A DNA stretch of 64,000 nucleotides, from IMG/VR virus record IMGVR_UViG_3300038805_000284; one strand, written 5' to 3'. The position numbers and the translations under genes were made by a program. Under the pieces are notes generated by a model, which searched no databases, was not told the origin of the DNA, and was given only the letters and a program-made list of their open reading frames with translations. This DNA is from an uncultured virus (IMG/VR IMGVR_UViG_3300038805_000284) (taxonomy: Duplodnaviria > Heunggongvirae > Uroviricota > Caudoviricetes). This document shows, in pieces, positions 1 to 64,000 of this stretch. Position 1 is the first letter of the stretch. Each line of letters starts with the position of its first letter.

Positions 1-184
1 AAGGTAAATGCCGCGCTGCAGCAGGCTGTAATACACCTGGGCCGGTGCTTGGTCATGGTGCGCCTCGCTGGTCAACACCTCTATTACCGTTGCGCGTTCT
101 GTCTCACTCAGGGCGCGTGGTTGTGGCCCTGATTTGCATGTTATCTCAAAATCACGTGGCGCAAACCCAGGTTGACACACAGGG

Positions 185-204
185 TTCTGCAATGATGCAG
201 AGGG
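185..204 (+). repeat. 20-bp element TTCTGCAATGATGCAGAGGG (hairpin CTGCA-ATGA-TGCAG), copy 1
   Basis: Identical 20-mer recurs at 1319-1338; the two copies bracket the ardC gene. Confidence 0.85.
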
Positions 205-250
205 CTCTTGAAGGATGCTTTTTTAAACCTTCAAAAGTCATTTTTTAAGA

Positions 251-303
251 ATTGAAAAATTGGATTTTCAAAATTGAAAAATTGGATTTTCAAAATTGAA
301 AAA
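251..303. repeat. 22-bp tandem repeat ATTGAAAAATTGGATTTTCAAA (about 2.4 copies), each unit with an inverted repeat TTGAAAA-N6-TTTTCAA; operator-like
   Basis: Units at 251-272 and 273-294, partial at 295-303; lies just upstream of a sigma70-type promoter; related copy at about 1364-1383. Confidence 0.85.
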
Positions 304-331
304 GTTATTTTTGAAAAAAGCAAATAATAAC

Positions 332-360
332 TTGACAAGGCTTAGCAATTATATTAGAAT
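332..360 (+). promoter_or_regulatory. sigma70-type promoter for ardC
   Basis: TTGACA (332-337), 17-bp spacer, TAGAAT (355-360); AT-rich upstream region. Confidence 0.8.
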
Positions 361-415
361 ATAAGTATAAACAATGGGAAAGCAAGTTGCTTCCTATCAC
401 TCGAAAGGGAGTACA

Positions 416-1288
416 ATGCAGAACAAAATCAAAAATAAAGTTTACGAAAGCATCATGAACGCTCTTGATAAGGGAGTTGTTCCTTGGCGCAAGCCTTGGT
501 CGGCCGTAAACAACGGCCGCGCTTATAACGGTATCACCGGCCGCCCTTACAAGGGTATCAACGTGGTGTTGTTGGCGGCTGCGGAAATGAGTGAAGGCTT
601 CACCACAAACGCCTGGGCCACCTTCAACCAGATCAACAAGGCCGGTGGACACGTTCGCAAAGGCGAAAAGTGCAAAGCATTCGTAGTGTTTTGGTCAAGA
701 GTTGAAAAGAAAAATGTCGAAGAGGATTCCGACGAGGATGAAAATTTTTACTGGCTCTTGAAAATTCACAACGTCTTCAACTTGTCTCAAACGGCTGGCC
801 TGGAACATTTGATTGAGGAAGCAGAAGTGAAAGCCCTTGTTCCCGATAGTGAAAAAGTGGTCGATGCTCTTGCAGCATTCGACAAGTACACGAACCGCGA
901 AGGCTTGACCGTTAAGGAGAATGGAGGGGAAGCATACTATTCAATCACGGGCGATTACATTGGAATGCCTAAGAAGGAAACTTTCGATTCCGGTGAAGAT
1001 TATGTTAGCACCGCATTTCATGAAGCGGTGCACTCTACCGGCGCAAAAAAACGCCTTGACCGGCCAATGAAAGGTTACAGCAACATCGACAATCACTCGT
1101 ATTCTTATGAAGAGTTGATTGCAGAATTTGGTGCGGCTTTCACTTGTGCACATTTTGGGATCGACAACACGATTGAGAACAGTGCTGCTTACATTGAGAG
1201 TTGTAAGCGCACTATCGATGAGAACAAACACTCCATCATGAGCGCGGCAAGCGCAGCTCAAAAAGCGGTTGAATTTATTCTGAAATAA
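416..1288 (+). CDS. ardC: ArdC-like antirestriction protein (N-terminal ssDNA-binding domain + zincin-like MPTase domain)
   Basis: PWRKPW, YKGIN, W-TFNQ..GG-VRKGEK and VFN-Q motifs; HEAVHSTG...RLDR and YSYEELIAE zincin-like motifs; start placed at MQNKIK behind AAGGGAG (ORF track starts at 374). Confidence 0.9.
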   Translation: MQNKIKNKVYESIMNALDKGVVPWRKPWSAVNNGRAYNGITGRPYKGINVVLLAAAEMSEGFTTNAWATFNQINKAGGHVRKGEKCKAFVVFWSRVEKKNVEEDSDEDENFYWLLKIHNVFNLSQTAGLEHLIEEAEVKALVPDSEKVVDALAAFDKYTNREGLTVKENGGEAYYSITGDYIGMPKKETFDSGEDYVSTAFHEAVHSTGAKKRLDRPMKGYSNIDNHSYSYEELIAEFGAAFTCAHFGIDNTIENSAAYIESCKRTIDENKHSIMSAASAAQKAVEFILK

Positions 1289-1302
1289 GAATCCCTTTCG
1301 AT

Positions 1303-1357
1303 TCCCTCCCCCCAAACCTTCTGCAATGATGCAGAGGGTTTTGGGGAGGGATTTTTT
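1303..1357 (+). terminator. Rho-independent terminator-like hairpin after ardC, containing copy 2 of the 20-bp element
   Basis: TCCCTCCCCCCAAACCTTCTGCA-ATGA-TGCAGAGGGTTTTGGGGAGGGA long stem followed by TTTTTT. Confidence 0.8.
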
Positions 1358-1397
1358 AAAAACGAAAATTTGAATTTTCAAAAAAGGAAAAATCAAA

Positions 1398-2039
1398 ATG
1401 ACAACTTTTACAGAAGTGTTTTGCCACTGTGACAATGACACCTTCAAGTTCGACATTGTAAACAATGTCACTTGTGGAGGGTGCGGCAAGCAAGTATTGC
1501 CGACAAACTTCAAACACCGCAAAGGGTTTGATGACTTTGTTGCATCGATTTTGCAAGGGGGCCTTGTAAGTTTTAAATCTTGCAATTTACACCCGAACTT
1601 CGCAAGCGAGTCTCAATTTAATAACGTCATGACTCGGAGAGTTGCAGGAAGTAGTATTCCTTATGAGACGCTTATTTATCAGATTAAGAAGCACGAAGAT
1701 AAAAGCGACCTTAGTGTGTGCGTATGTGGGCACAATGCGTTTGAGTACTCTAAGGATGGAGGGGTTGTGTGCGCTCAATGCAAGCGAAGGGTAAAGCATG
1801 AAAGCCTTAAGGGCCGAATTGGATATGAGGCTTTCATTACGGCCATTTGTCTTGGACAAGTGGTACACTTTGAAACGCTCTATCCAAATGAAGATTATCA
1901 GAACCTTAGCTTTACGTTCGCCTATGAAAACCACAATAGACTGTTTAACGATAATTTAGAAGTTGGTTTCCACCTGGCGGATAAGATTGAACGGGCGTAT
2001 GAGGAAAGCATGTATGACTTTTCTATTGGGGATATTTGA
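1398..2039 (+). CDS. hypothetical protein with two tandem Zn-ribbon-like repeats
   Basis: Two homologous halves: FCHCDNDTF...VTCGGC...GFDDFVASI..G.LVSF and VCVCGHNAF...VVCAQC...GYEAFITAI..GQVVHF; RBS AAGG upstream. Confidence 0.75.
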   Translation: MTTFTEVFCHCDNDTFKFDIVNNVTCGGCGKQVLPTNFKHRKGFDDFVASILQGGLVSFKSCNLHPNFASESQFNNVMTRRVAGSSIPYETLIYQIKKHEDKSDLSVCVCGHNAFEYSKDGGVVCAQCKRRVKHESLKGRIGYEAFITAICLGQVVHFETLYPNEDYQNLSFTFAYENHNRLFNDNLEVGFHLADKIERAYEESMYDFSIGDI

Positions 2040-2047
2040 AAAATAAA

Positions 2048-2076
2048 TCGACAAGGGTTCTCAAATATGAGAGAAT
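2048..2076 (+). promoter_or_regulatory. possible sigma70-type promoter
   Basis: TCGACA-17 bp-GAGAAT in the intergenic gap; shares GACAAGG and AGAAT with the ardC promoter. Confidence 0.4.
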
Positions 2077-2096
2077 GTTGGAAAGGGTAGAATATA

Positions 2097-2432
2097 ATGA
2101 CTATTCAAGAATTTGTAACAAGAGTTGCGGATGATCGTCGAAGAAATATCATAACGTACCTTTTCAGAAGTGCGGCTGTTGAAATTGTAATCAGTCCGCT
2201 TCCCAAAGAAGTGCGGGACGAGATCTTCCGGGGAATCCTTAACAACCTTCGATATGAATATCAATTGAATGTTGATGTAAAGGGGTTTCGCTCGAAGACT
2301 GGAACCATTTATCACCGTTATGTCATGAAAGGTTTCGGATCTGGTGACACGGTTATGGATAGAAACCTTATCGGCGAAATTCATGATGAACTGGTTAAAG
2401 TCGGCGCCCACAAACCTTATGGGGTAATTTGA
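2097..2432 (+). CDS. hypothetical protein
   Basis: 111-aa ORF fitting the plus-strand gene array. Confidence 0.65.
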   Translation: MTIQEFVTRVADDRRRNIITYLFRSAAVEIVISPLPKEVRDEIFRGILNNLRYEYQLNVDVKGFRSKTGTIYHRYVMKGFGSGDTVMDRNLIGEIHDELVKVGAHKPYGVI

Positions 2433-2450
2433 GAAAGGAATTTTAGAAAA

Positions 2451-3065
2451 ATGGAAAATCAGATTTTGGAAAATCAATTTAACAAAAAGCGAAATTTCTT
2501 GACTGTTCGAGAGGCTTCGATTCAATATAATGTTTCAACCGTATCAATTCGCAATTGGATTGCTGCAGGACTGCAAACGTATATGATGAAGCCAGAAAAT
2601 GGGTATCACCTGGTTGCCCACGTAGCTGTTGCAGAAGTTGACCAATGGCTGAAAGACCGTGAACAGCGGTATGTAAAGAACAAGGGGCCTGGAAGGCCAC
2701 CGATTGAAGCGGCGAAAGGAAACTACATTCAGGAATACTTGAACAATAGCCCGGAGAAGTATTTCAAAAAGGAACAGAAAGAACGGTTTATGAGATACGT
2801 ATTGAATGGCGATACTCACAATGTAATCGCCATGCTATTGGCCGGGCACGATCATAAAGAACATTCGGAAGATTGTTTGATTGCTGCCATTAACAACGGC
2901 GATTACATGATGATCAAAGCGCTCGTTAACAATGGGATTCCTGTTTCAACTGCTGCCATGGAAACGGCAGTGTTTAACGATGATAACAAGATCATTTCTT
3001 TGCTGGATACGCACTATGATGATTCTGATTTTCCGAAAATCAAAAAAGGAATTTTGAGATCTTGA
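2451..3065 (+). CDS. HTH (MerR/excisionase-like) DNA-binding protein with AT-hook-like motif and C-terminal ankyrin-like repeats
   Basis: LTVREASIQYNVSTVSIRNWIAAGL (HTH_17-like); KGPGRPP; LIAAINNGDYMMIKALVNNG and AMETAVFNDDNKIISLL (ankyrin-like). Confidence 0.6.
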   Translation: MENQILENQFNKKRNFLTVREASIQYNVSTVSIRNWIAAGLQTYMMKPENGYHLVAHVAVAEVDQWLKDREQRYVKNKGPGRPPIEAAKGNYIQEYLNNSPEKYFKKEQKERFMRYVLNGDTHNVIAMLLAGHDHKEHSEDCLIAAINNGDYMMIKALVNNGIPVSTAAMETAVFNDDNKIISLLDTHYDDSDFPKIKKGILRS

Positions 3066-3085
3066 TTTTTTGAAAGGAGAATGAA

Positions 3086-3451
3086 ATGTTTTATGATGCG
3101 TTAAAAGAAATTTCAAAATTGAATGAGGGCGAAGACGTATTGAATTATCTGTATGATATGTCATGGAACGCATACCGTATCAGTAAGGGTGATGACAAGA
3201 TTTACGTCTTTAAAACGGACATTGAAAATACTGATAAATACAATAGCGTGTTAGAAGGTTTTAATTTCAATGTTGTTTCCGATTTTGTCTGTGAGAACTT
3301 TTATGGTTATAAGTTTTATTCCGTAAAGATACGCATAAAAGAAAATGGGGAATGGGTTACTTTAAAGAAAGAACAGTTAAAAGAATTACATAAAGAAACA
3401 ATAACAGTTCAGGGTTTAGACTCTGTTGATAAACATTTTGAAAAGGAATAA
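3086..3451 (+). CDS. hypothetical protein
   Basis: 121-aa ORF with AAGGAG RBS. Confidence 0.7.
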   Translation: MFYDALKEISKLNEGEDVLNYLYDMSWNAYRISKGDDKIYVFKTDIENTDKYNSVLEGFNFNVVSDFVCENFYGYKFYSVKIRIKENGEWVTLKKEQLKELHKETITVQGLDSVDKHFEKE

Positions 3452-3456
3452 GTAAC

Positions 3457-3756
3457 ATGGAACCTTTAGAAAGAGAAGAAGAAATCTTAAAAGGATACCG
3501 GAATACCATCGATTCGGTTTGGTCCCTGTTATACAAACTGTTAGATGATCTTGAAAAAGTGAAGTCTGAAATCAAGCCGATTGAATACGGTACCGCCCCT
3601 AATTCTTTGCATCTTATCTTTACTCGTGCGTGGGTTGAAGAAGTTGTTAAAATAGTAAAGGAGGAAGTTAAAAAGGTTACCGAACATGAGTGCCTTGTAG
3701 AAGCTGTGAGAGAAATGTCTAATTTGTCCGTAAAATTTAGATCTAATAAGATCTAA
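3457..3756 (+). CDS. hypothetical helical protein
   Basis: 99-aa ORF with AAGG RBS, tightly packed. Confidence 0.65.
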   Translation: MEPLEREEEILKGYRNTIDSVWSLLYKLLDDLEKVKSEIKPIEYGTAPNSLHLIFTRAWVEEVVKIVKEEVKKVTEHECLVEAVREMSNLSVKFRSNKI

Positions 3757-3773
3757 ATCAAAAGAGGAAGGAA

Positions 3774-3998
3774 ATGTGTAACATGGAAAACTTTATCCCC
3801 GGAACAGAAATCGTTAAGCCCTCTATCAAACTGGTTGGAACGGATGGTAACGCATTTGCCATTATGGGTAATGCTGTTCGTGCATTACGCAAAGCAAAGG
3901 CTCCTCAGTACATAATTGAGAATTACCAAACAGAAGCGACTAGCGGCGATTACAATCACCTCCTGGCCACCACTATGCAGTATGTAGAAGCCGAATAA
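3774..3998 (+). CDS. conserved small phage hypothetical protein
   Basis: LVGTDGNAFAIMG...RALRKA...ATSGDYNHLL, a motif familiar from small phage/mobile-element proteins; GAGGAAGG RBS. Confidence 0.75.
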   Translation: MCNMENFIPGTEIVKPSIKLVGTDGNAFAIMGNAVRALRKAKAPQYIIENYQTEATSGDYNHLLATTMQYVEAE

Positions 3999-4048
3999 GG
4001 AAGGGAACAATAACATGAAGTCAGACAATAAGTGTAAGGCGGTATAAA

Positions 4049-4273
4049 ATGACTATAGAAAAGATTGAAGCATTGGCCAAAGCGATAGCGACTATTCAAA
4101 TTGCTTCAAATACTGTACAGGAAACTCTTAATTGGTATAAGGGGCACAATGAAAAGGTGGCAAACGAAAAGGTTGTTAACATTCTTTGGAATGTTCACAA
4201 TGATCTTTTTGAGGTGTCCGTAATCATGAGCAAAGAACTCCGTGAAACCCGAAAGGAAGTGAAGAGCCTTTAA
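4049..4273 (+). CDS. hypothetical protein
   Basis: 74-aa ORF; its stop overlaps the convergent ligase stop (TTAA). Confidence 0.6.
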   Translation: MTIEKIEALAKAIATIQIASNTVQETLNWYKGHNEKVANEKVVNILWNVHNDLFEVSVIMSKELRETRKEVKSL

Positions 4274-6468
4274 CCAACCTCTTCAGGATCAACATACTTA
4301 TCATTATTCTTCATGGATTCCCCGCGCGCCCAAACGTTGAGCGCCTCTTTGAGGGTCGGTGCGGTGGCGTTGTGCGCGCCGCAATGGGGGCAGGTGGGGG
4401 TCATGGCGTCCCAGGTCACGTTGTAGCCGTAGATCTTCATCGCCAGGTCGGAGCCGTTGAGCGGCGTCCAGGTTTCGGCGTTGGAGCTCTCCAGCAGCAC
4501 GCCTTCCATGTAGGTCTGGCGGGTGATAATGCTGCCCCAGCGGCCCATCTTGCCGAGGGTGGCGGTGCGGACCGTATAGTTGGTGCTGTTGGTCAGCAGC
4601 ACCACGGCATAGCTGGTGTTGGCCTCGGCGTAGAATGGGTCGTCGAAGCGAATGCGGGTCTCGCCGCTCAGGCTGATCTCGTTCGGGGCCAGCAGATTCT
4701 CGGCGAACACCACGCCGTTGGGCAGCCCGGTGGTGACGCCGCGAATCTGCACCGTGACCGGGATGCTCGGGTCCCTGGCGGTGAACTGCAGCCCGATGCT
4801 GGAGATCACCTGGTTCCTGGTGAAGCTGAAGGTCTGAGCCAGCGGGGCACGGGGCACGCGGATGATGCGGTTCTCGATGATGCGCTCGATACGGGTAATG
4901 ACCAGCGGATCGTTGATCTGCAAGCTGGCCCGTGCCGAGTAGACGCCGTCGGCCATCTCCACGATGCGGTTGCCGTTGCGGGCGTTGGTCGGAATGGTGA
5001 AGGAGGCGCTGACCCGACCGGCCTCGTCGCTGATCAGGTTGCTGGCCATCACCTGGCCGTCGCAGCGCAGCACGATGCCGGATTTGCTCGGGGTGAAGTT
5101 GATGCCGGTGACGGTGATGCCGGTCTGGCCGCGCCGCCCGAGGTTGGGCGTGATCTGCAGCATGGCCGGGGGCTTGTCAAACACCGCGTAGGGGTTGATG
5201 TTGCGCTCCTCGGACCAGTCGTTCTGTTCCACCAGCACGGTCTCGTGCCGCATTATCCCTTCCAACTCGCAGAAATGAAAGCCTTTATACTTTAAAATCA
5301 ATGTATCACCATCTTTCTCAGAACGCACCACAACGCCCTCTTTGATGTGGTTATGATCCAATATGCTAGTACCTTGAGAATACAACTCACATGCGCGCAT
5401 AAGCACTTCTGCATTATCCTCATAATTCATTTCTTTGTACGCACTTATCAAAGGAACAACTTCAAAACCTAACGCATAAGATCTGACTACAACTTCTTCC
5501 CAAGGCAACTCCTTAACAACCCCGTTTTGAGTGTTCGTAATACGGTATATCAAAACCTTTCTTTCGTTCTGCTTACAACCGTATGAGTACTCCATGGAAT
5601 TACCGAAAGCCTTTTTAAGTTTTTTATCTTTAATGGTGTGAGTTCCCATAATAGGCCGATTCTTTTCATTATACCCTACGATTTCATAATAAACTGTTTC
5701 ACCCTTTTCCATCCCGGCTTCTTTAAACTGGTTATGAATGTCTGTTCTGTAACCTGGCAACGAAGTATTGACAACCGTTCTTCTAGTTCCTGTAACATAG
5801 TCGTATACAAAAGCGTCATACTTTTTAACAAACAAGTTTACAAACCGCTTAAATAAGCTTAACTTAACTGTTCTCTTCAAATAACCGGTTCTGCCAGAAG
5901 TACCATGACACTTTTCAGTAATGTAAACAGTAGCACCTTCAGGGATAAACTTTGCCATCAACCTTAGTTGCCCCGTATCAAAATGCTCTTTGAAATCGGG
6001 AAATTTAATCTTTTCACGCTTCTTTCTTTTCTTTTTAGGGTTACCAATAGCCTTGTATGTTGCCGGTGTGTAATACTTTTCACAAACCTTTTTGCCATTT
6101 ACCTTATCGATTAAATCTCCAACACTTAAATTGAATTTCCCAGTCCAATCCAACCCCTTTAGTGGCATCCAGAAACCTTCTGACTTTGCACTTCTAAGCC
6201 TTACAGTTCTAACCCTGCCATTATCTTCAAAGAATCCGCCCTTACTTTCAGGATCTTTATTTAATTCTTTGTTCTTGAATAGGTTATTCTGCTTACACAT
6301 CTCAAAAGATAATTTCCCATCTGTTGGAAAATAAATACCAACAGTACCCTCCACAGTATCTTTTGAAATGACTACATTGTAACCAGAAGCAGTTCCAATG
6401 TTTAATCTGTCTGCATTGGGGTGTTCTTTTACGTTTTCAATTTTACAAATAATTGCTTTGTACGACAC
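4270..6468 (-). CDS. RNA ligase (Rnl2/DRB0094-like, N-terminal OB domain) carrying a 313-codon in-frame foreign insertion near its C-terminus
   Basis: HPNADRL N-domain, RLR..KSEG, motif I TEKCHGTS, YYEIVG, motif IV EGVVVR, motif V LKYK; the putative native end EGI-MKNNDKYVDPEEVG is split by the insert. Confidence 0.85.
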   Translation of the reverse strand: MSYKAIICKIENVKEHPNADRLNIGTASGYNVVISKDTVEGTVGIYFPTDGKLSFEMCKQNNLFKNKELNKDPESKGGFFEDNGRVRTVRLRSAKSEGFWMPLKGLDWTGKFNLSVGDLIDKVNGKKVCEKYYTPATYKAIGNPKKKRKKREKIKFPDFKEHFDTGQLRLMAKFIPEGATVYITEKCHGTSGRTGYLKRTVKLSLFKRFVNLFVKKYDAFVYDYVTGTRRTVVNTSLPGYRTDIHNQFKEAGMEKGETVYYEIVGYNEKNRPIMGTHTIKDKKLKKAFGNSMEYSYGCKQNERKVLIYRITNTQNGVVKELPWEEVVVRSYALGFEVVPLISAYKEMNYEDNAEVLMRACELYSQGTSILDHNHIKEGVVVRSEKDGDTLILKYKGFHFCELEGIMRHETVLVEQNDWSEERNINPYAVFDKPPAMLQITPNLGRRGQTGITVTGINFTPSKSGIVLRCDGQVMASNLISDEAGRVSASFTIPTNARNGNRIVEMADGVYSARASLQINDPLVITRIERIIENRIIRVPRAPLAQTFSFTRNQVISSIGLQFTARDPSIPVTVQIRGVTTGLPNGVVFAENLLAPNEISLSGETRIRFDDPFYAEANTSYAVVLLTNSTNYTVRTATLGKMGRWGSIITRQTYMEGVLLESSNAETWTPLNGSDLAMKIYGYNVTWDAMTPTCPHCGAHNATAPTLKEALNVWARGESMKNNDKYVDPEEVG
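4315..5253 (-). other. GC-rich foreign insertion (DUF4815-like tail-fibre fragment + Lar-like Zn-ribbon fragment), 939 bp
   Basis: Abrupt switch to strongly G/C-ending codons; NPYAVF, PLAQTF, GVLLESSNAETWTP..SDL motifs; CPHCGA...TLKEALNVWAR; CAT/ATG repeated at 4312-4314 and 5251-5253. Confidence 0.85.
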
Positions 6469-6483
6469 AACAAAACCCTTTCT

Positions 6484-7248
6484 TTAGTAATTCATTACCA
6501 ACAGATCCTTAACTTTGCCTCTCGACTTAGCATTGGCACTGATAACACGGGCCGTGTCAATTTCCACAATCCTAAAATCTTTATACCGTTCTCGAACCCA
6601 TTCATGATATGAATTGGAAAGCATGGCTTTGCATTTTAAGTTTTCAAAAGTCTTTGCCAGCCTTTCATGATCATCTTGTTTAAAAGAATCTTTATCATAA
6701 TCTGAATAGGTTCCCAGGTATGGAGGGTCAAGGTATGCAAAATCATTGGAATTGCATTTAAGAACGGTCTCAAAATCCCCGTGAACTAATTCTGCATGTG
6801 CAAGCAGCCTGGAGGCATTCCGTAGGTTTACAGCGTCTAAAATCTTAGGATTCGTATAGTTCCCAAATGGCACATTAAACTTTCCATCTTTGTTAACCCG
6901 GTGCAGCCCATTGAAACACGTTTTGTTCAGGTAAATAAACCGGGCCGCAATAGAAACGTCATCTTGAGGATCGGTGTCTCGAATTTTGTAAAAGTATTCT
7001 TCAGTATTGACGAACCGTGAAAGCGCCGTAACGACGCTTGTAAGGTCTTCTTTGATTGCCTTGTACGTGGTTATCAAATCTTTATTCGAATCGCTCAGAA
7101 CAGCCTTCTCGGGCCTTAGAAAGAAGAATACGGAACCCCCTCCCAAGAAAGGTTCATAGTACTTGTCGAATGTTGGAAAATACTTGCTGAATTGTTTCAG
7201 CGATTTTGTTTTCCCACCTGCCCATTTGATAAACGGTTTCGACATCAT
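6484..7248 (-). CDS. dam: Dam-family (D12) DNA adenine methyltransferase
   Basis: PFIKWAGGK, YEPFLGGGSVF, FNGLHRVNKDGKFNVPFG and YLDPPY; start overlaps the RNR stop (ATGA). Confidence 0.92.
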   Translation of the reverse strand: MMSKPFIKWAGGKTKSLKQFSKYFPTFDKYYEPFLGGGSVFFFLRPEKAVLSDSNKDLITTYKAIKEDLTSVVTALSRFVNTEEYFYKIRDTDPQDDVSIAARFIYLNKTCFNGLHRVNKDGKFNVPFGNYTNPKILDAVNLRNASRLLAHAELVHGDFETVLKCNSNDFAYLDPPYLGTYSDYDKDSFKQDDHERLAKTFENLKCKAMLSNSYHEWVRERYKDFRIVEIDTARVISANAKSRGKVKDLLVMNY

Positions 7249-10200
7249 GAACACCCGGATGAAGTACCGCAAACGGAACAGTAATCGCATGTTCCAGATC
7301 TAAACATCATGCCACCACAATCAGGACAAATACTCCCTGTCATTTCTTTCGTCGCTTTCTCCTCTTCTTGTTTGATAAACGTCAACTCTAACCACCTGGC
7401 AATGTAATCCATTATCGATGTTGTTAGCGGAATCTTAGGGTTTGCTGTAATGCCGCAAGGATCAAACTTAGTCCCTTTCATTTTGTCTACAATCTTTTCT
7501 AACGGCACACCGTACTGCAAACCCAATGAAACGATTGTTGCAAAAGAATCCATGACGCCAGACACTAATGTACCTTCTTTGGCCATCTTTATGAATAGTT
7601 CACCGACATCCCCATTCTCATACTTACCTGCGTGAAGGTATGCTTCGTATCCACCAATATCTAATTTGTGGGCAATGGCTTCACGGGTATCTTTAAGGCG
7701 TACCCTATTATCTGTTTTCCGTAGCTCAACTTTAACAGGTTCAGGATCCTTCTTAACTTCTGTTAAGGGTTGCAAACTCTTAGAGCCATCGCGATATACC
7801 GCGATACATTTTAAACCCTTTTTCCAAGCATAGATATAAGACTGTCGAATGTCTTCAACTTTACTATCTGCTGACATGTTCACGGTGTTGTGGTTAATAA
7901 TACCATTCCCGATAAATGTATTGTTAGCCGGTACATGGAAATCATAAACCTTTGCAATCGATTGTTCAATGGAAACTACTTCTGAAAATGTTATACCGTT
8001 TTCAAAAACAGATTTAACAGGATCGGGCAAAGAGTATATGTGACCGTTGACCGCATTGAGTACGCTATTATATGTTGGTACTAACCCTCTGACCATGTAA
8101 GTTTGATAAAAAGAAACTATAGAAGGATGTGTAGTCGGAACCCCTCTTCTCTTGATATTATCTTCAATATCCTTAAGATAACAAGGGAATTTACCACTTG
8201 TCATACATTCATCTTTATCTTCTTTATTTGTTTTTAAGGGAAGCTTTATGGATTTTTGAATATCAGTACGATGAAAATGTCCGAACAACTTGACAAACTT
8301 ACCTATACCAGGGTAACGAACTCTAATAGAACCGGAATACCTATCATCCGCATCAATTATGTAACTTTCGATTCCGAAATTATCAAGCAATGATTGCAAT
8401 TGCTTTTTAAACTTACTATGATCATTCCTGTAACTTATGTATTCGGTTCTGTACCGATTTCTGCTTTCAAAACTTCCACGTAACCACAACCCTTTTATGA
8501 AATTTTGGATAACTTTTTTAGGAGATCCCATTATAACTTTAGGGATCTCTTTTGCATTAAACCCATTACCATTCACACCAATACACCGCATAAACTCACA
8601 TAAAGATGCAGACCTGTAACGAAGAGTCGGGAGCCTCCCAGTACCGTTAACGTGAAAGTAACCTTCTAATGAAAATGTTTCCCTTAAATAGTCCTTAATA
8701 ATGTCATAAAGGTAATAATTTTTAAACTTATCTGTGCGAAAATCTATACAGTCTCCATTATCACATACATTACCTAAAGCAATAAACGCCCCTATAATCC
8801 AACCTACATTCTCATCAACCTTAATCGAACAATCAATTTCCCTGTTGTATATATTATTTGAGTCGAAATAAGAAAATTTTACCCTTTCATAATTTTTAGC
8901 CCAAACATCCCCACCAATCTTGACACCTACGAATTGACCTTCTACAATTTCATCTAACCTAACCCAGTCGAAACTCCCATCTTCTTTTACGGCTTTTATT
9001 CTGTGATTAGGAGTTCCTTCAATTGTTCTACCATCTGACAAGGTAACCTTAACAGTACTTCTTTCCCCACCATAATAGAAATAGTTGGCTACTTGAGGAT
9101 CTGACTCGGAAGCTACTTTTAAGTTTATATCTGAAAAAGTATCTTCAGTTTCACCACTATAAAGATCTCCAATCTCTACAATACCTTTCTCGGTTGGTAT
9201 GAGAGTGTCCCCAGTAACGCATTTACTAATAGCCCCGTTTAAATGGGGCTGGCATGCCGCCATCATTCTAATATGATCTTTCCAATGAATCTCATTAGCT
9301 GTTTTTAACACTCCCTTATCGTAACTCTTATTTTGCGCATATTGAACACACTTAGGTTCAATAAGCAAAGAACCACCGCCTGCTAAAGTCTTTAATTGCT
9401 TTAGTGCAAACAAAGGTTCGATACCGGTGGAGTCACAATCCATAATCAGACCGATGGTTCCACAAGGGGCAAGCAATGTTAACTGCGAATTCCTAATACC
9501 GTGCTCTTTAACCCTATTAGCAGTAACATCATCTGTCAATCTTTTGGCAATCCCATAAACAGCCTCTTTGGCCTTATCACTTCTTTTGTATTCTGTAAAA
9601 GAACCTAACCTCTTTGCCAAGTCAATAGAAGTATTATAAGCAAATGTTGTCATGTTCTTAGTGACGTTCTTTGCGAATTCCCTGGCTTGTTCTGAATCGT
9701 ACGGCATTCCCATTACCATTAAAGTAGCGCCAAGATTTGAAAAGCCTAGCCCTAACGGGCGAGTCATCTTCGTAATTCTTTCAATCTCTTTTGTAGGATA
9801 GTCTGCACTTCCTACTATAATATCCATAGCAGTAATCATAACTTTAATATCTTCTTTGAAGTTATTGAAGTCAAAATCCTGCTTATCATTAAGATACTTC
9901 ATAAGATTCATAGAACTAAGATTGCATGAACTGTTATCTACGGCAAAAAATTCTGAACACTGAGCAATCAATACGCCATTAGCATAAACCAAATTATTAA
10001 TAGGTTCTGTTAGGTTGTAAGTAACTTCCTGTTCTTTTTGTTTGTCGATGTCGACAATAACTGGATTGCGATCCTTCCAATCATCAAGCTTATCGATGAT
10101 GTTATCTAATTTTTTATTGTAATTATCTGATGAAAATTTCACATGCTCTTTGAATATCTCTAATGAACCTTTATCATCTACATAAAGATGAAAATAATTA

Positions 10201-11663
10201 TCTCTAGGGTCTGAACTGAAACCTACACTAGATCTGATACCGAAAATATCCAATAGCATTTGAATATCTAATAGTTCTTTTTTGGATTTAGATTTATAAT
10301 CCAGTAAATAACTATTCTCGCTAATAAACACGTTATCTGTAAACAATTTAGACAAGTGATTACTTATATCTGTTAATCCTTTTTTCGGGAAACCGAATTC
10401 ATTGAAATCCTCATCTTCGGGATCTTCGCTAAATACCTTAACGCCAGGAAACAATTCAACTGGCATATTTAGTTTCAAATCTTTTGTTTGAATCTTCTTA
10501 CCTTCAATGTACCAATTATGGTTCTCAGTACATTTAACTTCCCGTCCATCCGATAATGTAACAACATAAATATCATTCATTCCTGTGCACATATATGCAA
10601 TCGGGTTGCTGACAACAGAATCTTTCGTGTATACACTTGGCATCCTGCCAGTCTTCACAGATTCTTCATACAGTTCTTTGATTGGGATCAATCCGTTTGG
10701 AGTATAGATAACAGTGTCGCCAGTAAAGCATGGGTTTGGTGAATCAATATCACCAAGCTGTGGAACGGGATTATCAATGTTCACACGGTCTCGAAAGATT
10801 ATCCCAGGATCGCCTGTTTCCCAGGCAATCTCGGCAGTTCTTTTCAGTACATCCTTAGCGTTAATGATCTCGCCGTTCTTTAAATTGTAAATTTGTTTGT
10901 TACGAACCTTCTGCATGAAATCATCCGTAGCAACAATAGAGTGATTCGTATTTTGAAACGAAACTGTTGCATACGCTTCTTCAGCATCCACACCGTTTGC
11001 AATTAAAATTTTTGCTTTATCCTCTTCGATTTTCTTGCAATCGATGAAATCCATAATATCAGGATGATCAATATCCATGCAAACCATCTTTGCAGATCTT
11101 CTAGTCTTTCCACCAGATCTAATAATTCCTGCTGTTGCGTCCCACATTCGCATGAAAGACAATGGGCCAGAAGCAGAACCCTTATTCGACAAGGGAGCGC
11201 CTTTGTGGCGCAGTTTGGACACGTTTGTGCCAACACCGGAACCACCTCTGAAAATCAATCCTTCGGTTGTGTTATGTTCCAGAATAGATTCCATATTGTC
11301 ATCTACCGGGACAATGAAACACGCGGAACCTTGATTCGTTGAAGTATCGGATCCTATATTGAACCAAACAGGACTGTTAAACGCAGCCCGTTGATTGATC
11401 AAAATACCTTTCAAATGAATGTTGAAGTTGTTTACTTCGTCCTCAGAATCAAAGTAACCGTTCTTTTTTCCCCATTCAGTTATTGTGTTTACAATCCTGT
11501 CTATGATTGTTACTGCGCTGTATTCGTCGCTTGTTGCGTATTTAGATGCACAAATTGTTGCTGCCCTGTCCGACCATTTCTCAGGAACCTCGAACCCCTT
11601 CTTTTCAAAAATAACCTCTTCACCTTGTTTAATGATCACGTCTACTTTGCGCGTAATTGTCAT
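7245..11663 (-). CDS. nrdJ: class II (adenosylcobalamin-dependent) ribonucleotide reductase with two inteins, C-terminal TSCPD domain and Zn ribbon
   Basis: FNSPVWFN, SACF, GGSGVG.N.S, GGKTRRSAKM, NP[intein]CSE, CNLSS, RPLGLG, APCGTIG, STGIEP, AISK[intein]TVN, GLKCIAVYRDGSK, C-terminal CPDCG...C..CG..SGCS. Confidence 0.95.
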   Translation of the reverse strand: MTITRKVDVIIKQGEEVIFEKKGFEVPEKWSDRAATICASKYATSDEYSAVTIIDRIVNTITEWGKKNGYFDSEDEVNNFNIHLKGILINQRAAFNSPVWFNIGSDTSTNQGSACFIVPVDDNMESILEHNTTEGLIFRGGSGVGTNVSKLRHKGAPLSNKGSASGPLSFMRMWDATAGIIRSGGKTRRSAKMVCMDIDHPDIMDFIDCKKIEEDKAKILIANGVDAEEAYATVSFQNTNHSIVATDDFMQKVRNKQIYNLKNGEIINAKDVLKRTAEIAWETGDPGIIFRDRVNIDNPVPQLGDIDSPNPCFTGDTVIYTPNGLIPIKELYEESVKTGRMPSVYTKDSVVSNPIAYMCTGMNDIYVVTLSDGREVKCTENHNWYIEGKKIQTKDLKLNMPVELFPGVKVFSEDPEDEDFNEFGFPKKGLTDISNHLSKLFTDNVFISENSYLLDYKSKSKKELLDIQMLLDIFGIRSSVGFSSDPRDNYFHLYVDDKGSLEIFKEHVKFSSDNYNKKLDNIIDKLDDWKDRNPVIVDIDKQKEQEVTYNLTEPINNLVYANGVLIAQCSEFFAVDNSSCNLSSMNLMKYLNDKQDFDFNNFKEDIKVMITAMDIIVGSADYPTKEIERITKMTRPLGLGFSNLGATLMVMGMPYDSEQAREFAKNVTKNMTTFAYNTSIDLAKRLGSFTEYKRSDKAKEAVYGIAKRLTDDVTANRVKEHGIRNSQLTLLAPCGTIGLIMDCDSTGIEPLFALKQLKTLAGGGSLLIEPKCVQYAQNKSYDKGVLKTANEIHWKDHIRMMAACQPHLNGAISKCVTGDTLIPTEKGIVEIGDLYSGETEDTFSDINLKVASESDPQVANYFYYGGERSTVKVTLSDGRTIEGTPNHRIKAVKEDGSFDWVRLDEIVEGQFVGVKIGGDVWAKNYERVKFSYFDSNNIYNREIDCSIKVDENVGWIIGAFIALGNVCDNGDCIDFRTDKFKNYYLYDIIKDYLRETFSLEGYFHVNGTGRLPTLRYRSASLCEFMRCIGVNGNGFNAKEIPKVIMGSPKKVIQNFIKGLWLRGSFESRNRYRTEYISYRNDHSKFKKQLQSLLDNFGIESYIIDADDRYSGSIRVRYPGIGKFVKLFGHFHRTDIQKSIKLPLKTNKEDKDECMTSGKFPCYLKDIEDNIKRRGVPTTHPSIVSFYQTYMVRGLVPTYNSVLNAVNGHIYSLPDPVKSVFENGITFSEVVSIEQSIAKVYDFHVPANNTFIGNGIINHNTVNMSADSKVEDIRQSYIYAWKKGLKCIAVYRDGSKSLQPLTEVKKDPEPVKVELRKTDNRVRLKDTREAIAHKLDIGGYEAYLHAGKYENGDVGELFIKMAKEGTLVSGVMDSFATIVSLGLQYGVPLEKIVDKMKGTKFDPCGITANPKIPLTTSIMDYIARWLELTFIKQEEEKATKEMTGSICPDCGGMMFRSGTCDYCSVCGTSSGCS
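7887..9221 (-). mobile_element. intein 2 in NrdJ (445 aa) with LAGLIDADG-type endonuclease domain
   Basis: AISK|CVTGDT ... EGTPNHRI ... GWIIGAFIALG, FIKGLW, LQSLLDNFGI ... VYDFHVP, FIGNGIINHN|TVNM. Confidence 0.92.
9960..10730 (-). mobile_element. intein 1 in NrdJ (257 aa, Gln-terminated, remnant endonuclease)
   Basis: NP|CFTGDT ... block B VKCTENHNW ... block F TYNLT, ends ANGVLIAQ|CSEF, immediately before the catalytic Cys of NPCxE. Confidence 0.88.
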
Positions 11664-11707
11664 TATATCTCCTAGATTTTAGGCAAAAGAATCCATTTGG
11701 GATCCAA

Positions 11708-11736
11708 ATTTTAGCACACCCAATAAGAACAGTCAA
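11708..11736 (-). promoter_or_regulatory. sigma70-type promoter for nrdJ-dam-ligase
   Basis: Minus strand TTGACT-17 bp-TAAAAT with extended TGn; AGGAG RBS before nrdJ. Confidence 0.75.
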
Positions 11737-11746
11737 CAGGTATTTT

Positions 11747-13021
11747 CTAAGATTTCTTTAAGATTTTGGCCGGAACCCGAATGATAGAACGCTTGCCAAG
11801 AACCGTTTCCAGACTGACATAATAATCAATTCCAGTCCCATCAATTACCGATTCAATTCTACCCTTGGTCCCTTTTGGGAAAGTCAATGTGACATTATCA
11901 GGTTTCAAACTCTTCTTCAAAGAAACCTCGTCACCTACTTCAAACCGTTTGTCTTTTGGGATTTTGACAAAGGCCGGTTCTGCTGTTTCATAATACTTGC
12001 CACGGTCTATGATACGTTTTTCAACAGGTTCAGCATCCTGGAAACCTCTCATGCGTCTATAGAATGGCATTTCTCTTCTGCGGTTTTTGTACGGAAGCCT
12101 TTCTTCTTGAATCGCCTTTTTCTTAGACTGAATCATCATGGGGTTCAAAGGCTCTTCCAAGGAAACACCCTCCATTAGTTCGGCAATGTCCGTTGCCATG
12201 GCCGGGAATGCTTCGTAACCTTCTGTAGGCATTCTCGCATTCAGGTCTTCTTCAATCTCAGCTTGCAAGGCTTCCATTTGCAAAGCATACATTTGATTGT
12301 TCAAGGATTCAATGTCTTTATACGTTTCATCCGATAACAGTTCAATGTTTTGCAGTTCTTCTTTAATTTCCATAAGTTCTTTTAGTAACAAAATAACTTT
12401 GGATTCCAAAGGATTGCCGATAAACTTGGCCATGAAATCTTTAACAGATTCGGGATCATAAATATATGATCTCTTCTTAATGCTGCCTTGAATCATAATG
12501 ATCTTGGTATTGGCCTTGGCATTCTTTAGGCGTTCCAGATCTAATTTTTCCAATTCATAAACAACTTCTCTTTGACGTTCTAACAGTTCTTCACGTCTAG
12601 GATTTTTCAAGTATTGGTTATAAGTTAAGTCAATAAAATTACCAAGCATCTCATAGGCCATAGGCTCATATTGGGTGCCTTTAAACTGCATGTACCATTC
12701 TTCCCTATCTTGAACATTATACACTGAAACCATGGAAACCCTCCGGCTTTTCTTTTGTTTGGCGCCTGCACCCATACCCAATGTGCCCCTACTTGATTCA
12801 TAAATGTCAATAGCAGCATTGGCTACATTATCCAACATCTTCTTTTCGCTATCCCCCTCTTCATTATATATGTTAGGGATGCTTTGCTTAAACACTTCTG
12901 CGCCATTCTCTTTAATCTTAACATCATAATAGCCTTCAATATCTTTAGAAGGCGTTAACGTAACCTTAAAACCCCTTAACGTAACGGCATACTCAGTGTC
13001 ATAGGTTTTCTTATGAGACAT
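11747..13021 (-). CDS. hypothetical (putative virion) protein, coiled-coil with C-terminal SH3/KOW-like domain
   Basis: 424 aa; C-terminal FEVGDEV...KGTKGRIESV...YYVSL pattern. Confidence 0.65.
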   Translation of the reverse strand: MSHKKTYDTEYAVTLRGFKVTLTPSKDIEGYYDVKIKENGAEVFKQSIPNIYNEEGDSEKKMLDNVANAAIDIYESSRGTLGMGAGAKQKKSRRVSMVSVYNVQDREEWYMQFKGTQYEPMAYEMLGNFIDLTYNQYLKNPRREELLERQREVVYELEKLDLERLKNAKANTKIIMIQGSIKKRSYIYDPESVKDFMAKFIGNPLESKVILLLKELMEIKEELQNIELLSDETYKDIESLNNQMYALQMEALQAEIEEDLNARMPTEGYEAFPAMATDIAELMEGVSLEEPLNPMMIQSKKKAIQEERLPYKNRRREMPFYRRMRGFQDAEPVEKRIIDRGKYYETAEPAFVKIPKDKRFEVGDEVSLKKSLKPDNVTLTFPKGTKGRIESVIDGTGIDYYVSLETVLGKRSIIRVPAKILKKS

Positions 13022-13023
13022 TA

Positions 13024-14226
13024 TCAGAACTTCCCTTCCATCTTCTTAACAGTTTCAGGCAAAGGTTCAATGTCACTAACAGAAACTAAATACTCTTTAC
13101 CTTTACTCTTTACGATAATCGTATTGTTTTCGGGATTGATTTCTACGATATTGCACTTGAACCCTTTACCCGTAGTAACGCTGTCCGAAACTTCCATTGG
13201 AATCTTGGTATCTTCATAATTGATAGGTGTACCGTTTATTTCCATTTCCATTTCTTTTTCAATGTCTGCATTAACCCTGTCAAGTGCTTTCCAGGACTTT
13301 ACACCGGCTCGTTTCACGCGTACGTTTACGCCGTAAGGGTTCAAGCAGTACCCATCGTTAATCAATGGGATCATCCATTGATCTTTGTTGGCTACTGATA
13401 CGTGATTCAGAATGTAATTTCTCAAAATGTAATCGTAGTTTCTCGGGAAAGTATCTCTACCTTCATTTTCTGCTGTTTTCATTTCATCTAAAACGGCTTT
13501 GTAAGCAGCATTCATTACCGGGCCTGTAGACTTGATTAGGGGCGGTCTAAGGGCTCGTTTTCTTTGCATTGGACGTGTTCTTTGAACGGGTCTTGAACGC
13601 TTGTGCAAGCGCCTGGTCATGTATGACATCGGTTCACTTTTGGTTTCTCGCCACCCCATATCGTTGCGAATTGATACAGCGTTTTCACGTTCCTGTCTGC
13701 TTAAAGGTGCATCAAACTGTTCTCGAATTTGGGGCAGTTGGTAAAAAGAAACTTTGTCAAGAAGTTGATCAATAACGTATTGCGAAATAACTTCTTTTCT
13801 GCCCTCCACGTACAAGATAGAAGGTGGGATAATCTCGCCCTTATTCACGTGAACCGGGATTGTTGCGTTTCTCTTTTGACCTTTGATAGTCCTAAAAGTA
13901 ACGTCATAATCAAACCTACCAGACACCACATTATCAGGATCAACTTTTGAGTGCTTCACATCGGAATGCTTCATATACCTAACAATGGGGGCCATTGGAT
14001 AATCAAATTGGTTCAAAGTATCCTGTAAGACTGTCGAAGCCTCTAGCGCGAAATCGCGCAAACCTTTTGTTTCAGGTCCTGCAATTTCTCTTGCGAACAT
14101 GCCAGACAGTTCATCTGAAAACTCATCTCGGCTCAAATACTCACCGATTGATTTTTGGTTATGGTATCCGTCAAGTAAAGGGTGGTTGGCCACTTTCGGA
14201 TCTTTAATCAGGTCTTCAAACTTCAT
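13024..14226 (-). CDS. hypothetical (putative virion) protein with Arg-rich linker and C-terminal SH3/KOW-like domain
   Basis: 400 aa; RRLHKRSRPVQRTRPMQRKRA linker; C-terminal VSDSVTT..G..CNIVEIN...IIVK....EYLVSVSDIEPL. Confidence 0.65.
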   Translation of the reverse strand: MKFEDLIKDPKVANHPLLDGYHNQKSIGEYLSRDEFSDELSGMFAREIAGPETKGLRDFALEASTVLQDTLNQFDYPMAPIVRYMKHSDVKHSKVDPDNVVSGRFDYDVTFRTIKGQKRNATIPVHVNKGEIIPPSILYVEGRKEVISQYVIDQLLDKVSFYQLPQIREQFDAPLSRQERENAVSIRNDMGWRETKSEPMSYMTRRLHKRSRPVQRTRPMQRKRALRPPLIKSTGPVMNAAYKAVLDEMKTAENEGRDTFPRNYDYILRNYILNHVSVANKDQWMIPLINDGYCLNPYGVNVRVKRAGVKSWKALDRVNADIEKEMEMEINGTPINYEDTKIPMEVSDSVTTGKGFKCNIVEINPENNTIIVKSKGKEYLVSVSDIEPLPETVKKMEGKF

Positions 14227-14242
14227 CTTTTGAACCGCCTTT

Positions 14243-14842
14243 TTAGTCTATATCAAAGCACAATGAATGCTCTAACCAATTTATATCACTCAAATGAGAT
14301 GCGCTCAGTTCAATTCTGTCTCGCATTTCCATATCTTCTGTGAATCTCCTCACGTCATTGTTTGATGAAAAGAAAGGGACAATGACGTCCCCCAATGATA
14401 CTCTGTTTTCTCTGCAAAATCCACCGTTAACTTCCAAAACACCGTCGCAATTTTCACATTCCCAAAGTTCTTTTGAATCAATTTCCGTGTTTCTGATAAT
14501 CTTTACAATCTTACTATCACGAATGAAAATAATGTCAAGGGGGTACTTTACACCACCTTGATGAAATCTGACATCGGAACGGGGGGCATAAGGAAAATAC
14601 ATGCCTTCATTCTCATCTAAAAAATCCGTTTGGGATAACCCTATCTTTTTCGATTCGGGATCGTTTGCAACATCGCAAGTAACTTTGACAGGCTTATCAA
14701 GCCATCGAATAATTGACTTCGTTACAGGCTCAAATGTCTCAAAACCATACCGGGAAACATCTTCATCATCATACATGAGTACGGAATCCCCTTCCCAGTA
14801 TGCGTAAACTTCTCCAAAGGACTTTGTAGATCGAACTAGCAT
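14243..14842 (-). CDS. DUF192 (COG1430)-family protein
   Basis: DVANDPESKKIGLS...LDENEGMYF...FHQ..VKYPLDIIFI...KIVKI...VLEVNGG. Confidence 0.8.
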   Translation of the reverse strand: MLVRSTKSFGEVYAYWEGDSVLMYDDEDVSRYGFETFEPVTKSIIRWLDKPVKVTCDVANDPESKKIGLSQTDFLDENEGMYFPYAPRSDVRFHQGGVKYPLDIIFIRDSKIVKIIRNTEIDSKELWECENCDGVLEVNGGFCRENRVSLGDVIVPFFSSNNDVRRFTEDMEMRDRIELSASHLSDINWLEHSLCFDID

Positions 14843-14851
14843 AAATACTGA

Positions 14852-15286
14852 CTACTTTCTTTTTGCCTTTTTGGTATCTTTTTTTGCAGGTTTCTTTGGT
14901 TCTTTTACCTCTTCAACTTTCTCTACCGGTTCAGGAACCTCTTCAACTTCTTCAACTTCTTCAACGGGTACAACTACCGGCTCAGGAACTGCGATAGGTT
15001 CTTGTACTACCTTTTCAGGTTCTTTTGATACTACCAGATACCCACGGCTTACCATGCTTTGAAGGTCTGCACTGTAAATGCAATCTTCTTTGGTCAAACC
15101 CGTACCTGCTGTCAAGTCTACCGTTTTATACGGGGGCAGATTAAAGTTGAAAGTCTTACCTTTCAGTTTGTCACGTCTGTGGTAAGTGTTCATTCCCTTC
15201 ATGGGGGCCATACCGTCAACCTTTTTAATGGTCAAAACGATAACTGTAGGAGTCTTATTGTATACTTTATAACTCATCTTGATCAC
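14852..15286 (-). CDS. hypothetical protein with E/P/V-rich and Lys-rich tail
   Basis: 144-aa ORF with GAGGTG RBS. Confidence 0.7.
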   Translation of the reverse strand: MIKMSYKVYNKTPTVIVLTIKKVDGMAPMKGMNTYHRRDKLKGKTFNFNLPPYKTVDLTAGTGLTKEDCIYSADLQSMVSRGYLVVSKEPEKVVQEPIAVPEPVVVPVEEVEEVEEVPEPVEKVEEVKEPKKPAKKDTKKAKRK

Positions 15287-15288
15287 CT

Positions 15289-18200
15289 CTAATTAGGGAA
15301 CAAAGACATAAGGTTGTCTTTACCGAAAAGTTTCTTAAGATCCGAAGGTGTCATACCTAGATCATTCAATGCCCTGCGCATTAGTTCTTGCGCCTTCTTT
15401 GCCTGCACCTCTGTTGGCGTTGCTGCTTCAACTTCCTGTGCAAGTACTTGCTGATACAACGAAAAGACTTGTGCTTCGGGTGAGGAATCATCTACACCTT
15501 TTGAAGGGTCAATCTTTTGCTTAGCAGGTGCAGGTTGCCCTTGTTGTGGTGCAGATTGCGCTTGTGGTGCCGGTTGTGGTGCCGGTGTCTGTTGCGGTGC
15601 AGGTGCAGGGGCCTGTTGTGGCGCCAATTCTTGGGCAAGCATACGAAACGCCCTGGAAGCCTTCATACGGTCGCTAAGGCTTCTTCTGCTCCTATTCCTG
15701 GCCATAGGTGCCATTTCCTGTTGCGGCGCTTGTGGAGCCTGTTGAGGGGCTTGTGGTGCTTGCGGTTGCGGAACTTCCCCTGTAGGAATCCCTGTCGGGT
15801 TCTTCTTAGGGGGCTGTCCTTGATCTAAAGGCCTAACAGGAACATTGGCCGGTTGTCCAACTTGTGAACCGGGCTTATTCAGGCTTATTTGAATAATCTT
15901 TTGCTTTTGATCTGGCGTCATCAACTGAATATCTTCGGGGGTCCACCCCAATGCTTTCAGTGACTCATCGCCAGAAGCCGGGTTAGGCTGTGCAGTTTGT
16001 ACAGGAGGGGCACCAGCCCCAGGAACACCACCAGGGGCCGGAGGCCTACCTGTTGACTTCTGCGGGGACTGTGCAGGGGCTTGTGCAGGGGCCTGTTGAG
16101 GCTCTTGGGGGGCCGGAGGCATCTCAGCCATAGGGTCCATTTCCTGCGCACGTCTACGGCGCAAATTGACCATTCTAGCGCGCATACGGGCTTTTCTTCT
16201 TAGTTCTGATTCTCGCTTCATTGACTCTTTTTTTTTTGGGTCTTTGAAATTTTTCCAAACACCCCTGGTAACGTCATTCTCTACCCACTTCTTACCATAG
16301 TCTCCGAAGTATTCACCCCAATAATCCTCTGTAGTCTTATCGGCAGCGGTAACTCCCATTTCTTTCTCTTCTTGAGTATATTGCCCAGGTTGTCTTGGTG
16401 CAGAACTTGACCAGTCATAATCATCTTCTGTACCGAAAGAACGAACTAAATGGTAAAGTTCTTCAGGGGATTCGGCTTCAATGCTGCGATTGTAACCAGC
16501 ATCTGTCCAGTCCTCATTCAGTTTAACAGATCGTTTACTTGGGCCGCGTCTGCGGCGTCTACGCAATTCATTGTTAGCGGTCCACATTTCCTCATCGCCA
16601 ATGTTCGCAAGTAATTCATCTGCGGGGGATTGTGCGACAAGTTCTTCATAAGATTTCATGCGTCTAGGCTGCGCAAAAGAATCCACAATCCTGCCTCGTT
16701 GCATTGCGCGTCTAGGTGCAGGTCTCCTAACGGGCCGTCTCAAAGCACGTCTTTGAGGGCGTCTACGGCGTGAATAAACGTCAAAGCCAATGTCATCGAT
16801 GTCCCCTTCGTACATATCATCAACATCAAGATCTGCTTCAGGACTCCAAGAATCCACAACTTCATCATCTTCTAGCAATGTTACAGGATACGGGATTTCT
16901 GTACCAAACCCACCCGTAACCAGTTCAATGTATTCTGAAAATACGTCTTTTGCTTTTGTTAAGTTTGTAGTCTGAACAAGCGTGCCGTAACCTTTGGGCT
17001 TGTCCACAACTACTTTGTAGATGACGTGTCCGCCTAAACCGGAACCTCTCACTCTTAATCGCCTGGAAGCCATGATAGATCTCCTTAATGCAATTTTGTT
17101 AGCAAACACAGAAGCGCCCTCGTTTACTTCTGACCATTCATATTCGCCTCTGTCGCCTTCGTTAATCTTAATGGAAGTAACAGTGCCGACGGGCGAACCT
17201 TTAACTTGTCCGTACAATTGTTTTAGCCAATCCTCTTCCCAGGAATCGTCTAAAATATCTTCTTTGTTGTAGCTGTTCCAACTGACATATTCGAATTCAA
17301 TAAAGTCGCCAGAAATTGTTGACGGGCTAACCGGGTCTTCAAAGCCGTCATCATAACCGGAACTTGTATTTAAGGTTAGTGCCTGCCCAATGTCACTGAC
17401 AATACCAGAATCATAAATTTGATCAACTAGTTGGTTGGTATCGCCGTCGGGTGTCCAAGAAATTCCCATACTTTCCAATTCCGGAAAACTGATTCTTACG
17501 GTGACTTTCACGTTCCCATCGGGGCCATAAGCAGAACGCTTTCTTTCTCGGGCAGCATTTCTGCCATACAGTTCGTTGTACTGCGTGAAATCTTCACCCT
17601 GGTATTCGCCACTCATACCGCCACCCATAACCATAACACGGTCTAAGGTACCGAAACCGTTTGGAATTCTGCCATAAAGACTTTCAAGATTCAAAGAATT
17701 GATGTATTTTTCAGACAAGTAATCATCTGAAACAATATCATATTCCACATAATCTTCCGTGTAATTCACAGGTGTAGTGTCGGCATGAAGCCGGATGTTT
17801 AAAGTGTCTTGAAGTGCCTGTGCGTCTTTTTCAACTTGAGGGGCAAGATCTTCAATGTACGGTCCCAGGTGGCCAGTGAACATGAAACCTAAACCGTTTT
17901 CAACATCTTCATAGTCATAAATAACCTTGAAGATAAGTGTTGCATCGGAATACGCAAACCTGCGTCGGAAAGATGCAAAGCGCTTTCTAGCATTGATACG
18001 TCTTTGTGCGGTTAATCTTGAAATAGGACGTCTAGCGCGTCTAGCTGATTTACTTTCCGTAGCTTTATGTATATCTCCTATTCTATGCACAACTTCACCA
18101 GAACTTGTCATGACTCCATGAAAAAACGCATAACCACCTTCTTTCAATTCCACATAATCTTCATCATCTCTGTAACGAGAAGCAATACTAGCAATATCCT

Positions 18201-18495
18201 TAAACGGAATACCGTAAGAACTTAATTCTACTATAAAATCCCCACCATGCTCATAAGCATAGTTGAAATCAAGTGAAGATAACCCTAAAGTACTTTTTAG
18301 TTGATCAATATCAGAAACGATGTGTTTTGGAAGTTCGTCTAATGTTTCTGCGAAATAACCATCTTCAATGTCCTCATATTCTGCGGTATAGAGGATTGAA
18401 AAAGATGCTGTATACTTTGAACCTTCTTGAGCACGGATAGGACGTTTAGATTGCTTAGCTGTTCTGTTTGTTCTAATCGATTGTCTGCGTCTCAT
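15289..18495 (-). CDS. large modular low-complexity protein (Arg-rich linkers, acidic modules, P/Q/A-rich C-terminus); putative internal head/core protein
   Basis: Start at MRRRQS behind AGGAG; alternating basic and acidic blocks; function inferred only. Confidence 0.7.
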   Translation of the reverse strand: MRRRQSIRTNRTAKQSKRPIRAQEGSKYTASFSILYTAEYEDIEDGYFAETLDELPKHIVSDIDQLKSTLGLSSLDFNYAYEHGGDFIVELSSYGIPFKDIASIASRYRDDEDYVELKEGGYAFFHGVMTSSGEVVHRIGDIHKATESKSARRARRPISRLTAQRRINARKRFASFRRRFAYSDATLIFKVIYDYEDVENGLGFMFTGHLGPYIEDLAPQVEKDAQALQDTLNIRLHADTTPVNYTEDYVEYDIVSDDYLSEKYINSLNLESLYGRIPNGFGTLDRVMVMGGGMSGEYQGEDFTQYNELYGRNAARERKRSAYGPDGNVKVTVRISFPELESMGISWTPDGDTNQLVDQIYDSGIVSDIGQALTLNTSSGYDDGFEDPVSPSTISGDFIEFEYVSWNSYNKEDILDDSWEEDWLKQLYGQVKGSPVGTVTSIKINEGDRGEYEWSEVNEGASVFANKIALRRSIMASRRLRVRGSGLGGHVIYKVVVDKPKGYGTLVQTTNLTKAKDVFSEYIELVTGGFGTEIPYPVTLLEDDEVVDSWSPEADLDVDDMYEGDIDDIGFDVYSRRRRPQRRALRRPVRRPAPRRAMQRGRIVDSFAQPRRMKSYEELVAQSPADELLANIGDEEMWTANNELRRRRRRGPSKRSVKLNEDWTDAGYNRSIEAESPEELYHLVRSFGTEDDYDWSSSAPRQPGQYTQEEKEMGVTAADKTTEDYWGEYFGDYGKKWVENDVTRGVWKNFKDPKKKESMKRESELRRKARMRARMVNLRRRRAQEMDPMAEMPPAPQEPQQAPAQAPAQSPQKSTGRPPAPGGVPGAGAPPVQTAQPNPASGDESLKALGWTPEDIQLMTPDQKQKIIQISLNKPGSQVGQPANVPVRPLDQGQPPKKNPTGIPTGEVPQPQAPQAPQQAPQAPQQEMAPMARNRSRRSLSDRMKASRAFRMLAQELAPQQAPAPAPQQTPAPQPAPQAQSAPQQGQPAPAKQKIDPSKGVDDSSPEAQVFSLYQQVLAQEVEAATPTEVQAKKAQELMRRALNDLGMTPSDLKKLFGKDNLMSLFPN

Positions 18496-18505
18496 TATAT
18501 ACTCC

Positions 18506-19018
18506 TTACCGATTTTCCCTTCTCTCACGGGCCTTTTTGCGTTCTAGTGCGGCTTCTACGATTCTACGGCGTCTTGAGGCATTCCTTCTTGGGTCAAACT
18601 TAGCAGAACGCCTGGCACGGACTCTAGGATCAATTCTGCGGCTTCGCGCAAACTTCGGCTCGTTCGTAGTTGTGTCTGCACCCAAATCGGTATCGGGCAA
18701 ATCAAATTCATTCCAATTACTTTCAATCGCCGGATCTTTCCACGGTTTATTCAAAGTCGAATCCGGTCCCAATACTGCATCGCCCTTTTCAGTACTTGGA
18801 TAAGTAACAGGCTTTGGCGTAGTCTCAGGAATTCCAGCGGCTCTTGCAAAATCTCGCAAAGCTCTTTTCATATTAAAGAAAGAAGTTTTCTTTGAATAAC
18901 CTTGAGGATCTGTAATAATAATATCAGTACCACGTGAAGCAACCCGAATTGTCCACCCGTTTACCTGTACCGGACTACCTTTCAAAATTTCTGATTTAAT
19001 TCTCGCTAATCTTCTCAT
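18506..19018 (-). CDS. hypothetical Arg-rich protein
   Basis: Start MRRLARIK behind GGAG; repeated RRIDPR/KFDPRR. Confidence 0.7.
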   Translation of the reverse strand: MRRLARIKSEILKGSPVQVNGWTIRVASRGTDIIITDPQGYSKKTSFFNMKRALRDFARAAGIPETTPKPVTYPSTEKGDAVLGPDSTLNKPWKDPAIESNWNEFDLPDTDLGADTTTNEPKFARSRRIDPRVRARRSAKFDPRRNASRRRRIVEAALERKKARERRENR

Positions 19019-19034
19019 TTCTATTTCTCCGTTT

Positions 19035-19658
19035 TTAAGAATTAACAATAGAAAGGATAAACTTTCTTGCTTTGATGTTCATTGGCGAATTGGCATCCAG
19101 ACCGTGAACCTTAATCTGTCTATCATAATCTCTTTGTGTTCGGATACTCGAAGCAATCCTGGCCAAGTGGCTTCTGTTAAGCCTGGAATATCCTTTTGAC
19201 GCAGCCTTGGCCAAAACATCTTTAGCAGCGGATTTAGGGTAATTCCGTTTATAATGCGCTTCCAGTTTCTCAATTTCACCAACCGAATAGGAACCGTCTC
19301 TATCCTCTTTCCATTTGCGCTTGGTGAATTCACAAGCATTTTTCAAACCCACGTCTCTAGGATTCTTTTCAGATTCCATCTTGACTTCTTGGTAGGTTTC
19401 AAACTTACCAGCCGAAGGAAGATCCTTATTCTTTTCTTTTCCTTCGTCCCCCAGTGCTTTTAAGGCTTTCTCTTTAACCTTTTTGTTTTCATCCTTCTCT
19501 TTATTGAAAAGCCTTGAAAGATTCTCTTCATCATACTTTTCATCTTTTTCCTTCTCAGCTCGAATACGATGGGAAAATTCTCTCTCTAATCTTCGGTAAT
19601 TCATATCACCGTATGCTTTTTTTGAAAAGAAATTTAAACGGTCTGTAACGGATCTCAT
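19035..19658 (-). CDS. hypothetical charged protein
   Basis: 207-aa ORF with AAGGAG RBS. Confidence 0.7.
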   Translation of the reverse strand: MRSVTDRLNFFSKKAYGDMNYRRLEREFSHRIRAEKEKDEKYDEENLSRLFNKEKDENKKVKEKALKALGDEGKEKNKDLPSAGKFETYQEVKMESEKNPRDVGLKNACEFTKRKWKEDRDGSYSVGEIEKLEAHYKRNYPKSAAKDVLAKAASKGYSRLNRSHLARIASSIRTQRDYDRQIKVHGLDANSPMNIKARKFILSIVNS

Positions 19659-19713
19659 TGTTTACTCCTTATAAAGTAACTTGATGAAATATAATAACAT
19701 ATAACGGGCAAAA

Positions 19714-19902
19714 TCACTTAATCAAATCACGTAAAAGATATTGCTTTGCGCATTTACCGCAAAGAACTTTCAAAGGTAATTCCCCAAAAACTCTGTGAAG
19801 ATTAGCATTACAGCAAGGGGAAGTCAAATCGTCGCAATCTTCACAATCCTCTTTCAATGATTCCATTAAAGAATCGTACTGATTCTTTAATTTATCGTTC
19901 AA
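19714..19902 (-). CDS. small Zn-finger-like protein
   Basis: SPCC...CGKC motifs; start overlaps the upstream stop. Confidence 0.6.
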   Translation of the reverse strand: MNDKLKNQYDSLMESLKEDCEDCDDLTSPCCNANLHRVFGELPLKVLCGKCAKQYLLRDLIK

Positions 19903-21401
19903 CGTCTACGCTTTCTTCTAGCAGAAATGCTAAGCATTCCCTGCACTTGATCATCGCTCAGACTATTTACGTAATCTGCATCGTAACCTGTTAGGTTCAT
20001 TAGAGTTTGCCTGTCTTGATCTAATGGTTGTGCTGTAGGTGCTGACTGTGCCGTTTCTGCATACTCAACTTGTTCAGGTTCTTCTACAGGTTCTTGAGCC
20101 ATCCCAGCATTAGGATCCGTAAAGGTATCCAAAAAGAAATCTACCACCTCATCTGTCATGGAGCTAACATCTGCCTCAGATAACCCGGTCATCTCCATGA
20201 TGTATTGCCGGTATTCATCCACAGAACCGTATTGGGCATCCGTTTCTGCACCGTAGTTTCCGTAATCGTAATCATCATAACCGCTCAAAAACTGTTCACC
20301 TTGAAAGAATTCTTCAGGTCTTACATTCGTTTGTGCATACCCCAGTTCAGTATCCAAATCAGGTTGTGCAGGAGGGGGTTGGTTCTGAACATCGTACATA
20401 TCTTGATACGTTTGCATGTTTTCCCAATCAGGTTGTTGTCCATATTGCATTGGATACGTATCATCTAATTGCAATTCTTCACCAGAAGGATCTAATTCGT
20501 ATGTGCCTTGTTCACCGGGTCTTTGGTAATTCCAAGCATCTCTAATATCTTGAACACCCCTACCTACGGCAGTGTCGTTAAACCAATTCTTAAACTTATC
20601 AGTTCGTTGCTTCTGTCTGTCTTTGGTGCGGTCCCAACTACGGTTCCACATATTTTTCAAACCCTGCCCGATGCTAGGGGCAGCGATTTTATCAAAACTT
20701 GTGGCATAAATTTTAGACCAGTAATCGGCAGAATAGTCATCTAACCCAGACTTTTTTAACCAAACATTATGAAGATCGGCCTTGATGCGTTTCTTCAATT
20801 CTTTGGTCATCTGTTCGCCATACGGGCCGAAATACTTTTCCCAATAGTCTTTCGTAGTTTTATCTACAGAAATCTTTGTCGGCAACTTCATTGCGCTTTC
20901 AATTTCTTCTGCAATTTTGCCGTATTGCCGTCTCGCCTTATTAGGCCTGCCACCTTTAAAATCCCTAATAATGCTAGCAACAACCTTTTTACCAACAACG
21001 TCAACATGCTCTTGCACGTCTGCTGCTGTAATCCAAGGGATGTTCAGGTCTTTAGAAGTGCGTCTCGCCTTCATGCCTAAGAGAATGTACTTGGTGGCCT
21101 CTTTAACCTTTTTCTCGCCAAACCCGTTATAAAGTTCCCTCCACGAAAGAACCCTTGGTGCACCGGCATGACGCAACTTGAACGCCGTCAACTGATAACC
21201 GGAAACAATATCAGAAGGAATTCCGTAAAATACAGATGAATCGACCAGGTAAGAACCCCAAAGACCTAATGAAGTCGCAACAACCGGTTTCAAGTATTCG
21301 AAACTTTCCAGGTCATCTCTTTCGGCAGTTGTTCTGTGCAGTACAATGTTACCTTTTTCATCCGAAGTAGCACTCCATAATTTATGCGAACGTCTTTTCA
21401 T
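19899..21401 (-). CDS. hypothetical protein (basic N-half, acidic C-half); putative internal head protein
   Basis: 500 aa; shares the DKTTxDYWxxYFGxYG motif with the 15289-18495 protein. Confidence 0.7.
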   Translation of the reverse strand: MKRRSHKLWSATSDEKGNIVLHRTTAERDDLESFEYLKPVVATSLGLWGSYLVDSSVFYGIPSDIVSGYQLTAFKLRHAGAPRVLSWRELYNGFGEKKVKEATKYILLGMKARRTSKDLNIPWITAADVQEHVDVVGKKVVASIIRDFKGGRPNKARRQYGKIAEEIESAMKLPTKISVDKTTKDYWEKYFGPYGEQMTKELKKRIKADLHNVWLKKSGLDDYSADYWSKIYATSFDKIAAPSIGQGLKNMWNRSWDRTKDRQKQRTDKFKNWFNDTAVGRGVQDIRDAWNYQRPGEQGTYELDPSGEELQLDDTYPMQYGQQPDWENMQTYQDMYDVQNQPPPAQPDLDTELGYAQTNVRPEEFFQGEQFLSGYDDYDYGNYGAETDAQYGSVDEYRQYIMEMTGLSEADVSSMTDEVVDFFLDTFTDPNAGMAQEPVEEPEQVEYAETAQSAPTAQPLDQDRQTLMNLTGYDADYVNSLSDDQVQGMLSISARRKRRR

Positions 21402-21409
21402 AATGCCCT

Positions 21410-21691
21410 CTAATAGTAGTAATCAGACTTATAAGCAGTTGACTTTTCTTTTTCCAGCTTTTCCTTTTGATCTTTAATCCAAGATTGCAACAACTTAACG
21501 ATTGCTGTCAATTTGAAATCAAAAGTAGCAATAGAAACGGCTTCCAAACCCTTTAATGCGTTATCTATGAGATTAGAAAACATAGAGTTTTTCAAAGGAT
21601 TCATGAAAGCTTGACGCCTCTGGACATCCATCCCGTAGTCTGTTGCGATTTTTAATAAAAATTGTTCATATTCTCGTTTCATGGCTTCCAT
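21410..21691 (-). CDS. hypothetical protein
   Basis: 93-aa ORF in the array. Confidence 0.65.
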   Translation of the reverse strand: MEAMKREYEQFLLKIATDYGMDVQRRQAFMNPLKNSMFSNLIDNALKGLEAVSIATFDFKLTAIVKLLQSWIKDQKEKLEKEKSTAYKSDYYY

Positions 21692-21724
21692 TCTACTACA
21701 GATAACAAAACTTCTCTAAACCTG

Positions 21725-22261
21725 TCACTGCTCTTTTTTAGGTTCAAACTTCACCGGTTGGACATCTGCAATCATTTCACCGTCTTCTGATTCCTTAAAC
21801 GTGTGAGATGTTTCAAACAATTCTGAAATGGTTTTTGAAGGGGCATTTGTCATTATTTTGTTAGGTTCTTTTGAATTCACGCAAACACAATACATCCTCG
21901 AACGAAGTCTTTGGGCAGCATAATCTAACTTCAAAGAAGATCCTTCTAAATTTATATTCTTACAGTACCTAGATCGGCAAATGTATTCACGCTTGAATTC
22001 CGTGAAATTCATGCCGAAATACTTTTCAATCCACCCGTAAAGAGACACAAAGCTAATGCCTATATAATCTGCCATGCCTTGCGCATTTTGAAATATCCTG
22101 GCATCTAAAATAATCCCTTTGATAGGCTTCCCGTGTTCCACTTGTAAATCCAGGACATAAGAACTGTGTTCTTTCCTGCACTCATTGCAGTAATCCGTAG
22201 AAGCAGTCCTCTTAACGGAATTGCTACACCCCGGACTTTTGCATATGTTCAGCATTACCAT
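21725..22261 (-). CDS. Cys-rich protein with AraC-like HTH; putative transcription regulator
   Basis: N-terminal CKSPGC...YCNEC; AQGMADYIGISFVSLYGWIEKYFGMNFTEF resembles the first AraC HTH. Confidence 0.55.
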   Translation of the reverse strand: MVMLNICKSPGCSNSVKRTASTDYCNECRKEHSSYVLDLQVEHGKPIKGIILDARIFQNAQGMADYIGISFVSLYGWIEKYFGMNFTEFKREYICRSRYCKNINLEGSSLKLDYAAQRLRSRMYCVCVNSKEPNKIMTNAPSKTISELFETSHTFKESEDGEMIADVQPVKFEPKKEQ

Positions 22262-22273
22262 GTGAAAACTTCC

Positions 22274-22708
22274 TTACAGAATGTATTCTTTGATTGTGAA
22301 TTCTGTTCGAGGCTCGCCAATATATCTAGGATCGCCATCAATAATCTTTTCAGAAACAATCTTTCTGACAATCTTATCATCTTTTAAGATAGCGTTTATT
22401 TTCAGTCCCTTGACACCCTTAACAGGTTCTCCCTGTATTGCGTCAAGAACGATTGACGGCAGATTGTCCAAATCGGGTTCCCACTGTCTTCCGTGATAAA
22501 ACGTAAAATCCATTTCACAAAGGTAATCGATAGGTTCTTTTCCACCCTGGCTGACAAACTGTTCGTAAGCACTTCTGCCAAGTTCGACTCTGATTTTAGT
22601 CAATTGCGCGGAATGGCCAATAAACTTTCGTTTTCCTGCACCATAAATCTTAAGATCATTCTTCTGAACCTTTGGCCTGCCTTCTATAACGAACGTGAAT
22701 TCTTTCAT
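22274..22708 (-). CDS. rusA: RusA-like Holliday junction resolvase
   Basis: FVIEGRP, PDLDNLPSIVLDAIQG, LKDDKIV, PRTEFTI; ATGA overlap at the start. Confidence 0.82.
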   Translation of the reverse strand: MKEFTFVIEGRPKVQKNDLKIYGAGKRKFIGHSAQLTKIRVELGRSAYEQFVSQGGKEPIDYLCEMDFTFYHGRQWEPDLDNLPSIVLDAIQGEPVKGVKGLKINAILKDDKIVRKIVSEKIIDGDPRYIGEPRTEFTIKEYIL

Positions 22709-22947
22709 TTGCACCACCCTATGAGAATACTCATAATGTTCGGGTCAAGTTTCGCCAGATTCATAAAAATATAATCACGTTCCTCAACACCTGCTGACCA
22801 AACCTCGGACATCTTCTGACCGGAATACATCCCAGTCAAGATTTCTACATCATTTTCGATTATTTTGTAAGCTATCTGCTTATTCTTGTTAGAATATGCA
22901 GCATCTCTTTTTTGATAAATGGGATTGTATTGAACTCTGTCTTTCAT
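22705..22947 (-). CDS. hypothetical protein
   Basis: 80-aa ORF with overlapping start and stop on both sides. Confidence 0.65.
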   Translation of the reverse strand: MKDRVQYNPIYQKRDAAYSNKNKQIAYKIIENDVEILTGMYSGQKMSEVWSAGVEERDYIFMNLAKLDPNIMSILIGWCK

Positions 22948-23390
22948 GCTATGATTTTACTAGATGAAGCAAGTCCAATATCGTCTGACCTATAACGCAT
23001 TACCTGTTGTTCATACGCATTTGCTAAAAGCCTGTCCTGTTGGACATAGGATCTAAGCATGTAAATGGTATCCGGCTTAACCATAATAGAAACAAGCATA
23101 TCCAATGACGGGTAAACTTTCATCATTGATGTGGTTAACTTCGCTTTTCCTTCTTTTGTCTGCATAATCTGTTCTATATATCGGACAGGAAAAGATAAGT
23201 CAACTAAATAATCTTCTACATTCATGACACCGCCAAGATAAATGGAACTGCCACAAGAAATTAAAGCCAGTGGATTTTCCCCATCAAAAGGGCACCCAAT
23301 ATATTCAGAAGTGTTTTCAGGCTCCTCTTCCTTAACATCCTCATCTTCTTCTTTATTTTCGTGTTTTTCTAAATTCTCTTTGAAACTCAT
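22944..23390 (-). CDS. hypothetical protein
   Basis: 148-aa ORF, GGAGG RBS, translationally coupled. Confidence 0.7.
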   Translation of the reverse strand: MSFKENLEKHENKEEDEDVKEEEPENTSEYIGCPFDGENPLALISCGSSIYLGGVMNVEDYLVDLSFPVRYIEQIMQTKEGKAKLTTSMMKVYPSLDMLVSIMVKPDTIYMLRSYVQQDRLLANAYEQQVMRYRSDDIGLASSSKIIA

Positions 23391-25471
23391 GATACCTCCA
23401 TGACAGTTTTACCGTCTTTTTTGCGCGCTGTCCACACCTTGTCAAACCGAACAAGATCGCGAACCTTATCCGAATTGTCCGTTAAAAGCACCGTGCCACC
23501 ATTCATAACATCTGTCAAACTGTTCGCAATTCTTTGCGAATTATTGGCATCGATGAAACTGAAAATTTCATCTAAAATCATAAGATTGCACCCTTGAGAG
23601 GATACTTTAGCAATGTCATGCAAAGCCTTTGAAATTGCTAAGGAAATCTTTGCCATCTCACCATCGGAATACAACTTAGGTGAAATAACTTTCTCACCAT
23701 CCGAAATGGTAACTTCCACCTCTTTTTTGAGCATGGATGCAATGTCGCCAGAATTCTTTGCGTTTGCTTTCTCTGAAAAAGCGCTGATATTGATACGTAC
23801 TGAATCACCCGTCTCCGACAAGTATTCGTTTGCAGCGTTTGAAATATGTTGCATAGACACTGCCATCTTATGAAGTTTAATGCTAGGGATGTTATCGATT
23901 ATCCAATTCAAAATAATCAGGTCACCGTCTGCATTCTTCACTTCTTTCTTTAATGCCTTGATCTCTTTCTTAATCCCTTTAATGGTTTCCTTAACTGTAT
24001 CGATTTCATCTAATTTTGCTTTGGCCTGTTTGCTTTCAGAAACTTTCATTTCCCCGTAAGACTGAATCTCGGTTAACTTGGCCTGTATGCTGAAAATGTC
24101 CCTATCGATGTTTTGAAGCTGTTGCAAATAAACATCGCCTTTACTATTTTCAGCATCCATATTGGCATGAAATGCCTCAATCTCTTTACGGATAACTGCG
24201 ATTCTTTCCCGAATAGCAGACTTCTTCTGTTCTGCTTCTGTTTCTGCTTGTTGTTTGCTGTTTGAAATTTTCAGTTGAATTTCTTGATATGCCGCACTGT
24301 AAGTGTCCACTTGGTGTTGGTATTGGGCTATCCTGTTTTCTCTTTCTTGTTTGATTGCGTTCTTTACGCTTTCGGAAATTACAGAATTACACGTCGGGCA
24401 GTTGTCGTGATTCAAAAGGATGTTGCTTTCATTCTGTGCAGAACGCAATAACGTATTGAATTGAGAATACTCGGAATGGATTCTCATCATTTCTTGATTC
24501 AAATTCGGATCTTCTGTCGCCCTTATTCTGTAGGCTTCATTCTCCAACTGCGTGATTTCATTATTCTTTCTGTCAACCTCCATAGACCATGCTTCAATGA
24601 GATCGCCGTTAACCGCCTTATTAGACTGTTCCTGCACCTTCTTGAATTCATCTTGGGTCTCCCTTAATGTCTCTAGCATACTGCTGTATTCAATACGCTT
24701 GTTGGCAATCTCGGCTTCCAACGCATTGATAATGGCAACGTAATCGACACTCTTCAAGTTTTCATAATGGGATTCTGTGGCCTGTAAAGAGCCTTCTTTG
24801 TATGAAATCTCAGACTTCTTACCGTCAACAAAATCTTTGCAACTTTTTCTTTCTTTCCTGCAAGCATCGGAAACCTTATCCCATTCATCAATACCTACAA
24901 TACCTGCAAGCAAATCCATCCGATCCTTATTTGTACCTCGTAAGAAAACATTTCCGGATCTGTTAGTCATATAAGAAATTGCCAAAAACCTCTCATATTC
25001 CATCCCGACAATATCAGCAATCTTCTTTCTAGTATCGGGCATCCCAGAACCGGTTATGTTTTCCCAAACGCCTTTAGGCTTGCTGAATTTGTCCAAGTAC
25101 AGGCCAGTACCGCTAAATTTAGTATTGGTATCGTTATCAGGTTCGTACAAAGTGCCTTTCCAGTCCCTTAAATACGTAACCCTATACAGATGCCCATCCA
25201 ATGAATTGAATTCGATTCTACCGGCCATCCCGTTGTTCCAAACCTTGTTAACAACGGCATCCCCCTTTTCACCTGTCGGATTCTCTTGAAAAAGTAATTC
25301 ACAAATTGCATTGAACAATGAGGATTTACCTGCCCCGTTCGAATCTCCACCCTTATCTTCATTGATTCCTACAACATGAACAATACCAGAATCCTCTAAC
25401 GGAATGTTTTCAGACAATCCATAAGAGAACATTCCAGTCGGGTTAACATATTTGATGTTCAAGATACCCAT
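23387..25471 (-). CDS. sbcC: SbcC/Rad50-like (T4 gp46-like) SMC ATPase
   Basis: Walker A SNGAGKSS, coiled coil with CPTC zinc hook, signature YSDGE, Walker B MILDEIF. Confidence 0.9.
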   Translation of the reverse strand: MGILNIKYVNPTGMFSYGLSENIPLEDSGIVHVVGINEDKGGDSNGAGKSSLFNAICELLFQENPTGEKGDAVVNKVWNNGMAGRIEFNSLDGHLYRVTYLRDWKGTLYEPDNDTNTKFSGTGLYLDKFSKPKGVWENITGSGMPDTRKKIADIVGMEYERFLAISYMTNRSGNVFLRGTNKDRMDLLAGIVGIDEWDKVSDACRKERKSCKDFVDGKKSEISYKEGSLQATESHYENLKSVDYVAIINALEAEIANKRIEYSSMLETLRETQDEFKKVQEQSNKAVNGDLIEAWSMEVDRKNNEITQLENEAYRIRATEDPNLNQEMMRIHSEYSQFNTLLRSAQNESNILLNHDNCPTCNSVISESVKNAIKQERENRIAQYQHQVDTYSAAYQEIQLKISNSKQQAETEAEQKKSAIRERIAVIRKEIEAFHANMDAENSKGDVYLQQLQNIDRDIFSIQAKLTEIQSYGEMKVSESKQAKAKLDEIDTVKETIKGIKKEIKALKKEVKNADGDLIILNWIIDNIPSIKLHKMAVSMQHISNAANEYLSETGDSVRINISAFSEKANAKNSGDIASMLKKEVEVTISDGEKVISPKLYSDGEMAKISLAISKALHDIAKVSSQGCNLMILDEIFSFIDANNSQRIANSLTDVMNGGTVLLTDNSDKVRDLVRFDKVWTARKKDGKTVMEVS

Positions 25472-25483
25472 CGTGAAGCCTTT

Positions 25484-25666
25484 CTATTCTGTATAGTTAA
25501 CTCGCCAACATTGCACGTTATTTTTAAGATTCAAACCACGCTTCATCTTTCCGCCACATTTATTGCAAACATCTTCATGGTAATCCGGTTGTTCTTCAGT
25601 ATCTCCGAAAAGCATTTCTTGAACATTCCCACAAGATTCACATTCATAATCCGACAACTTAGGCAT
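25484..25666 (-). CDS. FmdB-like zinc-ribbon protein
   Basis: MP...DYECESCG..E......CNKCGGKMKR. Confidence 0.75.
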   Translation of the reverse strand: MPKLSDYECESCGNVQEMLFGDTEEQPDYHEDVCNKCGGKMKRGLNLKNNVQCWRVNYTE

Positions 25667-26756
25667 AAAATCCCTCCTTGAACTTCATAACCTTTTCAAT
25701 AATCTTTTCTCGCGAAAGATTCCCCAGATTCACAAACCCACTGTCTAAATACAGGTGCAAGTCATCAATGAGATTGTTAGACTGTGAAAAATCTACCACA
25801 TTGATTTTCTGAACAGCCTCGTACAGTCTCATGACTTCGACACGTCTACTGTTACTTTTCGTCTCTAAGTCCTTCCAGTATTCAGAGTCTGCAATACGGT
25901 CCACATCTGCTTTGGAACCTTTTATTCGAATCTCTACCAGTTGATCATTAAATTTCTCAACAGGTAATTGTAAATATTCAATCGTCGTTTCACTGTTTAC
26001 GACGATTTCATGACGGGTGAAAAAGGATCTGACCGGAAAGAATTCTCTTGAGAATTCCCACTTGCCGTTTTCATTCGTAACGGTGTATTCTGTCCAACCT
26101 CTTTCGGCATCCGAATCCGCCTTAGTTCTTTGCAGGACAGAACCTAAGTATCCACCCTGTGTATTCTTGAAAGGAAGGTCTTGCCTAACGTGAATGTCTC
26201 CTGCCAGAACCAGATTAAATTCAGGTAAATCGATAGTTTCTAACGGAATACCGGAATCATACGCTTGTGTCTTGGCTTCGTCTAAAAAGCATCCGGTAAC
26301 AGCATCATGAAACACAAACAAGTTAAACTTATTAAGATCAATTCTATAATTGTTAATATCAAAAACATGATCTGCCGGAAGTGAATGAATCAAGACATCC
26401 CCATGTTCAAATGTACTGGGTTTATCCATAATAAAAAAGTTATCAACATCCCGTAAAGATTCAGAAGTGTGCCACTTCATGGAGTTGTCCACGTAATCAT
26501 GGTTTCCAATTAAATGGTAATGAGGGATAATATATTCTTCTGATAAAATTACTTTGTCGGCACGAACCTTCACTTCGTCTAACGGTTCACGTTTCAAATA
26601 CCTGTCACCGGCAAACAAAGTAAAGTCGAATCCCTCCTTTTTCGCCTTCTGAAACAGGTATTTTTCAATCATTTCAGTATCTTCAATCGTAACACACCGG
26701 GCGCCTAGCTTATCCCAGTGCGTATCTGCCCATGCAATAAACCTATACGTAGCCAT
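25659..26756 (-). CDS. sbcD: SbcD/Mre11-like (T4 gp47-like) metallophosphoesterase nuclease
   Basis: ADTH, AGD, GNHD, HD, GDIH and YLGS motifs; near sbcC. Confidence 0.88.
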   Translation of the reverse strand: MATYRFIAWADTHWDKLGARCVTIEDTEMIEKYLFQKAKKEGFDFTLFAGDRYLKREPLDEVKVRADKVILSEEYIIPHYHLIGNHDYVDNSMKWHTSESLRDVDNFFIMDKPSTFEHGDVLIHSLPADHVFDINNYRIDLNKFNLFVFHDAVTGCFLDEAKTQAYDSGIPLETIDLPEFNLVLAGDIHVRQDLPFKNTQGGYLGSVLQRTKADSDAERGWTEYTVTNENGKWEFSREFFPVRSFFTRHEIVVNSETTIEYLQLPVEKFNDQLVEIRIKGSKADVDRIADSEYWKDLETKSNSRRVEVMRLYEAVQKINVVDFSQSNNLIDDLHLYLDSGFVNLGNLSREKIIEKVMKFKEGFYA

Positions 26757-26765
26757 GTTAAATCC

Positions 26766-27536
26766 TTACAGGTTGTCCAAGTACCATTCAATATCTTCTA
26801 CGTCCATAAAAGAAAAACTCAAACGCAAAAATGCGTCTTTTGCTTTCAATTCTTTTACCCACTTAGACCAGTGTTTTGATTTTGGGGCAATAACCCACTT
26901 TCCACCCTCGGCACCCAGTTCAGGATCTTCCACGTCACTGCAATAAAAACGAACAACATAAGGATTCCAAGTTGTATGCCCTGCCGTCTTATGGCCATCT
27001 ACCCAACCTTCTGAAATAGCTGGAATATGGTAGTTATCCCCATAACGTACCAAGTTATCGCGAAACACATCCGCGAAACCTCCATCGGAACCTACTCCAA
27101 TCTTGGAAGTGTCTGAATTTGTTACGTTATTCCCGGCTGTGAGGCAAGAAAAGAAAATAACTTTCAACGGTCCCCTGCCAACCTTATGGCTCAGGGGTTC
27201 GATAACCGTATTCATGTTCTTCATGTTAATGCCGAACTGAATACCGGATTGCCAACCGTGACAAAAGAAAGCCACACAATCAATGTCCTCTTCTGACTCG
27301 TTAATCTTATCCACAACAAATTTACGCCTGGCCTCGGCATTGTTGTTGATCAAGTCCATTCCAAAAACATTAGAATCCGGGATATTGTGCAACTTTGCAA
27401 ACGCCTTCGCTTCAGGAATAAAAGCGCCTGTAGCGTCCTTCTTACCTTTTGAGTTCGTATTGGAATAGAAAACTAATTTATTCGTTTTCTTCTTGTTCTT
27501 CAAAAGCATTTGTTTCTTTTCTTCTTCTGTTTTCAT
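26766..27536 (-). CDS. putative caspase-fold (DUF4347/C80-like) cysteine peptidase
   Basis: VAFFCHG...IQFG and VIFFSCLTAG give a His-Gly/Cys dyad after hydrophobic strands; GGFADVFRDNL. Confidence 0.5.
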   Translation of the reverse strand: MKTEEEKKQMLLKNKKKTNKLVFYSNTNSKGKKDATGAFIPEAKAFAKLHNIPDSNVFGMDLINNNAEARRKFVVDKINESEEDIDCVAFFCHGWQSGIQFGINMKNMNTVIEPLSHKVGRGPLKVIFFSCLTAGNNVTNSDTSKIGVGSDGGFADVFRDNLVRYGDNYHIPAISEGWVDGHKTAGHTTWNPYVVRFYCSDVEDPELGAEGGKWVIAPKSKHWSKWVKELKAKDAFLRLSFSFMDVEDIEWYLDNL

Positions 27537-28564
27537 TTGAAATACACCTCTTTGATTTTGTCTACCAACGCTTCTCTTACTTCCAAATCCTCATCAAGAA
27601 AGGTTGACGCATTGGCATCCCCCTGGCCAATGCTTTCGCCGTTGTAAGAATACCATGAACCTGACTTTTCAATCAAGCCTAGATTGACTGCCATGTTAAA
27701 AATTTCCCAAGTAACGGAAAAACCATTTCCAAAATAAATAATAGAATTGGCTTCCCGTAACGGAGGGGCCACCTTGTTTTTTACAAACTTCACTCTGACA
27801 GCATTACCGATAACATCTCCGGAAGTGTTTTTAATTGAGGATGTTCTTTTTACTTCGACTCTTTGTGAGGAATAAAATGACAGGGCCTGTCCGCCGGTAA
27901 CTGTCTCGTTTGAACCGTAAACCACACCGATTTTATTACGAATTTGGTTAATGAAAACGATAGTAACCCCAGACTTCCCAGAAACGGAAACCAATTTACG
28001 GCACGCTTGCGACATCAAACGGGCATGTAACCCCATAAATTGATCCCCCATATCACCTTCGATTTCCTTCTTAGGTGTTAATGCTGCCACCGAATCGATT
28101 ACAATAATGTCCCCGTAACCCAAAAGACCGGACAATGTTTCAACGGCGTCTAACGCTTCTTCACCGGAATTGGGTTGTGTGATAAGAAGTTTCTCGGTAT
28201 CCACACCTAAAGTTTTCGCATAACCCAAATCCAGGGCCATTTCAGCATCCACAAAAGCAGCAATCCCACCTGCCTTTTGAGTCGCAGCAATGGCATGTAG
28301 TGTTAGCGTAGTCTTTCCCCCAGAAGGATTACCGAAAATTTCAATGATCCTGCCTTGTGGCATCCCACCAATTCCCGAAGCAATGTCGACTGCCAGTGAA
28401 CCAAAGCTCAGTGAAGGGATGTTATAATCGTAATCGTCTGTAACCATTTTGATTTCAGACTCTTTGTTCATTTTGTTGAATTGATCTACGACAGATTTTA
28501 ACCTATCCTCTAAACCAATCCCGTCACCTACTTTTGCAGGTGTTTTTTGTGTCCGTTTTGCCAA
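27533..28564 (-). CDS. recA: RecA recombinase
   Basis: GRIIEIFG..SGGKTTL, AAFVDAE.ALD, QPNSGEEAL, IDSVAALTPK.EIEG, ARLMSQA.RKL, FINQIR.KIG, KNKVAPP, KSGSWYSY. Confidence 0.97.
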   Translation of the reverse strand: MAKRTQKTPAKVGDGIGLEDRLKSVVDQFNKMNKESEIKMVTDDYDYNIPSLSFGSLAVDIASGIGGMPQGRIIEIFGNPSGGKTTLTLHAIAATQKAGGIAAFVDAEMALDLGYAKTLGVDTEKLLITQPNSGEEALDAVETLSGLLGYGDIIVIDSVAALTPKKEIEGDMGDQFMGLHARLMSQACRKLVSVSGKSGVTIVFINQIRNKIGVVYGSNETVTGGQALSFYSSQRVEVKRTSSIKNTSGDVIGNAVRVKFVKNKVAPPLREANSIIYFGNGFSVTWEIFNMAVNLGLIEKSGSWYSYNGESIGQGDANASTFLDEDLEVREALVDKIKEVYFK

Positions 28565-28591
28565 AAGAGACCTCCTATATAATATGAGGTA

Positions 28592-30040
28592 TTACCAACT
28601 ACGATTCATTCCAGGGGGAAGGAAACTTTCGGAAACAGAAACATTCTCACTAGGGGCCGTAGAAGGCACCATAGGGGCCTGTGCAGGGGCAGCCATCGCC
28701 GGTGGTGCCATAGGCGCCTGTTGTGGCGGTGCCATGGCTGGAGGGGCCATTTGAGGCGATACAGGCGCCTGTTGTGGCGGTGCCATGGCTGGAGGGGCCA
28801 TTTGAGGCGATACAGGCGCCTGTTGTGGCGGTGCCATGGCTGGAGGGGCCATAGGAGCTGTTTGGGGAGCCGTAGGAGGCACCATAGGCGCTTGTTGTGG
28901 CGGTGCCATAGGCGCTGTTTGAGGGACAGGAGGTGCCATGGTAGGCGGTGCCATTTGAGGGGCCGTAGGAGGCACCATGGGCGCTTGTTGTGGCGGTGCC
29001 ATCGCCGGGGGTGCCATAGGAGCTGTTTGGGGAGCCTGTTGCGTGTACGAATTTTGGTTCATAGATACGGGGTTAACGTACTGATTCATAACATTAGTAC
29101 TGATAACCATAATCAAATCGGAAGGATCTGCCATGGTTTCAAGTGACGTCAAATAATTTTTCCAATTCTCATCTACCTGCCAGAAACCACCCTTCATAAG
29201 AGTGTACCGGGTATCCCGGAAATTGTTTGCATTGCACCGAGAAGTGTCCTTGATGACTTTCAGTAGCTGCATACCTTGCGGATTGCTACCGGAAAAGAAA
29301 GGTTCAATACCGCTTTTGTGATCCTCTTCAAACAAGGTGTACATAAAATTGAAAACAGTTTTCGGTGCAAACCAGACCTTATAAGATACGGGTTCGCCAG
29401 TGATTGCCTGCCCAAAAGCAGCGGAATAATCGAAGATATTCACTACATAACGTTCCTCAACTTGAAAGGATTTTGCACGATTATAAGTAGCGCCAAGAAT
29501 CGGGTCTGATTTAACCTTTTCTTTGTAACCGTCTGATGACAGGTCTTTGCGTTTGATCCCCGTAACCTGTTCAACTTCTTTCCAGCGCTCGTTATGGTCA
29601 TCCCACGCTTTTGATCTAGCAGCGCAGAACGGACAGAAACTGTCCCGAAACATCGGGCGTCTGCCCAATACTTCTACAAGGTATTGATTCATCTGTGCAG
29701 GACACACCACCGTAGCAAACCCAGTTGAACCGTCGTTTCTAACAAAATTGTCAATTTTGTGAACGGGGACTTTGAAATGGAAAGTAAAAATCTCGCTTTC
29801 CTCGGGTGTCAAAGGCTTAAGCGGGTTTTCGGGAACCAAACCTAGATTGTTAGCCATTTCAGGGGTAGGGTTAAAAAGTTTCCACAAAGACGGCTGAAAC
29901 AACGGAACATAAACTTCGTTTGAAAACGAAGTTCCTGCCGAATGGGGCAACGGCTTGTAAAGAATGCTGGCCAAATCTTTACGTTCTTGCTGTTGATCCT
30001 CGGTTGTTACTGCTGACTTTGGCATCGTATAGCTTCTCAT
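28592..30040 (-). CDS. putative ssDNA-binding protein (T4 gp32-like) with long Pro/Ala/Met/Gln repeat tail
   Basis: H...CP...CPFC Zn ligands, RYVVNIFD, KVW..PKTVF; position next to recA. Confidence 0.55.
   Translation of the reverse strand: MRSYTMPKSAVTTEDQQQERKDLASILYKPLPHSAGTSFSNEVYVPLFQPSLWKLFNPTPEMANNLGLVPENPLKPLTPEESEIFTFHFKVPVHKIDNFVRNDGSTGFATVVCPAQMNQYLVEVLGRRPMFRDSFCPFCAARSKAWDDHNERWKEVEQVTGIKRKDLSSDGYKEKVKSDPILGATYNRAKSFQVEERYVVNIFDYSAAFGQAITGEPVSYKVWFAPKTVFNFMYTLFEEDHKSGIEPFFSGSNPQGMQLLKVIKDTSRCNANNFRDTRYTLMKGGFWQVDENWKNYLTSLETMADPSDLIMVISTNVMNQYVNPVSMNQNSYTQQAPQTAPMAPPAMAPPQQAPMVPPTAPQMAPPTMAPPVPQTAPMAPPQQAPMVPPTAPQTAPMAPPAMAPPQQAPVSPQMAPPAMAPPQQAPVSPQMAPPAMAPPQQAPMAPPAMAAPAQAPMVPSTAPSENVSVSESFLPPGMNRSW
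28713..28852. repeat. 51-bp coding tandem repeat (about 2.7 perfect copies) inside a longer degenerate repeat region 28660-29040
   Basis: GGCGCCTGTTGTGGCGGTGCCATGGCTGGAGGGGCCATTTGAGGCGATACA at 28713 and 28764, partial at 28815; encodes VSPQMAPPAMAPPQQAP. Confidence 0.9.
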
Positions 30041-30048
30041 GAAACCTC

Positions 30049-30699
30049 CTAGCGTCTATATTTAGACATTATGTTGAATGATTCTGTCTCTGAAACGGGT
30101 CCGATATTAAATTTCTTAGCCATCAAAAGGTCTTTCAAATCTCTCATGTGATAAGACCTGTTGTCAAGTCTTTTCGCAATGTTTTGTATACTTAAAACAC
30201 CTTTTTCCATCTGTTTTGTTGTTCTTAGGATGGATTCGTAAGTCCACTTCGGTTCAGTCAATAAAAACTTCTTAAAGTCTACCTCGAAGCCTTCCCGATC
30301 CAACGCTTTGTCTTTCTTAATTGCGACATCGTACGCAATAGAAATGTACTTTTCCAAAGATAATTCAGAAGTATCTTCTGAATACGTCAAAATAACCTGG
30401 TCATTTACGGCATCGATTGTAGGTTTCTTTTCTCCGTAACCTTCCAAAACCAACCTGGCGTACCGTTTATTGTGTGCCCACCACTTTGAGACAAATTCTT
30501 CTTTAAATAAATCAAAAGAATTTTTCAAGTTAATGGCCACTTGTTCCCACCTGGCCTGTGTAGCCGCGTGATTTTTATACAGTTCTTCAATCTGACTCTC
30601 TTCAAAAGAAAGCAACTCCTCAATATCCGTTTCAGGAATCCAATCGTCACACAGGACAACAATGTTCCCTTTTATGATGGATATTTTGAATTGTGTCAT
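30049..30699 (-). CDS. hypothetical helical protein (position compatible with a UvsY-like mediator, unconfirmed)
   Basis: 216-aa helical ORF directly upstream of the SSB-like gene and recA. Confidence 0.6.
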   Translation of the reverse strand: MTQFKISIIKGNIVVLCDDWIPETDIEELLSFEESQIEELYKNHAATQARWEQVAINLKNSFDLFKEEFVSKWWAHNKRYARLVLEGYGEKKPTIDAVNDQVILTYSEDTSELSLEKYISIAYDVAIKKDKALDREGFEVDFKKFLLTEPKWTYESILRTTKQMEKGVLSIQNIAKRLDNRSYHMRDLKDLLMAKKFNIGPVSETESFNIMSKYRR

Positions 30700-31217
30700 G
30701 ATTCAAGCAACTCCAAGTTCGAATGATCAAACGAACCATTACCCCATCTAGGGCCATACAACTCTACCAATGCAGTAAAATCCTCAAGATCATGCCGAAC
30801 CAGCTTATTCCCATCGGGATGGATGTGCATCAACTCGTGAACAATAACTCCATCCTCCAATAACATAGTGTTATCAGGATTCTCATTTCCCATAATTAAA
30901 TCGTCGTTCAAAGTAATCATGAAACGCAAATCGAAAAAATTCTCATCAACCCCCTTAACCTCAGGATCGATAATATTCATTCGCTGCAAAGAACCGACAA
31001 CGTAACGACTAATCAAAGAAATCGGAACACCACCGACATAAGTACATTTCCCAAGCCATTTTGCCTTAGACCCTGCCAAACGGATAAAAATAACTTGATC
31101 TAAATCCACGTGCCCAATCAGTTTTCCGTAAACAGGATTGCGTTGCAGTTCTTTTGCCCGTTCCCGGATACCTTCATCTACCTGCCATAAGGCACCATTA
31201 TTATCAACTACTTGCAT
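30696..31217 (-). CDS. putative phage metallopeptidase
   Basis: WLGKC, F.ITLN, HELMH, RHDLEDF..LVELYG; start MQVVDN behind GGAGG. Confidence 0.75.
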   Translation of the reverse strand: MQVVDNNGALWQVDEGIRERAKELQRNPVYGKLIGHVDLDQVIFIRLAGSKAKWLGKCTYVGGVPISLISRYVVGSLQRMNIIDPEVKGVDENFFDLRFMITLNDDLIMGNENPDNTMLLEDGVIVHELMHIHPDGNKLVRHDLEDFTALVELYGPRWGNGSFDHSNLELLES

Positions 31218-31240
31218 GAAAACCTCCAATAATTAGCAAA

Positions 31241-31269
31241 ATTATACAGAAAAAGGGAGGGAACGTCAA
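31241..31269 (-). promoter_or_regulatory. sigma70-type promoter
   Basis: Minus strand TTGACG-17 bp-TATAAT. Confidence 0.75.
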
Positions 31270-32339
31270 CTCAAATCTTCACAGATTTTAATAAAAAACA
31301 TACTCCAAACTGCTTTAGGGTCCGGCGAACCCTTCATGATGGGGTAAAAATCATCCCAAGCATCCGAAATCGCCTTAATAACCTCTGTGGACAAAGTTAA
31401 ATTCTTTTCAAAAACCTCGTATTCGATACCGGAAACAAAGGTAAGATTCCTGGCACCAATGTGAAATACTGCAAAATCCCTCAAAAGAACAGGAATTGCC
31501 GTCAAGAAAAGGTGTTCTAAATCGATACCCGAAACGTACCACCCTTGAAGTTCTTCTAAGGAAATTTTTAAGTCCAACTTGCTTATCACGTACGCCAAAG
31601 ACTTGTACTGTGCTACTGTTACGATATTGACAAAGTTGTTCAGAATGGATTCGTCTAACGGTCCTTCGCTAAGCACAATCGCCTGGTCAAGAATCTGCTG
31701 AATATCGCGCAAAGAACCGTCGCAAACCCTAGCGAGTGTTTTGACAAAACCCTCCGTATATTGGACAGACTCTGAATTGAGAATGCTCTTAATGTTTTCT
31801 TCAATGGTATCTTCTGACATCGGCTTCAATTGCAGGTTCATACACCTGGATTTCAACGTGTTCAGAAACCTTTCAGAATCTGTTGAGGCCAGAATGAAAA
31901 CAACGTCTTTAGGGACATCCTCAAAAATCTTCAATAAAGCAGATTGGGCCTGCGGCGTAAACATATGTGCTTCATCAAAAATAAACACCCGTTTGTTGTA
32001 AAAAGGTTTAATTTTTACAACATCTAAAATATCCCTAACAAAATCCACACCATTGTTCGAGGCTGCGTCAATCTCCATAATATCAGGGTGAGAACCGTTG
32101 TTAAATTCCAAACATGACTTGCAAGTATTGCAAGCATTTCCAGTATCGCAATTTAACGATTTTGCGTAAATCCTGGCAATAGTTGTTTTGCCGACCCCAC
32201 GCATACCAGAAAGAAGAATGCTTTGAGGGATACGGTTCATCTTAATGGAATTGGACAAAATTCGAACCGTAGCATCTTGACCTAACACGTCCTTAAACGT
32301 ACTCGGGCGATACTTTCTTGAAATGGCCAAATAGCTCAT
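31266..32339 (-). CDS. dnaX: DNA polymerase III gamma/tau-like clamp loader subunit
   Basis: RKYRPSTF.DVLGQ, GMRGVGKTT.AR, C...C..C..C Zn module, EIDAASNNGVD, DEAHM, SRC, GSLRD. Confidence 0.93.
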   Translation of the reverse strand: MSYLAISRKYRPSTFKDVLGQDATVRILSNSIKMNRIPQSILLSGMRGVGKTTIARIYAKSLNCDTGNACNTCKSCLEFNNGSHPDIMEIDAASNNGVDFVRDILDVVKIKPFYNKRVFIFDEAHMFTPQAQSALLKIFEDVPKDVVFILASTDSERFLNTLKSRCMNLQLKPMSEDTIEENIKSILNSESVQYTEGFVKTLARVCDGSLRDIQQILDQAIVLSEGPLDESILNNFVNIVTVAQYKSLAYVISKLDLKISLEELQGWYVSGIDLEHLFLTAIPVLLRDFAVFHIGARNLTFVSGIEYEVFEKNLTLSTEVIKAISDAWDDFYPIMKGSPDPKAVWSMFFIKICEDLS

Positions 32340-32611
32340 TTTGCCTCGTTGTATACGTCCGTAATAATATCCAAAGTATCGTCATCAACATCGTAACCGA
32401 TTTCAGACAATATCATGTCAATCGCCCTCTTAGAATCAAAAGAGTTCCCAGATTCTTTACAATACTTTTCGCACCATTTCACAGCAATAAACAACAATTT
32501 TTGGTTAAAATCTCTTTTCTCCATTTCCATTTTGTTCTCCTTTGGCCTAACCGTTAAGGCCGTTATAAAAATACCAATAGACACCACCAAAATAACAGTA
32601 ACTGCAAACAC
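32336..32611 (-). CDS. small protein with N-terminal transmembrane helix
   Basis: Hydrophobic N-terminus FAVTVILVVSIGIFITAL. Confidence 0.6.
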   Translation of the reverse strand: MFAVTVILVVSIGIFITALTVRPKENKMEMEKRDFNQKLLFIAVKWCEKYCKESGNSFDSKRAIDMILSEIGYDVDDDTLDIITDVYNEAK

Positions 32612-34803
32612 TATTTGTCACCCCAATTCTTTGCCACCGCAAAATCTACAGACAACGGGACACTAAACTTCGTATACTCAGATAACCACGTTGTCATAAT
32701 ATACTCCATCAAACTCTTTACGTTTTCAACATCCTGTTCATGAACGAAACAACCAATCTCATCATGAATATAAAGTACGGGATTCGCCCTTAAATTGTAC
32801 TGTTTAAACCCTTCTGACAATTTAATCAATGCCAATGAGGACAAATCTGCCGCACTACCTTGCACCCGTGTGTTCACGGCCTGCCGTAATGCTGCCTCTT
32901 TCTTTTGTTTCTGAATCCTAATTTCTGTGTTCCAGAAACAGGATTTAAGGTGTTCGCATGACAAACACTTGAAAAAGATATTGGAACCGAACTTCTTGAT
33001 CCTAGACTTCAATTCGTTTTCATCAATTTCATCAAAGGTCTGAACATTGTAATCAATAGATCCTGGCCGAATAGCACCTCGGTAACACTTCGGCCTTTCT
33101 TCGGGCCATTTAACGGAAAACGGAACATTCAACATTGCATCGGGCAAATGTCTTTTACGGTTAAACATATTCAGTACATAACCATATGTTTTCGCAAAAA
33201 GATGCGTGTCATCAATCCACTTCTTCAAAGTAGGGGAATTTCCGAAATAAACGGTGTTAATCAAATGGTCCGCATCTTCTACGGTCATATTCAATTTTGG
33301 CGAAATTGAAAACGGAGTCTCCCCGTAAAGAATGCCAAAGTTAATCGTTTTGGCCTTTGATCTGAACTCGGGATACTTTGCATCTACTTCAGAAACATCG
33401 CAATCTAAATGAAAAATAGAATGGGCCGTAGCAGAGTGCATATCGACACCATGCGTAAACCCGTGAATCCAACTAGGTTCTTGAGATAAATGTGCCGCAA
33501 CTCGCAATTCCATTTGCGAATAGTCGGCAAATACGAAGGTATAACCGTCGGGACATTCCCACATACCCTTAACAATATCTCCACCATTTGCAGGTCTCGG
33601 AAGGTTCTGCAAGTTCGGTTCACGGCACTTCAAACGTCCTGTTTTGGAAATAAGGAAAAAATCGGGATGTACCATTCCGATAGATCCATCCCCGCCATAC
33701 ACTTTTGCCATTTCTATTGCAGGTGTTGCGTAAGTGCTTTGAATCTGTTCTGAACGTCTGTACCGTAACAACGGTTCCTTTACGGGATGGTCAATTCGTT
33801 GAAGAACGTCCACACCTACTGCCCAACCGTTCTTATTTCTGATACCGCCTTCCAACTTCATGATGTTAAAAAGAACGTCACCTAGTTGCTGTGGCGAACC
33901 TACGTTAATATCCACACCTAACATCTCACAAACTTCTTTTTGAATGTCCTGTTGCAATTTCAAATGTTCCGCTTCTACCTTTCGGGCCTTCCCAATATGA
34001 AGAGGAACTCCATGCAATTCCATCATCATAACAGAATGTGACAACGGCATGACGATATTTTGAAATACCCAATCCGTTCCATTCTCTACTAGCAATTGAG
34101 ACAAAACAAACCGTAATGCCAACGTCAAATCAGTATCTGCACAAGCATACGGATAAAGAATATCCAAAGGAACTTTAGAGTACCGACGCCATAAAGGATC
34201 GTAATGAGTCAAAGCGTCTTCCAGATCACTCTTGAACAAACTGGATTGCGCATCAAGATAATAGTCTGACATCCCGATTTTTGAAATTTTACCAGAACGA
34301 TCAAACTTCGATTTCAGGGCGTGAGAGCTGTTTATGCCCTCTTCATCCAAAAGACCACCGGCCAACATAGTATCAAACCAAAAATTTGCAGTCCGGATCC
34401 CAAGTTTTCGAAACAGTTCTTTTGAGTCGAACTTACCGTTATGGGCACATTTAGGTATGTTGGATTCCTGGATTTCTTTAACGGCATTCACAATAGCATC
34501 TTGAGAAGATCCCCAAAAGTGCGAATCGTCTGACCGTACAAGAGGGACATATGCAGCATTCCCGAATTCAAACGGCGAAATTGTTTCAGGACTCCTGCCC
34601 CAAGCATAGGAAATTCCGATAACATGGATTGGGGTGTTTTTTACGTATTCCTTAACCTTTTTAGCCTTAATAGTAGGATTTGACGTTTCAATATCAAACG
34701 CTATTTCACTAGCGGATTTCAATTGATCAATAAGCCAAGACATCTTTCTCGGAGTATCCACCAAGTGATAAGTTCTCGGCGTGTCTGTTCGTCCTAAAAT
34801 CAT
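32611..34803 (-). CDS. polA: family A DNA polymerase (3'-5' exonuclease + polymerase, no 5'-3' exonuclease)
   Basis: Exo FDIET, AHNGKFD, YACAD; TGRL..EPNLQNLPR, motif A DYSQMELR, motif B RSKAKTINFGILYG, motif C IHDE. Confidence 0.95.
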   Translation of the reverse strand: MILGRTDTPRTYHLVDTPRKMSWLIDQLKSASEIAFDIETSNPTIKAKKVKEYVKNTPIHVIGISYAWGRSPETISPFEFGNAAYVPLVRSDDSHFWGSSQDAIVNAVKEIQESNIPKCAHNGKFDSKELFRKLGIRTANFWFDTMLAGGLLDEEGINSSHALKSKFDRSGKISKIGMSDYYLDAQSSLFKSDLEDALTHYDPLWRRYSKVPLDILYPYACADTDLTLALRFVLSQLLVENGTDWVFQNIVMPLSHSVMMMELHGVPLHIGKARKVEAEHLKLQQDIQKEVCEMLGVDINVGSPQQLGDVLFNIMKLEGGIRNKNGWAVGVDVLQRIDHPVKEPLLRYRRSEQIQSTYATPAIEMAKVYGGDGSIGMVHPDFFLISKTGRLKCREPNLQNLPRPANGGDIVKGMWECPDGYTFVFADYSQMELRVAAHLSQEPSWIHGFTHGVDMHSATAHSIFHLDCDVSEVDAKYPEFRSKAKTINFGILYGETPFSISPKLNMTVEDADHLINTVYFGNSPTLKKWIDDTHLFAKTYGYVLNMFNRKRHLPDAMLNVPFSVKWPEERPKCYRGAIRPGSIDYNVQTFDEIDENELKSRIKKFGSNIFFKCLSCEHLKSCFWNTEIRIQKQKKEAALRQAVNTRVQGSAADLSSLALIKLSEGFKQYNLRANPVLYIHDEIGCFVHEQDVENVKSLMEYIMTTWLSEYTKFSVPLSVDFAVAKNWGDK

Positions 34804-35072
34804 TCGGTATCGGTTTTCTTATTTACGAAAGCAATCCATTCCATAGCATCCATTAAACAACGAACAGTGTCTCGAAGGTCTCTTTGCTGAAGATACGGAA
34901 AATGCACAATCGTACCGTCACGCTTCTCAAAGCGCCTGTTCACACGGTAATCGTAAAACGTGTTACCGCTAACATGATCATCTCGCATGAAAATCTCCAC
35001 ACAAGATGAACCATGAAGGATCTCCTTAACTTTTTCGGGCTTTGTTCTTTCTCTTTTTGAATCTCCACGCAT
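34800..35072 (-). CDS. hypothetical protein (possible PC4/Whirly-like nucleic-acid binder)
   Basis: Beta-strand-rich N-part RRFEKRDG followed by a C-terminal helix; weak resemblance only. Confidence 0.5.
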   Translation of the reverse strand: MRGDSKRERTKPEKVKEILHGSSCVEIFMRDDHVSGNTFYDYRVNRRFEKRDGTIVHFPYLQQRDLRDTVRCLMDAMEWIAFVNKKTDTE

Positions 35073-35598
35073 AAATATCTGCCTTTCTAATTTTTACTCT
35101 CCCACGTTTACTTCTTATATGAGGGATTTTTCCAGAAACTACATTTGAATACACGTTTATGTACTTACACCCTTTTACTTTTGCTGCTTCTGATATAGTT
35201 AAATAGTTGTCAAATTCTACCTCTCTTTTCTTAAACGGGTTTTCTCTAGGCGGATTGTCTACCTCGTATATCAGTTTGACCAAATCTTTAGGACTAATGT
35301 GTTTCAGTATATAATTGATTGCATCAATCGTATTATCGCCGCCGATACCTTTCCGGTAAGCATAAGCAGCCATACAGACTTCTTGAAGATTGCAGGAAAC
35401 CTCACAATCCCCAGAAGGTCTTTTATCGCAGTGACTGCACTGATTGAAAGTGAAATTACATGAATGATTTTCCATATCAGGGTTTGAGAAGAAACCGCAT
35501 ATCCGTAAGCGAACCTTAAGATGTTCTTTAATGTCAATCTGATAGTATTCAGAAGCAATCTTAATAAGGTTTTTATCAAAGTTTACGATAGGCTTCAT
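35026..35598 (-). CDS. Cys-rich protein with C-terminal excisionase-like HTH
   Basis: YLTISEAAKVKG....VYSNV.SGKIP...GRVKI; seven Cys in the N-half. Confidence 0.65.
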   Translation of the reverse strand: MKPIVNFDKNLIKIASEYYQIDIKEHLKVRLRICGFFSNPDMENHSCNFTFNQCSHCDKRPSGDCEVSCNLQEVCMAAYAYRKGIGGDNTIDAINYILKHISPKDLVKLIYEVDNPPRENPFKKREVEFDNYLTISEAAKVKGCKYINVYSNVVSGKIPHIRSKRGRVKIRKADIYAWRFKKRKNKARKS

Positions 35599-36707
35599 AT
35601 CAGAACCTTAGTTAAATAAACCACCTTACTGAAAGTCGGATCACTTAACGCAATCAAAGACCTGCTGTAATCATGCAGGTTAACACTGTCCCCAAAAAGA
35701 GTCAAGCTCTTTATCAACCTCGTTTTGTTTACGGAAAAACTCTCCACAGTGTCGCCATCTGTCGAGGCAACCCTTTCATTAAATTCAGCACCTTTGAAAG
35801 TCTTTCCCGTCAACTGCCACACCAGATTATCCCCAGACCTACCGACAACACTGAAATGAATCCAAGAATCAAAAGATCCCAAAGAATTGCTAATCATATC
35901 GGAAGCAGATGAAAGGGATTTTGTATTAAACGCGTACGAGCGAATTCTGCTTAACGGTTCCCCGAAACATAAAGATTCATCAAAATCCGTAGGATAAGAA
36001 TCTGACGGCATAGAAAACAGTGCAATTGTACCTTGTGTCAACTGAAATCCGGCAGATGATCTTGAAACCAGAATCTTTTGAACAAAAGAATCCACTCCTT
36101 TCAAAGATTTTGCCATATAATCTGAAAAGAGTATCCTGGAATCCTTAATAAAAGAATCTGTAGCGTCCGTGAATAAAGAAACTTGTGAAAACTTGCTAAT
36201 ACGGGAAGTTCCGTTCTTAGTCTCCAAAAGAACCCCGGTCATCTTAGATGATGTGGTGGCGCTGGAAGTCTCAGGAATAGCATTCAAAGCACCTAAAAGC
36301 CCTTTAACAATCCAATCCTTATGCCCTCCATCAAACGCCTCGCAATCGGGAACCGTAGCCGTTTTTTTAACAGCCACTACGGGAAACTTTGCGTTCATGT
36401 TCCCTTGTTTCAATGTAATGTTTGAAGGTTTTGCATTTATGCGAACAGGTTGATCGTGAATCTTCTTAATAAAAGAAATGAAAGTATCCGAATCGATTCC
36501 GAAAGACATTCTGCCATCGCTCTCAAAGGATCTCTCGAAATAAACTAAAGTGTTGTACGTTTGATCTGTAGTGTGTATTGTTAGTTTTCCATTACCTGCT
36601 GAAAAATAAATAACACCCTTGTTCGATACGGCCTTGTCCATCAAAGTAACAAATTCAAAAAGAATTGATGCACTAAGGGTTAAATTATCCCCTTTCAATT
36701 CGATCAT
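35595..36707 (-). CDS. dnaN: DNA polymerase III beta-like sliding clamp
   Basis: About 370 aa; LTIHTTD, F.SFIKKI, ITLKQG...KFP and MTGVLLE resemble beta-clamp motifs; replication-module context. Confidence 0.65.
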   Translation of the reverse strand: MIELKGDNLTLSASILFEFVTLMDKAVSNKGVIYFSAGNGKLTIHTTDQTYNTLVYFERSFESDGRMSFGIDSDTFISFIKKIHDQPVRINAKPSNITLKQGNMNAKFPVVAVKKTATVPDCEAFDGGHKDWIVKGLLGALNAIPETSSATTSSKMTGVLLETKNGTSRISKFSQVSLFTDATDSFIKDSRILFSDYMAKSLKGVDSFVQKILVSRSSAGFQLTQGTIALFSMPSDSYPTDFDESLCFGEPLSRIRSYAFNTKSLSSASDMISNSLGSFDSWIHFSVVGRSGDNLVWQLTGKTFKGAEFNERVASTDGDTVESFSVNKTRLIKSLTLFGDSVNLHDYSRSLIALSDPTFSKVVYLTKVLI

Positions 36708-36718
36708 AACAATCCTCT

Positions 36719-37270
36719 CTATAAAGTAACGTCGGGAATCTTGTAACCATTCTGAAACACAACGGATCTCATTTCTTTGTAGTTGTGCCTCTTAACCTTA
36801 CAAATAAACCTCTTAAACTCCAATTCCAGCTCAGGATTTCCAATACTTGATTTTGCAGAATCTTGCAACTCTTCATGCCTTACGTACCGTCTCTTTGCAT
36901 GATCTGAAACGGATTGGTTCAATTTCAAGTAAACCATACTGTCAAAAGACATCTTTTTAGCACTCTCCACGCAGTCTTTCCGTATGATAGCATATTTACC
37001 GTAACGCGACAAGTAGCAATTCCGATCATCTTCTGACAATTTCTTGTAAGTCTTACCGTTATATTTGACAATCGGAATGTCATAATCCCGGTCAAGTTTC
37101 ACAAGGTCTACCATTACATCCTGGAACATATCGGCAAAATCAAAGCTGCCATACGATACGGAATTTACTTTATTTATGATACGTCCATACCACTTATCCA
37201 AAGAATCTGACAATCTAGGACTGTCCAATTTTAACCCTTCAATTGTACTTCTTACTATATTATATCGCAT
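36719..37270 (-). CDS. sigma-factor region-2-like protein
   Basis: DFADMFQDVMVDL...FDSMVYLKLNQSVSDHAKRR...NPE; no evident region-4 HTH. Confidence 0.45.
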   Translation of the reverse strand: MRYNIVRSTIEGLKLDSPRLSDSLDKWYGRIINKVNSVSYGSFDFADMFQDVMVDLVKLDRDYDIPIVKYNGKTYKKLSEDDRNCYLSRYGKYAIIRKDCVESAKKMSFDSMVYLKLNQSVSDHAKRRYVRHEELQDSAKSSIGNPELELEFKRFICKVKRHNYKEMRSVVFQNGYKIPDVTL

Positions 37271-38165
37271 CCAAAACCTCTTGAAACCGTTCAGGCGACA
37301 TACCGCCAGGGTCTTCATGTTTTTCTAAATCTCGAACAATTTTGGCCTGCAACCCTAATGCTGTCAATTCCATGAAAAGGTTTGAAGCAGACTCTTTTGC
37401 ATCCCCGTCCAAAAAAACAATAGGTGTTTTTTTGTATAGTCTACTTAATGTGTGTACTTTAAGAATTTGAGCATGTGAAGCGCTTTTAGTCCCTAAACTG
37501 ACAGCTTGTTGGTTAAAGGTTTTTAACTTCCAAACATCGGAAGCACCTTCTACAATCCATAGCGTATCCGTTGAACCGTCTACCGCCCACCCTCCATAAA
37601 GAATTTTTTGAATAGGTGAACCTACCGGATTTAACCAACGTGTTCCGTTCATCAAATTGCGTAATTGGAAAGTCTTATAAATCCCGTCAATATCCCATAT
37701 AGGAACAACAATCGTATTATATATATCTAGGCCAGAAAATTCCCCAATCTTTCCGAACTTCAATCCGTAGAAATCAATAACGTCCTTCCCAATGCCCCTT
37801 TCATGTAAATACTGGATAAAACTAATTTCCTCTAAACATGAAGGATCTGGAAAGTCTATTGTCCTGTTTTCGTACTTTTTCCCTTTTTTGTCGAACAGAT
37901 CATCTATGTTAAAATCTGTCGATTCCGTTTTTAATTTCTGCCAAACTTCTCGCCAACTACTGATATTTTCAGACAGTTTATAAAATAATGGGAAAGTCCC
38001 TCGAACACCGCAACTAGATGAACGGCAAATGAAGACGCCTCTATCAACATTTATAGAAAAAGACGGGTTTGAATCGTTATGAAAAGGGCATCTCGCATGA
38101 ATCTCGCCATCTGCGTTTGGCGAATTATCGGGAAACTTGCTGATAATGTATTCCCTACGGTCCAA
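37260..38165 (-). CDS. dnaG: DnaG-type primase (CHC2 Zn finger + TOPRIM)
   Basis: CPFHNDSNPSFSIN..C...C, YLHERGI, IVEGASD, LDGD, DPG. Confidence 0.9.
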   Translation of the reverse strand: MDRREYIISKFPDNSPNADGEIHARCPFHNDSNPSFSINVDRGVFICRSSSCGVRGTFPLFYKLSENISSWREVWQKLKTESTDFNIDDLFDKKGKKYENRTIDFPDPSCLEEISFIQYLHERGIGKDVIDFYGLKFGKIGEFSGLDIYNTIVVPIWDIDGIYKTFQLRNLMNGTRWLNPVGSPIQKILYGGWAVDGSTDTLWIVEGASDVWKLKTFNQQAVSLGTKSASHAQILKVHTLSRLYKKTPIVFLDGDAKESASNLFMELTALGLQAKIVRDLEKHEDPGGMSPERFQEVLDAI

Positions 38166-39530
38166 CTAAAACCCCCCGGATTCTTTGAACAAATGGTAAA
38201 TATCTCGGGTGATTAGCATCCTCGGAATATCACAATCCACTATAATCTCTTTATGTGTAATGTTGGCATCTCGGGCCAAATCAATCATGAATGCCAGAAT
38301 CCCTTCCTGTTGTTCTTCGGGTGTTTGGTTAATCGAAATTGTAACGTCAACGCCTTGCGAAATATCAATGGCTTTGCCCTGGTGAACGCTTGAAATTCTC
38401 TTGGATTCCGTACCTTTCTCGGATCTCATCAACTTATTACCTTCGGAAGTCGATTGAGTTGCCGTAATCATAGGGATGTTATAAGTGTCTACAAACTTTT
38501 TTATATCCCATAAGATTCTTTGTTGTTGGATCCTCTCCTCTCTAGCAAAAGAAACGGGATTTAGGATGTTCAGGTAATCCAAAATAAAAACATCGGGGAC
38601 AAACCCTTCCTTGTCTCCCATCAATTTCAATTGATCTGTGAAATCCCCCATGGTAGATTCTTTAGGTGTCCCCTTCACAATCTTCAATCGGGACTTCCAA
38701 GAATCTGCCAAATCTTGACGGGCCTTTAAAGATTCCCTCTCTTCTTTTGTCAAAAGGCCAGACTTCAATCGATCATAAATGAAACCACTAAACAGAGAAT
38801 CGTACCTGTCTGCTGTCAATTCTACAGTATTCTCAAGAACACCGTGAAACACGTTATAGCCTTGAAACAATGCTGCCATCCCGATAGAGTTCAAAACAAT
38901 AGACTTGTAACCCTTGAAAGGGGCCAAGAAGTTTACAATCATAGGCCCTTTAATTTGAATTTGCGCATCTAACAGCTTAATCCCGGTCCTAATAACAGGG
39001 TTCAAATCAGGATTATCGCGATAGTAAATCCGTTTGGCCATCCTATCTTCTGCGTCTGTAGCCCAATCAGATACTTGAAACTTGTCCCCTTCAAGCAATG
39101 TGTTAGCGCTTCCAATAACATCTTTCAAATCTTTCAGGAAATAATCTGCCCTCTTAGACCGTTCCAGGGCCTCGAAAGAATTTCTGACACCAGACTTCAC
39201 AACAGACACAACAACAAAATCCCGAAACGTCTTTTCAGCATCTTTTAAATAAGTCAATTCCCTGCTGTAAAGGTTCCAAATCTGCGTTCTGAACAGTTCT
39301 AATTTCTCGGCATCCTCAATAGAATGTAATACAGAATCCAAAAACTCCCAAGTAACAGGTTCCCAATCCCGCCCCTTTAGGTAGTTCACAAGCCATTTAT
39401 AAGATTCTACTGAAAAATACCCAGAATCTACAAATCGTAGAACGTAAGTATCTCTGTACTTCTGTTGAAGTATCGAAGCCAAAATCTCAGCTTCTATATT
39501 AGGGTGCAGTACATCCACTAAACATCCCAC
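38166..39530 (-). CDS. dnaB: DnaB-like (SF4) replicative helicase
   Basis: TGIKLLD, Walker A variant APFKGYKS, LE, ILDYLNIL, TATQ, ARD. Confidence 0.8.
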   Translation of the reverse strand: MGCLVDVLHPNIEAEILASILQQKYRDTYVLRFVDSGYFSVESYKWLVNYLKGRDWEPVTWEFLDSVLHSIEDAEKLELFRTQIWNLYSRELTYLKDAEKTFRDFVVVSVVKSGVRNSFEALERSKRADYFLKDLKDVIGSANTLLEGDKFQVSDWATDAEDRMAKRIYYRDNPDLNPVIRTGIKLLDAQIQIKGPMIVNFLAPFKGYKSIVLNSIGMAALFQGYNVFHGVLENTVELTADRYDSLFSGFIYDRLKSGLLTKEERESLKARQDLADSWKSRLKIVKGTPKESTMGDFTDQLKLMGDKEGFVPDVFILDYLNILNPVSFAREERIQQQRILWDIKKFVDTYNIPMITATQSTSEGNKLMRSEKGTESKRISSVHQGKAIDISQGVDVTISINQTPEEQQEGILAFMIDLARDANITHKEIIVDCDIPRMLITRDIYHLFKESGGF

Positions 39531-40252
39531 TTTGTTATGTCGTTATTCAGTCGGTAATCAATCGATGTAGTAATCTGAACGGATCTAAACGTCAAACCAC
39601 CTAATGAGCCATCGGGCTGTATCTCAAGTAAAGAATCCAACAAACCAGAATAAAATGCAGAAAGTGCACTAGGTGATCTGTTTGAAGTGATTATTGTCGG
39701 CAACCCATTATCTCGCCTATAATGCAACATCTTTTGCATAGCAGAACGGGTAAATCCTTTTTTCCAGTCGGCAGACGAATCCTCATTACCTAAATCGTCT
39801 AAAACAAACCAAGTGCTTTTCCACGAATCATCTTCATTATCTTTCATAGACTTTAGAAAATCGTCTACATGATGAAACGCAAACGCCCTATCAGAAGAGT
39901 ATTTCAATGGGTCGTAAAAATACTTAGAAGAAACATACATCAAATAATGGGCCAACGTGGTCTTTCCACGTCCCCTTTCTTCTGACCAGATGTATAGGTT
40001 CAATCCTTTTTCTTCAAAAATCTCAGGATTCTCTATCAAGAAATTGACATACTTCATGTCATTATCCAAAACCTCGGGAAAAGTGTATTTTTCAGAACTT
40101 ACAAAACTAAGCGTATTGTCATTAAACCCGTATGATTTCAAGCGGTTAAGTGCCCTGGCTTTCAGTAAACAATTACACGGAACAGTTCTGAAACCGTAAC
40201 TGTCCATCAAAAAGCCGTGCTCATCACACTTGCCACAAGAAACAACTTTCAA
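39518..40252 (-). CDS. DnaC/IstB-like AAA+ helicase loader
   Basis: N-terminal CxxC...CxC, GRGKTTLA, VLDDLG.E, R.DNGLPTIITSN; adjacent to dnaB. Confidence 0.82.
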   Translation of the reverse strand: MKVVSCGKCDEHGFLMDSYGFRTVPCNCLLKARALNRLKSYGFNDNTLSFVSSEKYTFPEVLDNDMKYVNFLIENPEIFEEKGLNLYIWSEERGRGKTTLAHYLMYVSSKYFYDPLKYSSDRAFAFHHVDDFLKSMKDNEDDSWKSTWFVLDDLGNEDSSADWKKGFTRSAMQKMLHYRRDNGLPTIITSNRSPSALSAFYSGLLDSLLEIQPDGSLGGLTFRSVQITTSIDYRLNNDITKWDV

Positions 40253-40278
40253 TACAATAACTCCTTAATTTCTGTAAG

Positions 40279-40307
40279 ATTTTACACGAAACAGATCAAA
40301 CAGTCAA
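40279..40307 (-). promoter_or_regulatory. sigma70-type promoter for the replication operon
   Basis: Minus strand TTGACT-17 bp-TAAAAT, followed by AAGGAG RBS. Confidence 0.75.
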
Positions 40308-40308
40308 T

Positions 40309-41313
40309 TCATTTCTTGCGCCAGGAAACAGAAACTCCACGCCCGTTAACGCTCTTACCGTCTGAATCCCAAAATTTTTCAGGATTCCCAAAACTGTTAT
40401 ACTCATCCCAAGTCGGCATCGCCATAAGCATTTTTATGTTTCTCCAATCCTCTTTGAATTCTTCAAAATTCTCAGGCGTTGCCCTAATGATGAAATTTAA
40501 ATCTTTCATATAGTGGAATTTTCCTCGAAATGTAGCACCACCAGGATACGTGTAAAAGCCGTTACCACGAACCTCAGAAATGGTCTCGGGATCATCCGAC
40601 ACCGGAAGCCAGCCTTTTGGTATATACCCGTCCGGAAACGCACAATCCATAGAAACTCCTAAGAACTTTCTCATAGGAAACCATTCATCATTCAGTTGCG
40701 CTTTTAATGCTTTTGTGTCGGGGTCAATCGAATTGTAACGGATAATCGTAAGGATGGAAACATTGTCATTCCACGCTTCCCAACATTTCTTGAATTTTGC
40801 TTCAAGCCACATAATAGGATCTATATTTTCTTTTCTAAACTGAATGATCCTGTCTGCTAGAACGTGAAATGCCTCGGCATACAATCCTTTACTAGAAACG
40901 TCCCTAGTAACAATGTTCCTAGAAGTGTATGCAACGCCCTTAGTTTCTACTTGAAGTTCAAAAAACCTCATGATAAACTTTGCAACATCTGAAAAGATTT
41001 CCTTTGATTTGGCGTAGGTTCTCAATTTCTTGACCCAGGATTTCAAAGAGTTGGTCAAGTACAAGTGTGAGAACTTATCATAACTTAGATGATTAAACGT
41101 AAGCGCATTGCATAAAACTGCATAAGAGAATGAATCAACATCAATTTCCTTTAAAAACTCCGATAAATCGTTGAAAACTTTTTCAGTATTATCCACATAA
41201 AGGTATGCAGGATTGTCGTGCCACGGCGTTAAGGAAGTCCCCGTGAAACCATACATGGCAAAGAACCTTTGAGAAACGTCCAAGAAAACTCTCTTGTCAT
41301 CATTCGTTAACAT
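40309..41313 (-). CDS. hypothetical protein
   Basis: 334-aa ORF with no recognised motif. Confidence 0.7.
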   Translation of the reverse strand: MLTNDDKRVFLDVSQRFFAMYGFTGTSLTPWHDNPAYLYVDNTEKVFNDLSEFLKEIDVDSFSYAVLCNALTFNHLSYDKFSHLYLTNSLKSWVKKLRTYAKSKEIFSDVAKFIMRFFELQVETKGVAYTSRNIVTRDVSSKGLYAEAFHVLADRIIQFRKENIDPIMWLEAKFKKCWEAWNDNVSILTIIRYNSIDPDTKALKAQLNDEWFPMRKFLGVSMDCAFPDGYIPKGWLPVSDDPETISEVRGNGFYTYPGGATFRGKFHYMKDLNFIIRATPENFEEFKEDWRNIKMLMAMPTWDEYNSFGNPEKFWDSDGKSVNGRGVSVSWRKK

Positions 41314-41314
41314 T

Positions 41315-43129
41315 TTACAAGTACCTTTCTAACAACTCTTTCTTTGTTATCATGGCCTTTTTCACGTCCGTAACGGCATCTACCATATCCGACTTATCTG
41401 CTAAACGGTCTTTTACTAGTTCATCTACGGAACCAACAACGTCTAGGAAAATCAGTGTTGCCGTCTTGCTTCTAATTCGGTCCAATTCGTTCGTTAAATC
41501 CCCTCCAACGCGCCTATGAATACGGTCCATAGACTGCATGTATAAAGTGTAAGAATCGGGCCTGTCTATGTATATGGCGGTTCTAGCACGCGCTAAAAAG
41601 TCCACACCTGTACCGGCCTTAGCAGGGATACATGCTGCCACCCGAACACTGGGATCATAGTTGAAAGTGTCTGCCATTTTTTGATCAATGTCGACACCTC
41701 CGTAAATCTTCATAACACCATATTTCTCATTCCAGGTGTCATAAATCAAGTCTACTGCCTTCCGATAAGAAGTCCAGATAATAACCTTTTGAGTAGGGTC
41801 TGAAAGAATCTCTTCAAGCAAGTATTCAATTTCATCATACTTGCAGGAATCCGCATCTTCATCGATTATCCTAGGGTGATTCAAAACCTGCCGAAGCCTA
41901 ACGGCGTGTGGGTTCTTTTGTAGAAGTTCTGCTATATTTACCTTTTCTTCTAAAATTGCTTTTAAGTCATTCTTGATTTTATTGTAAATAGCTTTTTGTT
42001 TTGCCCCCATCATAATAGAACGTGTAACGATTGTTTTATCAGGGAAACCTTTCAGATCGTCTTTGGTTCTGCGAATTGATAAACGGTTCATTTTGTCCCG
42101 AAGTTGGTCCAGGTTCTTGAACCCGACAACTTTATCAACTTCCCTGGTCATCTTACGTTTCAGTCGCTTATCGATGTAATTGATATTTATCTTTTTCTTT
42201 ACGGTAAAGAAATTCTCAAATTGAAGAACCGGTGGCAACGCCGTATCTCCGAGAATCTTCAAAGCAACATAAGCATTGGTAGGCGATTCACTGACCGGCG
42301 TACCTGTCATAAGAATTCTAGGAACATGTTCGTTGTCTGCATTCCTAATGCTTTGGGCCAAGTAAATAATAGCAGAAGTCCGCTTAGCGGACAAGTTCTT
42401 GTAAAGATGAAATTCGTCAATAATTATGCCGTTAAACGGCAATTTTGACAAGTGCTTCGTCAAGTCTCCTATAATCTCGCTTTTAGAAGAACTGATTAAG
42501 TTCTCAGGATTCACAAGCAGAAAATTCCAATCCTTATTTACGTTTTTCTTCAAGAAGTCTACAGCATTTTTTCTCCCAGAAGGGATAACTAAAGATTTCA
42601 GGTAAGTGTGCTTTGTGATTTCTTTGGAAAAATCCAACAAAACAGAAGCAGGTGCGATAACCAAAATACGGCAAGTGTCTCCGAATTTGGCCGTAAAAGC
42701 GGCCAATGCTTGGAGGGTTTTGCCGATACCCATGGTATCGAAATTTCCAGAAAAGTTATTGTAATACAGGTAACTTATACCGGTCCATTGATCTTCGTAC
42801 GGCTGCGTTTTCAGTTTACCGGACAACATATCTTTCAAACTGTCATTCAATAAACCGTTCTTCACGTTCATATTAAAACCTTCCCACTGTAAGTAGTAGT
42901 CAAACAGATTGGAAGCGTTTTGGTCCATAAACCGTTCTTCTGTATTTCCGGAAAGATCAAGTTTATTTTTGAACGTCACAAAGTCATCATAGTTCAGCAT
43001 AAAAGTATCCGGTTCGACTTCCGTAACGCACAGAAGAGAACGGATAATCGCATACTCTTGCCTGTAAGTATTTGATTTTCTGTCTATTTTTACTAAAAAA
43101 GATTTTCCGTGAGACGATACTAGGATCAT
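41315..43129 (-). CDS. SNF2-family (SF2) helicase/ATPase
   Basis: MGIGKTLQAL, LVIAPAS, IIDEFH, MTGTP, RRTK, LRQVLNHP, GTGVD, Q.MDRIHR. Confidence 0.9.
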   Translation of the reverse strand: MILVSSHGKSFLVKIDRKSNTYRQEYAIIRSLLCVTEVEPDTFMLNYDDFVTFKNKLDLSGNTEERFMDQNASNLFDYYLQWEGFNMNVKNGLLNDSLKDMLSGKLKTQPYEDQWTGISYLYYNNFSGNFDTMGIGKTLQALAAFTAKFGDTCRILVIAPASVLLDFSKEITKHTYLKSLVIPSGRKNAVDFLKKNVNKDWNFLLVNPENLISSSKSEIIGDLTKHLSKLPFNGIIIDEFHLYKNLSAKRTSAIIYLAQSIRNADNEHVPRILMTGTPVSESPTNAYVALKILGDTALPPVLQFENFFTVKKKININYIDKRLKRKMTREVDKVVGFKNLDQLRDKMNRLSIRRTKDDLKGFPDKTIVTRSIMMGAKQKAIYNKIKNDLKAILEEKVNIAELLQKNPHAVRLRQVLNHPRIIDEDADSCKYDEIEYLLEEILSDPTQKVIIWTSYRKAVDLIYDTWNEKYGVMKIYGGVDIDQKMADTFNYDPSVRVAACIPAKAGTGVDFLARARTAIYIDRPDSYTLYMQSMDRIHRRVGGDLTNELDRIRSKTATLIFLDVVGSVDELVKDRLADKSDMVDAVTDVKKAMITKKELLERYL

Positions 43130-43707
43130 ATCAAGTCTTTCAAAACACCCTTATGAACATCGTATAAATTCGTAACACCTTTTACCCTACCGCAAGGGGT
43201 TGGCTCCTTACAAAAGCCTTTATACCACTCGCACGGTCTTAGCAAAAGCCGAGAAAGAATTTTATCATAATCGTCCGATTTTTGCAAACTCTTTTTCAAT
43301 TCACTCACAAAGTTCCTCAAAACCTTGTGAGCCTTGAAACAAAGTCTTTGCCTGGCAATGTTGATAATTGACTGAACATTTAAGTCAATAATCATATTTA
43401 CGCAAGCACCTTGAGGGAGGCCGTCCCTTTCAGTAACAGTTTCTATGCCTCCATCATCTCTTTGAGAAAACACGTGAGGCTCCACACCTACGTGGTGCCG
43501 AACCAAATGCACGTGAGCATAATACGGCATATCCTCAACCATAATTCTGTACTTAACTGCTCGGTGAGAACTATGTTCGGAAAGAATCATTTTGTACCAA
43601 AGTTCCAAAGAGGGCATCTTCTTTGTCTTCATGTCTTTCCCTGTGGTTACTCTCAAAACAGGGATCATGTATTCAGGCCCTACCAGCCTTTCATGGGAAA
43701 CTTTCAT
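43126..43707 (-). CDS. thyX: ThyX-like flavin-dependent thymidylate synthase (short, divergent)
   Basis: EHSS, HLVRH, SQR, N...IINIARQRLC, C....FC.E..PCG. Confidence 0.7.
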   Translation of the reverse strand: MKVSHERLVGPEYMIPVLRVTTGKDMKTKKMPSLELWYKMILSEHSSHRAVKYRIMVEDMPYYAHVHLVRHHVGVEPHVFSQRDDGGIETVTERDGLPQGACVNMIIDLNVQSIINIARQRLCFKAHKVLRNFVSELKKSLQKSDDYDKILSRLLLRPCEWYKGFCKEPTPCGRVKGVTNLYDVHKGVLKDLI

Positions 43708-44127
43708 TCAGAAACCTTTCTCTAAGAAATCGAAGATGTCCTGCTTATGCTTGTCATCTTCTGAAACAGAAGCAACCTCTACGATTCTGCCCTTGGCGAT
43801 TGGGTACCCTTTCAATCCGACACCCGGAACGTCTACAGTCAAAACCTCGGCATCCTTATCTACGGAATATAACGATTCAAAAGTAAGATCGTTATCTGTC
43901 CCGATACCGGTTAAAAAGGTTTTGCACACTATCAGAATACTGTCGCCATGAGACAAAAAAGTTTCATAAAAGAACCAAGATTCCCCTTTTAAACGGTAAT
44001 CCTTATGAGTCGTTAAGTACATCCCTGCATCGGGAATCTTTTGCAATTTTTCGTTGTTCACAAAAACATCAATTGACTGGAATCTTTTCTTATTCCTTTG
44101 AAATCCTATCTGAAACACCATTCTCAT
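43708..44127 (-). CDS. hypothetical protein
   Basis: 139-aa ORF in the operon. Confidence 0.7.
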   Translation of the reverse strand: MRMVFQIGFQRNKKRFQSIDVFVNNEKLQKIPDAGMYLTTHKDYRLKGESWFFYETFLSHGDSILIVCKTFLTGIGTDNDLTFESLYSVDKDAEVLTVDVPGVGLKGYPIAKGRIVEVASVSEDDKHKQDIFDFLEKGF

Positions 44128-44128
44128 A

Positions 44129-45568
44129 TCAGTCTCTTATGTTATTCTTATCCATAAAGTCTTTGATCTTGCTGACACCGTAATCGTAATCTGCCCTGTT
44201 TTTATCTGAAAATCGATTAAACCTAAAATCAGGCAAAACACCTACTTTCCCGTCCTCAGTCACGTAACCTGTAATGTCACTAGGTTTCTCCGTCTTACCG
44301 GACAAAACAACGGAGGGTAAACTCCCTACAGCAATAACAAACTTAGGCTTGTAAATTGACAGTTCGGAAAACAAAAAATAAGAGCATCCGAACGCACTCC
44401 ACAGTTTAGGTATCTTGTCCGAAACACACTTAATCAAATGTAAAATCACACATTCCGAACTCTTTAAGTCTAACGATTTCAATAGCTTACCTACTCTTGT
44501 TTGATCCTCCACTTCACTTTCCAAAACAATAGCAATTTTCGGAAAAAAAGTGTCACCGAACTGCACTTTATTTCCGTTAAACATTGTGCAATTACTGCAC
44601 TTACCTACAGAATTCGTTACCGAACTGTAATTTTGAATCCCACCGTAATAATCGGCATCCAAAAACTGAAACAGACCGGTCCCTATAAAGTCCGGCGAAA
44701 ACATCATGAAGCGATAAACCCCAAAAGCATTCACAGAAGTAAATTCCACAGAAGCCCTTAAAGAGTCTATCGGTACGGATCTATTAAGTTCCTTTTTTAA
44801 TTCTATTTTTTCAAACGGACTGAAAAAGAATTTGGCGTCCATAACATTAGGAAGCACGCATAACCGGTAATACAAATAAAAATCCTCAAGAGAAGACAAT
44901 AGGCTGACCACCTTCTTTTTATTAGAAGAGATTGCAGAAACATCCCCGCCATTAACAGCCCTATGAACACCTCCCCCACTTAACATTTTAACAGCGTGTA
45001 CTTTGCCGATGTCTTTTATCCCTGGAATGTTATCGGATGCATCCCCTGCAAGCGCTTTCATTTCAGGTACAAGTTCTGCACACACCTCAAGATCACCCTT
45101 TGATGTGAATTTTTCAGAATAAGGATCATAAAGGTTTACAGTGTCGTTTATGAGCTGCGTTAAATCGGAGTCCCTGGAAACGATAATGCTTTTCCTACCG
45201 CACAATGTCGAATAAGTAACCAGAATGGCGATCAAATCATCTGCTTCCACCCCCTGAATAGAAAGAGACCTTACCCCGAAATACTCTAGTATTGTCTTGA
45301 CTCTTTCCTTTTCTTTGAACATTAAATCTCTGTCAAATTCAGTTTTCCTATCAGATCTGTGAGACTTGTACTTTGGAAAAAAATGAGTTCTCCACCGAGA
45401 CTTCCCAGAATCCCAAATTACAGCAACATTAGGCGAGTTTAACCTATTAGTAATCTCGAAAAAATAGCGCAGAATATATGCGCAAACATTTTCGGCACCC
45501 TTGGAGTATGCAGCCCTCCACATGAGTTGATCACCGTCAATAAACACGTTATGATCTATAAATGTCAC
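44129..45568 (-). CDS. 5'-3' exonuclease (PolI N-terminal/FEN-like) fused to a degenerate family-4 UDG-like domain
   Basis: IDG, WD, YKSHR, EADDLI, SRDSDL.QL, LAGDASDNIPGI..IG; C-terminal KCSNC...IKC...P....C..FLFSEL..YKPKFVIAVG. Confidence 0.82.
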   Translation of the reverse strand: MTFIDHNVFIDGDQLMWRAAYSKGAENVCAYILRYFFEITNRLNSPNVAVIWDSGKSRWRTHFFPKYKSHRSDRKTEFDRDLMFKEKERVKTILEYFGVRSLSIQGVEADDLIAILVTYSTLCGRKSIIVSRDSDLTQLINDTVNLYDPYSEKFTSKGDLEVCAELVPEMKALAGDASDNIPGIKDIGKVHAVKMLSGGGVHRAVNGGDVSAISSNKKKVVSLLSSLEDFYLYYRLCVLPNVMDAKFFFSPFEKIELKKELNRSVPIDSLRASVEFTSVNAFGVYRFMMFSPDFIGTGLFQFLDADYYGGIQNYSSVTNSVGKCSNCTMFNGNKVQFGDTFFPKIAIVLESEVEDQTRVGKLLKSLDLKSSECVILHLIKCVSDKIPKLWSAFGCSYFLFSELSIYKPKFVIAVGSLPSVVLSGKTEKPSDITGYVTEDGKVGVLPDFRFNRFSDKNRADYDYGVSKIKDFMDKNNIRD

Positions 45569-46752
45569 TTGGTTTTCTCTACGTAAAGTCTACGGGAAGG
45601 CTTCCCTTTCGAAACTTTATCGTGACGGTCGATAAATTCTTTTGGGATTTTACCAGAATCTTTAAGTTCTTTCCAGACATCCTCGTTAATCTTATGCTGC
45701 GTAACCACCATAACGGCATCCCCAAAACCATTCTCCATCAAATAATCGATAATAATGTCATCATCTCTTTCTACAACTTCGGCACCCTCTTTGAAAGAAT
45801 AGAAAACATCATACCCTCCATCGGAAATAAAATTACTTCCAGGATAACCGTCTTTGGCCTTTCCGAGTGCCGAAACATATTCCAAAATAATTGGACGGTT
45901 CTGTTTGTCCTTTTCTTTGAAATCTTTTTCATACTTAGCGGCCTCATCTCGGGCATTTGCATAAGTCTGAACAGCCATCAAATAGGTGTTGCGGTCAAGT
46001 TTAGGTTGTTGAACAGTCTTCTTCTCCCTGCCAAGTTTCACCAAACGAAACTCGGGAATAATGTTAGGATCTGGAGGGATAACAACGTGTTCAGGGATAG
46101 TATATGTACCCTTCCCTACTAAAACTTCAAGAAAGTCGATACCTTGAGGGTCCTTAAAGATTTTCGTAACCTTTCCAGGTTCAGAAGGGGCTTGAACAGA
46201 AACATAAGAACCGTTTACAAGCTGAAAAACACTTCCGTACATTTGAATCTCAGAATCTATTGTAACAGCCTTAATGCCGATTTTGAGAGGGTTTACGTAA
46301 ACATTGGCCTCAGTACTCGCTTCAGGTTGTTCAACGGCTTTGGAGGCGCTTGTGGGGGCCACCATGGGCGTATCTGCCTTTGTCAACGGTACGTCTACTG
46401 GAGGATCTTCAATAGGTGGACCTAAAGGTTTTGGAGTGTCCAAGAAAGATTCGGAAACCGTTACAGACTCTTTAACAGACTCTTTAACACCCCCTTTTGC
46501 AGATTCATCAACATACTCTTTTTCCACCTCCACTTCAGATTCGGGAACCACTTCCTGTACGGGAGTGTCTACAACTTCCTTCACCTCCACTTCAACAGCA
46601 TTAACGATTGCATCCAGCTTCTCTACGATACTAGGATCCCGTCTTTTATTTTTGCAGATTTTTGCTTTGTGGATTTTCAATCCAGAAAGGTTTTTAAATT
46701 TTTTGCCGCAAACGGCACAAATACAAGTCTGACTTTCCAACGCTGAAACCAT
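45565..46752 (-). CDS. hypothetical protein with N-terminal C2H2-like Zn finger and acidic linker
   Basis: CAVCGKKFKNLSGLKIHKAKIC; start MVSALE behind AAGGAG. Confidence 0.7.
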   Translation of the reverse strand: MVSALESQTCICAVCGKKFKNLSGLKIHKAKICKNKRRDPSIVEKLDAIVNAVEVEVKEVVDTPVQEVVPESEVEVEKEYVDESAKGGVKESVKESVTVSESFLDTPKPLGPPIEDPPVDVPLTKADTPMVAPTSASKAVEQPEASTEANVYVNPLKIGIKAVTIDSEIQMYGSVFQLVNGSYVSVQAPSEPGKVTKIFKDPQGIDFLEVLVGKGTYTIPEHVVIPPDPNIIPEFRLVKLGREKKTVQQPKLDRNTYLMAVQTYANARDEAAKYEKDFKEKDKQNRPIILEYVSALGKAKDGYPGSNFISDGGYDVFYSFKEGAEVVERDDDIIIDYLMENGFGDAVMVVTQHKINEDVWKELKDSGKIPKEFIDRHDKVSKGKPSRRLYVEKTK

Positions 46753-46799
46753 AATATGGACTCCTTCCAATTTGAGGGAAAACCTCAAGATTTACGAAG

Positions 46800-46828
46800 A
46801 TTTTACAGGAAATGAACGGGTATGTCAA
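46800..46828 (-). promoter_or_regulatory. sigma70-type promoter at the head of the DNA-metabolism module
   Basis: Minus strand TTGACA-17 bp-TAAAAT. Confidence 0.8.
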
Positions 46829-46836
46829 CAGGGATT

Positions 46837-49800
46837 TTAGAAAAAACCCTTACCGACATCATAATTGGATGTATTGCTTACTGTAGTTGTTGATACAAGA
46901 ATTGAAGGTTCTTGATCACCACCCGGGGATGTTGCCGACGAGAACATATTGTTCGACATAACAACCTTCTCATTGGTCTCCACGTCCGCATCTAAACCGT
47001 CACCACAAATAATAAGGGCAACAGGCATATAATCTGAAATAGGCACACCAGAAGAAGCTACGGGAGGGGTTCCTCCGACCCAATTAACTCTCTTGAATCC
47101 TACAAAGGAATTCCCATCAATAAGGACAATACCACGTTTCTTCCCATTATCTGCATATTTTCTACTTGAAACAATCAAACCAGAAAGAGTATACGAAGGT
47201 TGTGGAGGGTTCACGTCATGTTCGATCACTTTTTGAGACAATCCGTCAAGAGTATTTCCTGAAATCTCCACATAATGGTGATGATTTGCTTGAGAAATGC
47301 TCCTCAAGTTCATGCTCAAAACTTTCACAAAAATGTGAAAAACTTGAGCACCTGTGTCGAAAGAAGTGCCTCCATTAATGCTAGTTACTGGATAAAGAGT
47401 TCCTGTAGTATTACCTTTAATTTTTAAAATATGAGAAGATACGTACATACAACTATTATATGAGCCGAATAAATTTTCAGAATACAAATCACCACCTCTA
47501 GGCAGAAGTTTCAAACTATTATCTGAGATATTCGACTTGAAATTCCTCTCAACTTCCACACACCTTAAATACGACGTTACGTTGTTTCCCGTTAATGTTA
47601 AGGATTCCCCCTGATTAACAAATTTATTACCCACAGTTCCGCCATCCTGCATTGAATGATTATCCCCGTTATAATAAATCCCAGAATAATACGAATACAC
47701 CTTATTGTTCGAAATAATGGTCGAGAGTATTTTACTAGAAAAGTTACCTGACCCTAACAAATAATCTCCTGTAAAATCAACATAAATACCATAAGTATTT
47801 TTATAATCAGAACTGGATGATGTAGGCCCTTTACTTAACGTTAATGCGTTATTACTTATATTGAGATTGGATAGAGGACCGTCAATATATATGACAGACA
47901 TCCTAGATGTCCATACCCCTACCTTATCTAAAAAATCCCGAGAAACATCTAAAAAATTGTCACACACAGTAACTGTAGATGCTACTGTGACTTTACTGGA
48001 CTTAACAGATACGGCAGATACATTGGTAGGGTCCCCTGCAAACGGGAAAAGACTGCCCTTAAAACCGGATAGCTTATTACCTTGAACCAATATGTTACTG
48101 TGATGATCGACCACAATTCTGATAAAATAATTAGAAGACTCTATCCCTTCATAATTTACAGAAACTGCTTCATTGTCGCAAATTTTGGCATAAACACCGC
48201 TACCAGATACCGAACAAGAAATAACGGAAGCCTCCCCACCTAAAGAAGATGTATGCGTTATATTACTAAATTTATTCCCGTTTATCTCCCCATTACTTCC
48301 AGTAGCTTTTATTAATTTTACTCGTATGCAGTTAAAAGGATCATCCCCTTCAATTGTATTAACGTCCTTGAAAATGTTATTAGAGATCTTAAAATTATTC
48401 ACAGAACCTTGAGAACCTACCGTATGATCTGCAAACACGTATATCCCATAATTACCGTCATTTCCGGAAGTATTTCCGACATAGTAATCAGAAACAAGAG
48501 TGCTTAAGGAATTTATCTCATTATCCGAAATACTTAGATTTTCTATAGTAACAGGATAACGACGAGAGTAACGGGATACTATGAAAACCGCACCCCTAAC
48601 CACACCTAAAAAGGTATTGTAGTCAATGACAGCACCTTTTATACTTGCATCCTTATCAGAAGAAATAACGACACCATACAGAACATCTTTAAAAGTGTTG
48701 TTAATCACTTTTAGGTTTTGTACCGAACACCCTTCTACAATAATGGCCTGGTAGTCTAGCCTTGAACTGTCACTCTTCCTAAACGTATTATTGGAAAAAG
48801 TAACATCCCCGAAATAGTTTACGTCTTTAAAGTTCAGAAGTTTAAGAATTTTCCCATCATTATTGGAAGTTGTGTAGATCACATCTACCGTATTTCTTGA
48901 AAAATTAAACCCACTAACATAAAAAGACGATCCAGACACCTCTATAAGTTTTAAGTATTGACTGTAACCATTTATGAAAAACCTATTACCAACAATACTA
49001 GACTCATTAAGGCTGCACCTAGACATAACGCTTTCCTTAATGTCGAAAAACGTACAATCCGATATATTAAAATTATTCACAATACAATCAGGGCCGCCCC
49101 CCACTAAAGAAGTGGCAGAGAACGTACATTTTTCAATATAAACATCATTAATGGTATTGTACTTTGCTGGATTGAATAGTTTAATGTAATTAAGATCAAA
49201 ACTGCAATCCCTTAAAACAAGCCCTCCCATGTGATAACTGAACATTTGATAATCAGTAGGAGGGGTAGATCCTCCTACCCATTTGAAATTCACCCCTACA
49301 ATACTAAACGTAAAACCTAAAGAGGAGCTGAAATGCCAATTCCTATCAGCATTATGTCTTACCAGTACTTCATTACCTAGCAAACCTCTAACTGAAACCT
49401 TACCAGGCTGAACAACCGTCTCTTTAAGGTTTACGGTACCCGTTACCAAAACCTCCACAGATGAATACTTCGACCAGTGCTTCGCATGAATGAAAGCAGC
49501 CTTAAAATCTTTAAAGGAAGCATTAAAAAGCCCTACACTCCATTCGTGAGTAACGCTATTAACATTCCTCATAATAGATGAGAAATTCATAACAGTATTA
49601 TTGCTATTAGGTTCAAGTAAATATAACGGAACCCCTCGTTCCTGATTCAAAGAGAACCCATAAGTACCTGCCCCAATGCTAGAATCAACTGTCCCGTGAT
49701 AATTGTTGCTGTTAGTGTCCCTATTCACACCTAACCCGACAAGGTAGGAAAATGCGACATCAATATCTAAAAAATTCGTAGTAACATTGAGAAGTTTAAT

Positions 49801-51789
49801 CTTTCCTTCCAGATCAACGTACACAATATATGTGTAATTTTTAGAAAAAACTTCGCCAAATACCCCGTCCACCTTAAGACGCCTGCCACCGCAATAACAA
49901 GTCCCGCCACTAACATCCAGTTTATCTAAGCTGTTGTCTACAAAAATCTTAAAATTCCCAGTATTCGCATCTACAATAGTACCTTCTACGTTTACGTGGT
50001 TATCTTCACTGACAATATCGCTATCCAAAACAACCCCAGAAAAATTAAACTCTTTCCAAGGCTTTGCGATAACGTTTTCAATCAACTCATCCGAAAGATT
50101 ACTTTCGCAGATGTTACCCCATTCCCTGAGATCAACACAATTCCGTTGCATCTCAAACGACGGCCACCCAGCATAACCTCTCATAGCATTGGCATCGTAC
50201 CAATAAGGGTATGAACCTAATAATAAGGCGTTCTCTTTTGGAAGTCCGGAACTCACTTCAATACTGTCCAAATGAGTCCCTTCCATTACGGGGAGCTGAT
50301 TATCGTGAGAACCTTGAACACTTGTCCTGACATAAAGATCAACCCAATCAATACCGTTAACACTGAATAATCTAATAACAGAATCAGGATCTCCTAACTT
50401 CTTGTTAACCTCTTGACCGTTATCCCAACTAAACGTATAGTAATAATCGGGACTCGAATTCTTCACTTTCATTTTAAGATCAAAAGAACCAGACTTAAGG
50501 GATTTACTGCAATCTACAATCCAAGTACCGGTACACCCCCTGGGAAGTGTCGGGTAAGTAGCACGGACATGATTAACAATGTTACCGTTATCGTTCACGT
50601 AAATTTGACACAAATGTGTTTTGGGTTCGATATTGGATAACCCAATGTATTGATTTGTAATTTGATTAAGACGTTTACCGTTTACATAGTAAGTATCGGA
50701 TTGCAACGGTCCCGTAACAAAGATTTGATCATGGGGTGAACCGGATATTACACTGCATTTCAAGAAATCCTTATGAGAACTTCGCCAAATACCGTTACAG
50801 TGCAGTTTATCTTGATGTTCGTCAAGTTGAGAAATGGTTTCCCCGTAAATATCATCGGGCGAAATACCATGAGGGTTTGTAGGCGTAACGATACCTGTAC
50901 CGCGCATTGATCTGTGAAGAACGTCTTCTGCAGTGAATCTGATAACATCTTGTGAGTACAGATCAATAATAGAAACATCCGAAACAAATGGAAAACTGTA
51001 ATCTTTACCCATTTGAGAAATGTTCATACGAACAGTAATCGATTTCCCATCATTATCTGTTACAGTTTTTGTAGCATCCTTGTCCCATACCGTTTGAGGG
51101 CCGAACGAACTACCTGGCGAAGCCCACCTAATCTTAAAATCACCATCGTAATCGTATTCAATAGACCCTTTACCGGTATTCGTACCGTCACCGATATTCA
51201 GAATATCGATGCCGTCCATATTATTGGGAGTTGTTGGGTTTGCATACAGAGATTTTGAAAAGTGCGTTGCTCCTTCAATATCGTCTAAAGTCAAAGCTCC
51301 GCCTGTAGCAGTAACTTTCCCCAAAATCAAACAACGGTCCTTTGCAGGATTTGATATGTTAGTATCTGAGGGTCTGAGAATCATGGGATCGTTAAAATCG
51401 TTTTCAGTATACACAAGTACCTGAAAAGAAGAGTCTATTGCCGTTGCTTTAATATTATTTCCGACATCGGTAGGTAGAAATTTTGTTGGAATCTCCGTAT
51501 AAAGGGCGCAAACGATGTTGACAACGCCTGCATTATTATCCGCTAAAGGAATTGAGGAAACGCCCTTATCAGTACTGATAAATTCCCCATTCGGAACGTA
51601 CCCACTAAAGGCACTGACATTGATCCTGTTATTATTGTCGTGGTTTACAGTAATGTTCCCACCACTAACCAAACCTCTTGACGTTTCATCAACGCGGCTT
51701 TGTTTGATTTGGTTAGCTTTGGTAATTTCAGTTCTCTGTAAGTCTGTTTGAGTAACTAAAACACCATTAGGATAAATGCTTCTTTCCAT
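46837..51789 (-). CDS. tail fibre/tailspike with right-handed beta-helix (pectin lyase-like) C-terminal region
   Basis: 1650 aa; TPTNPHG motif; many I-S-x-N-x-F/I parallel beta-helix repeats in the C-half; follows the baseplate genes. Confidence 0.75.
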   Translation of the reverse strand: MERSIYPNGVLVTQTDLQRTEITKANQIKQSRVDETSRGLVSGGNITVNHDNNNRINVSAFSGYVPNGEFISTDKGVSSIPLADNNAGVVNIVCALYTEIPTKFLPTDVGNNIKATAIDSSFQVLVYTENDFNDPMILRPSDTNISNPAKDRCLILGKVTATGGALTLDDIEGATHFSKSLYANPTTPNNMDGIDILNIGDGTNTGKGSIEYDYDGDFKIRWASPGSSFGPQTVWDKDATKTVTDNDGKSITVRMNISQMGKDYSFPFVSDVSIIDLYSQDVIRFTAEDVLHRSMRGTGIVTPTNPHGISPDDIYGETISQLDEHQDKLHCNGIWRSSHKDFLKCSVISGSPHDQIFVTGPLQSDTYYVNGKRLNQITNQYIGLSNIEPKTHLCQIYVNDNGNIVNHVRATYPTLPRGCTGTWIVDCSKSLKSGSFDLKMKVKNSSPDYYYTFSWDNGQEVNKKLGDPDSVIRLFSVNGIDWVDLYVRTSVQGSHDNQLPVMEGTHLDSIEVSSGLPKENALLLGSYPYWYDANAMRGYAGWPSFEMQRNCVDLREWGNICESNLSDELIENVIAKPWKEFNFSGVVLDSDIVSEDNHVNVEGTIVDANTGNFKIFVDNSLDKLDVSGGTCYCGGRRLKVDGVFGEVFSKNYTYIVYVDLEGKIKLLNVTTNFLDIDVAFSYLVGLGVNRDTNSNNYHGTVDSSIGAGTYGFSLNQERGVPLYLLEPNSNNTVMNFSSIMRNVNSVTHEWSVGLFNASFKDFKAAFIHAKHWSKYSSVEVLVTGTVNLKETVVQPGKVSVRGLLGNEVLVRHNADRNWHFSSSLGFTFSIVGVNFKWVGGSTPPTDYQMFSYHMGGLVLRDCSFDLNYIKLFNPAKYNTINDVYIEKCTFSATSLVGGGPDCIVNNFNISDCTFFDIKESVMSRCSLNESSIVGNRFFINGYSQYLKLIEVSGSSFYVSGFNFSRNTVDVIYTTSNNDGKILKLLNFKDVNYFGDVTFSNNTFRKSDSSRLDYQAIIVEGCSVQNLKVINNTFKDVLYGVVISSDKDASIKGAVIDYNTFLGVVRGAVFIVSRYSRRYPVTIENLSISDNEINSLSTLVSDYYVGNTSGNDGNYGIYVFADHTVGSQGSVNNFKISNNIFKDVNTIEGDDPFNCIRVKLIKATGSNGEINGNKFSNITHTSSLGGEASVISCSVSGSGVYAKICDNEAVSVNYEGIESSNYFIRIVVDHHSNILVQGNKLSGFKGSLFPFAGDPTNVSAVSVKSSKVTVASTVTVCDNFLDVSRDFLDKVGVWTSRMSVIYIDGPLSNLNISNNALTLSKGPTSSSSDYKNTYGIYVDFTGDYLLGSGNFSSKILSTIISNNKVYSYYSGIYYNGDNHSMQDGGTVGNKFVNQGESLTLTGNNVTSYLRCVEVERNFKSNISDNSLKLLPRGGDLYSENLFGSYNSCMYVSSHILKIKGNTTGTLYPVTSINGGTSFDTGAQVFHIFVKVLSMNLRSISQANHHHYVEISGNTLDGLSQKVIEHDVNPPQPSYTLSGLIVSSRKYADNGKKRGIVLIDGNSFVGFKRVNWVGGTPPVASSGVPISDYMPVALIICGDGLDADVETNEKVVMSNNMFSSATSPGGDQEPSILVSTTTVSNTSNYDVGKGFF

Positions 51790-51801
51790 TATAAACTCCT
51801 A

Positions 51802-52278
51802 TTACCAGAAAATCCAGCGTCTGTCCGGTCCACCTGGCCACTGTTCTTTTGAAATGTTGATAACTTGTCCTGCTTTCTTTCTAGCAGAAACCTCAAACCA
51901 GTTGTCATAATAACTGTGCTTATCTTTCTTGAAAAAGTAGATACAAATACTGTTAATAAAATAGCACGGTAAAAATAAAATACCGAAAACATAGTACTGA
52001 TATACGTGTTCAGTCTCGTGAACAATAGTACTAAAAGCAACAAGATCAAAGTTAGGCAAAAAAATAGTATTACCTAAACTAAAACCTACGAAACCTCTTC
52101 TACTGAAAAAATGTTTAAAGAAATAACCGTCCTTATTTATCCGGGCATCAAACACAAAGTACTTATTGCACTTTACGTACACAACCTGGCGAGTAATCGC
52201 CAAAAAGAGTAAAAGCAACCAAGACAATACAGACATAGGAAGTGCCCAAATAAACCCTATAAACGCTAAAATTCTCAT
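51802..52278 (-). CDS. membrane-associated HExxH protein
   Basis: Hydrophobic N-terminus; FSLGNTIF, HETEHVYQ, YYDNWFEVSAR; ATGA overlap start. Confidence 0.6.
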   Translation of the reverse strand: MRILAFIGFIWALPMSVLSWLLLLFLAITRQVVYVKCNKYFVFDARINKDGYFFKHFFSRRGFVGFSLGNTIFLPNFDLVAFSTIVHETEHVYQYYVFGILFLPCYFINSICIYFFKKDKHSYYDNWFEVSARKKAGQVINISKEQWPGGPDRRWIFW

Positions 52279-55200
52279 TGCGGCGTTGCCTTGTCCACGT
52301 CCACCCCCCAACCCAGCCACGTGTTTGTTAACCCTTCTACGGAAGGGTTTTCTGTGTTTAAATTTAACCCCTTAATAGTAAGGGATCTGATTTTTAAATC
52401 TCTAATGTCCCTGGCCCCAGAAACAGACAATCTTAATTGGTGAAATGGGTAATTCGTATTCATTCCAGGGATAACATACTCATCCGAAACATTCACGCCT
52501 TCGTTCTTCTTGATCTGAACCCATTCAGCGGCCTTACAATCGTTTTCGGTTTCTCCACACCGGTGTTCGAAAACCTTATGAAGATAATCCTTAAAATAAG
52601 TTCGGGGTTCATAGTACCTCAAGTAATACAGCCCGTCAACCAAAAACTTAGTATCTATTTGTAAGTTAAAATCGTCTAAAAATCTCCACTTTCTTTTAGA
52701 AACTTCCACAAGACCAGAAGCCTGTTGAACAAAAAGTTTTGAATTCCTGTTGTCTATAGACGAACCGTTCTCAAGAAGTGCAACCCCAGTTGATCTGTCG
52801 AAAAACACCAAAGCATCTCTTAAATAGTCTTTTTGTTCAGATTCGGGCCGTTCATGAATGCAATAATCTGCCATCCATGCGTAACCCCTATACTTACCAT
52901 TAACTGACAGGTCAATGACTGGCGTAGTTACTTGATAAAAAACGTCGTAACTTATTGTAAATGTTGAGGAAGTGGATAATTCAAACGTATCAAAATACGT
53001 CTCAGGTATTTTTAAATTTTTACCGGTAATACTCCACATATCATTCGGGACAGGAATCCCGTTCTCAAGAATCATAAAAGTATCGGTATCCAGTGAAGGT
53101 TCGTACTCTAAGGTGTGAACGTAATCTGTACCTGCCAGGGATAATTCCATAACCTCATTTTCGACCCTAAGAACTTTAGGATACAGGAAAGAATACTTAT
53201 AAGGATCCCTATCTGCAATATCCAGATTCACCAAGTCGCAATAAGTAAAATCACCCTCCGTAATGACTCCGAAAAGATTCATTGGGGAATTTTCATCATC
53301 ATATTCAGTAGCGTCCACTAAATCCAACCTAGAATGTGACGGGATAATTTCCCTGGTATGTCCTGTAATACTTCTTTCATCTGAAATGATTATGGTGGTA
53401 GACTCCGAAGTTTCAGGCAATAGTCCTGTACTTACTTCCACTTCAATGTAAGAACCGTCATACAAATGCAATTGAAAAACGCCATCCGAATCAATCCGAA
53501 CCCAACCCTCAAAAGTACCGTACATCATTTCAGAATGGTTCCACCTGATTTTTCGTACAGTACCTGAATCATTAATCTTGTATTCTAAATAAGCCTCCCC
53601 GTTAGGAACGCTGCTAGACACGTTTACAACCTCAACACCTGCATACGGGTGGTAAGTACTCAACAGTTTGAAAGGAAGCCCTAGATACGTCTTTTCGGCT
53701 AAACTGAGCGGTTCATTTGACCATATGTACCCCAGGTTCCCAAAATGAATAGACGTCCTGTCCCTGGAAACTGTTGCGTTCCCCAGATAAGAAGATGTAA
53801 TGTACTGAATTTCAAGATTCGGCCTGAAAACGTAACAATCCAAATCGTATCCAGGTGAATAATTTACCGTCCCTTGCTTCAATGCTACTCGTACCTTGAT
53901 CAAATCACTTAAAAGTTCACCAGACTCTACACGTTTACGGACACTATTAGGGATCCTTGCCAGTACCTCCACAACTTCAATACCCCCTTGCGATATTGAA
54001 GGCACTCCGTACCCCTCTACCCAAGTATCGCCGCCATCAAAAGAAATATCAGCACTAGCATAACCTACGGCTTGTCCGGAAACACTGACAGAAAACCTCA
54101 TAAAAAAGTTTTCGTAATCGATTGGGGAAACGCTACTATTGTAAGTATCTGTCAATAAGTTGTCATTTAAAATTGACAAATCATTTGAAACATCTCCCAT
54201 GATATAGAACCTTGCATTCGGGTCATTATCTCCATCCCCTGCAGAAAACGCATAACTGTACCCGTCCCCCATAGCCGAGTACGCACTATCATAAAAACGA
54301 TAAGCTGAAGGGTAATAATTTACAGAAAACGCCCCACCTACACTCCACCCGTCTGCAAGTTTGCTGTAAGATAAATCCTCTGCAACCCCAAAATCATCCG
54401 ATAAAGGTATATTGTCGACATCTACGTGAATCTTCAAAAAAGAATAATCAAAAGCATTAAACTTCGCAGAATAGTATATATCTAAATAGTGGTACTCTTC
54501 GATACCGTACTCTAATTCTTCTACCCTGCTTAAGTCTGCTAAGCAACTTAATTGTAACCAATAGCCGTTAAGGTTGTAATGATAAATGTTTTCCCCTTGA
54601 ATAACATTACTATAAGAACCGTAAACACCATCTACGCCGATACTAACGTAAGTATCCGAACCATCGAAATAACGCCTTAACGAAATCTCTCTAGGAAGGG
54701 GATATGCGTTATGTAAAGAAACTGCCCCCATCATAAAACCCACAAAAGGTTCATTATTACTGAAAGTAGGGATTATCTTGTTATTAAAAATAAAAGGTGC
54801 CGCATTATCAGGCCCGTCCAAAAACTCAATATATTCCCCGTCCGCAAAAATGCTTAAAAAACCGCCATCCCCTATAGAACCTACAGATGTTCCGTCATAC
54901 ATAGGGTTATTGGAAAAGTGGTTATTTATTTTAGGGGCGATATAATCAGCGTCAACATAAGTAGGGGAATCAATATCAAGATCAATTTCTGCAACACCTC
55001 TACCACCAACATTCATGTAAAGTTTACTAGATGAAGGTGTTAAGGATACCGTGCCTACAGTGTACTGAAACATAACACTCGGCGTATACTTGTAACTACT
55101 ATAGAGGATCATTTCACCGTCTGAAACAGGAACATTAAACCCGTCGTAACCAAGCCTAATATGAGGGATCCCATTAACGTAAGTTAAGTATATTTCCCTA

Positions 55201-55931
55201 ATGTAAAAAGCAGAATCAGAATCCAACAAGGTTATCCCGGGAATATCCAAATTAGGCAAGTATTGAAGATCGGATTTCTTATTGAATGAAGGGTTCTTTA
55301 ATAAGTTTCTCCCAAGAATCCAATTAGGTCCGCTAAATCTTCTGTTGTATATTAGAGGGTCTACTTGCGTAATCGTAGAAATAGTATCAATCAAACCTTT
55401 GTATGTTGTTCCGTAATTCCTAAAAGAACCCCGTAATGATAATAATTGATCACGGTAAGAATCAGAGGATTGATTAAGGTTTGGATAAAACTTTAAAGAT
55501 TCTCCATGATACTCTAATAACCCTTTTAAATCTGCCTTAAGGATAAACAAATTGTTTTGAAAATTTAAAATAGCAGTATCTATGCCATCTAAGGACTCCG
55601 AATAAGAAGCAATCCATAGCGCCCATTCACGTACAGTAACGTATGTTTTATACTCTTTATCAGAATTGAAATCGATAACAGTAACTGTTACTTCACCCTT
55701 TGGAAGGTTTTTATCAAAAATGGCATTTCCTGCACTATCCGTGTTTATGTAGCCATCCCATTCACCGTTAACGTAAAAACCAAACTCGTAATTCGGCTTT
55801 CCCGTTTCAATCCTAAAAACGGTATTCCCGTCCCTGTTACACGGTATAACTATCCCTTCATTATCGTAAAAGGAGCCGCCAACTACAGCCTTTACTAAAT
55901 CTGCATACCTGTATTCTTTCGGAAAACTCAT
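52275..55931 (-). CDS. large baseplate/tail structural protein
   Basis: 1218 aa, beta-rich; SDSYRDQL...GTT..GL resembles wedge proteins; position in the baseplate module. Confidence 0.6.
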   Translation of the reverse strand: MSFPKEYRYADLVKAVVGGSFYDNEGIVIPCNRDGNTVFRIETGKPNYEFGFYVNGEWDGYINTDSAGNAIFDKNLPKGEVTVTVIDFNSDKEYKTYVTVREWALWIASYSESLDGIDTAILNFQNNLFILKADLKGLLEYHGESLKFYPNLNQSSDSYRDQLLSLRGSFRNYGTTYKGLIDTISTITQVDPLIYNRRFSGPNWILGRNLLKNPSFNKKSDLQYLPNLDIPGITLLDSDSAFYIREIYLTYVNGIPHIRLGYDGFNVPVSDGEMILYSSYKYTPSVMFQYTVGTVSLTPSSSKLYMNVGGRGVAEIDLDIDSPTYVDADYIAPKINNHFSNNPMYDGTSVGSIGDGGFLSIFADGEYIEFLDGPDNAAPFIFNNKIIPTFSNNEPFVGFMMGAVSLHNAYPLPREISLRRYFDGSDTYVSIGVDGVYGSYSNVIQGENIYHYNLNGYWLQLSCLADLSRVEELEYGIEEYHYLDIYYSAKFNAFDYSFLKIHVDVDNIPLSDDFGVAEDLSYSKLADGWSVGGAFSVNYYPSAYRFYDSAYSAMGDGYSYAFSAGDGDNDPNARFYIMGDVSNDLSILNDNLLTDTYNSSVSPIDYENFFMRFSVSVSGQAVGYASADISFDGGDTWVEGYGVPSISQGGIEVVEVLARIPNSVRKRVESGELLSDLIKVRVALKQGTVNYSPGYDLDCYVFRPNLEIQYITSSYLGNATVSRDRTSIHFGNLGYIWSNEPLSLAEKTYLGLPFKLLSTYHPYAGVEVVNVSSSVPNGEAYLEYKINDSGTVRKIRWNHSEMMYGTFEGWVRIDSDGVFQLHLYDGSYIEVEVSTGLLPETSESTTIIISDERSITGHTREIIPSHSRLDLVDATEYDDENSPMNLFGVITEGDFTYCDLVNLDIADRDPYKYSFLYPKVLRVENEVMELSLAGTDYVHTLEYEPSLDTDTFMILENGIPVPNDMWSITGKNLKIPETYFDTFELSTSSTFTISYDVFYQVTTPVIDLSVNGKYRGYAWMADYCIHERPESEQKDYLRDALVFFDRSTGVALLENGSSIDNRNSKLFVQQASGLVEVSKRKWRFLDDFNLQIDTKFLVDGLYYLRYYEPRTYFKDYLHKVFEHRCGETENDCKAAEWVQIKKNEGVNVSDEYVIPGMNTNYPFHQLRLSVSGARDIRDLKIRSLTIKGLNLNTENPSVEGLTNTWLGWGVDVDKATPQ

Positions 55932-56950
55932 CTTCCTTCACCTAACCCTACAGAAAACGGTTCAGGGGTCTTTACTATCGGATCTAGAATTGAAAGTTTT
56001 ACGCCGTCATTACTAGAATAAATCATTAGCTCTTTCTCAAAAAAGTAGTTAAATTCGTTTGTTACGTAAACTGTCTTACCGGAAACAATGGCCACCCTAA
56101 CATCTCCGGAATAATAACCTAACCTACCCTTAAAATCGGAACTTGGAGGGATGAAACCCCGAACACGTTTATCAGATACTACTTTCAAGTTATGCAAAAT
56201 ACTGTCCCCGAACATCATAAAAGGCATATAAGTTATCCTGTCTATACTAATAACGTAAGGGGATGTCCCTGCCTTCTCATCAATAAAAGATAATAACAAC
56301 ACTTGATCTGTTGAAGGTTTCTTTGATGATTTATCAGATAATAGTTTGTTATTTAGAAACAACTGCGTCCTATTATCACAATTCAATACCCTTAACACGT
56401 TCCTTCCAGAAGTAATCCCTTTGACACCGACCCTCATATCAGTCTCATTAACAGTAATTAAGTCATTAGCATCTGAAAATTCAAACGGATGAAGATACCT
56501 AAGTACATATTCACCGTTCCTCTCAAAAACACTTATGACAATCCTGGAATTCAATGATGTATTGGAAAAACCCGTACCTTCATCAAAAGATAACTGTAAA
56601 TAAGCCTCATCTGAAAAATTACCATTCTTAGGTAGAGTGAATTCAATCTCATATTGAAAATTTTTCAAAAACTCATTAGAGTTTAACGTAAAGTATTCAC
56701 CGTTATCATCTACTTGTAAAAGTATACCGTTATCAACATCGTACATCCAATCAGTAACATAGTTGAAAGTATTGTCTTGATCATCTCGAAAAGAAGACGA
56801 TAACTCATTCGGATCAAACCCCTCTCCCGTCAAAACAAACTTACCACCCCCAGAAGATTTACTACTCATTGGCGAAATTGCGTATCCTATCGGCGCAAAA
56901 TCGCCATAAACTGTACCGGAACCGTAAACATTCTCAGAGTAAAGGGTCAT
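55928..56950 (-). CDS. virion structural protein with IPT/TIG-like Ig fold
   Basis: ISPMSSKSSGGGKFVLTGEGF ... VVSDKRV...PP...GDVRV...F.Y. Confidence 0.55.
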   Translation of the reverse strand: MTLYSENVYGSGTVYGDFAPIGYAISPMSSKSSGGGKFVLTGEGFDPNELSSSFRDDQDNTFNYVTDWMYDVDNGILLQVDDNGEYFTLNSNEFLKNFQYEIEFTLPKNGNFSDEAYLQLSFDEGTGFSNTSLNSRIVISVFERNGEYVLRYLHPFEFSDANDLITVNETDMRVGVKGITSGRNVLRVLNCDNRTQLFLNNKLLSDKSSKKPSTDQVLLLSFIDEKAGTSPYVISIDRITYMPFMMFGDSILHNLKVVSDKRVRGFIPPSSDFKGRLGYYSGDVRVAIVSGKTVYVTNEFNYFFEKELMIYSSNDGVKLSILDPIVKTPEPFSVGLGEGR

Positions 56951-56953
56951 AGG

Positions 56954-58378
56954 CTAATCCAGGCTGATTAAAAGGTCAGATTCTATCAATCTAGCGTACT
57001 GATTTGGCCTTATGAGTATATCAGAAACGCCTTCATTCCCCTTAACCGAAAATTGAGAATAAATAAAATTATCCACACCAAAAAAACGTGACACCTCGGA
57101 ACTAATATCGAAAGTTTCCAGCGACTGCCCTAGTTTGTAATTGTTTACCGTATCTAAAACGATACCTCTAACACGGTCCAAAGCATCCGAAGGAGATCCT
57201 GCCAAAACTTTCAGTCTTCCAGAAATTTCAACATACACAGGTTGTGCCCACCTAAACAAGACATCCGAACCAATAAAGTACTTATCTGTTTGCTTAAAAT
57301 AAGAACTTATAATGTTCATCAAACCATTGTAAGTATAAGTAATCTTTAGATCATCTCCGATATTAGGCCTGTTTCCATTCTTTAACCACCGAATACTATC
57401 AGATCCTTTGTTACTGTATCCGTAAATCCCTTCACCCTTTGCCAAAACAAAATCGATACCATTTACGTAAGTAGTATTCGCAGTAACAGAAGATACAGAG
57501 ACTACGTTAATTAAGGGCTGGAAAGGGAGCACATTATCAACTGTGATACCTTTGAATGATGTTACGAAATCATGTTCAATAGGGGATTCCCCCATAACCC
57601 ACACATCAACGGCACCAACATCTGCCTCCCCTCTTTCCATGTACGCACTGTCACCGTACACTACATAGGCGTCCAAAACGTCACCTAAATTATCCAATAA
57701 CATGCTTTTCAAACCGTAGGGAGTTCCAATTTTAGACCCTTTAATTTGAAGCAAGTACCTTGCTACCAATTCCCTATTAGTCTCTACAGACTTCCCCTCA
57801 GTTGAAGGATCCTTATTAAAAACCTCATCAAAGGAAGTCATTGTCCTGGAAGGATCTGTAATCATATATGCGCCAACAGAAACTTCCCCTCCCGTAGGAA
57901 CACTTGCCACTTGCACATCAATCTCATAACGCTTTGAATCTGCGTTATAGTACTTCGAAGCCATATTCGCGTACATTGTCTTTTTCTCGGTTGTCCTGAA
58001 TTGTACGGAACTTCCATTTTCCATGCTAGAGACAGTTGAAATGGGAAAATTCAACGGTATTACTATATCAGAAGTCGGTGCAGTAGATCTTGAAAACGTA
58101 ACCGTGGCAATAGCACTTCTAGCACCGTAACGAACAACCCCCTCATTGTATACTAAGTCATCAAGATCATCGGGGAGTACTTTGTCGGCATTCGACAATG
58201 ACATTAGTTCTTTAAGGTATAAAAGTTTGTCATTCTGTTCTTCTAAAACTTCTGAAATAGGATCTATAAAAATATCCCTGAAAGGTCCAATCCTAGTATC
58301 AATAGATTTGTCACGCCTCTTTACAGAAGATGCTATCTTTTCAGAAAAATACTCAGATGTATCTTTTTTGATTATCAT
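56954..58378 (-). CDS. baseplate J/gp6-like wedge protein
   Basis: G.FRD.FIDP, LDDL....GV.R..A..A...VTF, G...ETN.EL..R, GT..G, GAVDVWV. Confidence 0.8.
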   Translation of the reverse strand: MIIKKDTSEYFSEKIASSVKRRDKSIDTRIGPFRDIFIDPISEVLEEQNDKLLYLKELMSLSNADKVLPDDLDDLVYNEGVVRYGARSAIATVTFSRSTAPTSDIVIPLNFPISTVSSMENGSSVQFRTTEKKTMYANMASKYYNADSKRYEIDVQVASVPTGGEVSVGAYMITDPSRTMTSFDEVFNKDPSTEGKSVETNRELVARYLLQIKGSKIGTPYGLKSMLLDNLGDVLDAYVVYGDSAYMERGEADVGAVDVWVMGESPIEHDFVTSFKGITVDNVLPFQPLINVVSVSSVTANTTYVNGIDFVLAKGEGIYGYSNKGSDSIRWLKNGNRPNIGDDLKITYTYNGLMNIISSYFKQTDKYFIGSDVLFRWAQPVYVEISGRLKVLAGSPSDALDRVRGIVLDTVNNYKLGQSLETFDISSEVSRFFGVDNFIYSQFSVKGNEGVSDILIRPNQYARLIESDLLISLD

Positions 58379-58815
58379 AAATCGCCTCCAACAATGCCAC
58401 TTAACGTAAATGTAGATCCGCTTTCAGTACGTACGTCAATAGACCAGGTAAAGTCTCTAGGATCTTCATAATCCTTTTCCATATCTACAGGTGTAAAAGT
58501 TTGAATAATCTCATCCAACCCTCTTTCGGAATAATCGTATTGAAGTTGGTTAAGGATTAATGTGTTTAACCCGTTCTTTACTTTTGATTGAAAATCGAAT
58601 GCAATAGGCATCATTGCATATTCGGACATTTCAGACATAGAATCTACGCCCGCAATAGAATCTAAACCGCAACCGATACCTGTACTTCTTCTAGTATCCG
58701 TAGTAAGAACCATAGAAACATCTTGTTTTGTTTTTTCTAGCCCTGATAAGGTAGAGTACCCATAACCCCTACTATCCCTAACCATATCGCCGTCTTTCCA
58801 CTTCAAAGTATCCAT
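58375..58815 (-). CDS. baseplate wedge gp25/W-like protein
   Basis: DGD......GLEKTKQD..L.T.....G.GL, DPR; directly upstream of the baseplate J-like gene. Confidence 0.6.
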   Translation of the reverse strand: MDTLKWKDGDMVRDSRGYGYSTLSGLEKTKQDVSMVLTTDTRRSTGIGCGLDSIAGVDSMSEMSEYAMMPIAFDFQSKVKNGLNTLILNQLQYDYSERGLDEIIQTFTPVDMEKDYEDPRDFTWSIDVRTESGSTFTLSGIVGGDL

Positions 58816-58827
58816 AAGATATTCCCT

Positions 58828-59367
58828 TTAATAACTGTGAGGATCGAAATAATCCCGTTCAGTAATAACGTATGCCGCATCATCCATTACATCTAAGATT
58901 GCTAATAATGTAACTTTAACGCCCATCCAATACGTTATCAGTTTATCATAATAAGAAACGATACTAACCATTTCCATATACTTATCTGCCATAGGAAAAC
59001 CGTATGCAGACAAAGATTCAGTAACCCCGATCAAAGGTTCAACAAAATAACTAAAAAGCTCAGGACAAGTATCTGAAAATTCATCGGGAATTTTCCCAAT
59101 AACTGAATTCTTAAAATCTCCAATATATTCTTCAACATATTTCCAAAGCCTTTCCCGAAACATTAGTATGGGATCGTACTGAATCAGTATAGCACGTAAC
59201 TGCATTATTTTTGTATCCACAAGTAATAAAAGAGTCTCCACAAGTTTGCGCAATCTTTGCAGCGCATCGTGTGTCAATCCGTAAATATGTGTCAGTACGC
59301 ATTTGGCAACAGGTGCTGCCGGTGCCAGAAGTATAGCATCTATAGTGTCTTTGGTATCTTGGTCCAT
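58828..59367 (-). CDS. hypothetical helical protein
   Basis: 179-aa ORF in the baseplate operon. Confidence 0.65.
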   Translation of the reverse strand: MDQDTKDTIDAILLAPAAPVAKCVLTHIYGLTHDALQRLRKLVETLLLLVDTKIMQLRAILIQYDPILMFRERLWKYVEEYIGDFKNSVIGKIPDEFSDTCPELFSYFVEPLIGVTESLSAYGFPMADKYMEMVSIVSYYDKLITYWMGVKVTLLAILDVMDDAAYVITERDYFDPHSY

Positions 59368-59371
59368 TTCC

Positions 59372-60598
59372 TTACAACCCCTTTACCAATGTTGTAGAAT
59401 TGCTTGAAAGGGCGCTAACAAGCATTGTAGCAGCCGTAGAAGCAGCGGTGAATGCAGGGTTAGGGGCAATGGCGTTTAAGGCCATCAAAGCAGCGCTAGC
59501 GCCTGTAAAGTATATTGACCATTGGGCAGAAAAATCAGGCGGAACTTTCAATAAAGGAAGTGCAGCCGGTCCCCCCAAAGTGACGTTTCCGGTAAGTTTA
59601 ATGTCCGGTGAAGTCAAGTCGAATCCCTGGCTGGAAGTAATGTCAAAACTTTTGTTTAAAACACTCCAATCAGATAACGGGGATTTGTATTCCCGTTTGA
59701 TAGCCAGATTAGATTCCATTAAATAATTACCAAAACTGTCAATAGTCTCTTCATGAACCTTTATGGTACCGCTTCTATCCATGAAGTATTCATGCTTCCT
59801 AACGGGGTTACCTAAACTGGATACTTTAAGCATGTTAACCCCTGCCTTCTCTTCCGTAACGTCACCTATAGAATGGAATGCAAGCGGCGATTCTGTGGCC
59901 GGGGAATTTGGCCAATTCACTGAAACCGTATACTCTTGAGAATTGGTGTTGCCACGTCCCGAAGGGACTATGGATTCTTCAAAATCAATCGGTAATAACT
60001 TACGCTTAACGGTCCCGGACAATACACGCACATTACCCGGTTCAAAAACCAAAGTATTTGTACTAAGCGTTATATCAGCATTGTTTGAATCCATTGTGAT
60101 AGAGCAATTGTTTGAACCTATTCTTGCACGATCACTCAAGGTAAGGTATGAACCGCTACTTGATCTAAAATCCCAATCACCGGACTTCAATTCCTTATGA
60201 GAAGCGTCTCCCCAGGAAATACCACCTTCACCCTTCTTAACGGAGTCGGCATCCCTAAGTTTCATTTCACGGTAATCTAAAGAATAGTAACCTAAAGCAA
60301 ATGCCGAACTGTTGTTCTCGAAAGCAATTAACAAAATGTCCCCAACATGAGGAATATATCTACCCCACGATGAAGATTTCCAATCAGAGATCCCGTCACC
60401 ACCCAAAGGAACAGACAAGCCTAACAGGGGGAAATTTACTCGCAAAGATAATGGAAGTTTTTCAAAAAGAACTTGACAAGTACCATTATCCAAATAAACA
60501 TCCGTAACAGTCGCCTTATGAATCGAACCCATCATCTCGGCATGTTGCTGTTTACGCCTAGAAATAGAGCCTGCTTTTGGTAAAATCCTATTGTGCAT
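59372..60598 (-). CDS. baseplate central spike (gpV/gp5-like) protein
   Basis: N-terminal OB-like A.VTDV...G...V, P.VGD.LLIAF; beta-rich C-terminus IKLTGNVTLGG. Confidence 0.6.
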   Translation of the reverse strand: MHNRILPKAGSISRRKQQHAEMMGSIHKATVTDVYLDNGTCQVLFEKLPLSLRVNFPLLGLSVPLGGDGISDWKSSSWGRYIPHVGDILLIAFENNSSAFALGYYSLDYREMKLRDADSVKKGEGGISWGDASHKELKSGDWDFRSSSGSYLTLSDRARIGSNNCSITMDSNNADITLSTNTLVFEPGNVRVLSGTVKRKLLPIDFEESIVPSGRGNTNSQEYTVSVNWPNSPATESPLAFHSIGDVTEEKAGVNMLKVSSLGNPVRKHEYFMDRSGTIKVHEETIDSFGNYLMESNLAIKREYKSPLSDWSVLNKSFDITSSQGFDLTSPDIKLTGNVTLGGPAALPLLKVPPDFSAQWSIYFTGASAALMALNAIAPNPAFTAASTAATMLVSALSSNSTTLVKGL

Positions 60599-63291
60599 TA
60601 CCTTTTCACTTTTTCCATAAGTTTTGCCAAGTTAAATGGGCCGTCCGTACCACCAAAATGCTTAAAAATCTTAGAGTTATCCTTCGGATCAAAATCCCCG
60701 TCCCATGCACGGACATGGTTTATTGAAATGTTTGTTGATACGCTTGAATCCCATGCCAAAGTGTGGTCCATCCCGATAGTATTTCCGTAACATTCACGGT
60801 GTACCCAATAAACCGGCCTATTAACCATTAACCCAAATTTGGGCAAAGTGTCAATACTTAATGATCTGGCTTCCGAATTTATCACGCTCAATTGAAGCCT
60901 GGCATACATTTCAGCAGCATCCACACCGGCAACAAACCCCCACGGATCACCTTCCCCGACCCTGGAACCTAAAATCTGCGTCAAGTGCACATCTGTTGCA
61001 TAAACGTGATCCTTTACGCCTTCACTTCCTTCCATGATTCCCCAAAAGTTTACCCATTTTGGCAAACACCTGTACCGAGTAATCAAACCGGAATCAGAAA
61101 AGCTATTAGAATACCCCATTTGATCATCTTTAGTAATAACAAACTCCCTGTTATAAGGGTATGTCAAATGGTGGAATAAGTATTTTTCAGGGATATTTTC
61201 TAAAGTGTCTACTGTAGTTTCAGATTCTTCGCTGCCTTTCTTTTTTCTTTTCTTTTTCTTTTCACCTTTCTTCTTATTAGATATTGCATCAAAGTATTCA
61301 CTCCAATCTGTTATTTCAGGCTGGTCATCTTTGTACTTAACAGAAGGGTCAAAGAAATCTTGAGGATCATAATCGTAAAAAGGCATTTCAAATACAATAT
61401 CGCCTTTAGGGGTTGCATAAAATCTAAAATCCATATTACTTGCCAGATCATAAATAAACGTCAAACGATCATAAAACACTACGTTCATTGCAAAATTAGA
61501 ATTAAACCCCTTATCATAACCACTGGCGCCAAACAACGAAGCCATCCTTGCAGGGGCCATATAAAAAACACGTCCGCCACCAACAGGGTAGTTTTCTATG
61601 TCAGTACCGATTTCATAAATAACTTGATCAATCGTCTTGGTAATGTCGTAAGAGGATTCGGCTAAATCTCCGTACCTGTAAGATATGCCATCATCACCCT
61701 CTTTTCGCATCCATGCAATATCGCTAGGCCTTACCCTGTGGTGGATAATTTCATTCCAGTCCCCGAGCCTCCCTTTTTCAATAACTACAGGATCATGCGT
61801 CTTATCTGTAATGTCAGGTTCCCCATATACAACTACCGTAACCCCAAAATCCTTATTTCTTCTTTTAAACTTTACTAACCTTTCCTCAAGAAAAGGTGCA
61901 ACAGCCGAAACAGCAGGAAACTGCATTCGGTTCAAATTTTCTCCAAACTGAGTCTTTAAGTAACTCCTAACATCATCTGCGACACTATCAAATTCTAACG
62001 GTTTGTCCTCATCTTTAATGTTCATACCCTCCACAAAAGACTCAAAACCTATTCCATAACTATTATCGAAAAAGTATTTCAACTCCTTATAAGTCAAACC
62101 CTTCATGGAATTTACCATATTAAAGGCAGAACTTTTTGCAAACTCCCTGGTAGATTCTGTTCCGTAAAAAATAGATTCAAGAACCTCGAACACGGTCATT
62201 CTTGAAAATTTGTTCTCATAAACGCTCGGATCAATCCTGCTAATGTTCTCATCATACGCACCGTCAACTACAAAATCCTCATCTCTAGCCTTAACACCTT
62301 CTGCCAAAACAGAATACCTGGCCATCTTTGTGACATCTGTGCAAAAAATATCAATGCTACTGCTCATGTTCACGTCACAAGATTCTGAACAAGAATCCAC
62401 AAACCCGGTGAACATCCAATACCATCGTTTAGGATCAAAGGGATCCCTGAAAGCCACCCTAACAGGATCATTAGGGTGGAAAATAGTATCCCCAAGCATC
62501 ATTGGGTAAGTGTATATCATCTTTTCTTTCAGTTTATTGAAAGACTCTTCATCATTGAAGTCTAAATCAGATAATTGCCTCAATACAACATTTGATGTAA
62601 ACTTGATCTTCTTGTTAATTATTGACCGCTTTATGCTTCCCGGTATTCCTGCATCTACGTTTGCTATGAATTCGGTTTTTGGGTTAAATCTATCATTATT
62701 ATAATTTTCTTTATACTTTCTTGCTTTGCTTTCTATATCTGCCTTAGCAGCATCTATTAAAGCATCATAAGATTCACTGCTTAGTGCCGATTTCTTGTTC
62801 CTGTTCAAAAGAGCTTGAATGATAAGTCTGATTTCATCATTCGTTTTGCCTACAAAACTTTTTGCAAGTCTCTGAATTGTCTCGGGATCGCTAATCGTAA
62901 GGTATTGATTCTTTTTCTTCAATACTTTTTCAACTGCTTTAATTTCGCTCAAAATAACATCGGGCGGAACCATAGTTGCTAAAGCACTCTTTTCGTAATT
63001 CTCTTTAGCCTTCGTTGCCCAATCCTTAGCTTTTTCTGCCCATGCAACCTTAGCAGCTCCCTTAACTTCCCCTATCTTATAAATATCCTCTTTTGTAATA
63101 ACGTAATCATCTCTAACATTTGCCAACGTAATGCTACAAGTTGACGGGGATCGTTCCACCGAACCACCAGTCTGATTGATACGGACACTTAAAACATCCG
63201 CAGAAACCTCTTTCCCAAAAATAAACACACGCGCTTTAGGGAAAGCAACCTTGTTCATTGAAGTTTCGTTAAGGAACTGAAAACTACTCAT
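60598..63291 (-). CDS. baseplate hub (gp27-like) protein
   Basis: CSITL.N, F.PNDPVRV, FTGFVD, I.C.D..K, FYATPKGDIVF.MP.YD; upstream of the spike gene. Confidence 0.65.
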   Translation of the reverse strand: MSSFQFLNETSMNKVAFPKARVFIFGKEVSADVLSVRINQTGGSVERSPSTCSITLANVRDDYVITKEDIYKIGEVKGAAKVAWAEKAKDWATKAKENYEKSALATMVPPDVILSEIKAVEKVLKKKNQYLTISDPETIQRLAKSFVGKTNDEIRLIIQALLNRNKKSALSSESYDALIDAAKADIESKARKYKENYNNDRFNPKTEFIANVDAGIPGSIKRSIINKKIKFTSNVVLRQLSDLDFNDEESFNKLKEKMIYTYPMMLGDTIFHPNDPVRVAFRDPFDPKRWYWMFTGFVDSCSESCDVNMSSSIDIFCTDVTKMARYSVLAEGVKARDEDFVVDGAYDENISRIDPSVYENKFSRMTVFEVLESIFYGTESTREFAKSSAFNMVNSMKGLTYKELKYFFDNSYGIGFESFVEGMNIKDEDKPLEFDSVADDVRSYLKTQFGENLNRMQFPAVSAVAPFLEERLVKFKRRNKDFGVTVVVYGEPDITDKTHDPVVIEKGRLGDWNEIIHHRVRPSDIAWMRKEGDDGISYRYGDLAESSYDITKTIDQVIYEIGTDIENYPVGGGRVFYMAPARMASLFGASGYDKGFNSNFAMNVVFYDRLTFIYDLASNMDFRFYATPKGDIVFEMPFYDYDPQDFFDPSVKYKDDQPEITDWSEYFDAISNKKKGEKKKKRKKKGSEESETTVDTLENIPEKYLFHHLTYPYNREFVITKDDQMGYSNSFSDSGLITRYRCLPKWVNFWGIMEGSEGVKDHVYATDVHLTQILGSRVGEGDPWGFVAGVDAAEMYARLQLSVINSEARSLSIDTLPKFGLMVNRPVYWVHRECYGNTIGMDHTLAWDSSVSTNISINHVRAWDGDFDPKDNSKIFKHFGGTDGPFNLAKLMEKVKR

Positions 63292-63968
63292 TATTCAAGT
63301 TTCCCTTCTTCATACGTATCGATAGGATTGTTAACGAACATGCTTAAGTTTGTTGTCGCCACTCTATAAATCTCATCTAAAGGCGGGTATGAAGCCCTAA
63401 CCGTAAAACCGAAGCTGTAATTAACACTGTTCGGATTCATTGCATCGTCTGTGAAATCAAGAACACGGCTAAAGTGCCCCTCAAAAATTACAAAAGTATT
63501 TCCAAAAGTCGGCGTACTGTACGAAATGTAATAAGTAATGGGATCGCCGGTTTCAGGGTCAATTAAGGGTTCGCGTGTTAAAGAATACAGGTTAAGGAAG
63601 TTTGCCAACTTTGCAGAACCGGACCCTATGTAATCATTTGAAGCGATTTTTACCTGAGACTCTAAAGAATCGTTATGGTACATTTTCCTGGAAAGATCAT
63701 TCAATTTACTGAACGGCCTTCTATTTTCCTTACCCTTCTTCTCCCTTACAATGTCCCCAATTGCAGTAAACACCTTAGAAGCACCTTTACGGACTAGACC
63801 TGCCTTTAGGTTAATGTTACCGGTTTGTCCGGAAAACTCCATCTCCAAGATACCGTTATTCCTACCGTCCCTGTTTGTCCAATGGTAAAATACAGCACCA
63901 CCTTGGGTATATTGTTGCGTAATACGCTTGGATTGACTAAAAGACACACTAGACGGGTTAACCATCAT
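63291..63968 (-). CDS. tail/baseplate protein (tube-initiator-like)
   Basis: VNPSSVSFSQSKRI....TQGG....W, FSGQTG, F.GHF...F.D....P....YSF.F. Confidence 0.6.
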   Translation of the reverse strand: MMVNPSSVSFSQSKRITQQYTQGGAVFYHWTNRDGRNNGILEMEFSGQTGNINLKAGLVRKGASKVFTAIGDIVREKKGKENRRPFSKLNDLSRKMYHNDSLESQVKIASNDYIGSGSAKLANFLNLYSLTREPLIDPETGDPITYYISYSTPTFGNTFVIFEGHFSRVLDFTDDAMNPNSVNYSFGFTVRASYPPLDEIYRVATTNLSMFVNNPIDTYEEGKLE

Positions 63969-64000
63969 GGAAACACCTCTAATTTTCTTATTTTGCCTGT

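Follow-up and report, generated by a model that had tools for sequence, protein, structure and literature searches.

A large uncultivated phage from an anaerobic digester carries 939 bp of foreign, 65%-GC DNA (313 codons, in frame) in the open reading frame of an ordinary RNA ligase, which is interrupted thirteen codons before its end. The insertion is a one-off illegitimate recombination and not a mobile element, an intein or an ancient domain, and closely related phages elsewhere keep the ligase gene uninterrupted. Very probably the insertion is genuine, arose without homology in a natural phage population and did so very recently. A narrower reading, in which the block is the fresh scar of a single natural event (a mosaic circle or a burst of template switching, entering a phage of lytic type at 3 matching nt) with recipient, donors and empty site all still observable, is put forward more tentatively.

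The interrupted RNA ligase gene

The window (the whole stretch of 64,000 nt that was analysed) encodes a UvsX-like recombinase, an SbcC-like nuclease and a RusA-like resolvase. For the DNA polymerase, the nearest deposited relatives of the phage are ≤30% identical, and its ribonucleotide reductase has two large intein-looking insertions. No native DUF4815 gene was found among the six large proteins of the window that were checked, and DNA searches against deposited phages returned no match for the insert or for positions 3000-7300. The ligase locus is organized as follows.

4270..6468, minus strand: open reading frame of 732 aa (ligase core, 313 foreign codons and the ligase's own 13-residue tail)
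5254..6468, minus strand: RNA ligase core, aa 1-405, with a GTG start and ending in ...CELEGI
4270..4311, minus strand: ligase tail KNNDKYVDPEEVG and stop codon, cut off from the core by the insert
4049..4273, plus strand: convergent gene of 74 aa, no family match

The core belongs to the RNA ligases with an N-terminal OB fold, passing both gathering scores (PF09414, 30.4 bits; PF21189, 30.1 bits; cut-off, 27) and matching phrog_968 ‘RNA ligase’ over aa 3-404 (E = 9e-55). All of the 16 ligase relatives that were aligned (48–54% identity) have the C-terminal motif ...CELEGIxKNxDxYVDxEE(I/V)x. The stretch CELEGIxKNxDxYVDxEE is contiguous in each of them and, by a joint of position 4315 to 5255, also in contigs from two other metagenomes (X3 and X5, below), whereas in the window ligase it is present but split by 313 residues. 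Removing the block restores the motif, in agreement with a first-pass annotation, made from the sequence alone, which had proposed that a plausible ligase end would result. In IMG/VR, three pattern matches to the ligase were obtained, none of them confirmed. The convergent gene ends with a 4-nt overlap of the ligase stop, which leaves the ligase strand with no gene 3' of the ligase.

The same annotation had described a GC-rich block, in frame and with an ATG at both ends, and the composition and reading frame agree with it. Positions 4312-5253 have 64.9% GC, compared to 40.0% for the window minus the insert, and the coding strand reads identically (...GAA GGG ATA ATG CGG CAC ... GAA TCC ATG AAG AAT). 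The sliding GC and GC3 check that had been suggested delimits the block: in 200-nt segments the GC fraction is 0.39 at 4101-4300, 0.63–0.67 wholly inside the block and 0.40 at 5301-5500, and the insert, with a GC3 of 0.92, resembles the donor gene (0.90) and not the ligase core (0.36). From one ATG to the other, 936 nt run without a stop in the ligase frame (eight in frame +1, one in frame +2). Other stretches of the window with >55% GC are confined to 1-150 and 501-650, which are short and peak at 0.56–0.58, and to 15501-16200 and 28601-29050; the latter two were considered as further insertions and rejected, as they are Pro/Gln/Ala-rich low-complexity linkers of native proteins.

An in-frame insertion with a 3-nt direct repeat around it has the appearance of a self-mobile or self-removing element (insertion sequence, intein or intron), or of an old family-wide C-terminal extension, though either origin is extremely unlikely here. 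The lack of terminal inverted repeats and of transposase, integrase or intein motifs, noted at first from the sequence alone, was upheld by repeat, Pfam and PHROGs searches: there are no terminal repeats beyond the ATG, no inverted pair at the block's two ends, and no match in the insert to transposase, integrase, intein, Hint or endonuclease families. Intein splice-junction residues are absent (the block opens with MRH or RHE and closes with GES or ESM, the next residue being M or K), no Rfam intron was matched (the sole Rfam match across 4000-5600 at E up to 1, ASdes, E = 0.77, is below threshold), and the window has no second copy of the insert. The content consists of internal fragments of two genes with a GC3 of 0.92, and the extension, which in AT-rich form would have marked an ancient domain, was found neither in the 16 relatives nor in P0110, a ligase-type hit that carries intein families. 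Among the best 120 of 3014 hits, only the query itself combined a ligase with DUF4815. The ATG on either side of the block could be a target-site duplication, but the zinc-ribbon donor carries the same codon here, and a crossover would then account for the repeat with no duplication.

Junctions, sequencing depth and the empty site

Four runs were compared at the level of Logan contigs: X1; X4, from another sample of the same study; and X3 and X5, from two other studies. X1 is possibly the sample from which the window was assembled, and the insertion is documented in one sample only, of which X1 and X2 (0.78 of words present) are both runs. A metagenome contig 100% identical to the window (L038) may be the same data. 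The X1 contigs, produced by another assembler, cover 3000-4459 (depth, 15.6) and 5197-7000 (depth, 14.6) with 0 mismatches, such that both insert junctions are bridged by an independent re-assembly. Insert-specific X1 contigs have depths of 18.1 (4544-4666) and 10.6 (4786-4881), near that of the flanks. As a second assembler bridges both junctions and the 3 shared nt are too little for a k-mer graph, a join made by the assembler, which the first-pass annotation had kept as an alternative, is excluded. In X4, the flanks are covered at a depth of ~3, with no contig at either junction.

A search for the empty site, also recommended, recovered the uninterrupted gene in two contigs (X3 record 10, 614 nt; X5 record 22, 509 nt) that join 4315 to 5255 with 0 mismatches, skip exactly 939 nt and carry a single ATG. 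The flanks of the insert differ from these contigs by 1 nt in about 1.1 kb. Immediately before the ATG, the empty-site contigs have a C (Ile, ATC) and the window's upstream copy an A (ATA), with the protein unchanged; either the ancestor was polymorphic exactly there or the base was changed at the joint. That the insertion is recent follows from its GC3 of 0.92, as in the donors, and from flanks one base removed from the empty-site contigs.

A chimera that arose in vitro, when the library of one sample was prepared or amplified, and that phage particles lack, would be expected to appear only in runs of that sample, as is the case (X1, X2); amplification chimeras do form at microhomologies and the donors are abundant in the same sample (depth, 24–28). 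This origin is nevertheless very improbable, as the insert contigs have depths of 10.6–18.1 compared to 14.6–15.6 in the phage flanks, and X1 contigs cross both junctions with no competing empty-site contig; no empty-site joint was seen among the X1 contigs. An in vitro origin would further require entry and exit at the same codon, five co-oriented pieces and a frame kept throughout.

Donors and structure of the patchwork

The term ‘mosaic’, used in the first-pass annotation, proved apt: the insert comprises five pieces from two GC-rich sources that are phage-like and unrelated, a zinc-ribbon gene (8 and ~87 nt) and a DUF4815 baseplate gene (388, 439 and 18 nt), the latter from a widespread element of prophage type. 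In the direction of the ligase, the features are as follows.

5251..5253, minus strand: upstream copy of the ATG (Met 406), which is either native to the ligase or the point of exchange
5243..5250, minus strand: 8 nt CGGCACGA, the zinc-ribbon donor continued beyond its own ATG
4859..5246, minus strand: piece A, an internal part of the DUF4815 baseplate gene in its native frame
4852..4858, minus strand: joint 3, where 42 nt (14 codons) present in all donors are deleted, at the 7-nt repeat CGTGCCC
4420..4858, minus strand: piece B, the same baseplate gene continued, in frame
4402..4419, minus strand: piece C, 18 nt (VTWDAM) that lie 129 nt farther along in this baseplate gene
4315..4401, minus strand: piece D, a short zinc-ribbon gene of a second phage-like element (TPTCPHCGAHNATAPTLKEALNVWARGES), read from the gene's start codon
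4312..4314, minus strand: downstream ATG copy, contiguous with piece D in the zinc-ribbon donor

A search for donors of the insert, as had been advised, located the baseplate gene in 33 viral and 64 genomic loci, with ~97% identity to copies in bacteria of several phyla, and in all four runs (depth of 24–28 in the insertion sample). The best baseplate donors have 23 differences over 824 aligned nt. The insert falls inside donor diversity (23–44 mismatches to donors; donor-donor median, 27; n = 38 donors), and no exact donor was found for it. Against one donor locus (L001), piece A aligns to 4002..4389 (388 nt, 9 mismatches), piece B to 4432..4867 (14 mismatches) and piece C to 4997..5014 (18/18). 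Piece A is 96.5% identical to L032 over the 395 nt present in that locus, piece C has exact 18–19 nt matches in two records (G001, G002), and loose ends ‘4402 before’ in X1, X4 and X5 are the continuation of the baseplate donor. Piece B has 3 extra nt at 4533-4535 that are omitted by contigs from X3, X4 and X5 and by no X1 contig. At joint 3, donor contigs in 4/4 runs carry 35 extra letters that are missing from the X1 contig over 4786-4881 (0 mismatches; depth, 10.6).

The insert had been likened to DUF4815-type tail fibres. The family assignment stands, as the donor gene (L001 1907-5455) scores 337.9 bits against PF16075 and donor residues 769-1179 are homologous in sequence to the baseplate protein of Staphylococcus phage phi812 (PDB 9euf; E = 7.5e-93), while the tail-fibre part does not, the product being a baseplate protein. 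The insert itself, covering donor residues about 699-1036, matches PF16075 profile positions 526-559 only, at 20.5 bits compared to a cut-off of 30, and is thus a fragment of a DUF4815 member and not a member. The vrl island of Dichelobacter nodosus is 27 kb in size. A D. nodosus genome has a 99%-identical but broken copy of the baseplate gene at 12.7–16.3 kb of contig C10, with a second homologue (27–33% identical) at 33.2–35.8 kb and ssrA at 51.0 kb. One report has vrl integrating into ssrA (PMC2593044); the name ‘vrl’ for the donor element was dropped, since the position of the gene in D. nodosus leaves the matter unsettled.

The zinc-ribbon donor is known only from a metagenome contig (L039; a relative with 63 extra nt), in which the gene adjoins terminase genes, and from 30-letter loose ends. 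Positions 1127-1184 of L039 are identical to window 4318-4375 (58/58), and 1249-1280 are 87.5% identical to 4377-4408. Exact stretches of piece D had no match in IMG/VR and occurred among metagenome contigs only in L038 (the window's own sequence) and L039, while in the runs the stretch recurs in other contexts (X1, X4 and X5 contigs; loose ends at 4397, 4375, 4379, 4318 and 4312), with an X5 donor contig matching the window down to 4312. The L039 gene gave only a weak, below cut-off zinc-ribbon match in Pfam, a weak match to phrog_599 (Lar-like restriction-alleviation; E = 0.0075, 17.4 bits) and two hits in a protein search, both to the downstream ORF. The zinc-ribbon gene was not found in five genomes and four viral records with the baseplate gene, nor the L039 terminase in the same four viral records, so that two donors would be needed in one cell, although the records are partly incomplete and do not by themselves establish separate donors. 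Microhomology-mediated capture from a high-GC phage, as first proposed, is supported by the donors and the empty site, with the correction that there are two donors in place of one.

Across the six joints, the shared bases number 3 (ATG), 4 (ACGA), 7 (CGTGCCC), 0, 2–7 (TG to CGCCATG) and 3–4 (ATG or CATG); joint 4, before piece C, has no microhomology, and joint 5 is located at an ATG common to both sides. Few shared bases with no long homology, together with an unoccupied site (X3, X5) and separate donor sequences, mark the event as microhomology-mediated illegitimate recombination.

One feature that the first-pass annotation did not contain is that the insert is circularly permuted relative to the zinc-ribbon donor. 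In its source the zinc-ribbon sequence is continuous (...GAATCC-ATG-CGGCACGA...), but its two pieces lie at opposite ends of the insert. An X5 contig matching window 4312-4379 continues as the reverse complement of ...CGGCACGATGCCGCGAAAGGA, and L039 also contains CGGCACGATGCC, beginning 5 nt after its own ATG. The evidence for permutation amounts to 8 nt, of which the last 4 (ACGA) are also explained by the baseplate gene, being common to the baseplate donor and forming joint 2.

Formation of the insert and comparison with known systems

As the insert ends are contiguous in the zinc-ribbon donor, the arrangement suggests, most simply, a circular or tandem mosaic intermediate that was integrated by a single exchange at the ATG, an exchange that would also account for the ‘duplicated ATG’. 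DNAs present together in one infected cell may have been combined into the mosaic through microhomology-mediated joining, slippage or template switching, after which a small circular or tandemly repeated molecule would have entered the ligase gene via one reciprocal exchange. Survivorship is the best account of the open frame, in that only insertions leaving the conserved C-terminal motif translated would be tolerated. The presence of a 40%-GC phage in one cell with 65%-GC elements is not self-evident, and the lack of microhomology at joint 4 and the need for two donors in one cell likewise weigh on this explanation.

Serial template switching in one episode, during recombination-dependent replication or break repair (of the MMBIR or synthesis-dependent end-joining type), is a possible though rather doubtful alternative. 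A 3' end would leave the ligase at the ATG, copy 8 nt of the zinc-ribbon donor, jump to the baseplate gene, slip 42 nt and then 129 nt, return to the zinc-ribbon start codon and re-anneal at the ligase ATG. Shared stretches of 2–7 nt at 5/6 joints, the co-orientation of every piece, two jumps over short distances (42 and 129 nt) inside one gene and an 18-nt piece typical of low-processivity copying are all consistent with such a path, as are the window's genes for a UvsX-like recombinase and an SbcCD-like nuclease. The insert also has 7 unique substitutions over 824 nt compared to 1 in about 1.1 kb of flank, which would fit error-prone synthesis but could equally stem from an unsampled donor allele. 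Template switching would, however, have to use the zinc-ribbon donor on two occasions, leaving it the second time at the very point where it had first entered, and return to the ligase with base precision, both of which one exchange of a circle explains without coincidence.

The open frame has a further possible explanation in an adaptive domain fusion, by which the ligase gained a folded carbohydrate- or surface-binding baseplate module under selection. All joints are in frame with native frames kept (a chance estimated at about (1/3)^3 to (1/3)^5), and structure prediction gives a confident Ig-like sandwich for insert residues 31-114 (pLDDT, 70–91). Against this, the mean pLDDT is 58.9, with residues 120-137 (the deletion site), 227-270 and 282-314 below 50; the second domain is truncated, one CxxC knuckle only is left in the zinc ribbon, and the insert splits a motif conserved in 16/16 relatives, where the need to keep that motif translated accounts for the open frame equally well. 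Because the fragment looks only partly foldable, adaptive fusion is unlikely. Of the ‘ligase–tail-fibre fusion’ first proposed, a working fusion is doubtful given an internal, truncated piece with such a predicted structure, and the insert's product is probably carried along as a passenger and does not work as a domain. For annotation, this is a warning that an uninterrupted frame reading as a ‘fusion protein’ in a metagenomic phage can stem from such a passenger and not from a new function.

If a single natural event is correct, the insert is a base-by-base record of how phage mosaicism arises, and the phage replicated in a cell with both donor elements, which would tie them together physically, through a host or a co-infection, despite a GC difference of 25 points. 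The insertion also shows GC-rich temperate elements passing DNA to an AT-rich phage that has replication genes of its own, and captured fragments may serve as a host or co-infection marker. Most evidence for mosaicism comes from old, eroded junctions. Here, the joints are resolved to single bases, and both the donors and the intact ligase gene remain in circulation, so the event is datable, traceable in reactor time series and reproducible at the bench.

Among known systems, inteins likewise insert in frame within phage enzyme genes, but the block has no Hint or endonuclease domain or splice-junction residues and consists of recognisable fragments of other genes. The first fold match of the insert model is the phi812 DUF4815 baseplate protein (PDB 9euf chain 0, ORF65; Foldseek E = 1.9e-12), from which it differs as an internal fragment with two internal deletions, in an enzyme gene and not in a virion module. 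MMBIR, fork stalling and template switching, and templated insertions at repaired breaks have been described mainly in eukaryotes and E. coli; they share with the insert short templated pieces, microhomologies of 0–7 nt, jumps within and between templates and a complex rearrangement at one site, though here the setting is an environmental phage and the donor-contiguous end pieces fit one circle exchange better. Campbell-type integration, the single crossover of a circle, is matched by the permuted donor and the crossover sequence at both ends, with the differences that the crossover is 3 nt, that there is no integrase or attachment site and that the circle is a putative one. Insertions known as ‘morons’ have reportedly been described in phages by Hendrix and colleagues. 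For phage mosaicism, one account gives the underlying process as unknown, with illegitimate recombination proposed, and as still argued between illegitimate and homeologous recombination (PMC2327257). The insert resembles the illegitimate route in that foreign DNA of recipient-unlike composition is joined without homology at few shared bases. Unlike that route, it is intragenic and in frame, not between genes, and it is a five-piece patchwork of two donors, with both parents and the unoccupied site still to be seen.

A GC-rich block in the RNA ligase gene

The foreign block at 4312-5253, bounded by an ATG at each end and situated in the minus-strand RNA ligase gene, has a GC content of 64.9% compared to 40.0% in the remainder of the window, with an abrupt shift at both edges (200-nt windows). 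The insert and the ligase core also differ in GC3 (0.92 versus 0.36). The 936 nt between both ATGs contain no stops in the ligase frame (eight in frame +1 and one in frame +2), confirming the first-pass annotation of a GC-rich, in-frame block in the ligase C-terminus.

Parts of the fusion gene
4270..6468, minus strand: fusion ORF, 732 aa, which encloses the insert
Residues 1-405, minus strand: RNA ligase part (PF09414 and PF21189 both above cut-off; phrog_968, E = 9e-55)
313 codons after ligase residues 1-405, minus strand: foreign part, which precedes KNNDKYVDPEEVG and the stop

Two larger GC-rich islands, at 15500-16200 and 28600-29050, are low-complexity linkers rich in Pro, Gln, and Ala that lie within native proteins (1079 and 482 aa). 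In addition to genes for replication, recombination, and a baseplate wedge protein, the recipient phage has a ribonucleotide reductase, an anti-restriction protein, and a DNA methyltransferase. The anti-restriction protein (374-1288, plus strand) is ArdC-like with a zincin peptidase domain and lies 3 kb upstream of the ligase, while the Dam-type methyltransferase (6484-7290, minus strand) directly adjoins the ligase on the side opposite the ArdC-like gene. The ribonucleotide reductase large subunit (7245-11663, minus strand; 1472 aa) matches a terminase-type PHROG over part of its length, and its two large insertions look like candidate inteins by sequence (starting with Cys and ending with HN).

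Among the best 120 of 3014 matches, the ligase-DUF4815 combination occurred only in the fusion protein itself. The longest contig in that protein's cluster is 126,821 nt, and the DNA polymerase of the phage is ≤30% identical to that of any deposited phage. LAGLIDADG and intein-splicing Pfam families are present in a 792-aa relative of the ligase (P0110, 57% identical), such that the ligase family is also targeted by true inteins. Within the insert itself, no recombinase, intron, or intein was found, nor any repeats beyond the ATG, and mobile element, intein, and intron families were rejected as its identity.

Two donors and a possibly permuted mosaic

A protein search of IMG/VR matched the insert to 33 loci. 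At the DNA level, window positions 5246..4420 differed from the donor loci by a minimum of 23 mismatches in 824 aligned bases, and one locus (L032) was 96.5% identical across the 395 nt present in it. The donor gene product (1182 aa; 337.9 bits on DUF4815) is a homolog of Staphylococcus phage phi812 ORF65 (PDB 9euf, E = 7.5e-93), a DUF4815 baseplate protein that is also the first fold match for the predicted model of the insert. At locus L005, a baseplate-wedge gene comes before the donor gene, with merA- and merT-like genes after it. The name 'VrlC' has been applied to DUF4815 proteins (PMC4701759, PMC10199479), and the vrl island was considered as a candidate for the donor element. The 1182-aa protein is 99% identical among an IMG/VR contig, the Desulfosarcina alkanivorans chromosome, and a Dichelobacter nodosus genome, in the last of which the gene is disrupted by a TAG and a frameshift. 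Its DNA is ~95-97% identical (824 nt compared) in genomes labeled Ectothiorhodospira, Desulfobulbus (two copies), Synergistaceae, Zoogloea, Limisphaerales, Opitutaceae, and others, a distribution suggesting a 65%-GC element that is prophage-like and very promiscuous.

Baseplate-derived pieces of the insert, from its alignment to donor locus L001
Piece A: window 5246..4859, L001 4002..4389, 388 nt
Joint 3: window 4852-4858, 42-nt deletion at the repeat CGTGCCC
Piece B: window 4858..4420, L001 4432..4867, 439 nt
Joint 4: window 4419/4420, 129 nt of donor skipped
Piece C: window 4419..4402, L001 4997..5014, 18 nt, 18/18 matching

The 42 nt deleted at joint 3 are retained by donors in all four public sequencing runs compared (X1, X3, X4, and X5). 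The final 90 nt of the insert were absent from every baseplate locus compared. An exact 24-mer taken from this stretch identified locus L039, where positions 1127-1184 are identical to window 4318-4375. A small zinc-ribbon gene at this locus (MTPACPHCGG...CRACWHNATAPTLKEALNVWARGE...), with a weakly Lar-like product (E = 0.0075), adjoins terminase genes. This zinc-ribbon part, piece D (4315..4401, minus strand), begins at its own start codon, which is the Met codon closing piece C, and the sequence common to both sides of the joint is TG, or at most CGCCATG. The piece D stretch was seen in several other contexts at the loose ends of contigs in X1, X4, and X5; one of these, departing from the window above 4397, would encode a shorter form on the coding strand with a GTG start and a single CxxC, assuming that the contig covers 4318-4397 gap-free.

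An X5 contig matching window 4312-4379 runs on, in coding-strand orientation, as GAATCC-ATG-CGGCACGATGCC, and L039 also contains CGGCACGATGCC, beginning 5 nt past its ATG. The insert opens with ATG-CGGCACGA and then changes to the baseplate gene at a common ACGA. The first 8 nt and last ~87 nt of the insert would therefore be contiguous in the zinc-ribbon donor, with the contiguous stretch divided at an ATG that the ligase has too. As only 4 of the 8 nt lack explanation by the baseplate gene, support for a permutation relative to this donor is suggestive but not conclusive (chance, ~1 in 100-250 by our own estimate). Overall, five co-oriented pieces from two sources, with microhomologies of 0-7 nt, bear out the earlier description of the block as a mosaic.

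Interrupted and uninterrupted alleles

Part of window 3700-5900 was contained in 23 public runs, four of which (X1, X3, X4, and X5) were compared with 3000-7000 as Logan contigs. Two X1 contigs without mismatches, over 3000-4459 (mean word depth, 15.6) and 5197-7000 (mean word depth, 14.6), each span one of the phage/insert junctions. Because no more than 3 nt are common to phage and insert at each junction, a k-mer assembler cannot make such a join unaided, and the interrupted gene is thus present in at least one sample, though X1 may be the very sample behind the window. Similarly, metagenome contig L038 (100% identical to window 1-10363) may represent the same data. X1 contigs bearing insert-specific variants had depths of 18.1 (4544-4666) and 10.6 (4786-4881, spanning the internal deletion), compared to 23.8-28.5 for contigs with resident-donor variants. 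No empty-site joint was seen among the X1 Logan contigs.

A 614-nt contig in X3 (record 10) and a 509-nt contig in X5 (record 22), runs from two studies other than that of X1, join position 4315 directly to 5255, skipping 939 nt with no mismatches, indicating that close relatives of the phage have an uninterrupted ligase gene. Both an empty site and spanned junctions, the checks proposed in the first-pass annotation, were thus found, in Logan contigs rather than raw reads. Based on the position of the joint, the empty allele has ATC-ATG where the window has ATA-ATG. This synonymous difference at 5254, beside the upstream ATG, is the sole difference in ~1.1 kb of flank and falls exactly at the joint; the zinc-ribbon donor likewise has C at the corresponding position.

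An X3 contig joins 3057 to 3844, omitting 786 nt (two small ORFs), and is 5.6% divergent over 3844-4253 yet identical within the ligase, such that related phages are mosaic at 3057-3844 as well. From 6016 on, the ligase is matched by contigs from X1 and X4 in which unrelated GC-rich sequence comes first, probably a chance similarity to a pyrimidine-rich stretch.

The GC3 of the insert equals that of the donors, and its 23-44 mismatches to donors (donor-donor median, 27; 38 donors) place it within donor diversity, after exclusion of sequences with <89% identity or <860 aligned nt and of duplicates of one record. Seven substitutions unique to the insert may represent an unsampled donor allele or error-prone synthesis. 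The empty-site contigs, which come from runs of 2019 and 2024, are nearly identical to the flanks. Of the two origins originally considered, an assembly/amplification chimera and a recent microhomology-mediated capture from a high-GC phage, the latter is supported and sharpened by the donors, the short joints, and the empty site, and the insertion event is very probably real.

Fate of the fusion and origin of the insert

Every piece of the insert is in its native frame and the ligase tail is translated correctly, an outcome expected by chance at roughly (1/3)^3 to (1/3)^5. All 16 ligase relatives (48-54% identity) terminate in ...CELEGIxKNxDxYVDxEE(I/V)x, so the tail does not look dispensable, and insertions halting translation ahead of it would probably be lost. 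The open frame would then reflect survivorship and is no evidence for a useful fusion. An AlphaFold model of the insert from a 22-sequence alignment (mean pLDDT, 58.9) predicted an Ig-like sandwich confidently (insert residues 31-114) and residues 138-221 with moderate confidence, with poor confidence for residues 120-137 (the deletion site), 227-270, and 282-314. The second domain is truncated and the zinc ribbon has a single knuckle.

A single burst of template switching in recombination-dependent replication or break repair could have built the insert, and a UvsX-like recombinase, SbcC-like nuclease, metallophosphoesterase, and RusA-like resolvase are all encoded in the window, but this would require both that a second donor visit ended at the start point of the first and that the return to the ligase was exact. 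The simplest reading would be a single recombination, at the ligase ATG, with a small mosaic DNA that was either circular or tandem. Complex rearrangements with microhomology joints are ascribed to template switching, and the insert resembles these. The event is of an ordinary kind, unusually well preserved. It is an instance of illegitimate recombination, which has long been suggested to be one source of mosaicism in phages (PMC2327257).
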